A stretch of DNA of 64,000 bases from Rhodosorus marinus CCMP1338 (lineage: Eukaryota > Plantae > Rhodophyta), in contig JAMWBK010000007.1 in NCBI GenBank assembly GCA_029953675.1, forward strand, positions 1,674,001 to 1,738,000. Direction: 5' to 3'. Positions 1-64,000 of this stretch are shown piece by piece. The first letter of the stretch is position 1. Each line of letters begins with the position of its first letter. Under the pieces are notes generated by a model. It was not told the origin of the DNA. It made no database searches and was given only the letters and a program-made list of their open reading frames with translations. Made by a program: the position numbers and the translations under genes.

Positions 1-11457: not shown

Positions 11458-14400
11458 ATGAATATAGACTCGGAGATTGCGGCGCTGAGGGCCAAGGCTG
11501 AGGAGCTGAAGAAGAACGAAGACTCAATTGCAGCATTCTCCGGAACCTCGAGGGTGGCGCAGAGTATTGTGACTTCTCTGAGCTCCCAGTTGAAACGGCT
11601 GGAATACAAGCCCCAGTATTCTGTCCGTTTCTATGAGCATGCGAATTTCTCCGGCAAGGTCTGGGCCTTTACTATGGGCGAAGCAATATCGAACATGAGA
11701 AGCGGGCCAAAAGCACTTGCAGCAAGCTCGCTCAAAATCAGCCCCGGCGCTGAGGTCCTGTGCTTCACAAGACCGGGCTTCAGAGGCACGCCAATAAGAT
11801 GGAGCAAGGATGTTTCCTGGTTCGGAGCCCATAACGACAAAATACTGTCTGCAAAACTCGACTACAGCGGTGCCAGGAGAGCTGAGATTATCGCTCTCAA
11901 TGTTAAACTCGCGAACGCGCGTTTTGAGTTGGATCAGCTTGAAAGGATCAACACAGAGAACATACAAGCAACCGCGAACCAGAGCCTCCAAGAAGTGCTC
12001 GCGGAGATCCAACGACTGGAGGCGTACAAGAGGTCTGACGCATTCGAACATAGCTCTATGGAGTTGGAGGTTACTGCCGAAGCTGGAGCTCAGGTAGGAA
12101 GTGTTTCAGTGGGAGGTGTTAAACTTAACCTAGTTAACACAGAGTCGGATGAAGTTGCGGCAAAGTGGAGTATCGTCGATGCACTACACTTTGTGGCTAT
12201 CGAAGCTATGAGCGGGTCTATACTGCAGGTGGTTATCGTTAAGGAGACGGAAGTAGAGTCTCTTGGCACCGCTCTTGACGATATGATCCATGGCGAAGAT
12301 CTATCCGATGGGACTCTGGTTACTGTTTTCAGTCGTGGCGTCGTGAAGGCTTTGTATAACCAATCACGAGTACAGAGCGCTCTCCAGGCAATCGGTGTCG
12401 ACACCACTTCGGAGAAAGTTGAGAGGGGTCGGGAAGATTTTGACTATTGTGCTGTTGGCTTTAAAGGAGCTGCATTGGGGCTTGCACGCGAGGTCTTCAA
12501 TGTCGGTTCTGAAGGGAAGGCAACGCTGACAATGTCCATCCCAAGAATGACTCGAGTGGAAGGAGCTCAAGTAAGCCCGCTACCCAAAGAGAATGCGATC
12601 CTCGCGGAATCGGCATCGGACGCGACGGGGAGGAGCTTCGCGGCAATCACAGTATCTGGTGTTGAACATATTGGTTGCTCGGCAAGTGCGAGGAAAACTT
12701 GCTGGCGGGGAATTAACGCTCTGAAGATCGATTCATTCTCCCAAGCTGTCACAACGGAAGTATTCGGGACTCATATGGCAGAGGATCAGTCTCAAAAACT
12801 CCTGGAATGGTTAGCGACCTTAAAGCAGGGCGACATTTTTGCTCTTGCTGTTAACGGTGATGGCTTTAGTGCTATGTCAGAAAGTTGTATTGAAGCGCTT
12901 ACCCAGATTGGATCAAATCTCAGGGAGAAGCTTCACCGCTCCTACGCTCTAGTTGGCTTCCGAAACTCGTCTACGGGTAGACTCACGGCATATGACGAAG
13001 CATTTGAAACAACGGACGCTTTGTCCGTTGAGAAATCGACACCTGTTGCGGCGTACCACGTAATCGAAGCGGCTCGCACTTCTTGGAAACGTGAAGTTCC
13101 ACACGGGACGACAGCTCTAGCCTTGGAAATTGCAAGCAGCCGTGAAGGAGCTCGAATCTGCTATGCGAATAAGCTCGTTGCTGCAAGTCATCCGTTGAGG
13201 TCGTTTCAGCCAGTGGAGGCGGGACTTGCAATGCTGGTCATGGACGCGGTAACCGGCAAGGTCATTGAGTTTAAACGATTTGACACCGTGCTGAATGAGG
13301 GGCTGGGACGTGTCCTATTGTCCTGGATGAAAGCCTTACCCTGGGGCAGTTTGGTTGCAGTTGTTGCACCTGGCAAGGCAGTTGCTGCCCTTGCCAGACC
13401 CGGGTTGGCCGCACTGGGGCTTATCGGTGGGATAGTTAGCCGTGCCCCGCCAGAACAGAGGCCGTTGAAGGGGTACGCCATGGTGGGTCGCCGTGGAGCT
13501 CCAGTTGGCTCAGCATTTGAAACTTGGGGACATGAAGCCCTCCAACAAATCTCTCTGGCAGTGCCTTTGAACGATTCTACGAAAATGAATAGTTCCAGCG
13601 CGTTATTGATGCTCCAGGCGGCGAATTCTTCCAAACATTCTGAAGGATTTCAGACCATTATCCTGAAGTCACCTAACCCGTGGACCCCACCGCACGTGAT
13701 TGTCGGTCCTGAGGAAAATGGGCCAATTGAGGGAATGCAAAATGATATCGTCCTGGCCAATATGGATGCGAGCGACTTGCACGTACGCGGCGTGTCTTCA
13801 ATTAACGGGTCGACAAGTGGTGAGGCACAGCGAGCGCGCATTGAATGGGAGAAATCAAAGTTCGGAAATGACGCTTTGATTGTTGAGTTATACACGAGCA
13901 AGACAGCAAAGCACCAATCAAGGGGAGACGGAGTCAAGATCAAGTTTTCCAAAGCGGGTACGACTGAGTTTGAGAGTTCCCTGAGTTCCATCGAGCCACC
14001 CTATACTGAGAACGGCATCAGCGTCGTGTTGCCATTGGAGCAAAGTCGTGTCTCGGATGCAGAGCCACCAGGAGATTTGCAACCAAGGAGCATAGTAGCT
14101 GAATCTGTTGGTGATTACAATGGAATTGGAGCCGTAAGGATTACGCTCGGCGAAGAGGTTCTAGCCTCCTCTACGTCAGACCAGGACGTTGTTGGGTTCC
14201 TGGCTATGGCGCGCTTGACGACAACCAACGGTGAACTGGAGCATGAGCAACTAATTATTGACGTCAACACAGAGACAACCGCGTCGGATTTGACAGCAAA
14301 ACTGGAGAAGATTTCACGCTCATCACGGAGAGGTGACGTTATTGCTCTTAGCTTCCGAGGGGTTGATCCGATCCTGCTGCAAACGAACATCTTCGAGATG

Positions 14401-17289
14401 CTGGGTGCAATGGAGTATCAGGCGGCCACGGAGAAAAGTTCTTACTGCATCGTAGGTGTGCTGGAAGAGTTGAAACCTATGCGAAGCCTCCCACCAGCGA
14501 AAGAATCTCTTCGCGCGGATGCATGTCACCAACAGGATTGTGAACTCGCTCTTGCTCGAGCACAGCTCTGGTACAGGCCACATACGGACGAGAGGACAGT
14601 GATTCAAGTCGTGGCTGGAGTTGACAAGCTGGCAGTCAGAGTAGGTACCCTTATCGTCCTGGGAAGTCTCGAGGGAGCTGCTGTCAAGCATCCCCGTGAG
14701 GGATGGAATGTGGTCGTTCTGGAGAAACACTCTTCTACGGTAACCGGAATCCATCGCTTTGGTTTTGAGGACCAAATGAAACTCGAGAGAAGACTGAAAA
14801 TGATTCGTGCGACAGAACTAGTGGTTCTTGCATTTCGAGCACCAGCATTTGGGCTCATTATACCCAAAGAATCGCTCATCGGCGCTATAACAAGGCTGGG
14901 TGCAGAGGAGTTTGCAAAACTGCCCACACTTTCGGGCCCATTTTCGTACGGCTTCATAGGTGGACCTGGGGAAGCAGGCGAGGAGCGTATTGCAACGGGC
15001 GAAGATCACGAGGTCAGGTTGGCCAAGAGCTACGTCCAGCTGCCGGCTAATCTTGGCGGCGAACCGCCCGCGATGGACGAGGAAGGTGCTAAGAACGAGC
15101 CGTTTTCCAATGAGACGCTATCCCTTGAGGAGGTTGTTGTATCCAAAGAAGCGGTGTTTGGCCCACGATACGATGACAACGGTGAATCTCAACTCGCCCA
15201 GAGTTGGGGTTTCCGATGTATTGTTGCCTGCGATCGACCGCTCGTGCTCTCTCTCACCGCAGAAGACTGGTGCTCGGTCTATGTCGATGGCGGATGGCAT
15301 TCCGTGGGACCGGGACGCCTGGTCTCTGTGAAGACAACAGTTGGGGATGAGATTCACATGTCCGTTCCATGCAACCGCCTGGAAATCACCTGCCCGGCGC
15401 TCATCTTAGCAAGCGGATCATCCAGGATGCGTCTGGACCTCACAGAAATCTCAGGGCTTAAAAGGTTTGTTGGTGAAGCGCTTGTAAACTCACTTATAGA
15501 TGAGCGCAAAAACGGTCGTGCTTTTTCGGCTAAGGATGAATGGAGCGAAAACTCGCTTCAGAGCATACAAAGCGCCTTAAGAGCAATACAAGCGAAGCAC
15601 CACCAAGAAAACAAGTGGAGTGTCCTGGAAGCGTCATTTGTGCTGCATGTTGAGAACCCGACATCAGCGCTGTACGCGGGACTCTCCAGTTTTCATCGCT
15701 TGAGGCGAGGTAGAGAGCCGACTGAGCCTCACCGTTTTCGCACAAAGATATACAGAGAAGGGAGCACTGCTGCTGTGCGTGAGGAAAGCGAGGGTCGGGG
15801 GCGCTGGCAGTATGGGTACCGGTTGCCGCTTGATGTAGAGTCACCGCGGTTGCTGAAAGCAATTGAAGATTTGCGGAGCAGGCGCACACTGCTTCGAACT
15901 CTCGCCGTTGAGGCTCGATCTGGTAGCGCGAGAATCTTCCTTGAGGTGGTTCATGAGGGAGTTAAGGACACACTCGAGGTTCAATTAGGTCGCGTGGATA
16001 GCTCGGAGAAACGGGTCTTCTTGGGGCACCTAATGGATATCCTATTGGGCTTACTAAACTGTCCGTTCAAGGAGTATTCAACGATAATCGCCAAGAAGCT
16101 TGGAGGTTTTGTTGGATACGACGCCAGGAGTCTCCTCTGGAGACAACGACTGCTGCTGTCAAACTTGTGGGCCAGATCGCGGAAGACATTGAACAAACTT
16201 GATGCAGCCCCTGATTCATCTGTTGGGCACTTGAGTGATCTCGGTAAAACCACCATTGACCACACCGGTCTGATTGCAGAGCGAGCGCTGCTGACGTGGA
16301 CCGTAGTGGTGCAGGACCAGCCAGAGATCTTTGTAAACGTGGCTCCAAATGTTGTTTGGATGGATGAACTGTTGCTGCAGGGAATCTGTTCTGCGGAACG
16401 GCCTAGTAATCTCGCTACGAGCCCATGGAGCTCTATGGGTATGATCTTGGATTCTACTGAAATGAAAGCTCTCGACGTCGAAGATCTACAGTCGCTGCAA
16501 CTCGTCGCCATGAAGATGTCGACTGTGAATAGGAATACTGACAACGCGGGGGAGGCAGTTTCGAATCTGCGTGGCACTGAATCGATTCCGAACTGGACCA
16601 GAAAATGGTTCTTGGGCAATGACGTCGAAGAGCCTGGGCCTTTGGACGCTGTTTCGTCGCCCTTGACGGAGCCCCGAGGACAATATAGAAAGGAAATCGC
16701 TCGCGATGTGCGTGAGCTGCTCAACCTTGCATTGACCCAATCGGTAACGCTTCCAGGATTCACGGAGATCTACAAGCTCTTCTTCCGAGCCGGTTCCCAC
16801 ACGATCCTCGATGGGTTCATGATGGCAAGTGCCATCCTGATGAATTGCGTCGAGAAAACTGATACACTCTTTGACTCTGACGAGAGCGCTCTCCCACGGA
16901 GCCGTTCAGTTTTTGAGAAGCTCTCGGGATTGGACGAAGAGGGCGAAGTGGAATCACAAGATCCGGTGGTCATGCCAGACGCTGAGTTGGAAACAATCAT
17001 ACCAAGTATGCTCAGGCCAGAACGTCTGCTGCAGGCGAGCGGAATTACCAGGAGGGTGGCAAGCCGATTGCACCAGCATTTGGAGCGTACAATGTGCTCA
17101 CTCGCAACTCTGGATCAATGGAACGAGTGGAGTGTCGCGCTGGAGTTCGCCGCAATCTTGGAGATTATCTTACTAGCGATGGAAGGTGGTGGTGAGCTTG
17201 TACATGCAAGGTGTTTGCTCCTTTTACCAATTGTTTGGACATTGACAAGGAAAGCGGAAGAGCTTGGAAAGACCATTGAAGGCTCATGA
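11458..17289 (+). CDS. 1943-aa multidomain protein: coiled coil, beta/gamma-crystallin domain, coiled coil, ~5-6 ILEI/PANDER-like repeats, ~700-aa uncharacterised C-terminus
   Basis: Two Greek-key motifs (VRFYEHANFSG..ASSLKI; FTRPGFRG..NDKILSAKL, aa ~54-134) are flanked by heptad-rich helices. Repeated units of the form G(I/L/W)xxxxxD..F(D/G)T..LxxWxxxL.xG.(V/I)xxxV..AL..IG..(S/G)Y(A/G)xVG resemble ILEI/GG domains. Single long ORF, ATG start, no signal peptide. Confidence 0.75.
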   Translation: MNIDSEIAALRAKAEELKKNEDSIAAFSGTSRVAQSIVTSLSSQLKRLEYKPQYSVRFYEHANFSGKVWAFTMGEAISNMRSGPKALAASSLKISPGAEVLCFTRPGFRGTPIRWSKDVSWFGAHNDKILSAKLDYSGARRAEIIALNVKLANARFELDQLERINTENIQATANQSLQEVLAEIQRLEAYKRSDAFEHSSMELEVTAEAGAQVGSVSVGGVKLNLVNTESDEVAAKWSIVDALHFVAIEAMSGSILQVVIVKETEVESLGTALDDMIHGEDLSDGTLVTVFSRGVVKALYNQSRVQSALQAIGVDTTSEKVERGREDFDYCAVGFKGAALGLAREVFNVGSEGKATLTMSIPRMTRVEGAQVSPLPKENAILAESASDATGRSFAAITVSGVEHIGCSASARKTCWRGINALKIDSFSQAVTTEVFGTHMAEDQSQKLLEWLATLKQGDIFALAVNGDGFSAMSESCIEALTQIGSNLREKLHRSYALVGFRNSSTGRLTAYDEAFETTDALSVEKSTPVAAYHVIEAARTSWKREVPHGTTALALEIASSREGARICYANKLVAASHPLRSFQPVEAGLAMLVMDAVTGKVIEFKRFDTVLNEGLGRVLLSWMKALPWGSLVAVVAPGKAVAALARPGLAALGLIGGIVSRAPPEQRPLKGYAMVGRRGAPVGSAFETWGHEALQQISLAVPLNDSTKMNSSSALLMLQAANSSKHSEGFQTIILKSPNPWTPPHVIVGPEENGPIEGMQNDIVLANMDASDLHVRGVSSINGSTSGEAQRARIEWEKSKFGNDALIVELYTSKTAKHQSRGDGVKIKFSKAGTTEFESSLSSIEPPYTENGISVVLPLEQSRVSDAEPPGDLQPRSIVAESVGDYNGIGAVRITLGEEVLASSTSDQDVVGFLAMARLTTTNGELEHEQLIIDVNTETTASDLTAKLEKISRSSRRGDVIALSFRGVDPILLQTNIFEMLGAMEYQAATEKSSYCIVGVLEELKPMRSLPPAKESLRADACHQQDCELALARAQLWYRPHTDERTVIQVVAGVDKLAVRVGTLIVLGSLEGAAVKHPREGWNVVVLEKHSSTVTGIHRFGFEDQMKLERRLKMIRATELVVLAFRAPAFGLIIPKESLIGAITRLGAEEFAKLPTLSGPFSYGFIGGPGEAGEERIATGEDHEVRLAKSYVQLPANLGGEPPAMDEEGAKNEPFSNETLSLEEVVVSKEAVFGPRYDDNGESQLAQSWGFRCIVACDRPLVLSLTAEDWCSVYVDGGWHSVGPGRLVSVKTTVGDEIHMSVPCNRLEITCPALILASGSSRMRLDLTEISGLKRFVGEALVNSLIDERKNGRAFSAKDEWSENSLQSIQSALRAIQAKHHQENKWSVLEASFVLHVENPTSALYAGLSSFHRLRRGREPTEPHRFRTKIYREGSTAAVREESEGRGRWQYGYRLPLDVESPRLLKAIEDLRSRRTLLRTLAVEARSGSARIFLEVVHEGVKDTLEVQLGRVDSSEKRVFLGHLMDILLGLLNCPFKEYSTIIAKKLGGFVGYDARSLLWRQRLLLSNLWARSRKTLNKLDAAPDSSVGHLSDLGKTTIDHTGLIAERALLTWTVVVQDQPEIFVNVAPNVVWMDELLLQGICSAERPSNLATSPWSSMGMILDSTEMKALDVEDLQSLQLVAMKMSTVNRNTDNAGEAVSNLRGTESIPNWTRKWFLGNDVEEPGPLDAVSSPLTEPRGQYRKEIARDVRELLNLALTQSVTLPGFTEIYKLFFRAGSHTILDGFMMASAILMNCVEKTDTLFDSDESALPRSRSVFEKLSGLDEEGEVESQDPVVMPDAELETIIPSMLRPERLLQASGITRRVASRLHQHLERTMCSLATLDQWNEWSVALEFAAILEIILLAMEGGGELVHARCLLLLPIVWTLTRKAEELGKTIEGS

Positions 17290-18443
17290 GGCCTCTGCGA
17301 AGCCATAAGAAAATGAACGAGTACGTCATGAGCATAACGAATCGAAGGGTAATCATCGGCAGTACCTAAGAGGTAGTTCGCCCTGTCTCTGGCTGGAGCA
17401 GACAATGATGTAGAAATCCAGATCCTCCTACGGACATTGATTCACAAGCGATTCGGCACAATGCCACTCGTGGCGCTGGAACTGGGGAACTGGTTGACTG
17501 GTGGAAGCAGTCCCTCGCAACTACTACTACTCGAGCGCATTCAATTCGCTCGACTCCTTGTTCTGTCAGTTTGTGCAGACACTGGAACTCCCGCCTTAGA
17601 TCAATCGATGGACTAAAGCCATTCTTCCACGAGCTGAATGCGGTTGTCAAGTACTAGGCAGGATTGTCCAACCAATTAAACCATCGATATCTCTCACCGA
17701 TTTCAATATCCAAGACCCACTCAGTCCAGAGCCGGGGGGGGGGGGGGGACGCGGGAGGGGGCCTTAGAACTCAGCAAACTTTCAATTGCACCAAAAAAAC
17801 CCTTTTCGTCCGCATCCACGCGACAGAACTCATCCAGTCGCGGCCACCACCACGATACAGGGCTTGATTCTCCTACCAAAGACAACTATGTAGTGGTTCT
17901 TAAGCTAAACGAGAGGATCGATACATTAGGTCCTAGAGAGCCCTGACCTTTTTATAGGATCTCTGATACTTCGATGGAATCGAAACTCTTCCTCGCTTTA
18001 GTGTGGCTGGTGCTTGAACATTTTGTCTTTGCCTGGGGGAGTCGGCATAGTTTTCGGCTTGTGTGTAGGGTGAGGTTGTGTTTACCTCGGCGGTAGCAAA
18101 TAGTTCCGAAGGCGACTTTTTTTATATTCGAAGTGACGTTGATTTGCGAGGTAGCTAACAAAGTCAGATCTTCTCACGAAAGCGAGTCTGGGATTTGTTC
18201 TGGGTGGGGGGGGAGTCAGCGACGAACCGCGTTTCATCGTGGGAACATACTGACTCAGCGCTTCCATGTTTGAATATCCTTGCTCGTCGCAGGGAGAGGT
18301 GCAGTTGAAACGAGTAGAGACAGAGTCTGAAGTTACAAGGGGTGAGATGGTCAGCCCTGACTTGTTTTCTAGCATTTTTGGAAACGGATAAGCTTCTGTT
18401 TTGGGGGTGGGAACTTGAAGGTTGAGTATCAGCTTGTATCCAT

Positions 18444-19592
18444 TTGGGCTTGTTTGGAGCTACAAGGGTAGCGATGGATACGTTTGAGTTGAACAGGGCC
18501 AGTGCGGTGCAGGGCGATCTTAGCAGTTGCCAACTTGGGGTCGGTTTCGACGTCCAGAAAATGCTGGTTCGATCACGTACGATCGATGACAATACGGTTG
18601 AGCTTGTAGACGATCCAGTCTCGGACAGGGACTCGATGGTATTTAAAATGGAGAGGTTGGACCAGTCAAAACTTGAAGAGGATCGTGTTAAAGTCCGTGG
18701 AGTATTTCGAGCGTCGTTCGGGCCTCTCGAAGCATCTGTGGAAGGCGGGTTCGAGCATGCCACTGAAAGTTCCAAAGCGAAAAGCTTTCTACGGTTTACG
18801 ATTGGAATAGTCCGACTTGTTCGCGGTCTAAAGAGCTTCTCCATCGGGCTAAGAGACGAGGTGGAGTTCGATGATGTGGACTTTCTGGACAGCTATGGAA
18901 CCGGTTACGTGTCCAGTATAAGCTATGGGGGTTACATGGAGGCCATCATGGAAGTCAATGAGAATACATCAAAAAGCCTCAATGTCTTTGACATCAAGGG
19001 CAAAGTAACGTCCGGGATTGTCACAGTGGAGGCCTCCATTAAGGCGGAAATCGAACTAGCATCTTCGGGCCGTGAAGTTGAGATCACAATTTCTCAGAGG
19101 GGTGGCAACGCGTGGAGTCTTGAACTGAGTCCGACGGTCGCTTCTTTCGCCAAGGTTGTGGGCAAGTTCGCTGAACAAGTCCGCTCCGCGAGAGTGGAAG
19201 ACCTCGTACCCGTCGCGATTACGATCAGCAAATACGAGAGCGCACCGCGCATCGCGCAGCTCGCTCAGCTCAGAAGGTTTTCGAGCTCTTTGCCAGTTGA
19301 TATCGTTTCGGAGCAAGTCTTGCTAATGGAGAACGTTCTTGCCATCCTTCGTGGTTACGGCGCGGCGCAAGTCTACATAGCTTCACAACTCCACGTACAA
19401 AAGGCGGTTCTTAACCCGCCAGCGTTCAGGAACCTCCTCGCCGCGTACCGGGAACTTTACAAAGGAAAATCCCGAGTCACGAAGGAGCTCGTCAGGGCCT
19501 CGCTAGATAGTGACCGTCTGAGCCGTGAACTCGTCAAGTCCCTGCCGCATGCATTTGAGGTGATGAGTTTATACGACTTCGGAGGATCTTGA
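18444..19592 (+). CDS. MACPF-like pore-forming protein, paralogue 3 (likely ATG start at 18474; ~372 aa): MACPF domain plus short helical tail only
   Basis: LGVGFD; YGTGYVSSISYGG signature; LVPVAITISKY; TMH-like segments align by eye with the other three paralogues. Confidence 0.8.
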   Translation: MGLFGATRVAMDTFELNRASAVQGDLSSCQLGVGFDVQKMLVRSRTIDDNTVELVDDPVSDRDSMVFKMERLDQSKLEEDRVKVRGVFRASFGPLEASVEGGFEHATESSKAKSFLRFTIGIVRLVRGLKSFSIGLRDEVEFDDVDFLDSYGTGYVSSISYGGYMEAIMEVNENTSKSLNVFDIKGKVTSGIVTVEASIKAEIELASSGREVEITISQRGGNAWSLELSPTVASFAKVVGKFAEQVRSARVEDLVPVAITISKYESAPRIAQLAQLRRFSSSLPVDIVSEQVLLMENVLAILRGYGAAQVYIASQLHVQKAVLNPPAFRNLLAAYRELYKGKSRVTKELVRASLDSDRLSRELVKSLPHAFEVMSLYDFGGS

Positions 19593-20852
19593 GAACAGTC
19601 ATACTCAAAAAGCCGACTAGAACGAGAACCTAGCCCTCCAGTTGGCTTTGGGTCGGCTTGCAGGTCCGTCTATGGTCATCTGGGTCTAACGCGTTGGATC
19701 GCTGTGCATGCTCTCCATTTCTTCCTGAGCCTCAGCCTGAGCGGCTACCCACACCCGTGAGGAAGCGGTCCCAGACATGTGTCTTTCGCCAGGGCTACCT
19801 ATTGTTATTGGTGTCATCTCCATCGCTCTTTTCGCGGTGGAGAAAAGAGCCAACCAGACGGGTCAATAGCTGCGTGGTCTTGGCTTCTGCAATTTTACAT
19901 GACGTCTTCCCACCTTGCAGATGGCTCGTAGGCGAGTTCGATGAATCATGAAACTCATTTTAAAATCAACCGTCTAGTAGAGTCCCGTCCGTGCTGAATA
20001 GCTCGGCTATCGTTGACTTTCTTGGAGGGGACAAAGTAGTCTCGAGGTTCGATATTTTGGTTGAAGACCTCTGCACGCTTGCGACGGGATCGCCGACCTC
20101 CATAGCGGGAGTAGATGGCGAGATTCTCCATCAACCGGTTCTTTATAGAGCCTAATAGTCCATCACTGGTCCTGCTGTTGAGGCATTCAAAGTGTCCAGC
20201 GGGTTGACTACGTTGAAAACGAAAACCAAAGGATTAGGTTGGGTCCTCGAGGCGCACCAAGTGGAGGAACTTGAGCAGTTCGGATATACCTCTTTCTTTC
20301 CGCTGATTCGGATATATACGTAGCTTACTTTGTGTCCGGAGCTAGCTTCCGCACCTAATTTTGGTCGATAACTGCCATCGATCAGTGACTAGAAGATGGC
20401 AGGATGGCAGGATAGATTCTACGCGACACTGGTTCTGTGACTTGTGGCAATTGTTTTAGAAAGACTCACATTTGGATCGGATCAGTTACTGATCGGCTAA
20501 TGATCCACATTTATGAGACCAACTGATTCAGTTAGTCACGTGTTTTGGTTTTCAGTCGGACAAAGGGACCGCACGAAATCTGTGACGGCGGTCATAGTGG
20601 CGGGTAGCGCAAGGGGAGGATTGGGAGGAATCAGCGCCTCGATTATAGGAGCTAGGCGGTTACAACTAAGTGGGCGACTCCTCCCCAAGTTGATATGGAG
20701 CACTAGAGTCCTTGGTGGAGGTTTCCTGCTTGTAGTACTCGTTGGCCCATAGAAACTTCGCCGAGACACTGTCAAGCAGAAGCCTTTTTCTCTAATTACG
20801 TCCATCTTTTTCTTAACCGCTCGGTGGTCCCAGAAGTACCAGGGTTCTAAAC

Positions 20853-23800
20853 TTAAAAATCGCTCAGCACGAGGCGACACTTGCCGGCTTCGCTGACGTC
20901 GTCTCGCTGAGCTAATCGCATAAACATCTGGTTCAGAATTCCTTCCCTGCTTTTCTTCGCGTTCCATAGCCGAAGTTCCGAGAAATTTCCGCGAGCACGT
21001 TCTACAACTGCTCCTCCATCCAAAACCATTCCGCCGACGGAGATCTGTGGTTTCCCCGCAACGTCCAGTCTCCTCCTATTAACGGTCTTCTGCTTAGCCC
21101 CATCCACGAAGATCTCAATTTTGTTTGCACCGTCATTGGAACCCCATCTCAGTTTTGAGTCGTAGAGAACCGCGATATGCTTAGGGAAGCGACTTCTCAC
21201 AAAGTTCATAACCGGCGGGGCACCTTGAATTCTCTTACGCAAGAGCAGGAGTTCCTGTGCTTCAACAACACCGGAGTTTCGATGTCCGCTGTGGTCGAAG
21301 ATTTCAAGAGGTTTCATCTTTCGAAAGCGGCCCGGAACGATCTTCATTGCTGTGGTGCCTTCCGCTTGGGCAAGCATGTCAGGCCCAGCATCCGCTCGGT
21401 TTCTCAGGTTTGCGTTCGTGAAATAGTAGTATCCTACCAATCCCCGCGAAGACCTGCTGATCCTCGTGTTCATGTCTGCGACAACATCCGCAGCGGTCCT
21501 CGTCCGGTTGTAAACCCTGAAGTCGTCTACCATGAGACACGCACGGCGATTGGATCCCAACGAATCCACGCCCATGAAAAAATGGTCGTTGCCATCCGCA
21601 AGCCAACCATGATCAATCGTAAACTCGCTTTGCACGTTTTGCATTTCGACCTCAAGCCCGTTCACAATCACACCAAACCAGCCGTTGCTCAGCCTCGACT
21701 GGTAGCTCAGATGGTACCATCCTCGGGCTTTCAAAGGCACAGTCGCTGCTCTGTCTACGGAATAGAAGCCTAAGTACGGTTTTCCATTCCTCACAACGCA
21801 ATGCAGCTTCCTGCGTGTTTCTATAACTCCAGGTTTCGTAAAGCAAAGGAACCTATCTCCCGGAAAACCCCCCTGATCATCCGCTCCTTCGTAGTACACC
21901 CATGCTTCGATCGAGAAGTCACCCTTTTCCAACCCATAGTGCTTGACCGTACCAAGCGATAGCCTCTGCTTAGGAATATCAGAAAGAGCAGCTGCAGAGG
22001 TCTCAAAGTCTTCGGCATCCTCATTCGCGTAAAAGGGCCCTGGAGCGGGAACCATCAGTTCGCCAGTCTTCGCATACCCGGTGGCCATCAATTCTGTCTT
22101 GACTGGGTTCTGCGCTCTGTTCTGATAGTTTCTATTTTTGAAGCAGTAGTAACCTCGAAGTCCGTTCGCCGAAGCGAGAATTCGAGAATCCCCATCGCGG
22201 AGAATCTCTTGCGCAGTCCTCAGACGGTTGAAGATCCTTACTTCATCGATCATCTCCACAACACCTGTATGGCCGTGCCAGGTCGGGTCCGGCCCAATGA
22301 ACAACCCGTCGGACTTTTCAAACTTCCCTTTAACAACGCCCTCTGCCTCCATCCCGATCTCAATACCGTTCAGAATCACGTTGGCAAATCCTTCGCTTAG
22401 ATTGCCTTGAAAGCTCACATGATACCAACGACCTGCATGCAGCTTGACGAACTTAGATGTACATTGAAAAGACCCGTTACCAATCCTCGGCTTTCCCCGT
22501 TCAAGGCTGCACTGGAGTTGTCTACCAGGGATGTTGGGACCTCCAGTGGTAAAGATGAACTGACTCTCATCTGTAGCCCGGGGAAAGATCCACGCCTCTA
22601 GCGAGAATCCTCCACTCTCGATTCCGTAATCCGATACTTTACCGATGGCGAGGGATTCCCCGTTCGCAAAGAACTTGTGAGCTGATTGTTCGAACTCAAC
22701 TGCGTTTACGTTTGGCACGCGTTTCTGCTGATCCAGCACTCCTAGCTCTTCGAATGTGTAGTACGCCTTTAATCCTGCCTCTCGTGGATGGCACCGTGTC
22801 TGGAAATCCCTTGTGACGACGCTAGGTTCGCGTGCGACATCGAACATTCGGACTTCCATGATCTCTACTTCGTTCTGGGGATCGTCTTCACCAGCTCCAA
22901 TCACCAGCTGGAGATTCTTGGTCAACATATTCATTTGCTCGTCAGGGAAGAGCTCGAAAACCACAACCCCGTTGCGGAGGGCCCGCAAAACAACTTTTGC
23001 GCTCTCGCCTTTTGTTTCACGAATTTCTCTTTGGAAGCATAGATGATGCCACATGTCCAGTTTGAAAATGGGGCCGCTCTCCCCTATGCCATCAACGACG
23101 AGCGTTCGTTCGGCACTCAAGTTTACGGTTAGCACCGGCGATTTAGATGTCTTGCTCATCAGTGAAAGCAACTTTATCCCGTTGAAGTCTGTTCCAGAAA
23201 CAGTCACCCGGAACCACATTTCCAAAGTGAATTCACGGGACTCATTGTCTATATTGTCCATGTCCGGGAGTACAAGCTGTCCAGTTACTAAGCTGAGGCC
23301 CGTCAGAGCTCCAACCTTTCTCGGCTCGGGCTGGTTGAGCGCGACAATGCTGTCGGTCGATACTGGATCTGTGAAACCGCGACGGCTCAAGTCAACTAGA
23401 CGACCGTCTTCCATGCAACAGAAGTAAGCCATCAAGTTCGGCTCGAATCCAGTGAGGCGGATATGGTTGTCTCTGTTGATGTCTCTGTACTGTCGAGTGC
23501 GATTGAATACTCGAATGTCATCGATCCACACATCAGCCTTTGGGGCTCCGAAACGCAAGTTAGCGCGGCCAGCGAGCGGTCCCTCATACTTGAATTTCCT
23601 CCGTTCAGCTCCACTCTCGTCCTCTCCAAGGCCATCGACTAGTATGCTTGCTGACCACTCTCGCTCCACGTTACTCGTGTCAAAGTCAACCGGATCGAAG
23701 AGGAAAGCAAAGTGAGTCCATTGCCCTGTTTGAACCTCTTCCGCCGCGATGATCATCGTCGTTTCTCCTCCGAGCGATACGAAAGGAAATAGTCCTTCCG

Positions 23801-26800
23801 TGAAACCAATTTGAAGCGAGCCACCGTCCACAGGCTCAAGGGTTTCCAGAAGCAGAATGCGTTCTTCTGCTTCTTCTACGGCTTCAATTTTTGCCCAGAA
23901 CTCAATTGAGATTCCTGGACTGGAGCCATGAGAGTCAAGGATGCCTAGTTCCTCCAGCGTTCCAAGGTAGACCTGTCCTGTACCAAGCGCATCCAGTGGA
24001 AAACCGAAACGAAGCGTGTCCGACTTCCTGCTTCCGATCGGAAAGCATTCATGCGTGCCAACGGAATCCGACCGGGAAACTAGAGCTGGCGCCGTCCGAA
24101 ACCGTTTCCGTACTGGCCTCGTGAGCTCGATCTCAGCCCCTAAGCGACCAGTTACCCCGCTGTGGTCAACAAACTTCCGCGCAACTTGATTGTAACGATA
24201 GCAAGCAGTCAGTTCCCCCGCTGGAAGTCGCTCCGTGTTGATTCGATTATTCATATCTCGCAGGATCCACGCATCAGACCTCGCAACTCGAAACAACCGA
24301 ACCTCCTCAATCCATCCAACGAATGGTGCAAGGCTCGAAATACCCCCCCCTAGAATCCAACGCATTGGGCTCCCATCGTGCATTGTCTCCCATTCCCAGG
24401 CAGCGATACCACTGTCAGCAATCACGCCGTTCACTAATACATCTTTTCGTTTTGACTTCCCGCTATAGCGGAACGCTAAATGATTCCATGTCTCCGGAAC
24501 TAAGTCTGCCGCTAGGCTGTTCTTGTCCTTCAAGAAGTTGAAACGCACTTGCTTGCTTACCGGGTCAAGAGATATGCGAAGATCCTTTCCTTCCTCAGTG
24601 AGTTCAGGCGACTGAAGCATTAAGGCCACCTCTCTTTCTTCATCATTCACCTTCCACCACAACCACAACTCGATGGTGAAGGCTGCAGTGATCGAAAGCT
24701 TCTCCAAGTCGGGCATCGATACGGCATCCTCGTTGATCCCACGAAACGGACATGCTGAGGAAAGAGGCAATGTTGGCCGGCATATACTGGCCTCCACTTT
24801 CTGGCAAGCGAATGGGGACGATAGCTGGGGAGAAATCGAAAGACTGTTCCTGGGAATCTCCGTCTGAGAATCCAGAACTTCACAGTTAATTGCAAGACTT
24901 GAGAAACAAGTTACTTCCATTGCGCTAATATCCATGCTCACAGCCAATGCCAGGTTATCTGGAGGCATTTCGGTGTCTAGGCGGTTGCTCATGTACGATC
25001 GAACCATGTCCCTCGACAGCGCTTCAGAGAACCACAGCAGCTCATCGACCCAGAACGGTCCGCTTGCGCCTTCGACGGGGAATACCAGATTCAGATCAAA
25101 GGATTCGTTCTCTCTGCTGGGAGTTCCATCACCTTGCTCAACCACCTTGTAATCCTCAGCAACACCATCAACGCAGAGCTCCAGACTTTTCCGAGACTGT
25201 CTCCTGATCAAGGCGATATGGTACCATTTTCCAGCTTCTGCCTGTCTACGACTAACGAGGGCTACCTCCTCAGCAGTATCCGTTTGCTGGATTGAGAACA
25301 CAATTTTTCCATCTCGTCTCTCCAGTTTGAATCGCGGCCCAAGATACCGCTCGTGCTCTGTAGTCAGGAGTACAGACGAAGGCGCTGCGGCTTCCTCAAA
25401 AGCCAACCACATGCCAAATGTGAAATCGCCAGAAAAATAGTCCTCCTCTCCCTTCATTGTGACTTGTAGTCGACCCGTACTTTGCGGTGCTGATGAGGAT
25501 TGAAATAGAATCGGAGCCCATCGCAGGCTTGAGCTCTTGTCGTCCCATCCATTGAAGTTCAAAATTTTCCGCTGAAAAATGCTGGCATCCACTAGTCGTT
25601 CTTTACCGTCTTGCTTTCCGATTCTGTAACACGCGACAAGACTGTCCTCCGAAGCACCATGCCTCACGTTGAAGTTTTCAGCGATCTCCTCACTCGATCG
25701 GAGTCGATTGAAGATGCGCAGCTCGTCGATTGCCCCGTCCAGTGCGGCAGTCCCCAGGAACCCCACTTGCAGACTGTTGACAGTGCTCGCTATCCAAGGT
25801 ATCCGGTCACTACTTGAGGAATCGAAGGAACTGTGCCCGACAGCTCGCGAGTACACGCCGCTAGGCGCTTCAACGCCGTTGATGAAGATCTCCCGTTTTC
25901 CCAAGTTCTTATCGAAACAAAACGCTAGATGATTCCACTCGCGCTTTATCAGCTTATGTGGGCAAACAATATCTACCCCAACCTCGGGCATGGTGAAATG
26001 AGGTTTTGCAGCAGCAGCCTCTTCGTCCGCCTCGAGCCACAACCCCATCAACAGCTTCCCTTCTCCTTTTGAGGTAACCGCGATTAAGGGAATGACACCA
26101 CTCGATTTCTCATCCTTTTTCTCCGGGTCAATTCCGTATCCATTCACTCCGGTAGCATCGTACCGAAAAACAAAGTACACCCACAGCTCAATTGTGAAGC
26201 TTCCACTTCCAAGGCCAAGTTCTTGTGGGTGATGGGCGAAGGTTCTACGCGGTGATGAGTCCGAAAAGACGAAGGCTGGGCGCTGCTGCGAGTTGACCAA
26301 GCTGAGTTTCATCAATTCAGCATTACCTACGGAGCTGAAAATTCAGTTCTAATGTTTGAGGGCTTTCTGGGTGATCATAATCATCCGACATGTGACTACA
26401 TGCCAAATCTCACCTTCATTTCCAGTAGCTCCGGCCGCTAGGATGGTATGTCGGACTTCTTCCTGATGGGGTATTGGTGAGGCTCGCACCTCTACTGTTA
26501 GTTGTTTCTGTGGTAGGTCGTCGCTGTCGTCCACATCCAATTGAAGCGAATCATGAAGATTCGCCATGTATTGGGGCGCTGTTGCGGAAGGATCACGTTC
26601 AGAGAACAACCAGCGGCTGCCACTACCTGAATGAAGAACAGCCGCGATGGAGACATCACTCACTGGTGGTTCTAGCAGGCCTGCGCATCTACTCGAATCA
26701 GTGGCTTGAACAAGGAGGCTAGGTACTTCGTGACCTTTTTCTGTCGATACAACGACCCCCGAGACCTCCTGGCGGCAGTGCTTAGGCGCATCATATCCAT

Positions 26801-29045
26801 GCCATGTTACGCTCATCCCTCTCAGTTCGTTGGTCACTTTTTCTTCACCATCGATGTCCCACAGTTTTGGAGCTGTTATTTCGAGCTTCAAACTGCCAGT
26901 TTCTATTGAATCCGTAAGCTCTAATTCCAGATCGCCGACGGTTAATGGTAACCCCGGGGGAAGCGAAACGGTTGAAGGTTCCTTGAGAACAAGACACCAG
27001 CTTACTGATTTGCTGCCGAGCGAGACCCGTTCACTGAAGAACGCTTCCATCACTGTCCCAAGGCTGAACGATGAACTTTCTCCGTTCAAGACACGAGCGA
27101 GCAACTGAGGACTCCTAGGAACATATCTCCAGACCTCCAACACCTGAAATACCTTATTCTCAAGTGTTACCGTGCAGTACGGACTAATCAAAATCGGGGA
27201 CGTCGCCTTCTTCGTAAACGTTGCCTCTCTGGATAGTTTGATGGTCGTAGCTCCCTCTCCGGTCCTAGTACGACGAGAGAGGAAGTACATCCAACCGCTT
27301 TCTTCCTTCCATGGTTTGACCTCGTTGACGAGTCTTAGGCGTTGTATTGCGGGCGACGAGTTCTTGTCAAGTGTGGCTGTCAACAACCCCCCCCCAAAAC
27401 CCTCAAGTCTCAACTTGACTTTCTGAACGAGTTCCAATGCATGCAGAGGTTGCGTCGCTGCAGCATGACAACCAAGCACACTAGCACTCATTGTTCGTCC
27501 TCTTGAATCAAATTTGACCACGATCGGGCTCATGGCTGGGGAGTCAAGCCAGTGCCTAGTTATCAGGCTGTTCAGTTTCACGAGTCTAGCACTGTAGGCA
27601 TCGATCAGCTTCGAAATAGACTTGATTTCGGTATCGTCAGTGTAGGCACTCAGCAAAGCACCACTAGCAAGTGACTGTCTTTTCGTATCCAGACCAGCCA
27701 TTTCTGCCTGCAGCAGGTACATTTCAGCCCTGTAGGCAGCAGAGCGTCCCGGGTCAGCGACTGCGCTTCGCCTGCCATCTTCGCCCTCGCCTTGGATGAT
27801 CCCGTGTGGGGTATTTTGAACTGTATCTTGCCAGTTAGCATTCACATAGTCCGACTCCTGGATACCCAAACCATTGCTCATCATTTTCGCAGTCGAGATG
27901 GTTCCATTCACCTCCGCAATTGAGCCATCGCGAGAATCGGCGTCGAAATCGAGAACTGCAACGAAGCGCTCCGGTCCTCTGAAAACGTCGAACACCACAA
28001 GCACTCGCTCCAGGCCGAGGCCTGAGGACAACTCCGCATCGATCCGCAGCCCGGACGTTGTCTGCTTGAGCTTAGGGTCCGTGATTGGTAGGGTGTCCAC
28101 GCTCGGTCTGTAGGTCAGGGCTTCGAGTTCCGAGCCCGGGAAGAGTCCTCTAAACATCACCGCACACTCAGTCCAAACTGGGGTGCTATCAGAATCGACA
28201 GTTTTCATCCCCGTTTGCTCTACTGGGAAGCTGAAGTATTGCACGCTCTCACCGGTGGATATGAACAAGTGGAGCTGCGATTTCAACGGACGCAAAGCGG
28301 AGGGGTGATCAGGGGGGCCTTCGCCGTGAAATGCGGATGTTCCCGCGGCGCTGAACACTGTTGCCGGTGGAATCATTCTCATTGCGACAGTTTTCGGTTT
28401 AGAGTTCGGGACGGTTCGGTCCGACACCGGAATCAGAGTTGTCCCGTCCAACGCGTACGTGTCGACGAGTAGATCGCAAGATATCACAGGTGCGATTGTA
28501 TTCGGAGCCGTCCCTTCCCTGGGTCGCTGCACCAGTGTTTTATCCGCCACATATAGATTCGACTCGCTTTCACCGTCCACGCCCGTCCGGACCACGTAGA
28601 TGAACATTCCAATAGAAACAACATCGAAGGAACCAGATCCGAAACGAGCCGTTGTTTCCATAGCTGACCTTTCGTTTGCAGATCTATTCGAAGCCTTTGG
28701 AAGCATAAACTGTTCCCTTGTGCCATCCCCGCTCACTGTTTCAATGTTTTCTGGATAGTCAAGTTCTTTTGATGCTGCTTCGAGCTGCGAACCTCCTGCT
28801 CCTGACAATAGCGCGTAACTGAGTACCTGTGGTCTTTCTAGTTTGAAGACAATCAATTTTCCACCATGGCGCAAAAATCTAACGTCCTTTGTACTCTGGC
28901 TTCCATCAAGATTCAGGTTTGTTCGAGCTCCCTCGGCTACGACCGCATCAGCGCGTGCAAAAGTATCACCATCCACTCTGAGGCCCTCGCTAATCCCATC
29001 GTCCTCCCGGAGTCTTGTCTCATTCGCACTAATCGAGCTCTCCAT
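20853..29045 (-). CDS. Giant LamG/concanavalin-A-like repeat protein, probably one gene (exons 29045-26414 and 26326-20853; ~2701 aa)
   Basis: The 1820-aa ORF contains seven repeats of F(T/S)xExW..W.H(L/I/V/F)xF..(I/V)(D/E)(E/D)xR(I/L)FN..R plus a partial eighth. The 898-aa ORF (26349..29045) is in the same frame, separated only by TAG-AAC-TGA, and both stops fall inside a phase-compatible GT-AG segment. Confidence is ~0.9 for the LamG repeats and ~0.65 for the join. Confidence 0.75.
26327..26413 (-). other. Predicted 87-nt spliceosomal intron joining the two ORFs
   Basis: GAA G|GTGAGA...AGCTCCGTAG|GT AAT, phase 1 at both ends. Its length and CGTAG acceptor match the kinase intron (..CCTCCGTAG) and the glycosyltransferase intron (..CCTCGTAG). 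Confidence 0.65.
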
Positions 29046-30064
29046 ACCAGCGAGGGGCCCTGGTTACCCTTTCCGCTCGACCATCAAGTTCGTCCAATAC
29101 CAGCCTGTTCGCAATAGCAAGGCTTCGTTATACACGATCAAGGCTTCATTTCAAGAGGAAGCCTAGCCTGACGCGTGAATACGCCATCGAAATACCTCAA
29201 CAAACTCTTGCTCTGTGTGATCCCACGTAGCCCACCTTTATCTTACTCAAAATTTCTCGCGAAGGAGATACCCCCCGCGGCTGATTGAGATCAGAGGCTA
29301 GCAACTGCGATGACCCATACTGTGCCCATTCCTTCTTAGGATATAGCGCATGAGTAAGTGTGCGAGAAGAGCCAATTTATCTTCGCTTACGTGCTCTTCT
29401 TCCTAGTCCCTAGTTCCTTTTTACGTCTTGCGTAGGGCACCAAGGCTATATGTCTGTAAAACCACCACCACCAATGTGCCCTCGCAAAGATCTAGTCTAA
29501 ATTCAGGTGGGTACGATATTCAGTCCAGTTCGATCCATTTGGATTGAAATCGGATGGATTCTTCACGGGTTTCAATGGGGCAGCTCCGGTTTCTGAGGAG
29601 AAGTTGCTCTCTCCACCCAACCCCTGGGGACTCAAAAAAAGAAAAATAGCATCTTGCAAAAAAAAAGCAACGATGCCCTTGGCAATCCCCACACACCACT
29701 GTTTGGCACTGCCAACTTACGAATGCACATTTTTTTGATGGCGTTTTGATTTTTTTTATGGTTATCCTGAGGTTTTGAGGACGCAATGCTAGCGGCAGGC
29801 TGTTGCCCCAAGCGATAAAGTAACGGTATATGCTCGTTTCGAGTCAAATTCCAGGCGCAACCAAAAGAATGAAAAAACTTCCGACTGTTGAGCTCTAAAA
29901 AGTGTGGATCGCCACCCCTCAAAGTATGGATGCAATTGTCACGTATAAGTTGTACTTGCAGATATGCTTCGGGCTATAGGCTGTTGTGATCGAGCTGATT
30001 CCGGCTCACCGAGCTTTGTGGGGCAAGCTTAGCATCCAGCGGTGGTGGAAGGCCAGATCCACCT

Positions 30065-32314
30065 TCAAGCAGAGTTGCCATTGCTAGGTACCGACCAAGA
30101 GAACTCTGCTGACCAGTCCGACTCAGTCTCACCACCTGCGGGCCGTGTACAAAGCAACGGACTGAACGCCGGGTCGTTCTCTACCGCGCCAAACATGAAC
30201 AACTCCCAGGCTGGTTTGGTTTCCATCTGATGCGCGTAAATCTTTATCTTTCCGGGTCCTTCATCAATGAATTTGAAGATGTAGCTCTTATCGTCAAAAT
30301 TTTGTTCCAAGGGTGCCAAAGTGATTATCCCGTGCTCCATAAACTGCAGTGTGTGTCTCCAGTACTGACCGTCGGTGGACTGTACCCTTGCCAAATGCTG
30401 CGCCCCGTCGACGATATGAATTCTGAAGTACATGGTGGCCTTGGGCAATCCGAGCGTTGAGGATTGAAATGCCTGAACTGTAGGCCCAGCTCGTACTGCG
30501 TATAAGGATTTCTCAGAGGCAGTGAATTTCTCGTCTTTCATCGATTCCATGAGGAACGCAGCAGTGTCTTTCTTCGCCGCGTCCTGCAGATCGATGCCTT
30601 CTCTAACAAACCTTTCGACATCGACTTCATCTTGATCAAGCAATTCTTCGATTCTTGCTGGAACCCGTCGCTCCAAGACCCTGTGCGTGCCGGAGTCCAT
30701 CTTGCGCTGCAGTTCTTCCCTCAGTTCATCCTCGGAATTCACAGTTTTCAGGAATAGAAGATCGTCCGTCTCCTCCGCAGTTCGATCGAAGATAATTAAA
30801 CTCTTTGAAACAACCCCTTGCAGGACATATGCTTCATCGTCCGCTCCATATGAGAACGACATATATGCTCCACCTGAGATTCGTGTTGTCGTCTCATCAA
30901 CTGATACTAGCGGGAAAGTGTTGTCCAGGAACTTTTGAAATCGAAGCCGCTCGACATTCCGCAGCTCACTTTTTCGCTTGACTTGCTCCCTTTCTCGGAG
31001 TTTCTGGCTTGCCTTCGCACCCTGCGCCTTCTTATACAGGCTTCTCGCCTGAAGATTGTGAACCTGGGGCGGGACCTGAGGATATATCTCCAGTTTTCTT
31101 AAAGCGTCAACAGCTATCTCAGCAGCTTTCTCATCCGCTTCAGCTTCTGCAGCCTTAACTGTTGCCAGAAGTTTTACTTGCATCATCCGCAACGCATCCC
31201 TCTTCTCGCTCAGGTCTCTCAGTTGAGGTAACTGGAGAACGGAGTCTCGATCTTCCATTATATCGGATATTTGTTTCTTCACCTCCTCACAGGACAAGTA
31301 CTTTTCGACCACATCGTCGAGGACGTAGCTGGACAGCCTTGCAAGTTCAGATTCAGTCTTCGAAAAGTCGGGAATTCCCTTGTACTTTGTCACGACCGCC
31401 CTCAGGGGAACCGCCGTTCCGACAAACTTGACAGCATCAACAGTCACCTCTGGGGCCTCTTCTTCCCCCTCGGCTCGATCCCCTTCACCCAGCTGTGTGT
31501 CCTCCAGTTTCTTCCGCTCACCAAGTCCAAATACTTGGGTCGCTCCTGCGCTGCTTACTCCAATTCGCAGGAACGCATCTCCTCCGAACACCATCGCTGG
31601 AAACATTCGAAAGAGCTTCACGAAACTCACCGGGTCCATCGGCACAAGCTGAACACCTCCTCCCTGTATCGAAACCGTTACATTGGCACTTCGACCACTC
31701 GTCATGTTGGAAACCAGCGTATCGATACCAATCTTCCCAGATGCGACACCTTCCTTGCCTGCAGCCGCATCAGCTTTGATGTTCTGCCGGGACTCGTTGG
31801 AATTTGCCTTAATTTCTATCACACCTTCTAACCGCCCTCCTATCTCAAGTGCTGATATGTACGTGTCTCCGAACATTTCCAAGAACGTATCCTGCTTCAG
31901 ACTCAAGTTGTCCAACGGGTTCTTGTTCTTGTCAACAACCGGTTGACCCTTTATTCGGGCCACAGAGTGTCGAACCATGACACTCACCAGCATGTATTCA
32001 TTGGATGAGGTGTCAAGTTTCATCTTTTCAAATTTTCCTTCAACGCTTCCTGAGAATGCGCCTTTCGTGACATTTAAAGCTCCACTGATATTCATAGAGT
32101 CCAGCAGCTCCTTCTTGCTCTCAATGAACCTGTACTTGTACTCAACGGCACTCCCTGGCGATCCGTCCTCCAACCAGTTGTTTTCGTGAAACAGCGTCGT
32201 TTCCTGATCAAGCGCCTCTTCGAAAGGGGAACCCCGGACCGCACCACTGAGAGTATCATATCCAAGTCCAAGACGACACATCGAAGGCTGGAAAGGCACG
32301 AGAAACGACGTCAT
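30065..32314 (-). CDS. MACPF-like pore-forming protein, paralogue 4 (749 aa), with helical region and divergent C-terminal module
   Basis: LGLGYD; FGDTYISALEIGG signature; AVPLRAVVTKY; C-terminal RVQSTDGQYWR..GIITL..SYIF parallels paralogues 1 and 2. ATG start. Confidence 0.82.
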   Translation of the reverse strand: MTSFLVPFQPSMCRLGLGYDTLSGAVRGSPFEEALDQETTLFHENNWLEDGSPGSAVEYKYRFIESKKELLDSMNISGALNVTKGAFSGSVEGKFEKMKLDTSSNEYMLVSVMVRHSVARIKGQPVVDKNKNPLDNLSLKQDTFLEMFGDTYISALEIGGRLEGVIEIKANSNESRQNIKADAAAGKEGVASGKIGIDTLVSNMTSGRSANVTVSIQGGGVQLVPMDPVSFVKLFRMFPAMVFGGDAFLRIGVSSAGATQVFGLGERKKLEDTQLGEGDRAEGEEEAPEVTVDAVKFVGTAVPLRAVVTKYKGIPDFSKTESELARLSSYVLDDVVEKYLSCEEVKKQISDIMEDRDSVLQLPQLRDLSEKRDALRMMQVKLLATVKAAEAEADEKAAEIAVDALRKLEIYPQVPPQVHNLQARSLYKKAQGAKASQKLREREQVKRKSELRNVERLRFQKFLDNTFPLVSVDETTTRISGGAYMSFSYGADDEAYVLQGVVSKSLIIFDRTAEETDDLLFLKTVNSEDELREELQRKMDSGTHRVLERRVPARIEELLDQDEVDVERFVREGIDLQDAAKKDTAAFLMESMKDEKFTASEKSLYAVRAGPTVQAFQSSTLGLPKATMYFRIHIVDGAQHLARVQSTDGQYWRHTLQFMEHGIITLAPLEQNFDDKSYIFKFIDEGPGKIKIYAHQMETKPAWELFMFGAVENDPAFSPLLCTRPAGGETESDWSAEFSWSVPSNGNSA

Positions 32315-35300
32315 TTTCGCTTTTACAGGCTCCGATAAAACCCTCTACAAACCCGAAGCTAACAAACCCGCACCCCTAGAGCACAGATCCGCTCTTCAGT
32401 GATCGTGTTTCTCCGAAACAACTTCCCCAGAGAAGTACCCTCAACCCAAAGACCACACCACCTTCACCACTCTTCGTCTAATTCCATGCTCCTTTGGAAG
32501 AGATAAGAAGACCTGACGCAAGGAGGATACCAACCTCAGGTCTCCTGACAGCTACTTCTGAGTCGATACACCAAACTCTCAATGCTGCATGAAGCACGGT
32601 GTGCAGCAGTGCCCACCTCTGTTTCGTCAGGTTCTCTTAAATAGTTCAAACTTATCGAAGCTTGAGAGTGTTTTCAACTTTGATTTTGCGGAGCCTTTCC
32701 GAAGCAATCTATAGGTCTTCAAATAATCGATTATGGAGTTTGTGTATTGTCCTCTGACAGAGAACGTTACTTCTCTTTCCTTGAGGCTCGAGGCTCGCCG
32801 CTTTTTGGGTGAGAAGTGGTTTGGTGGTGGTTGGCCAGACTACACAAAGTCCTTGGTGACTCCGTTGCACAACGGCCTTTCTTCAAAAAAGAGTTTTCTT
32901 CATTGCTTTAAAGCTATGTAAAAGATGAAAGAGTGGTACCAACGGAGCTCTGCTTTCCTACTCGCTCACAGGCGTTTTCGTACTTATTTGAAGAGGACTA
33001 CATTACATGATGGGAAAAGATCCTCCAAAATCCTGCGGAGTACTGGAGCATTTTCTAGGTAGTAGTAGTTTCACTGGAAATTTTTTTTACAAGATCCTCT
33101 TCCTCTACGGCAAGACTTAGCCCTTTCCGGCGTTGCTCTCAGGTAGGCTGAAAACTGGAAAGTTTTCTTAAAATTGGTATCAGAATTGTCCGTCACAGAG
33201 CAAACCAGGATCCGTCTGGGGCCCCGCGATCATGTAGAACAATGCCCCAGTCATGAAATTCTTGTAGACGCGCTTGGCTCCCATTATGTCCATGGGGCTT
33301 TAGGAGGCGGCAGCCGGAAACATCTGCGCCTCCATGATCCATTGGTCATCATCAACGGTTTGGTAGAGAGAATCCAAGTGATTTCGTAACTCGACGCTCA
33401 CGCTCACGCTCACGCGTAGGGGGGGGATAGCATGGGCTGAAACCCTCAAGGTCAGTCAACTAATTCAGATTCTCACAAAACAATTTTGACGATCCCACAA
33501 TTTGCTTAGTATAGTGTTTTGCTGAGGTGCTTAAGTATTTACTGGAGATATGCTCGGACCAGGAGACTCCAGCTGTCATTGATCGCTGGACACGTTCACT
33601 CGGAACCGCCGAATATGCACTCGATTGGTTTTCCTTGAGTGATCTACTCATGCCTAGTCTCCGTCGTACGTAAAAACCCTCCCAGCAAGTTTCCAGGGCA
33701 CCTCCAAACTGGAATTGTCAGGTCTGAAAGCTGGATGCTTGCATTATGACAATTCTGCTGAGCAGCAGGTTGGCGGCAAGTGCGAGCGTCTGCCTGATAA
33801 CCAGGCTGCGTTTAGCGTTTAGGAAGAAGCGGGGGCGCTCGTGCCGCGTTTGAGCGCCTGGAAAAAAATTCGAATCCCATTGAAAGATATTGCTGGGTGT
33901 GTGATCTACCAGCACAGGGCAATCCCAAAGGGACCTCTAGTTTTTAAGGAATTTAATACTTTTCTCTCTTGGATCCTCTACAAAGATCATGCAGCCCCTT
34001 GAAAATTAGCATCGGCGAGCGCAGCGCTCTTGTTGAAGAAAAAAGACTACTACTAATTTGGTTGTCGTTAAGCCTCCATTCGGGAAGATTGAAATTTTTT
34101 TTCGAGCAAAAACAAATAATTGTCTTGGAGCGGAAAATCTTCTGTAAACCCACTCAGTGATCTCTTCCGCCCTGTAGAGCTCAAACTCGTCCGCCAAAGG
34201 TTTATTTCCTTTCGCAATAAAAAGCAGAGTAGAAACTGACCAAAGCGAAAAACGTGGTACGCGTAGACATTTTTCTAGAAACAACTTACATACCCTCAAT
34301 AGGAATCCGCTATTCTCGATTTTCATTGGCCGTTGGTATTTCGAGAAAATCTATCTCGATCTCTTCAGGTACCAAAATGTAAAGCTTGTTTTGATAGAAT
34401 AAAGAGGAGCACTCACTGGGTGATGAGTTGTGTAGATTTGTTTCACCTGAGCAAGAATATCTTAAATATCTCATCATAGGTCTTCTAAATTGATATGAAA
34501 TTTCCCACACTCAGGCGATGAAGATATTGTCGGCAAAGTCATGGATGAAGAGCGACATCTTGACCTTTGTTCACACACACATATAAAGCAAAAATAAAAA
34601 GTACACGTTCGGGGAACAATGCGAGATATTTTGGACGTTTATGAATGAGATCGTCAATCAGTTGTTTATGAATTTTGGTTTAAAAACGGAAGACAGGCGA
34701 GTACCGGCATTTTTAACACTCGTGAGATCACGCTCCTCAATCAAATAATTAGCCTAAGGCATAAACAGCTAACTATGAAATCTGCGTCTCACGTCTGAAT
34801 GTTTTTATATCAGTGAAACAAACAATTTTTTTTGTTCGCTTTGAGATGGTTTTGGATGCATCCCACCCCCCAACATCTCCATTTACCGCATTCGGGGTAC
34901 TCCTCGTGAATATTGGAATTCAAACACTCGGGATCACGGGGGGTGAGAGTCAGTGAACCATGCAAGGATGTTTTTACATTGAAACAGCGCGATTTTTTCA
35001 GAAAAGATTCTTAGTGCATCATCGCCGCACCAACCGTTCGCCGGGGTTCTGGTATTTTTTTTCCCAATCGCTTTCCCTATTTCAAGGTCTCGTAAAGTCA
35101 TATATCTAGTTTCCGAGGCGTTCTGGGTCCTATCGTGTTTTACCAAGTATATGATTGAAAAAAACTGTTGAAACAAGATGAACAGGTTTTCGCGTTCCTA
35201 AGCTATCGTTCTAGTGAAGAAGAAACACGGTCTAGCGAATAATGGCTAGGGCTTGCGTAAGGCTGGGACTTAGACAAGATGAATGAATGTGTGTACTACG

Positions 35301-35467
35301 ATAGCGACTTGACTAGGGTTGGGTGAAGTGGGTCGGGTTTTTGGATATTCACGCCGAAAACGGGGAAATGCGGAAAACAGAGATGTTTTCGCGAGTTTCG
35401 CGTGGAATCAGTGGCGAATGTAGCTACGAATAGGCGATTCCAGTGCGTGGCCAGTAGGGTTGTAAAC

Positions 35468-35691
35468 TGTCAACAAATGGATCTCTTGTGCGGGCAGAGT
35501 TACCTCATTCTTTACTCTACACCTGTCCAACTACCATGGTAACCCTAATTATACCGTTCTTCGACCCGGCCTGGTATGCCGGCTTCGTTCTGCCTTTCCT
35601 TTTCGTCTATCCCTAAAGAATGTAATTACTCTGCCTACTACGCTGTATAGAGAAAGGTAGTTGATCCCGCAAAACAACCAAACGGCCAACA
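35468..35691 (-). mobile_element. Putative 3' LTR of the copia remnant
   Basis: On the minus strand, a purine-rich GACGGGGAG is immediately followed by TGTTGG (35691) just downstream of the copia RNase H stop; a candidate ...TTGACA end lies at 35468. No partner LTR was seen. Confidence 0.45.
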
Positions 35692-35728
35692 CTCCCCGTC
35701 GGGAGCTACCCCCACAAGATCTATTCCA

Positions 35729-36070
35729 CTAAGCCCCAGTTGTACACTCAATTCTTGAAGCTTTCTTACCCAAGGGCTTTGTAGAAATATCCGCTAGCAT
35801 TTCTCGCGTCGATATGTATCGCAAGTCAACGTCCCGCGTTATACACCGATCCCTCACGTAATGATAGTTCAAGCTAATATGCCGAGACTTTTTATTGCCG
35901 TCTCCTGCTGCCCATCTAACGCAGGAGCTGTTGTCGGATTTTGCTTGTGGTTTCCTCACCGAGCACCTAGTTCTTCCATGAACTCTTCAAACCAACGTTG
36001 AAGCACCATCATGTCTCCAAGAGCCTGGTACTCTGCGCGGTGGTTGATTGAGCAACCGAACGCTGCTTCT
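35729..36070 (-). mobile_element. Ty1/copia RNase H remnant
   Basis: VAQSTT..AEYQALGDMMVLQRWFEEFMEELG (frameshifted), then KSRHISLNYHYVRD..DLRYISTREMLADISTKPL, the characteristic copia RNase H motifs. Confidence 0.88.
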
Positions 36071-36094
36071 TCAACCTAGCGACAATCGTCGCGT

Positions 36095-36930
36095 CGTTCA
36101 GTTTTATCAGAATACCTGTCGTACTCTTCCTGTCCGTTTCCGCGATAGCGGCTCCTATTCGCCAGACTGCTTAAGAAGGAAGTACCTTTCCAGATTACGG
36201 AGGAGATCTTGCAGAGCTTCGAGCAACTGAAGTCTGCCGTGACCTCGGAACCGGTCCTCGCCATACCTCGGTTTGATCGTGGCGCGTTTGAGGTTACAAC
36301 CGATGTTGGGGAAGGGATGGGAGGGGTTTTGATCCAGGGAGGACGTCCGGTAGCTTTCACATCGCGTAAATTGCAAGGTGCAGAGCTTACGTACCCCACG
36401 CATGAGAAGGAGATGCTAGCAGTATCAGTAGTAGACTGCTTCAAGACATGGCGCCATCAATCCCCCCATTACCTGGAGGGATTGAAGACGGTGGGTGGTG
36501 GGTGGTCTTCACGGATAATACCGCTGTAACATACTCGCGAAGGGTGGCGCGGTTCTTCCCGAAACTCGACTCGGCGTTCGTCAAGTATGAGGTACGACAC
36601 ATTCTAGGTAAGATGAATGTGGTCGCAGACGCGTTGTCGCGGGCGGAGTGGGAGACTGCCGTAGTTCAGTTGATGTCGATCGACCAACTGGAGGAGTATA
36701 TCCGGACAAGACGAATACCTGCAGGCGTGGAAAAGTCAGAAGAGGCCCTACTACGAACGGAAGTGGGGAACGTCAAGGAAGACGAGGCAACGGCCGGACT
36801 AATTAAGGACATGGATGGGCGGCCCGTGACCTGGGTCCAGCCTGAAGGAGTGTTGGATGTGATTAATAACGTCCATACTACCCTCTGTCACGTAGCGGCG
36901 AAACCGCTTATACGAGCAGTTGCCAGGTGA
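36095..36930 (+). mobile_element. Ty3/gypsy pol remnant (RT connection, RNase H, start of integrase zinc domain)
   Basis: SFEQLKSAVTSEPVLAIP..FEVTTDV.EGMGGVLIQ..RPVAFTSRKL..YPTHEKEMLAV; VFTDN; GKMNVVADALSR; VINNVHTTLCH. Frameshifted. Confidence 0.92.
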
Positions 36931-37510
36931 ACCAACCGCGGGCGCCAGGGGAAAAAAAAGAGTAAGCGCCGCGAAGGTCGCGGACCTCCAATAGAAATAA
37001 CGGCAGCGGGAGAGCGCCGTGGATTCGCCGCGGCTAGTATGCGCAGACAAAAAGAAGTGAAATATGCGCGGACTGTGACTACGACTACACCAAGGGGTTC
37101 GTGCTTCGGCTCTCGCGCACCGCCTAGTGCCTTTAGTCATCGAATCCTTTGGTGTCGTGGACTCCATAGGATCTCGGTGGCTTCGGGAAATATTCCGTGA
37201 ATGCCCGGACTGTCTACAATCTTTGTCTACCCGATTGAGTTTCTTGTTGTGGCGCATGAACGCTGCGTTGCTATTGGAGGGGCGCGACCTTCGCGGCACT
37301 TAGTCTTTTTTTCCCCTCGTGGTTTTTCTTTCTGTCTCCGATTAAACAATTCATTCAATACGGCCTCCCTATTCATATTCCCAAGTCCTCCGTCGTGGGT
37401 CCGTCGAGGGGCGTGCGGAGGCCCGGGTGCATAGATTCCCTACTGAGCCTGCCGTTGATTCTGTTCAACGCACCAAGACCCAGCGCTCCTCGCGCTCCGG
37501 GCCCCGCATT

Positions 37511-38210
37511 GATGATCCGTTCATTCAGAACCTAACTACCCTGAGAAGCGAGAGACAAGACGATGATGACGCGCGTCTACAAACAAAGCAACATTTGAGC
37601 GCTACAGAGTCAACGAAAGCTCTGTGAGCAGACTATCTAGACGCCCTGGGTCGTTCCGAAAGATACCCCGCAGCCAGCGAGAATCCACACTATCTATCAA
37701 GCCAAAGCATTCAATGATGAGGGGGACAAACCGGTATGTCACCGCCGAATCGCGAAAGGTAGGGTTTGACATCGCTGCTGCATACTGCGATTCTTTTTCA
37801 CATGCCGCATGGACCGAGCTGCAGCTCCTCGGTCGCCGAGCGGACGCAGGCAGGTACCTGGTCCCCTGAGGACAAGGGATAGAGAAGTCAATGTACTCAC
37901 TGCGACGCGCATTTAGGTCAGACACAACGAGATCCCCCCTCCGCTCAAGCGTCCCCTCTTGACGCCAGGTGCGGGCGGAAATCCTTCTGATTCCCATGCG
38001 GATTCGCATCCCGTAGACGCTTTCTCCGTGGAGAGGGAGCAGGATGTCTTGAGTCTTTTAGGGTACATTGCGAGCTTCCTGCTTTCTTTCCGAGCCCAGG
38101 TAGCTTTGAGGACTGACATTCTCGCCTTTTCTCTTGGTTCGAAGGGTCTGTTGTGCGTTTTCCTTCTGGGTACCCCTGAACAGGAGGTCTAAGTGAGTTT
38201 AGAGCGAACA
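37511..38210 (-). mobile_element. CRE/RLE non-LTR element, 3' part (restriction-like endonuclease and 3' tail)
   Basis: RRGDLVVSD..YIDFSIPCP..KESQY..FVPLIIECFG..SRWLRGIF..LLTELSLTL, followed by a CTGAATGAACGGATCATC tail shared with the 62.2 and 63.6 kb copies. Confidence 0.88.
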
Positions 38211-38249
38211 TATAGTAGTTGTATTGCGCTGCGGTAGGTAGCTGCCGAA

Positions 38250-39917
38250 TAAAGGCTACGGCGATATGCCCTCGTTCGTCCCCAGTCTCTCTTCCTCATC
38301 GCTTGCGCAGGAGGGTTTTGCATTTCCTGCTTTTGGAGGTGGCCGACCATCCTCAAGCAGAACTTGGAAGCTTTGGTTTGTTTTTCCTCGGCTAGTGCTC
38401 ACGGTCTCCCCGCGGTGCCATGCATGTCCAATTAGACGCAAAGTTCAGTCTTTTCTCGCGGGGGACATTGCTTTCTTGGAATCTCTATACCTTGCTAGTG
38501 TCTGTTCTTCCTCTTCGTGCGGGAGGACTTCACCTTCTTCTCTTTCCCGTAGGAAGGTACGGGCAAAGGCAGCAGTGGCGCAGGGGGATATTCGGAGTGG
38601 GGCGGCCATCCATCAGCAAGGCGCTTCAGTCGAGTCTTACGGACTGACCTGGCTGATCCAGTCGCGTTGTTCCCTCCGCGCGACGTTGGAACTCTGAGTT
38701 CCAGTGTCTCCTAGATCCTTTTGTCGATTCCTCACCCGGTAGGGGTCGGTTGCTTGTCCGGCCTGATGAGGTTCTGGCTCTGCTTCGGTCCGCTCCGAAA
38801 GGTCGTGCACCTGGTCCCTCAGGACTCCGGGTCGAAGTTTTTCACTGGTTGGGTGACGAGGGGCTGGACGCCCTTGCGCGGGTACTGGAGGATCTGGTCA
38901 ATGGGGACGATTTTTGCGCAGAGGCCTGGGCATTATTGTCGCGCTCCCAACTGGTCCTCTTGCCCAAGGCTGGAAATTCGGACCAGACGCCTTCCCGTCG
39001 CCCAATCGGGATGTGCGATGCATTGCGGAAGCTGGCGAGCCGCTTTCTATCGAGTCAGCTCACTAGGGAGGCCAGGGTTTTTTTTAGTGTTGACCCAGGT
39101 CGGTGTCGGCTATTCAGGTGATGATGATCCGTTTATTCAGGTCCTGCAGTTGGACGGTCTCCGCGATGAGCCCTTGGGCGCGCTTTCGGTGGATCTCGCC
39201 AACGCGTTTAACACTGTGTCGCGATTTTACCCGCGCTTTAGGTAGTTCGTCAGCTCTTCCCCTCTGGTTTCCAGTTCTCATCATCATCCATATCTTACGT
39301 CGCGCATATGGTGAAGCGCCAAACGGGCCCCGATTTGTCACGTTGGGTGCCGAGAGCCACAGCTTTGCGGCTCGTACGGGTGTGCAGCAGGGCGATCCCT
39401 TAGGGCCGTTCCTGCACGTCTGTGGATTGCAACTGGTGCTGTTGCGGCTGAAACATCAGTATCCGCGGGTCCGTGCAGTCGCCTTCCATGACGATGTGAC
39501 GCTTCTTGGCACCCCTGACGATCTGGTGCCGGCCTACGATTTTCTGGGCGAGGTGGCTTCCTTGGTGGGGTTGCGTATGAACCATGCCAAGTGCGATTTT
39601 TGGGGGGGCCTCACAGCACCGCGGACGCGGTTCCATCCAGGTTTCGAGACATTTGGCGCGCTGAGGGCTTCATTTTGTTCGGTGTCCCCGTGGGCACCCC
39701 GATATTTATCGAACGCACCCTCCCCGCGCTACTGAGTCACCACGATGAGCTCCTGACTGAGCTGTGCAGTCTCCCAGAAGGGTACCTCCAGACCGCTCTG
39801 CTCATCTTCCGGTTCAGCGCGTGTCAGAGGCTGACCTATTTTTTTGCGGCGGCTACCATCCGAGTGGGGGTCTTGGCTGGCGCCCCGCGCTGACCAACGA
39901 GCGAGGGATGTGCTAGG
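38250..39917 (+). mobile_element. CRE-type non-LTR reverse transcriptase, frameshifted
   Basis: APGPSGLR; LVLLPK..RRPIGMCDALRKL; QVGVG; DLANAFNTVSR; GVQQGDPLGP; AFHDDVTLLG; GLRMNHAKC; LFGVPVG. Confidence 0.93.
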
Positions 39918-40442
39918 TTAGCCGCCAGCCTGCCCAACCGCACGGGCAACGCGATCTGCCGGTGAAGGACGTCCTTTTCTGCGTCCCCCAAACAGATAGC
40001 TCAGCAAACATCAGCATGCCTAGCACATCCCTCGCTCGTTGGTCAGCGCGGAGCACCAAGCAAGACCCCCCACTCAGATAGTAGCTGCCGCAAAAAATAG
40101 GTCAGCCTCTGACACGCGCTGAACCGGAAGATGAGCAGAGCGGTCTGGAGGTACCCTTCTGGGAGACTGCACAGCTCAGTCAGGAGCTCATCGTGGTGAC
40201 TCAGTAGCGCGGGGAGGGTGCGTTCGATAAATATCGGGGTGCCCACGGGGACACCGAACAAAATGAAGCCCTCAGCGCGCCAAATGTCTCGAAACCTGGA
40301 TGGAACCGCGTCCGCGGTGCTGTGAGGCCCCCCCAAAAATCGCACTTGGCATGGTTCATACGCAACCCCACCAAGGAAGCCACCTCGCCCAGAAAATCGT
40401 AGGCCGGCACCAGATCGTCAGGGGTGCCAAGGAGCGTCACAT
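39494..40442. repeat. 424-bp inverted duplication (arms 39494-39917 and 40019-40442; ~100-bp spacer)
   Basis: The arms are reverse complements with only a few substitutions or indels; the ORF track shows the same peptides on both strands (39591..39893 versus 40043..40345). Confidence 0.95.
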
Positions 40443-42171
40443 TCCTCCTCCACCCCAACACTTGCTAGTAGCCGGTAAAACCCCTCGGCAAAACGCAAGA
40501 AAATAAGTAATTAATTTTCTGTTGCGCCCTTGTCGTTTCCACACGGAAATTCGGACCATCTTAACTACAAACTAACCCAAAACAGCCAAGCCTGCTAGCC
40601 AGGGTTTTGTAGCTGTTTGGCTACTACTTGTGGAGGAACATCCAACAGGTAAAATCGAGGAAATCAGTACTAGTTACCGCTGTTCTTGACCTGGTCAACC
40701 GTTCGAGGCACTTTTCTCGACTTGGTGGACCGTTCACAGCTTCTTTTGTTTCCTTCCGACCGTTCACGACCTCGTTTGGTCCCTTCCAGGACTCTCGTGG
40801 CACGTTTCCTACTCAGGACTCCTCCTGAACGTTCTTCCCTTCCCACCTTGCGGACTCGCAACAAATGGGAAACTTACAAGCCCGCATGGGTGTCCTACGA
40901 GAGGGAAAGGGGAGTCACAGACGCGTGACTACAAACTAATCAGTAAACTGCTGAAAGCCTGGCACTCTCATGTCTACTGGTTCCCTGGAGGATCCTGAAA
41001 CCGGAGGTTCAAGATCCGCGTCCAGGGCTGCTGATGATGAATGCGAGTTGATGGAGTCTATACAACGCACGCGTCGTGACAAATCTACTGGCGCCACGGG
41101 CTCGTTCGCTGAACACGTTACAAATGCTTTTCTTCTCCAACGTTGAAAGCGCTCGCTTCTCTATTGCGCCGCTTTGCATACGAACACGAACCTGAAATCT
41201 TCCTAAAGGAGTTCCAACTTGTGCTTCGGATTTCGTGACTCACGCCACTGGAAAAACCCTCGCCTGTCCCCGAGGATCTACTTCTGCGCCCCGTCACGAT
41301 CCCGGACAGCTTGGCGCAAAATCCTCACTATTTGGCTGGCAAGGCGAACTGACTGACTTTACTCGGAGTATTATAGAGATCAGATAGACTTACGAGGGCC
41401 TGCGGTTCTTTACAGAACGAGTCGGCATCGGGGAGCTCAGCAAGGCACTAGCGTCACTCAGGCGTGCACTGCTTACGCGTGAGATATATTGACGTTTACG
41501 GAACATCGCAGACGTCTCATTCGAGGGTTCGGTTAGCTTATTCCCCTGGAGTCAGTTTGCGTGGCAAGGTATGAAGTGTCAAATCCGCTACTCGCCTTCC
41601 CACAACGGTAGCTTTGTTACTAGCCTGTCTGCACATACTGATTCAACACCACTTTCATCCCAACTGAACAGCTTCTTCGACGTTCCGGGAAGAACTAAAA
41701 ATTCCGACATGAAGCAAAAGAAAGTCCAAAACATATGACGGCTAGGTCTGACATCCGGAAACGCCTACACCATCCCGTGTGGCTCACGTACTGTTATACC
41801 TTGCAGTCCTGCAACAGAAGCGCTGATCCCGACACTCGCTCGTTTCGCCTTCACCTAGACATTTCAAAAATGAATACTTGCAGAATCCCTCATTCGCTAA
41901 ATAGAAACGCGCACCAATACACTGGAGCAAATAAGACAGCCATCATAGTATGAGCCTTTCAATGCTTCGATTACGTCTGCGCGCGAAAAAAAAAATCAGT
42001 TTCCGTCAAAGCCATATCTTCTGGCTTCTTTCGATCGGTATGCCGTGAAGTTCAGTCCGCAAGTAGTTTTGCTCTTGTCTGTGAGTCGTTTCTTCTGCAC
42101 CGATAGCTCCATTGGGATTGTTCAACAACGGTAGACCGCTGGGTTTACCATTCTTCGCGCAATAAAAGAAG

Positions 42172-43173
42172 TTAGGAGTTTGTCTCGCTGCGGTACCTCT
42201 GTCTGCACACTTCCCAGTCCCAGTACGTTCGAGTTCCAAAGGCGATTGGGAATAACAACGGATACAGTAACAAGTCCTTGAACACGTTGCTACGAGGGGT
42301 TAGGCCAGTTGCAAACACGCCAAGGATGCCGACTTCGAGAGCGCCACAATAGTTGTTATAGTCGCCCATCTTAAGGCCGTGCAGCATCAACTTTGCGACC
42401 TTCTCAGGCGGCTGATGGGTCTCACCGGCCTCAATAGCTTTGGCCTCTTCAGGTTTTGTTAGCTGTTCCACTGCAAACCCAGGCGATTCGATGTTTGCCG
42501 GGTACGCAATGTGAACGTCGATGTTGTACGGTTTGAGCTCATTTCGCAGCACTTCAGCGAGTCCTCTCAGTGCGTACTTGGACGGCGAATAGGCTCCGTA
42601 TCCAATGTACGATGTCAGCGCCGCTCCCGAGGAAACCAGGCAGATCGAGCCGCTTCTTCGAGACATCATATCTGGCACCAGTGCATAAACGGCGTGGAGT
42701 GCGCCAAAATAGTTCAGATCCATGCTTTTCCTGTGATCCTCCATAGATCTCTCACCGAATCTCCCAGTGAGCGCCGTTCCCGCGCACGCGATCACATGAT
42801 CTACTGGGCCAAACGACTCTTTGGCGAATTTGACGAGATTTTTTACGTCGTTTTCCTTGGTGACGTCACAGGTGAAAGATTGAAGACTCGAGGCGCTCTC
42901 GGCACAGCAGATGCTGCTAATGTACTCGACCGCAGCCTTGAGTTTTTTCTCGCTTCTAGAAGCAATAGTCACCCGCGACCCTTGGCCAACCAGCTCAGCG
43001 GCTAGCTCCCTGCCGAGACCTTCACTCCCTCCAGTAATCAGAACGTGCTTCCCATAGTACTTCTTGCTGGTAAACCCTCGCACTTGCCTGACAACACCAT
43101 TCACAATGGCCAAAAATCCCCAAAAAGCGACCCATCCGCCTACGAAAAAGAGCAAACCGTAGTACCACTCCAT
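42172..43173 (-). CDS. KDSR: 3-ketodihydrosphingosine reductase (SDR family, KDSR/TSC10-like), 333 aa
   Basis: N-terminal hydrophobic anchor; HVLITGGSEGLG; YSPSKYALRGLAEVLRNEL (YxxxK); AYPANIESPGFAVEQLTKPEE; C-terminal hydrophobic segment. Confidence 0.88.
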   Translation of the reverse strand: MEWYYGLLFFVGGWVAFWGFLAIVNGVVRQVRGFTSKKYYGKHVLITGGSEGLGRELAAELVGQGSRVTIASRSEKKLKAAVEYISSICCAESASSLQSFTCDVTKENDVKNLVKFAKESFGPVDHVIACAGTALTGRFGERSMEDHRKSMDLNYFGALHAVYALVPDMMSRRSGSICLVSSGAALTSYIGYGAYSPSKYALRGLAEVLRNELKPYNIDVHIAYPANIESPGFAVEQLTKPEEAKAIEAGETHQPPEKVAKLMLHGLKMGDYNNYCGALEVGILGVFATGLTPRSNVFKDLLLYPLLFPIAFGTRTYWDWEVCRQRYRSETNS

Positions 43174-43594
43174 CTTCCCCGAAACGATTTACCCCTCAGG
43201 CAACAATAACCACAACCAAAAAGTATCTACAAGGCTCAAACGGGCCCACCCACAAGGTCTAAACAGGGTTCTCCCTACGAAAAGCAAACGCCTTTCAAGC
43301 GATCATCCAAGACCACCTCGCCTAGAGCAAAACCCAGGATTTCCCTCCACGCGGATCCTTACGCAGTGTCCCAAAAGCCCAACACACTCCTGCCACACCT
43401 CAAATACAACCTCTTCTAAGTTCCGCTCCCTCTTCCACCAGATCCACCGCCTATCCTAACGCTGTCAGATCTTGTACCCAAGAGCTCCAGACCACGGTGG
43501 CAGTCCTAAACCACAAACCAGTTTCCTCCAAACCCTCCAAAGAACTACTTCCTGGCCCATCCGCTTGGCACACCGATGACAGAATCTGGTTAAG

Positions 43595-43871
43595 CAGCTC
43601 GTGTCTCGCTCTCAACGCCTATCACAATGCTCGGGAAGTGGTAGACCTAATAGTAGTAGTAGTAGTAGTAGCAACAACCCAGTCATGAACGAATAGTTTC
43701 TTTCTTGCCTTGATCCATAAGCACCTCCACTTGGGACAGCTCTTGTCTCGCTCTCAACTCCACTCACAATATGCTCGTTGAGTTGTGAGACCTATTTGTA
43801 GTAGTAGTAGCAACAGTACACTCATGAACGCATCATTTTCATGCCTGGATCCACAGCATCTCCACTTGGGA
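43595..43871. repeat. Diverged ~140-bp tandem duplication containing a (TAG)n microsatellite
   Basis: Two units, each starting CAGCTC(G/T)TGTCTCGCTCTCAAC and ending CTCCACTTGGGA, each with a (GTA)n run. Confidence 0.85.
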
Positions 43872-44949
43872 GGGTTCCCAAAGCCCGTCGATATCCCCGA
43901 TGGTCCGACTTGAAACTAACTACGGAGGCTACATGCTCAGATCGTCAAGCCTCCTCCTCAGCCAGCGTGATTTAGGTTGTTTGTAAGTAAGCTATGGAAA
44001 CACATTCAAGAGGTCAACACAGAATACCGTTGGGAACCCCAGACGACTAAACAGCCAAGCGACTAGCTAACACACCTTTTTGCTTCCTTTTCTTGGCTTG
44101 TTCAGCTTTTCAAGTCTCCTTTTGGTACCTTGGGGAGCTTTCACGACTCCTTTTAGGATCGCCGTCTAGGGTCATTGAGCAAGATTTCTGATCGAGAAGC
44201 TCTCCCGGTCCTCTGTTTGTTGTAGAGTGGGAAGATGGTGCTCCAATCTGCAAAAGGTCGCAAGAAGAGTTGATTTCACAATCTCCTTCTGTCTCTTCTT
44301 CTCAGTTTCCTTTCATCATCATTCACGACAGAAGAGCAAATGCATCTTCGCGGATCGCAGTCACCGTCGAGGACGAAAAAAAAAAAGGAAACGACGAGAA
44401 CAGATCACCGGACTGGGAGTGAATGGAGCGTCAACCTAAAGGATATTCCCCAGGATGTCTACATGCGAGTTAGCGGCGTGCATAAAGGGGAGAGAACCCT
44501 CAACCCAGCTGCTATTGCTGTTCATGAGCGCTTCTCGACCAACTCTCTCTTTTGAGGAGGGCAGAAGTTCTGTTTGGGTAGCGACGGGCAGCAGCGGCAC
44601 TCTGTGAAGATGCTGCTGCCTCCTTCCTCTCCTGCCGCGAAAATGGAGAAGCTTGAAGGTTCATTACGCTGGTGTGGAATTCATAACGCGCTCAGGGGAA
44701 TAGACAGGGATCCGATTCCAGTTCGTGAAGGTGAAGTGGTAGAGCGACATCGAGGGATATGGAGAGCAACTCGGTTTTGGAAGGATGGAATCTCAGAAGT
44801 TATGAACGAGGGGGGGATTGCCTCGGAGCTGAGCTTTGCTTTGTCTGTGACTTGATTGTCAGCGTCAGAAACTCGTGAGCGGGATGAACGGTCTGTGCAG
44901 GAGACTCCGCTTTTATACGGCCTCTGTTGTCTGTTTGGTCCGGTAGACT

Positions 44950-47037
44950 ATGGCATTTGTGATGTTCAGACGTTGGATTAAGTTTCAGGATAAAGAGCTG
45001 AGCGCCTGGTGGAAGGATCACAGCAGCCGATGGATGGTTTTCCTCTTCATATCGATTTTGATCTGCTCACTTGCTGTGGAGGGCGAGGGTGTTACGGTCG
45101 GATTGGAGAGGTTGAAACTGGCCGTGAAGCGCGACGAAATCCTTGTCAAATGTGAAAACCTGTTTGTGGACGTGGGGGTAAGGTCCGGAGAGGGCCTACT
45201 TGACTTCGTCGATGAAGGCGGCATAACTGCGTCCTGGATGAGCTCGATTTCGGCGGACCCAAGATCGTTCTGTGTAGAGGCATTCGAGGCTGATGAGAGG
45301 TTCAGGCAGGAGCTCGAGGAGACTGGGAGGTGGATACGGAATAAGCTTCAGAATCTCGATGTAAGAGTGGGTGCGATTCTCTCCAATTCTCGAGGAACGA
45401 CGAGATTGACTCTAACAAGTCAAACTGTCGCTGAGTATACGGTCTCGAACATATCGGGCCATGTCGTCTACAACGCCGAGCAAGTGGCTTCTATCAACCA
45501 GAACCGAGAAGCTTCCAGACGCTCGTTAATAGTCGAGGATCTGCGGGACGTTCTCAGTAGAAATCGGCTTGCTGAGGGCGGTTTTATAGCGATTCGATTC
45601 CAATGCAGCTGTGAGGATGCAGTGAGCTACCTTCGGATGCTTATCAATGACTCAAAGCTTTGCTTCTCAGTCGATAAGGTGTTTCTGCAGGTGATTGATA
45701 CCCAGACCTTGCTCGTGCGGGAGGGGCAGAGCTCGACGCACTCGGATCTCACAAGTGAGCTCGAAGACCTTGCTCAGCTGATGCACCGTTCCAGTGGATG
45801 CGATGTGGACGTTGAAATCGAATACGAAATGATAACCCCGCAGAATGAGGTCCAAGGAGACCACGATGTCGTGTATGCGGTCCTTTCCGGAGATACTACC
45901 CTGAATGAAAGAGGTTGCTGGGCCGCATCGACATGGATGAAAGGCGTTCCTCGTGGACGAGCCGCGTTCTTTACGAACGATCAACTGGATCCGAAATCTG
46001 AGTTTGCGGAGTGCCTGAATGGTCATGTCGCGGTCGTGGCCAAGCCCGCGTTTCCAGACATAGAGAAGCTGCCTGACAACATGCAATCTTGGAGCCATCT
46101 GGTCAGAGTCCGTATGTCCTGGGATCTACTCATGAAAAACGACCCTTCTGCAAAATACTTGATACTCATCGACGATGACACCTTCCCGTTCACCGATACC
46201 ATCGGGAGTGAACTCCCCCAGCACTTGAGCTGGGACAAGATGAGATGGGGCGGAGCGCTCGAAGTGGTAAGGGTGGACAACGGCGATGATACCAGTTTCA
46301 AGGAACAACTCAGGCGCATGCACAGAGCAGGTAAGCTTACCCTATGCTAGCGCTATCGGGTGATGATGTATTCCCATGGTCCTGGTCCTCAACGGCTGTT
46401 TTCTCTCTTGGGCCTCGTAGATGGCAAGGACTGCAGGTTTGAAGAAGAGCCTGAAGTCGAGGGACTTGCTGCTTGCAACAAGACGTTTTGCTTTGCGTGC
46501 CCATCCATCCCACAGGGAGGATTTGTGGTGATGTCGAGAGCGCTGGTGGAAGCCGTTCGCCCGCATGTTGAAGAATGTGAGTTTGAAACGCAAGGGTTTT
46601 GTAAGCAATGTGGCTCCCAGCGCCTGTACTATTGCCTACTCAATCGAGTCAACGCGACCCGTGCTGTTGCACTTCGGGGAGTGTTTCGCCTACCCTGGAT
46701 GTATGAGGCTCATCAAGCTCCAGCGCAGAAGGTCAACTACCCGTTGTCGTTCCATGGTCTCAAGGAATCCGCGTATGATCTGCACACGGGGAGTGGGGCG
46801 ATGGACTTTCAAGAACTTTACCGGATGGTCAAGCAGGCTAGGCGAAGAGCCGCAGTGAAGGCTGGAGATGAATATGTGACTTTGGACGACGTGAACTTCC
46901 ATATCTCGTGCGACGGGAAGGGATATTTTCACAATGAGTCCTGCTATGCGACATTCCGGCAAGACAGAAACAAGTGCAAGCTAGGAGACTTTACGTCCTG
47001 GGTACCTGAATGGCCCGAGCAGAACGTATATAGCTGA
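44950..47037 (+). CDS. Type II membrane protein: FkbM-like methyltransferase-fold domain fused to a GT31/Fringe-like glycosyltransferase (exons 44950-46330 and 46421-47037; 665 aa)
   Basis: TM segment WMVFLFISILICSLAV; FVDVGVRSG..VEAFEAD (FkbM-like); YLILIDDDTF and GGFVVMSRAL (GT31-like). The 90-nt intron GCAG|GTAAGC...CTCGTAG|AT joins the two ORFs in phase 1. Confidence 0.75.
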
Positions 47038-47699
47038 GCTGCGTCAATCCACTTTCGAACAATGCTCAGGTCGCCGGACCTTTGCGACACTGTCGGAAAT
47101 CAATGCTTTCGCGGGTGGCATTCTGGCGCGTCGTATTCGGTTCGATTGGATACCGAGCAGCTTTTATATTCATTGATTCTCTGAAGTATTTAACGAGGAT
47201 ATTGATCCTCTCCATCCTTGCCGAACCGTGCTTCGCCGTGGAGAAAAAGCCGAAGCGGCGACATGCTGGTACTTGCGTTGCGGCCGTGGGTGGTGATAGG
47301 TTTCTAGCCAACACCAAGGAGCCAAGTCTTGCTTCAGTTCGTTCTCTACATCAAATGTCGAGCTTGGAGCACGTGACGCCTCGAAGAAGCACATGTGCGT
47401 CAGCTGAGCAGAGCATCCTTAGACTCCGGACTTTCGTGGCAACCAAAGGGAGTGGCTCCCTAACATCCTGCTGACAGGGGTTAAACATAAACTGACCACC
47501 GTCCATGACAGGCTCTGCCTGATACTCACATTCTGGTGTCCGACCATGTGCTTATCCCTGTAGGCGTGAAGCATCCCAACCTGTAACCGTGAATGCTTTG
47601 CTAAAGGCCTCCCTAATGGAGCCCGTCAGGAGGAAATAAGGAATCTACTCTATGCGATAAAAACCGCTAATGCGTTGTGTGGTTACGTTCTACTAGAGC

Positions 47700-48250
47700 G
47701 ACGATCTCATAGTTCCCTCGTCAATTCGGCGCGCCTGTGTGGCAAGTAGTGCATTCCCTTTCCATAAGGACCACTTGAGCGTCCCGCGTGCTTCAGCTGA
47801 CTTGTGCCATCGATGGGTGCTGCAAGGGCAGAGTCACCTCTTTCAAGAATTCATCAGCTTGCTTACTTTCCCGAACGTCTCCACGCAGACGGGCACTAAA
47901 AGTTCGTCATTGTGGGCTCCGATCGCATCCGAATATTAGGACTCTTTAAACTACTCGGCCTTGTGTGCAGGGTACCTTATCTCCCAGGACGCTTTGTGTG
48001 GGTAGATCTTTTGCAGCGGCGAGGTCACTTTTACGTCGATCACGCACAGCTTCCCGGTCCGAGATTGGCAAACTAAAATGTCGGTCGAGGGTGCCTCCCT
48101 GGGTAGTGTCCGCTCGGTTCCAGCGTCACCTCCAATCTCCATTGCTCTGAGTTGTGTAGCAAGAGCGTCCCGGACCATGTTGTGTCTCAGGGTCCAGCTC
48201 CCTGTAGAACTGGTACAGTGGTACGGGCAACCCCAAGAGCGCGGGGTTCA
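47700..48250 (-). mobile_element. RLE-type non-LTR remnant (second subfamily)
   Basis: WTLRHNMVRDAL..TDILV..CVIDVKVTSP..VPVCVETFG..LKWSLWKGNA, with in-frame stops. Confidence 0.8.
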
Positions 48251-48290
48251 GCACACATACACCCAGAAAGCAGTGCCTTTCAGTCCAGTT

Positions 48291-48823
48291 ACCCCATGCT
48301 TCTGAAGAAGCATCATGTCTGCAAGTTTCACTTCAAGGTTGACTCATTTCTGATCACGTCCACAACTGCCGCGCGTACAGTCCGGAGGATTCAGACGTTT
48401 ACAAGTCCATGCTGGCGCTTGAAAAATTGTTCGAAACGCAGATGCTTTTGGCCACGTTTGAGGAGGAGCGGTCCCCTGCCGTTCTCAGTCCTCGCAGACT
48501 GGACACGGAGAGATACAATCGACTCTGATCGAATTTGCTATTTGCCGACCACGTATCCATATGATTGTCTGGTAACGATGGAGAAACGTGCGCCCGTGTC
48601 GTCATGATGGTACGCTCTGTAGTTGCAGGACTGTAGTCTGGAGGGTGGGCCTAGAAGCATATGTAGAGTATATTTTTGGCATCCTACGAGACTAAATATC
48701 AATTTGTCGGGGGGTGGGGTCGCGCGGAAACAGACGACCATGAATCGTAACCCCATGCTTCTGAAGAAGCATCATGTCTGCAAGTTTCACTTCAAGGTTG
48801 ACTCATTTCTGATCACGTCCACA
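48291..48823. repeat. Exact 74-bp direct repeat (48291-48364 and 48750-48823)
   Basis: ACCCCATGCTTCTGAAGAAGCAT...GATCACGTCCACA appears twice, 459 bp apart. Confidence 0.95.
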
Positions 48824-49102
48824 GCTAGAATCACACAGCTATGCCCGAACAAGATGTTAGTCGTTTTTGCGCCAGCCTCAAGCCAAGAATCATTTTATTG
48901 TTTCTTATTAGAAAAACAATAGATTATGTTTCAACGGTTTTTTCACGGACAAGACCTTCTTTCGTGGAGACCATCGGCAGACGTTTTTCAAAAATAAGAA
49001 GAGAGTGGATTCGACTTGTGATTCTCTTGCTGATCTTGCAGGGTTCCGTAGAAGTTCTGAACAAAATCCGATCGGAATGAATTCAGCAGTAAAGTTTGCT
49101 GA

Positions 49103-49744
49103 ATGACGGTGTTTTTATATGCTACTGAGGGTCTTGGAAATCTTGGACGAGGTCTAAGGATGGATAAATATAGGGCTTGGCGGAGGTGCTGCTGGGCAAG
49201 TGAGAAGTCACTAATATTGTCATGCAAACGTTGGGAGCATCAGGGGAAGACGAAATGGGAGGTTTTGAGCGGCTGGAAAGCTATCGTAGGCTTTCTCGCA
49301 TTTCGCACATCTTTATGTGCGAAATGCGAGAAAGCCGTTCACGTCAGAGAGCGAAAAAGGCTCCTGGTAAGTCCAGGAGCCTTTTACACCTGTCCCGTGT
49401 GCGACAGAGGGTTCACGAGGAAGTGGAATCTCGAGGAACACATAACGGGTCTGCATCCAGCTTCCGGGGACGGCAAAAGGTTGCCGTGCCGTCTATGCAA
49501 TGAGAGGTTTCACTGGAAGATTGAGCAGAAAATTCATATCAAAACTCAACATTCCCGGGAGTACGAATATTTGAAGATCATGGAGAAACTGCTAAAGAAT
49601 ATGGTTAGAAAACAACAGTTTTTCGAGGAATTGCGCTGGATTTGGGATTCTCATATTCAAATTTCTTGTCAATCTGTCATTTCAGAAGCCGAAGGAAAGG
49701 TTTTGATCGAGCGAGGGGCCTGCTACAACCATGCTTCGGCATAA
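49103..49744 (+). CDS. C2H2 zinc-finger protein (two fingers); true 5' end uncertain
   Basis: YTCPVCDRGFTRKWNLEEHITGLH and LPCRLCNERFHWKIEQKIHIKTQH. Confidence 0.7.
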   Translation: MTVFLYATEGLGNLGRGLRMDKYRAWRRCCWASEKSLILSCKRWEHQGKTKWEVLSGWKAIVGFLAFRTSLCAKCEKAVHVRERKRLLVSPGAFYTCPVCDRGFTRKWNLEEHITGLHPASGDGKRLPCRLCNERFHWKIEQKIHIKTQHSREYEYLKIMEKLLKNMVRKQQFFEELRWIWDSHIQISCQSVISEAEGKVLIERGACYNHASA

Positions 49745-50619
49745 TGCAAGGCTTAATCCTATCCGTCCTCCGGCCGTGTGTGTGTCCTTCCTCAACGTGA
49801 TCTAGTGGCTTCAGAGCGCCGTATTGGAGGCTGTCCAAAAAGAACGAGCTACTGGAAGTCAGCATCAATCTCGGACATCAGCATGAACACCGGGGCTCGT
49901 GAATACTAGGAAAGCCCAAATTTTGATACGAACTCGGTAACTCCATATCGAGACATACTCGTCCGAGACGGCGTAGCCATCTCAGCGCGCGTACAATGGA
50001 TTTCGGTCGAGGGAAAACCGAAGACTAACCGGGCGAGGACGAGGGCGAGGGCGTGGTCACGGCAGAAATCCCCTAGGCCTTCATTGCCAAACCACGTCAT
50101 TACCACACTCCCCCCCTCCCCCTCCCCCCCTCCCCGCCTTCCAGTCAGCTATAAACCCATAAACTAACATCTTTTTACCAGCCAGCGCAGGCAGTAACGT
50201 AATGAAATCCCCTGTGATGAAAACCCAAAGCAGAAAAAAAGATTTCGCTACACAAGTAAAGAGGAAAAGAATGTAACCCCACAAAGTCCGGTATCGGGAA
50301 CACCAACAAAAGCATCAAAGAGTCCCTATGACTCCGTCTAATCCGCGAACCCCACAACCAAAGCTATGGCAGTAAGTTCAATCCAATACAATACTACTGA
50401 GAAAAAAATTTACATCCAAACAAAATAAAACTCTTATCAACCCCCCAAAAAAATTTGTTTCTATTTTTACTGTTCCAGACGACAGACGACGACGTACAGT
50501 CAAACAACCGTGCCCAAGCAGGTGAAGCGAGAAAAACAGCTAGCAAAAACTACGCTCATGCAACCCCGAAGGAGTCCGAACAACGCCTAGAGATTCATAA
50601 GCCAAGAAATTCCTTCCAG

Positions 50620-50770
50620 TCTCCTTCAGGCTACATAGCCGGCGGAGTACCTGGCTCTAGTTGATGATGTTGCAACGCCGGCTGGAGGCATTCCTGGAGG
50701 AGCCAGGTTGCCAGATAAGGAAGCCGATACAAGCGTACTCTGATAATAGCTCCTGCGTATATCAGCAATC
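50620..50770 (+). mobile_element. Short copia RNase H remnant
   Basis: AEYLALV, then after a frameshift MMLQRRLEAFLEEPG..IQAYSDNSSCV; homologous by eye to the 35.9-36.0 kb copia copy. Confidence 0.55.
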
Positions 50771-51037
50771 AACCATTGTCATTCCCCCCCCCCCCATACC
50801 CACCTCCAGGGACCCCAAACAACAGCAACAGCAACAACTACAACTACAACGACAGTTTCCTTCCCCATTTTGTCAGCTAAAACAAACCCCCCAAAAAAAA
50901 AGTCAAATCTCTACAGCTGGTTTGAATTATTGTATTCCTTTTAATTTAGAGAATGATGAAAACAAAGCTTTGAATTTCTTATCGAACGAATGATTTAATC
51001 GGAGGTTGAAAAAAAAAACCCCGAGGGGAAAAAAAGA

Positions 51038-51655
51038 CTAAGCGCGGCGAAGTACTCGCGCCTCCAACATCAAAGCGGCATTCATGCGCCACAGCAGGAA
51101 ACTTAAGCGGGTAAACAACGATTGAAGACGGTCAGGGCGTTCGCGGAACAACTCCCGAAGCCAGCGAGAACCAACAGAGTCCATGAACCCAAAGCACTCA
51201 ATGATCAGGGGTACCAAGCGAAGTGCTAGTGCCGAAGCACGAACACCAGGGGAAGACAAAGCCCCCGCGTATTTGATCTCTTTGCGGCGTCTCATGCCGG
51301 CGGCGGCAGATCCACGGCGCTCCCCCGCAGCCGGGAGATAACGACTAGCTTGAGGGTTAGGAACAGCAAGATCAACGTATGTGGTACGGCGGCTGTCGTC
51401 ACAGGTGATCACCAGGTCGGCTACACGGCGTTCATCATTTTGAAAGTCCGCGACGGGTAAAGGTTTCTCACGTTCGATTTCCAGACCGGCTTGCCGGACT
51501 ATAGGCCGAAGTTCCCGGTATAACAGGTTCAAGATCCGTGTATGGCGGCGGGTTCGAGCACCATTCACCGCCGGGCAACTAGCGAGCAGGTGGGCGCCAA
51601 AATCTGCGTTGTCTTCAGTCTGAGAGCAGAGAGGGCACGACGAATTTCTTATCAA
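51038..51655 (-). mobile_element. 5'-truncated CRE/RLE non-LTR copy with intact CCHC and endonuclease frame
   Basis: CPLC..GAHLLASC..RTRRH; RVADLVI..YVDLAVPNP; KEIKY; LVPLIIECFG; LSFLLWRMNA. Confidence 0.9.
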
Positions 51656-54461
51656 AGCAACCTTAAAATAAATATATTTTTAGTAAGCTCAATTTTATTT
51701 TAAAACATCTAATATTTTTTGATTTGGACATGTTTAGAACAAAAAAATGGTTCAAAAAAGTCGGATTGGATTTTTGGTGGGTTTTTAAGTGATCGTATGG
51801 ATAAGTTTGTTTTTATGTAAATTGTTTGGAGGTTTTATAAAAGCCGGCGAGGTTTCTTTTTGTGATAGGGGCGAGGGAACGGTTTTTTCGGTTTTTGGGT
51901 GTTTTATCGGAAATGGAAGAGGGTGAGTGGGGGGTGGTTTGGTGAGGTTTGGTCATTTTAACAGAGGCGCCGCGCCAGCGGCTTGAACTCTGTGGATGTG
52001 TCGAAAGAAGGGTTCGCTCCGATACTGGATTCATATCCATGAACGGCGATTTTGTTGGAACTGTGATGGAACGGAAGTAGAGAAAAATGACCGATTTTTT
52101 GGGTGCAACGGCGATTATGCCGGAGCATGGTTCTCAAGTGGGCACCAAATTTCGATCAAAACCTTTCCCCTCGGCTTCTGAACATGACAGGTTAAAACGA
52201 GAAAGCTTTGAAGGGGAGGATTCGACCCGTTTCGAAACGCAACCCCCGGCAGTCAGGAGTTTGCGGATACCTCACTCAGCAGGCGAGGATGCGCTCCTTC
52301 GTGAAGCACGTGAAGGGGTGAGGGCTGGGTTTCAGGATCCCGCTTTCTTCGAAAGGCAGGCCCCACCAGTCAGGAGTCTGGTGGATATTCTGATCACCCC
52401 GGACAAATGCGCTCCTTCGTGCGGCGTCACCCACGGGCGAGGGTTTGATTCAGGAATTGGACTGTTCAGATGAGTTTGGCCTTTTAACAGAGGCAACCCT
52501 AATTCCTGAGAAAATCGTAAAGCTTGTTCCCATCTTCTCTTCGTATCTATCAAAGGCCTCGCCCTCGCCCTCGTCCTCGCTGTGTTAGGCTTCGGTGGCC
52601 CTCGAGCCTGCCGACTTATATTTTCGAAGGACGTAGCAAGCGATGCTCAAAAGAAGGATTGTTGAGACACCCAAGTTTTTAAGAGACTACGCGTGGTAGG
52701 AGGGACGTATTCGGCAAGCTGTTTAGCGCCGTGGCGGTCTACTAAATGTGGGTGTTCGGCAGCAATTGGAACGAAGACTTGATCCATGCATGAGCATGGA
52801 TTTGTGCATTAATTAGATCCTCGTAAAGGGTTTGCTTGTGCGGAAGGATACGCCGAGGCAGCTGTGTCTTCGCGTTGGAGGGCCTTCCGCAAATAGCCGG
52901 GGGCAGGGAGCTTCCCACTTCCCCCACCCCGCGTCAAAATCGCAACTGAGCGACAACCTATGCAAACCGACCTGCGAGCCGCGTGGATCGAGGCTATCTG
53001 TATTGTCTAAATTGGCAGTGCGAAAGAGCCTGCTTTGTTCAAGTTCTTGACAGAGCCTCCCGAGCAGGTGAACGTGAGTTGGTCAATCCTTTGTTTTGCT
53101 TTGAGACGGCGGACGCATCGCGCACCAGCTGAAAAGTGAGAAAGCAGGGAGATCATCGACCCCGGAGCTGGAGAATTGGCTGAGCACGTTCCCCAGTGCA
53201 TTCAGTCCTTAAAAATCATTCAGAAGGGATGCAAATTCCCATCTGCTACTGTTCAACCGGATAAGCATCGGGCAGTCACCCATGTTTGGTCATCAGTACC
53301 TCGTCAGCCACCATCCAATATCTCATCCACTTCTTTTCCGAGACTACCGTTCTATTCTTTCCATTTCAAATTTCCCAGGCAGGATACAATCCTAAATATT
53401 CTTCCTAGGCCATGAAATATTTGATAAAACAGAACTACTTGATCATCTAGCCTAAATTAAAAATCAACATTCTATTTTTCAAAAAGGGATTTCAGAACCC
53501 GACCCCTTACCCAAGGTCCCTTTAGCCCAAATCCAAATTCTAATAAATTATATATAAAATCAAAATATATTCGAAGCATTTTCGAAACACGGATTCTTTA
53601 TTTTATTTATACATGAATACTATTTAAGTATTTTAAAATTAATTTTGCAGATTCTTGTAAACGGATTTTCTATCTGTATTTCTGACCCCTGGGATACTTG
53701 CTCGATTTTTGAACGGAAGTCGTTCTCAGGTTCTACTATATCTATATTATGTCCATCACAAAAAAACGCCTTCTTTTGAATTTAAACACTCAAAATATGG
53801 ACCGATTTATGGCCGATCTTTGATTTGCTTTGGTCATAATTTAGACGATAACCATCGATTTCGAATCAATGTAAGGCTATTCGATATTCTTCGATTCTAT
53901 ATATTTCTATATTATTACTTTAGTTGTTCATAAAAAAGTCTTTTTTGCACTTTCATCCTCAAAATTCCAGCTAAATTATTCGCGATTTCCAAAATTTGGC
54001 ACAAAAAATCTTCATTTTCTCTGAATATCCGCATATTCTTTCTTCTTTTTGAACTAGTACGCAAAATATAGAGTCTTTTTTCTTAATGTAAGAATATGTG
54101 AATTCCTAACATCGTTGTTTTAGCTACGGAGGGAGGCTTCTTACAAAAAGCTGATCTTGAGAGTTGGGAACTTCGATAGGCTAAGGAGGGAAAGCTCTGC
54201 TTTGCGTGTGGATTAAGGGATTTGAGATTCGATAGGTAGCAGAGGAGGAGGAGCAGGTAGGCAGAGCTGAGCAGAGCTGGACGATGGAATTTATTAGATC
54301 GATAAAGGATAATAGGAAAGCGGGTTTATAAGTGCATTTTTCCTGGGGAGGGAGAGAGGGTGGGGAGTGTGGGGAGTGCGGGAAGGGCGGGGTGGGTGTG
54401 GGTGGTGGGGAAAGTGAGAGTCTTTTGACAGGTTGAGGTTGAGGTTTTTGGTTGTTGGACG

Positions 54462-55256
54462 ATGGCAACGAGTGAATTGCCGGGGGGGCCTGAGGCTTAC
54501 TTTGCGGTAGAGGCGCTGGAGGAGGACGAGGCGGTTGAGTATGAGGAGGTCGCCGCTCCGACGGAACCTGTTGCGGACGATTTTGCCGCTCCTGATCCTG
54601 GTTTGTTGGTTGTTGAGGAATCGAGGGTCGTGAAGAGGCATGGAAAGGTGACTATTGTTGACGACTATGTGGAGACTGACCTCCATGGAAGAGGGTTCAA
54701 AGGAGTCCACCCGAATGTTTCAGATCCCGAGCAAACCATCCGAGCAATGGCGGAAGGCTCGCTTCAAGGTCTAGATGCTAAGGGTGTGGAAAACACTATT
54801 CCCAACCACGTTGCCTATGACGTCTTCGGAAGAGCCGATCCTCGAGTATTCTCAGCTGGATCCGAGAAAGCGAGCAAGGAGCAAGCTTTGGCGAAAATGA
54901 AGGAGATCAGGGCAAGGGCTCGGGAGCCTAAGGGTCAGGCTGCTCGAGCGGCTACAATGACGGGTGATAATCAGGAGGTCGCAAGAATGATGAAGGAGAT
55001 CCTCTCGAAAAAGGAGAATATGAAGAAAGAAGAACTCCTTCGTAAGAAGCAGGAAGAAGATCTTGCAAAGCTCGCAGCTACTCCAGAGCCCGAGGTCGAA
55101 GCTCTACCGGAGATACCAGCTCCGGAAGCGCCTATGGTCGAGGCCCCCGCAGATTTCGTGGAGGTTGATAGTACTCCAGTGGAGCCTCAAGTTGTTGAAG
55201 ATGTAGTGCCTGAGGTCATCGAACAAGCCGAGAGTCCAGCGCTTGTGAGCGCCTAG
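54462..55256 (+). CDS. Hypothetical acidic protein, 264 aa, family not recognised
   Basis: ATG start, purine-rich coding-like composition downstream of an AT-rich upstream region, with a charged helical middle part. Confidence 0.65.
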   Translation: MATSELPGGPEAYFAVEALEEDEAVEYEEVAAPTEPVADDFAAPDPGLLVVEESRVVKRHGKVTIVDDYVETDLHGRGFKGVHPNVSDPEQTIRAMAEGSLQGLDAKGVENTIPNHVAYDVFGRADPRVFSAGSEKASKEQALAKMKEIRARAREPKGQAARAATMTGDNQEVARMMKEILSKKENMKKEELLRKKQEEDLAKLAATPEPEVEALPEIPAPEAPMVEAPADFVEVDSTPVEPQVVEDVVPEVIEQAESPALVSA

Positions 55257-55741
55257 GCGCTGTTTCCATTCCAAAGGTCATACTCCGCGGTCTTCAAGAG
55301 TCAAGCCCTCGACAAATTGACCTTGGTGCCTACGGGTTGAGACTGACTAAATCAATGTGCTCAGAGCAAGGGAGCGAATAATTGTTTGCTGATGTTGCTG
55401 TTGTTCTTTCCTTTTTCGACGATTTCCTCCTCGTGGTTGCCGTCCAGCTCCCCCCCTTACCTGAGACATCTTGCTGTTGTTTCGGACTGCGAGAACATAC
55501 ATAGTTTTAGAAAGCTTCCTTTTTTTTTTTGCTTTCCATCGGTACCACCGGAAAGGAATAAAGATTTTGAATGTACATGGGGTTACGCGGAATCGCCTAG
55601 GACGCGTTGTACGTTATTACACTTCGATCGATGAAGTTGTGCCCGTCTGAGTAGGGGGGAGGGAAAAGTAGGTCCGTTTACATGCGACGAGAACACTCGA
55701 TACTGTTCTCATCTTGCTGACGGGAACTTGACATGCAGAGT

Positions 55742-57960
55742 CTAGCTGTCCCCGTCTTCGTCATTGTCATCATCTTCTTCGTCTTCGTCGTCCTCCTCGA
55801 TTTCTTCAACAATCTCCTCCACTTCCTCATCGGCGTCATCGTCCTCATCTTCGTCCTCCCCACTTGATGTTGTGTCGCCCGTTCTCGACTTTTCGCTGCT
55901 CTTCGTAGAAGACCGCGTCGTTGTTTTCTTCCCATCGTCTTCTGGGTCTTCGTCATTGTCATCCTCAGTTTTCGCGTCGTCCTCTTCGGGCTCCTCTTCC
56001 TCGGAGTCTTCTCCTTCCTCCGAGGCCTCTTCCGTGTCATCATCCGCTTTGTCTTCGTAGTCGGAGGCATCCTCATCCTCGGAGGACTGCAAAATCTCCC
56101 GCGACCTCCGCGCAGAGGTACGGGTACCAGTCGCCTTCCTTGGAGCGGGCTTCTTGGGCGCGGGTTTGGTTGACCGTGGTGCGTTCACTCTCTTCGCCTG
56201 CCTACGCTTCTCCGCGAGTATAGCGCTTGACACATCTCGCAAACGTCTCATCGCCGCCCTCGCATGGGGCTCATCAAGTTTCTCCTTTTGAGCCTCCGCA
56301 AAAGCCTCCAGAGAGGGATCTTTCCAGACCGCTTCCCACTTGCCCACACCGTGGCGGCTAACACCTATCATTAGCTCTCTATCGTGTTTTCCAGATACCC
56401 ACCTAAGCATACGGGATTCCAAGTCAAAGCTGCTGTCAATTCACGGTCGATCGGAGTGAGCGTTCCATGACATTCTTACCAATCCGGCAGAGTTTCTCCG
56501 CTTGGAGCAGGTTTCGGGGCCTGAAGTGAAAGCTTCTCGAGTGCAGACTTGCCATGGGGAGCGTCTGCATCGTGGGACGCCTCGATGAGACCAAGCCTTA
56601 CCCTTAGCTTCTGGGCAGTTACGAGGCTTACGAGAGCATTATCCATTTTCTCCTTCGCCGCAGCATTAATTTTCTGCCGTTCCTCATCATCTTCCTCGTT
56701 CTTGTCTGCCTTTGGCGGAGGAGCGAGGTCCTCGGCGCGAGGTTTGCCGGCGGCAATTCGGGCTGCCTTTCGTCGGGAGTGCTCACATATCACGCATTCA
56801 CACGAATCTTTGTGCTGGGTGCGTCGGTTCTTTCCAGCGTCGGTCTTGGACTCCTTTGCGATGGTCATTAGCATCTCCACATCCTTCATGAGCCGATCAT
56901 AGTACTCCTTCAGCGTAGTATCGTCCTTATTAGTCAGTCCACCGGAGTGCGCACGGAAGCTTGTCCAATCGAAGTTTCCGCTCGCGTCCTGGGTCGTTCC
57001 GGTAGCGAAAAGTCCGCGGAGAAAGTCGCTCTTTTCCTTCTTCGTCCAGAAATCCTTCGGGACAACGCGAGCTTTGGAAGCAGTTGACTGAGTCTTCTTC
57101 TTCTGGGGACCAGGCTTCCTTTCCTCTTTCTTCTTCGCCTGTTTACTGGCTCTCTGAGCCAGTTCAGTCTTGGCTTTCCTCTTTCTTATCATTTCAGCCT
57201 CTGTTTCTTCGATGTCATCTGTGTATACTAGAGCAGACGACTTGCGAGGGCCGAGGAAATATATTCCAATCTCTCCCAGCTCGATCAACTGACTGGATCT
57301 GAGCGCCAATGGGGGTGTCCCGAACAAGACAGGGACCCCATCGACGACAAGAGGATTCCTCTTTGAAAGACACGAGATAACCCAACATCGTTCCTCCGAG
57401 CTCCATTCCTTGAAAGACACGAGCGAATTTCGAGAAGAATCTTCAGTCGCCGCAGAACATGAAGGCCACAATGTGGTGTTTGTGATTGTTTCTTACGAGT
57501 TTGGCGTGGAGTCTTGAGACAGTCTTCGCGTCTCCCTTAAGCTCACAATCGGCACCCCCACCTTTTCTCCCAATCGTAAGCGTCTTGGTCTAACCGATCG
57601 CGTGAAATGCATCACAGACGGGTGGAAAGAGGAAAAACAACAACAGCCGCGTGAGACAGAAATTGAGCAGAAAGAATTGGAGTCATAGAGGAGGTGCTTG
57701 TTTTTCCTCCATTCTTAGCGGAGAAGCATGTCTTCAAATCCTACCCTCACTCGATGATCAAGAGCCCCTCGCCCTGTTCCTTGCAACCTCGCGTAGGCCA
57801 ATTTCCTCTCAGAACTTGGTTTGCTTCGCCTCGACTTAAACGTAGGGTTCACACCCGTCCCAGCACTCCGCGCCTGCCCTACACGGCCCCCATTTTCAAT
57901 CTTCTTTCCCGCTTCTTTCGCGGTCCCCGCCCCGCCCTTCTCCAATTCCACCTGTCCCAT
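55742..57960 (-). CDS. FHA-domain protein with SANT-like and CHD6-9-like SLIDE segments and an acidic tail (exons 57960-57751, 57589-57497, 57408-56480, 56402-55742; ~630 aa)
   Basis: The spliced reading gives AYARLQG..TKTLTIGRKGGGADCELKGDAKTVSRLHAKL|EWSSEERCWVISCLSKRNPLVVDG..LRSSQLIELG (FHA), then WTKKEKSDFLRGL, then LPDW|WVSGKHDRELMIGVSRHGVGKWEAVWKDPSL. Introns: 57750-57590 (alternative donor at 57744), 57496-57409 and 56479-56403, all GT-AG and phase compatible. Confidence 0.8.
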
Positions 57961-59576
57961 CCTTCAGATCCCAGCAAGCTCAAACGGGTCTCCAACCAAC
58001 TTGATTCACCCATGCGATCCCCGCTACTTGCGGACAACGCTGTCCATTCCCAGAGTACAAAAATCCAAGCCACCTCATGAAGCCAAGTCGAACGAGCCGT
58101 CCCCAGCAGCTCAGGGATCCAACTTCTGTCCAGATGTTCATCCAAAGCAAAGCAAAGCTAACCGATTTCCGCCTACAAGCTTCCTTCGCAGGAACAAAAG
58201 CCTTTCCCATAGTTTCTCTAGCAGCGCGTCTGACAAGCTTGACCGAAGGCAACTTGTAAACCCGAGCTTGGGAGGCTGGTCCCGACAATCCTTCGAAGCA
58301 GTGCTGGGGAGACTAAAAGTTTGCTGTAGCGAAAGGTCCACATGGACAAATTCTTCATTCTCCGGCAGCTTTCCAGTGCTCTTCTCGAGGTCCAGCTTTC
58401 TGTTTTTTTCGTACCCCGTAGTGCAATACATAGGCGACTGCGGATGACGAGATGTTACGGTTTGCACTTCGTTTCAGGAAACAATGATACAGTGAGAGGA
58501 AGAGCGTTGCTTAGCTTAACTACAAGGACTGCTCACATCGTCATCGATCCCTAGCTGTTCTTATCCGATGCTGCTCAAGCCCATTGTAGAGGAGTTGGCG
58601 ATCCACGTCGATATGAGCAGCCACGGTGACTCTCGTCCTTGCTTCAACGTAGGAAACGTTCTTTTCCTTGCAAAGGGCCAACCTTTCGTGAACCCATGGA
58701 AAAGCCCAAACATATCCTTATCTTACATTGTGTAGGAACTTTTCCAGTCTCCAATTTCCAATGCTGAAAAAGTCTTGCCTGATAATCAGGTCTCTATTTG
58801 TCAGTCTTCTTGACGATATCCCATGCAGGATCACTGTGGACTACGGAAATCGCTAGTAAGCCTGGGCTTGGGTGCGAGATGTGAGTGACTGAGAGCGCAT
58901 TGTGAAAGTCGATGCGGAGGAAGGACCTTTGACTCACAGAGTCGTAGACGTTTCTTGACGCGAGATTCATTTTCAGTTGCACACGGTAAACGTGAATCGT
59001 CCCGGCCTAGGCAGATCAGGGTTTGGGATTGTGTCTCGAGGGTCCAGTCTCAGTTGCCAACAGATAGCAAGCGGGGGCGCTGACATAAAGAGAATCCAGG
59101 CACTGCCCAGTTCTGTAGCGAGTGCTTGAATGGACCTTGGATTTACTCAGCAGTATCTGTTGCAAAATATTTGTGGAACAAACCTTCTTGAAAAAACAAC
59201 ACCTGCCCGCTTACCAGCAACAACCCCGCAAGCACAGTCCGGTCCTTGCACATCTCGGTGATCGCCTGGTTTCTTCTATTTAATCGCCTCCGTGACCAAG
59301 TACTCACTCACTCCAATCGTTCCATACATTGAAACATGCCAAATCTCATTTGTAGAGGAACGCAAGAGGACGAGCTCGACAAACATCGCCGCGGTTCCCA
59401 GGTGCAGATTCTTACAAAAGGAACGGGCTCAGCTCCTCAGAACAGCAATAGCTGTAGCGGCCCTTTTCCGAGAGCGTCAGACTCGTCAATAATATTTCCA
59501 ACCTTCCAAGCACAACATAATGCAAAACGCGCGATGCGAAGTTGGGTACTCCTCGTCGTTTAGCAGTGCGCTTGGT

Positions 59577-60569
59577 CTACTGAGCCGCATGAATTAACCT
59601 TCCGAACAAGGAGCCCGAGGTCTTGTCTGTGCTGGCCGCGCTTTCGAGCTCCGTGATGACTTCATCCCAATCAGGTCTATTCGTTGGTTCCCCGTCCCAG
59701 CACTTCGCAATAATCTTCTTAAGCTGTTCGCTTTTGACTTTCCTCTGCGTCGGACGCAAGTTCTTCTTTACCACGCCCATAGCTGCATGCAGGGGCAGCA
59801 CATGCCTACGGAGGGTTGATCGCATATGAAAGGAAATTATTAGATCTCGCGACCAACCCGGTTCATTCCCATTGTGAATGCGATTCCGAACGCAACGAAA
59901 AACTTACTCGTACGGGTGTTCGTTCATGAACATCTCGTTTACAACGATCGCAAAGCTGTAGGTATCAGCCTTTGCGGAGTAGGGTCCATGTCGAACAACC
60001 TCTGGAGCCATGTATTTGTAGCTTCCAGTCTCTCCTGTCATTCTCCCATCGCTGTCGATGAATCGGGAGAATCCAAAATCGGTGAGCAAGCACTCGTTCG
60101 ATTCCGACAGTAGAACATTTCCAGGCTTGATATCGCGGTGAATGATATCTTCTTTATGCAAGTACTGGATTGCCTTTGCCAGACCGATCGCGATGCTGTA
60201 ACGGAGTGGAGGTTTCTTGAGGAGAACCTTGGTCTCGTACAGTGCCTTCGTCAGATCCCCATTGGGCGCAAAATCCATGACCAACGCGGCGGTGACCGGA
60301 TCAGCTCGAAAACATATCCCGACAAATCCAATAATGTTCGGATGCTTCAACTTCGGTAAAAGAGTCATCTCGATCTTCACGCTCCCAAAGTCCTTTTTCA
60401 GGATCTGCACCGAATACGCCTTGATCGCAACCTTCTTTCCATGAAAATCAGCTTCATACGTAATACCAGCAGCTCCACGACCAAGAATCGGGCCAAACTT
60501 CAAATCCTTCTCTTTTAATAGCCATCCCTCATTCTGAAACGCCGACTCAAGGTTCTTCAAACCATCCAT
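59577..60569 (-). CDS. TKL-type Ser/Thr/Tyr protein kinase domain (exons 60569-59908 and 59805-59577; 296 aa; upstream exons possible)
   Basis: LGRGAAG, VAIK, HRDIKPGN, DFG, GETGSYKYMAPE, CWDGEPTNRP. 102-nt intron GA|GTAAGT...CTCCGTAG|G. An acceptor-like TTTTACAAAG lies just before the ATG. Confidence 0.93.
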
Positions 60570-62214
60570 CCTTTGTAAAATCAAATAAAACAGACAAATC
60601 TCCCCCACCCACCCAACCCCACCCCAAACCCCCCCCCCCTCCGCAACCCAAAAAAGCAAAGAATCCAACAATCTTCAACACAAAAAACAACTCAACCAAA
60701 CCCTCCCCCTCACCCCCCCAAAAGAAACAGATAACTAATCGAACCTTAGACTAGTAATCTTACAAGCCAAAACAAAAAAAAAAAAAAAAAAAGTTGTCCA
60801 ACACCTTGCCACCCAACACGTTGCTCCTCCTCATCCTCCTCCTCCACCTTCCCCAACTTCCTCTTCACCAGTTAAGCTTTTCATCCCATTTCCAACATTT
60901 TTGCCAATAGCAAATCTCCACAAAAGCGTTACGGATCCTCTTACCCTCCTTAGAAAACATATATACTACACTAAAATGCATAAAAAAGAATAAAAAAAGT
61001 AGGAAAAGACCGTTTGCAGAAGGTGGTTTCATATACCCCCTTCTCATTCAGTTAGAAAAACATTGCAACAGAGAGGATAGAAAAACACTAGAAAAAAAGC
61101 TCACCCTGAACTCCGATCAGATCGGGTGACGCACGTCATTTTTCAGGAGGTGCCGCCTGGCTGATGGGTGACTTTTTCTTCGTGTTTTGGCCTTTTGTGT
61201 GTTTTTGTTTTGTTTTTTAAAAATCAGGGTTTGGGGGGGTGGGGCGGTCAAAGAGATATTTGTTAACGTAAGAACAATGTATTATTTGAAATAAAAATAA
61301 TTTAACAGTTTGGTAGATGGGCATTGAGAGTGTATAAATAGTACATTAGCACGATCTAAGGGAAAGCTAACCGTCCCATCGAAATTTTTATCTCCAGACA
61401 AAATATATTTGCATTTGGTTTTTAACTTCTCAAAATCCATCCTTCAGGCTTCCTCCGTACATCTGTCTGAGGACCCCAAGCTACCTTTTTATGGGCGTTC
61501 TACGGGCACTCTGTTTACCTACCAAAATACTTTTTGACCTAAACGTTGTATTTTTCCAAACTTCGGTGCCTTCTTTTCTGTTTCCAAGTCCCGGAAAAGC
61601 CCACAACTTGGGCCCAAGTAATCAATGCCTGCCAATGCGTAGGCGGCCCATTGTGAGGTCGTCAATGATTCTAGAGGAATCTCACCAATTTTTTGCCCTC
61701 CACTTTCCGATAGACTTCCAAAGGCAAGACCCCCCGAACAAAACTAACCTAGTCTGATATAACTTGTACCCAGGATGAGTTACATTACTCTTCCTCTTCT
61801 ATCTTCCCAAGTTCAGTCTAGAGCCGTCTACTATAGTCTTCAGCGCGATTCTAACGTAACAACAGCTACTTCTAAGTAACTCCAATGTATCCATGAGAGC
61901 GTCTATTATATATATTATTGCAACCAACATTAACCCAAGTCAAGGCCGACGGCCGTACAACTAAACCGATCCTATCCCTGGCTATCCCATGAGTATGCCC
62001 AAGGTAAGCCAACATACTCCCTGACAGCTTGACTTCGTTGGACCTCCACAGTCAAACTGTGAACATTGGGTTTGACTTCTGTGTACGGCTCCAGCCTCCT
62101 CCTGAAGGTACCGAAGCACCCCAGGATTAGGCTTGTACCACCAAGAGGTCACGGAGCCCGAGACTTTGGCGTAGCCGCTCCCGATGCACCAGCGCCGGTA
62201 GTACCTTTTGTCTA

Positions 62215-62920
62215 CATCATCCGGTTTATTCAGAGCCTAACTGCCCTGAGAAGCGAGAAACAAGACACTGATGACGCGCGTCCAACAATAAAGCAGCGTT
62301 GGATCGCCACAGGGTCAAGGACAGCTCCGTGAGGAGGCTAGCAAGACGCCCTCGGTTGTTCCGAAAGAGTCCACGAAGCCAACGAGAACCTACACTATCA
62401 ACTAATCCAGAGCACTCGATGGTGGGTGGGACAAACCAACGCGGAGGAGACTCCAATTTTGTGTGAGAATTGTACACTTTTTTCCGCTTTTTATCCCTTT
62501 TTTGTACTTTTTTACACTTTTTATCAGTCGGGCATCTAAGGTCGACTGAGCCTAGAATCATCCATTCGTGTATAGACGTTTGTCCAAAAACACTCCAAAA
62601 GCCCGTTCAGAATAGATAAGACAATCAGGGGTTCTCAAGAGCGCGGGAACTTCATGTAGTTTGCGTGGGTCATTGTCCTCAGACCCCAGCTCTGAACCCG
62701 CTATATAGGCAGTAGTTTCTGAGCTTTTCTTAAAGCCTTTTGCTCAGTTTATAGCGTTTTGCACATGTTACCCTTTTTTGCGCTTTTTGGCACTCGTATT
62801 CTTTTATGTGGTACCCCTCGAGGTGGGAGAGCCGCCCCTCTTGGAACAAACCGATAGGACAATGCCGAATCTCGAAGCGTGGAGTCTAACATAGCCGCAG
62901 CGTGTTGGGATTCATACGTG
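62215..62920 (-). mobile_element. CRE/RLE 3' fragment interrupted by a ~400-bp T-tract-rich insert (~62445-62845)
   Basis: ESQHAAAMLDSTLRDSALSYRFVP (62920-62850) resumes as FVPPTIECSGLVDSVGSRWL..LWRSNA (62440-62260), matching the contiguous 37.6-37.8 kb copy. Confidence 0.75.
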
Positions 62921-63545
62921 TCAAAGAGAGCCCGACGTACCTCTCTCTAGGGACCGATGTACGTATACTGTCCCTTCCGCTTCCGCTCATTGGACACTAA
63001 CACGCGGATACTCTCCTCGTTCGTGTCTGCTCGAACTAGCGCGTCGTACTGGGACTCCATCTGCTGCTATGCTCCGTCCAAACCACAACTGATTCGCGCA
63101 TCTTACCAATAGATTTCAGGAACTCAGCTCGTTCACGAACTGCTGCCAGTTCGTCCACCTGATCAACCACGACCGGCGTTTGATCCAAGGGGTATTCGCG
63201 GTGGTTCTCCGCAAAGGAATAGCTCCAAAAAGAATTTGGAGCGGAGTATTCCAGAGACACGCGAAGGTGCATCCGTTGCCTACCGTGAACCTGTTCCAGC
63301 GGTGGCATCTGGAATTTAGCGGACGATTACCCGCCTCTCGAAGTTTTGGTAACAGATAGATAATGGTGCCGTGGATTCGTTGTCGAGATGGTCGGAGGTG
63401 CGGTTGATGAGAGAAGCTCGGCTGAAAGCGTGGCGAGGTTCATCTATGAGGAGATTGTGACACATTATGCTGCTCCGGAAGTAATTCTGAAGGATCGAGG
63501 TCAGAATTTCATGGCGCAAGTCGTACGTGAGTACTTAACAGCTCT
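62920..63545. mobile_element. Rearranged gypsy integrase fragments on both strands
   Basis: Plus strand: AVDSLSRWSEV / SAESVARFIYEEIVTHYAAPEVILKDRGQNF (rve core). Minus strand: REYPLD..LAAVRERA and KGQYTYIGP (GPY/F-like). Confidence 0.8.
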
Positions 63546-63570
63546 TACCGACAAAACAGATGTTTACATC

Positions 63571-63709
63571 GATGATGATCCATTTATTCAGAGCCTAACT
63601 ACCCTGAGAAGCGAGAAAAAAGACGCTGATGACGCGCGTCCAACAATAAAGCAGCGTTGGAACGCCACAAGGTCAAGGACAGCTCCGTGAGGAGGCGATC
63701 AAGACGACC
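63571..63709 (-). mobile_element. 139-bp 5'-truncated CRE/RLE 3' end with a 6-bp target-site duplication
   Basis: Near-identical to 62216-62345; the tail on the minus strand is CTGAATAAATGGATCATCATC; TACATC flanks it at 63565-63570 and 63710-63715. Confidence 0.85.
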
Positions 63710-64000
63710 TACATCCGCATATCATCGCCGGGGGACGAAGTCGCGACGCTCGCACTCTCATCGTTAAGTTAAGTTTGCCTGATGTACGTACCGGTCCCAA
63801 CGGTTGACCGCGCCATGTGTCAATTTCACCAACGCCTCCTGGAACGTCTGATTCCACCGCTCCACTCCCGAGTCCGTCGCGGGTGCTATGCGGATGTAAA
63901 CACCTGTTCGGTCGGTAAGAGCTTACAGCTCTTACCGTCAGTCAATATTCTCTTAATAGATTGAATTAGAAAGTGACACTTAAAGGAATATTTTAGTTTG

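What the first reader, a model, noticed from the sequence alone, without database searches (positions are those of the whole stretch)
11458..17289. Unusual architecture: a crystallin domain inserted in a coiled-coil hairpin, followed by 5-6 ILEI/PANDER repeats
Seen: helix (aa 1-50), two Greek keys (nt ~11617-11859), helix (aa ~140-192), then ILEI-like units at roughly aa 200-350, 380-520, 555-695, 880-1010 and 1045-1185 (perhaps a degenerate one at 720-850), and ~700 aa I cannot assign. No signal peptide or clear TM. Established: ILEI domains usually occur once or twice in secreted or Golgi proteins (FAM3, POMGnT1 stem, CEMIP), and microbial crystallins bind Ca2+. Inference: a multivalent glycan sensor or scaffold, with a possibly Ca2+-sensitive tip, that recruits the MACPFs. 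The C-terminus may hide an effector domain.
Basis: partly seen in the sequence, partly recalled or inferred. Interest (0 to 1): 0.7.

Follow-up and report, generated by a model that had tools for sequence, protein, structure and literature searches.

The report
Red-algal giant crystallin plus ILEI-repeat protein
A real, expressed 1943-residue gene of the red alga Rhodosorus marinus joins a small crystallin-type domain to five very divergent copies of a sugar-binding-type (ILEI) domain and about 750 residues that resemble nothing known; the combination is new, but what the protein does is still unknown.

Summary
The window is nuclear DNA of Rhodosorus marinus. ORF 11458-17289 (+) is a real, intron-less gene. 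A full-length transcript orthologue (1937 aa, 75% identity) has the same Met start with an in-frame stop upstream, and dN/dS is 0.37.

- A beta-gamma-crystallin domain (aa 52-136) sits between two predicted helices. It has both Greek-key signatures and every significant PDB hit is a crystallin, but it scores 23.8 bits against a Pfam cut-off of 25.
- Five ILEI/GG units follow. Pfam detects three (101.7 bits in all); two more are supported only by leave-one-out profiles and a modelled fold.
- The suspected sixth unit (aa 713-868) behaves like the controls.
- There is no signal peptide or transmembrane segment.
- The last ~750 aa match nothing in Pfam or PDB. aa 744-1943 also match nothing among 1.84 billion representative proteins.

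- Neither Ca2+ motif is canonical.
- Only unit 2 keeps the R/D/R sugar-binding triad, so "multivalent glycan sensor" is not supported.
- Four MACPF-like genes without signal peptides do lie nearby, but nothing links them to this protein.

Verdict: a new domain architecture built from known domains, restricted to this genus as far as searched. Function is inferred only. Interest is moderate.

The parts
11458..17289 (+). Complete single-exon CDS, 1943 aa plus stop (P0001), Rhodosorus marinus contig JAMWBK010000007.1
   Evidence: Collinear with transcript contig L003 over window 11371-17683 without gaps larger than 5 codons.
11371..11457 (+). 5' UTR stretch conserved with the orthologue's transcript
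   Evidence: The window ORF has an in-frame stop 34 codons upstream of the ATG. The orthologue has one 13 codons upstream.
11458..11610 (+). N-terminal helix, aa 1-51 (no signal peptide)
   Evidence: AlphaFold2 helices at 3-26 and 32-49. Heptad pattern is marginal. 47% identity and dN/dS 0.89 against the orthologue.
11611..11865 (+). Single beta-gamma-crystallin domain, aa 52-136, with two Greek keys and non-canonical Ca2+ motifs
   Evidence: AlphaFold2 did not fold it (pLDDT 32-39).
11866..12054 (+). Long helix, aa 137-199
   Evidence: AlphaFold2 helix 133-192, pLDDT 63-69. Weak coiled-coil-type Pfam hits in the orthologue.
12055..12543 (+). ILEI/GG-like unit U1, aa 200-362 (divergent, no Pfam hit)
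   Evidence: Leave-one-out HMM 21.2 bits, 0 of 200 shuffles. hhalign P 2.5e-3. AlphaFold2 pLDDT 57-87. Foldseek hits TMEM2 at E 4.3e-4 and phage ILEI proteins at 8e-7 to 5e-3.
12589..13062 (+). ILEI/GG unit U2, aa 378-535. Best-conserved unit and the only one with the R417/D468/R494 sugar-binding-type triad.
   Evidence: Pfam ILEI 47.2 bits. 83% identity and dN/dS 0.19. Triad mapping.
13108..13572 (+). ILEI/GG unit U3, aa 551-705
   Evidence: Pfam ILEI 33.2 bits. Leave-one-out tests.
13594..14061 (+). Unassigned module U4, aa 713-868 (strand-rich by eye only). Not ILEI by any test.
   Evidence: No Pfam hit at E<=10. Leave-one-out HMM equals the shuffles. hhalign probability 0.1%. Conserved in the orthologue, dN/dS 0.39.
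14080..14547 (+). ILEI/GG-like unit U5, aa 875-1030 (divergent, no Pfam hit)
   Evidence: Leave-one-out HMM 13.7-19 bits, 0 of 200 shuffles. hhalign P 6.4e-5.
14587..15042 (+). ILEI/GG unit U6, aa 1044-1195
   Evidence: Pfam ILEI 23.0 bits on its own, below the cut-off of 27. hhalign P 3.6e-3, in register over 118 columns.
15043..15132 (+). Acidic linker, aa 1196-1225 (27% D+E)
15133..15432 (+). Cys-rich module, aa 1226-1325. Most conserved part of the protein; five invariant Cys (1254, 1258, 1272, 1305, 1312).
   Evidence: 88% identity, dN/dS 0.18. Cysteines. Strands appear in the AlphaFold2 secondary structure, but at pLDDT 30-46. No Pfam or PDB hit.
15433..17286 (+). Orphan region, aa 1326-1943, predicted helical at low confidence
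   Evidence: No Pfam or PDB hit. The exhaustive search found only the orthologue. AlphaFold2 pLDDT about 30. dN/dS 0.27-0.37.
17290..17683 (+). 3' UTR, conserved with the orthologue's transcript

Best explanation
SHOWN: this is a real, transcribed, intron-less gene of Rhodosorus. It encodes a 1943-aa protein with no signal peptide and no TM segment.

Its parts, in order:
- A fast-evolving head: helix, one beta-gamma-crystallin domain, long helix.
- Five strongly diverged ILEI/GG modules (U1-U3, U5, U6), interrupted by one unrelated module (U4).
- An acidic linker.
- A highly conserved Cys-rich module.
- About 620 residues of orphan sequence, predicted helical at low confidence.

INFERRED mechanism: a large, non-classically-secreted (most likely cytosolic) binding and scaffold protein.
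- Unit U2 is the only one that keeps the R/D/R constellation used by the POMGnT1 stem and FAM3 proteins to bind GlcNAc-type sugars. It is the candidate ligand-recognition site.
- The other ILEI units have lost that site. They would act as rigid spacers or have acquired other ligands.
- A lone crystallin domain between two long helices is more likely a pairing or dimerisation head than a Ca2+ switch, because single beta-gamma domains commonly homodimerise and both Ca2+ motifs are non-canonical.
- The conserved Cys-rich module and the helical region would carry the unknown output or anchoring function.
For: Gene reality:
- A 5.8-kb ORF with coding-type codon usage, including the N-terminus.
- The full-length orthologue P0003 comes from an MMETSP0011 transcript. 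It has the same start codon, an upstream in-frame stop, and is collinear over 6.3 kb.
- dN/dS is 0.33 for aa 200-1943.

Domains:
- Pfam ILEI 101.7 bits.
- A profile of the five units hits TMEM2 (1.3e-7), FAM3A (4e-4), FAM3B (3e-3) and the POMGnT1 stem (0.026) as the top PDB sequences.
- Leave-one-out tests support all five units.
- The U1 model matches the TMEM2 ectodomain and phage proteins named as ILEI.

Non-secretory character:
- The N-terminus MNIDSEIAALRAKAEELKK is acidic and helical and is conserved in the orthologue.
- No 19-residue window is free of charges and hydrophobic enough for a TM segment.
- There are only 19 Cys in 1943 aa, and no cysteine pair is shared between the units.

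One sugar site only: with PMC9802357.

Pairing of single beta-gamma domains: PMC3551895.

The head evolves about twice as fast as the rest, dN/dS 0.72.
Against: - No binding, localisation or interaction data exist.
- The R/D/R mapping rests on weak alignments (E 0.026 to POMGnT1), and loop positions are off by one residue.
- Dimerisation and helix pairing are untested, because AlphaFold2 failed on the crystallin domain.
- Proteins without signal peptides can still act outside the cell. From memory, the fungal aegerolysin/MACPF pairs do this.
- aa 1-743 were never searched exhaustively, so relatives of the head and of U1-U3 may exist.
- The U1 model was built with the other units as its alignment, so its ILEI fold is not independent evidence.
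Confidence: 0.45

Rival explanations
1. Targeting or recognition subunit of a multi-component pore-forming system. The ILEI array and crystallin head would bind a target surface and recruit the neighbouring MACPF-like proteins, none of which has a signal peptide. This would be analogous to two-component MACPF toxins that need a separate membrane-binding partner.
For: - Four paralogous MACPF-like genes lie within 20 kb on either side: 1470-3641 (+), 3966-6716 (-), 18444-19592 (+) and 30065-32314 (-).
- They share the MACPF signature F-G-D-H-F-x6-G-G, and none has a signal peptide.
- Their profile hits the MACPF-type PDB entries Aeg-L (8.4e-5) and Mpf2Ba1 (0.017).
- The head's fast evolution, dN/dS 0.72, would fit a surface under conflict.
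- From memory, untested here: beta-gamma-crystallin domains occur fused to aerolysin-type pore formers (beta-gamma-CAT, EDSP/ep37).
Against: - No domain is shared between this protein and the MACPF paralogues.
- Gene adjacency in eukaryotes is weak evidence of joint function.
- Both orthologue transcript contigs continue at the 3' end into a homologue of a gene 34 kb away (window 51293-51553), not into a MACPF.
- Only one ILEI unit keeps sugar-binding residues.
- There are no co-expression or interaction data.
Confidence: 0.12
2. Purely structural or protein-protein scaffold. The ILEI units (U2 included), U4 and the helical C-terminus would be spacer or docking modules with no carbohydrate ligand, for example a cytoskeletal or organelle-associated tether specific to this lineage.
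For: - Four of five units lack the sugar triad.
- Constraint is relaxed overall, dN/dS 0.33, and the units are only 14-23% identical to one another.
- A long predicted helical C-terminus and flanking helices suit a scaffold.
- In phage T4 an ILEI/PANDER-like domain is a structural part of the fibre 'kneecap' (bioRxiv 10.64898/2026.03.06.709160).
Against: - U2 keeps R417/D468/R494 in both orthologues and is the most constrained ILEI unit, dN/dS 0.19. That argues for a retained ligand site.
- FAM3A, FAM3C, FAMP-1 Fam3L2 and the POMGnT1 stem all bind sugars (PMC9802357).
Confidence: 0.28
3. Extracellular matrix or cell-surface polysaccharide-binding protein. It would be exported unconventionally or through an unrecognised leader and bind the sulfated mucilage of the alga, as the GG domains of CEMIP and TMEM2 accompany hyaluronan handling.
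For: - The best PDB relative of the units is the TMEM2 ectodomain.
- All characterised eukaryotic ILEI proteins are secretory or luminal. CEMIP, for example, has a secretion signal and two GG domains (PMC9704909).
Against: - The transcript-supported start codon has an upstream stop, and the N-terminus is acidic and helical in both orthologues.
- There is no TM segment, cysteine content is low and no disulfide pattern is conserved.
Confidence: 0.12
4. Annotation artefact: a pseudogene, a chance ORF or a fusion of two genes.
For: The gene has no relatives outside the genus. One transcript contig (L001) starts inside the ORF at codon 180 with unrelated 5' sequence.
Against: - A 5829-nt ORF at about 51% GC cannot arise by chance.
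- A full-length transcript exists in the relative.
- dN/dS is below 1 in every region.
- L001 is identical to the full-length contig from codon 180 onward and has no AG at the junction, so it is probably an assembly chimera.
Confidence: 0.03

Closest known systems
GG/ILEI domains of TMEM2 and CEMIP (PDB 8c6i; Pfam PF15711)
   Same: TMEM2 is the best sequence-profile hit (E 1.3e-7) and the only significant PDB fold hit for U1 (E 4.3e-4). It shares the conserved core motifs (G-x-h-h-h-h-A, h-x-x-h-G, aromatic-x-h-h-G).
   Different: TMEM2 and CEMIP are membrane-anchored or secreted. They have two GG domains flanking G8 and beta-helix modules, and they handle hyaluronan. Here there are five units, no G8 or PbH1 module, no signal peptide and no TM segment.
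FAM3A-D cytokine-like proteins and the POMGnT1 stem domain
   Same: The fold family is the same (E 4e-4 to 0.026). U2 keeps the equivalent of the GlcNAc-binding R129/D179/R207 (PMC9802357).
   Different: Those are single-domain secretory or Golgi proteins. Four of the five units here lack the triad.
C. elegans FAMP-1 (tandem Fam3L1-Fam3L2 plus a large C-terminal domain; PMC9802357)
   Same: Both have tandem FAM3/ILEI-like domains ahead of a large C-terminal region. In both, one unit has lost the sugar-binding residues while another keeps them.
   Different: FAMP-1 has two units and a C-terminus related to the POMGnT1 catalytic domain. Here there are five units, a crystallin head and an orphan C-terminus. 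No sequence relationship beyond the domain family was found.
ILEI/PANDER-like domains in phage tail fibres and receptor-binding proteins (T4 'kneecap'; BFVD models)
   Same: The U1 model matches several phage tail or receptor-binding proteins annotated as ILEI (E 8e-7 to 5e-3). As here, the domain sits in long multi-domain proteins without signal peptides.
   Different: Those are viral fibre proteins with one ILEI domain each. Nothing else is similar.
Single-domain microbial beta-gamma-crystallins (clostrillin, spherulin 3a, M-crystallin, vibrillin)
   Same: Two Greek-key motifs with the Y/F-x4-Y/F-x-G signature. The alignment to clostrillin covers the whole domain.
   Different: Those carry canonical N/D-N/D-x-x-S/T-S motifs and bind Ca2+ (PMC3551895). 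This domain has ALAASS and NDKILS, scores below the Pfam cut-off, and is embedded between two long helices at the start of a giant protein.

Membership tests
ILEI / GG domain (Pfam PF15711) | Score at or above the Pfam gathering cut-off (27 bits) | tested here: met
   Whole protein 101.7 bits. Scored singly, U2 gives 47.2 and U3 33.2 bits. U6 gives 23.0 bits, below the cut-off on its own. U1 and U5 have no hit. The orthologue scores 96.9 bits.
ILEI / GG domain (Pfam PF15711) | All five proposed units are homologous to each other and to known ILEI structures | tested here: met
   The five-unit profile hits TMEM2, FAM3A, FAM3B and POMGnT1 as the top PDB sequences. Leave-one-out HMM and hhalign are significant for U1, U2, U3, U5 and U6, while controls are not. 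Caveat: a profile of U1 and U5 alone does not reach known ILEI structures, so their membership is transitive.
ILEI / GG domain (Pfam PF15711) | Sixth unit at aa 713-868 | tested here: not met
   No Pfam hit. Leave-one-out HMM scores -20 and -1.1 bits, within the shuffles. hhalign probability 0.1%.
ILEI / GG domain (Pfam PF15711) | Beta-beta-alpha three-layer fold | tested here: inconclusive
   Only U1 was modelled (pLDDT 57-87), and its alignment consisted of the other units. Foldseek gives TMEM2 at 4.3e-4 and phage ILEI proteins down to 8e-7. This is consistent but not independent. U2-U6 were not modelled.
ILEI / GG domain (Pfam PF15711) | Sugar-binding R/D/R triad (POMGnT1 R129, D179, R207) | tested here: inconclusive
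   Present, within one residue, in U2 only (R417, D468, R494). Absent from U1, U3, U5 and U6 in both orthologues.
Beta-gamma-crystallin (Pfam PF00030) | Score at or above the Pfam gathering cut-off (25 bits) | tested here: not met
   23.8 bits for aa 1-200 alone, 19 bits in the full protein, and 15.3 bits in the orthologue.
Beta-gamma-crystallin (Pfam PF00030) | Two Greek-key signatures [YFW]-x4-[YF]-x-G plus the conserved structural Ser | tested here: met
   Y59..F64.G66 and F103..F108.G110, with S90/S91 and S131, all conserved in the orthologue. The full-length alignment to clostrillin scores E 6.3e-5 to 1.2e-4, and 15 of 16 and 17 of 18 PDB hits are crystallin-family proteins.
Beta-gamma-crystallin (Pfam PF00030) | Canonical Ca2+-binding motif N/D-N/D-x-x-S/T-S | tested here: not met
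   No match in aa 1-200. The corresponding stretches are ALAASS and NDKILS. The orthologue has FAASS and NDKILS.
Beta-gamma-crystallin (Pfam PF00030) | Greek-key beta-sandwich fold | tested here: inconclusive
   AlphaFold2 gave pLDDT 32-39 and no strands for aa 49-136. No alignment depth was available.
Antiparallel coiled-coil hairpin carrying an inserted domain | Two helices of matching length with heptad periodicity that pack against each other | tested here: inconclusive
   Helices are predicted at 3-49 (with a break at 27-31) and 133-192. The heptad test gives 32 of 1000 shuffles for helix 1 and 701 of 1000 for helix 2. Packing could not be inspected.
Two-component MACPF pore-forming systems | A dedicated partner that binds the target and recruits the MACPF component | not testable with these tools
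   Only proximity to four MACPF-like paralogues is shown. No domain is shared.

The most novel reading that the evidence does not exclude
The gene would be the recognition subunit of a red-algal, intracellularly stored pore-forming defence module. In this reading the fast-evolving crystallin head and the ILEI array recognise a grazer, pathogen or damaged-self surface. They would then license the four neighbouring MACPF paralogues that lack signal peptides, perhaps together with the adjacent 2647-aa protein with seven Laminin_G_3 domains. This would be a previously unknown kind of eukaryotic multi-component MACPF system.
Probability: 0.07. Interest if true: 0.8.

Novelty: new variant of a known kind. 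Interest (0 to 1): 0.4.

Why it matters
ILEI/GG domains are known as single or double modules in secreted, Golgi or phage-fibre proteins. This would be the first array of five, and it sits in a protein that has no secretory signal. The array is joined to a beta-gamma-crystallin domain and to about 750 residues with no detectable relative. It widens the known contexts of both domain families and adds a red-algal example.

If the single retained sugar-binding site proves functional, the protein is a natural example of one active unit among degenerate repeats. If the link to the neighbouring MACPF genes proved real, it would point to an undescribed algal pore-forming system.

As it stands, this is a well-documented orphan architecture in one genus, with no functional data.

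Tried and rejected
Searches that gave nothing:
- Word-index searches with aa 1-200 and with the U2-U3 alignment returned nothing, not even the parent protein. I treat these negatives as unreliable.
- Two metagenome scans for the N-terminus and for aa 180-420 found nothing. They did not recover the known MMETSP contigs either, so that sample is apparently not in the collection.
- Self-BLASTP found no internal repeats. The units are too diverged for pairwise detection.
- phmmer of the protein against all window ORFs and hhalign of the C-terminus against the MACPF paralogues found no shared domain.
- Pfam at E<=10 on U1, U4, U5 and both C-terminal pieces gave nothing meaningful.

Structure prediction:
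- The C-terminus model (aa 1190-1943, two-sequence alignment) has mean pLDDT 30, so no fold search was run on it.
- AlphaFold2 failed on the crystallin domain.

Ideas rejected:
- A profile of U1 and U5 alone hit only de novo TIM-barrel designs, which is spurious.
- I first took transcript contig L001, which starts at codon 180, as a sign that the N-terminal head might not belong to the gene. The full-length sibling contig L003/P0003 rules this out.
- A canonical Ca2+ site.
- A sixth ILEI unit.
- A tail-anchor TM at aa 1893-1911. The segment contains three Glu.
Full report
**Origin and gene model**

The window is nuclear DNA of the unicellular red alga Rhodosorus marinus. It lies on contig JAMWBK010000007.1 of GCA_029953675.1, and window base 1 is near record position 1,674,001.

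ORF 11458-17289 (+) encodes 1943 aa. The only relatives found anywhere are two predicted proteins from one MMETSP0011 Rhodosorus marinus transcriptome. P0002 is an N-terminally truncated call. P0003 is full length at 1937 aa.

The full-length transcript contig L003 is collinear with window 11371-17683 at 81% nucleotide identity. The only differences are five indels of at most 5 codons, so the gene has no introns. L003 starts with the same residues, MNID-EIAAL, and has an in-frame stop 13 codons upstream of its start. In the window the in-frame stop lies 34 codons upstream. The start codon is therefore supported, and so is the absence of an N-terminal signal peptide.

Codon usage marks aa 1-179 as coding in this frame, while the upstream DNA is non-coding in all frames. 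Nei-Gojobori dN/dS is 0.33 for aa 200-1943 and below 1 in every segment. This is a real, expressed gene under purifying selection.

**The head (aa 1-199)**

AlphaFold2 predicts helices at 3-26, 32-49 and 133-192 with pLDDT 55-73. It fails on aa 49-136 (pLDDT 32-39), where no alignment depth was available.

The sequence evidence for a beta-gamma-crystallin domain in that gap is consistent but only near threshold:
- Pfam Crystall gives 23.8 bits against a cut-off of 25.
- The 93-aa domain on its own matches clostrillin over its whole length at E 1.2e-4, and nearly all of the 16 PDB matches up to E 10 are beta-gamma-crystallins.
- A two-orthologue profile gives E 6.3e-5.
- Both Greek-key signatures (Y59-x4-F64-x-G66 and F103-x4-F108-x-G110) and the structural serines are present and conserved in the orthologue.

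The canonical Ca2+ motif N/D-N/D-x-x-S/T-S (PMC3551895) is absent from both keys. The sequence has ALAASS and NDKILS instead, and this is so in both orthologues. A Ca2+-sensitive tip is therefore not favoured.

I could not check whether the two helices form an antiparallel hairpin. The heptad pattern is marginal for helix 1 and absent for helix 2.

The head is the fastest-evolving part of the protein: 56% identity and dN/dS 0.72, against 77% and 0.33 for the rest.

**The ILEI array**

Pfam PF15711 scores 101.7 bits for the whole protein. Scored singly, U2 (aa 378-535) gives 47.2 bits, U3 (551-705) gives 33.2 and U6 (1044-1195) gives 23.0. U1 (200-362) and U5 (875-1030) give nothing.

All five units align with shared motifs. 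A profile of the five units from both orthologues finds TMEM2 (1.3e-7), FAM3A (4e-4), FAM3B (3e-3) and the POMGnT1 stem (0.026) as the best PDB sequences.

In leave-one-out HMM tests each unit beats all 200 shuffles. U1 scores 21.2 bits, U5 13.7-19 bits and U6 6-8 bits. Leave-one-out hhalign gives these P values, with the matches in register:

| Unit | P |
|---|---|
| U1 | 2.5e-3 |
| U2 | 5e-8 |
| U3 | 1e-5 |
| U5 | 6e-5 |
| U6 | 3.6e-3 |
| U4 and four other control regions | 0.2-0.6 |

A model of aa 1-365, built with the other units as its alignment, folds U1 at pLDDT 57-87. Its only significant PDB match is the TMEM2 ectodomain (E 4.3e-4). Its best viral matches are phage tail and receptor-binding proteins, several of which are named ILEI. 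This is supportive but not independent of the alignment that was used.

A profile of U1 and U5 alone does not reach known ILEI structures, so their membership is transitive. It is a conserved module of unknown type.

**Ligand sites**

The POMGnT1 stem binds beta-GlcNAc through R129, D179 and R207. These residues are conserved in FAM3 proteins, which also bind sugars (PMC9802357). In the HMM alignment to POMGnT1 the spacing R(+50)D(+28)R identifies the corresponding columns.

Only U2 has an equivalent constellation, R417, D468 and R494, with spacing +51 and +26. It is conserved in the orthologue. U1, U3, U5 and U6 carry D/A/G/E, no acid, and F/K/S at those positions.

U2 is also the most constrained ILEI unit, at 83% identity and dN/dS 0.19. 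So at most one canonical sugar site is retained, and 'multivalent' is not supported.

**C-terminal 750 residues**

No Pfam family appears at E<=10, and no PDB sequence matches. An exhaustive phmmer search of aa 744-1943 against 1.84 billion representative proteins found only the orthologue. The AlphaFold2 model has pLDDT 30, so it was not used for a fold search.

What can be said:
- An acidic linker at aa 1196-1225.
- A module at aa 1226-1325, predicted strand-rich only at low confidence. It is the most conserved part of the protein (88% identity, dN/dS 0.18) and holds five invariant cysteines within 60 residues.
- About 620 residues predicted helical at low confidence.

**Localisation**

The N-terminus is acidic and helical, with no hydrophobic leader. 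No window looks like a TM segment; the candidates lie inside beta-rich domains or contain Glu. The protein has 19 Cys in all, and no disulfide pattern is shared between the units. The protein is not classically secreted.

**Neighbourhood**

Four paralogous ORFs lie at 1470-3641 (+), 3966-6716 (-), 18444-19592 (+) and 30065-32314 (-). Each starts directly with an L-G-x-G-F/Y-D motif and carries F-G-D-H-F-x6-G-G, the MACPF signature. Their Pfam MACPF hits are sub-threshold, and their joint profile reaches the MACPF-type PDB entries Aeg-L (8.4e-5) and Mpf2Ba1 (0.017).

A gene call of 2647 aa with seven Laminin_G_3 domains follows at 20853-~29045 (-).

None of these shares a domain with the target. 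The rest of the window is ordinary nuclear content: an SDR, a kinase, a C2H2 zinc finger, a CHD-type helicase fragment and a reverse-transcriptase remnant. A functional link to the MACPFs remains speculation.

**Verdict**

The two exceptions are the sixth unit and the untested hairpin geometry.

The best-supported reading is a non-secreted, genus-restricted binding and scaffold protein with three features:
- one probably functional ILEI sugar site (U2), the other ILEI units being degenerate;
- a fast-evolving crystallin head that is more likely a pairing module than a Ca2+ switch;
- an orphan C-terminus that carries the unknown output.

It is a new architecture of known domains. Interest is moderate.

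Noticed in passing
window 1470-3641 (+), 3966-6716 (-), 18444-19592 (+), 30065-32314 (-): Four paralogous, strongly diverged MACPF-like genes without signal peptides. They share the N-terminal L-G-x-G-F/Y-D motif and the F-G-D-H-F-x6-G-G signature. Their profile hits PDB Aeg-L (8.4e-5) and Mpf2Ba1 (0.017). Three of them extend 350-550 aa beyond the MACPF domain with unassigned C-terminal sequence.
   Followed up: partly
window 20853-~29045 (-): A giant gene, called as 2647 aa in the public record, that joins ORFs 20853-26315 and 26349-29045. It has seven Laminin_G_3 (ConA-like lectin) domains and no obvious signal peptide.
   Followed up: partly
window 11458-12054 (aa 1-199): The helix-crystallin-helix head evolves about twice as fast as the rest of the protein (dN/dS 0.72 against 0.33; the helices are at 0.89). 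This means either relaxed constraint or diversifying selection.
   Followed up: partly
L001 1-148 against L003 1-754: Two transcript contigs from the same MMETSP assembly are identical from codon 180 of the gene onward. L001 carries an unrelated 148-nt 5' end, and the junction has no AG. It is probably an assembly chimera, though an alternative 5' end that lacks the head is not excluded.
   Followed up: partly
L001 6812-7072 and L003 7418-7678 against window 51293-51553 (-): Both transcript contigs end with 261 nt that are 79% identical to a gene 34 kb away and on the other strand in the window (ORF 51038-51655, no Pfam hit). This reflects either a synteny difference between the strains or a chimeric assembly.
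   Followed up: no
window 15133-15432 (aa 1226-1325): Five invariant Cys (1254, 1258, 1272, 1305, 1312) and two His (1282, 1300) cluster in the most conserved 100 residues of a protein that is probably cytosolic. This may be a metal-binding site.
   Followed up: no
window 5247-5427, inside ORF 3966-6716 (-): Tandem acidic repeats (PQLEAETEE, with a 108-nt higher-order period at about 92% identity) lie in the C-terminal half of one MACPF-like paralogue.
   Followed up: no
window 8821-8981: A perfect direct tandem duplication of about 80 nt in the intergenic region upstream of the target gene.
   Followed up: no
window 39103-39735 (+), within 36-40 kb: A reverse-transcriptase (RVT_1) fragment scoring 27 bits lies in a stretch of raised GC (0.545-0.571) and strong AT skew. 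It is a likely retroelement remnant.
   Followed up: no
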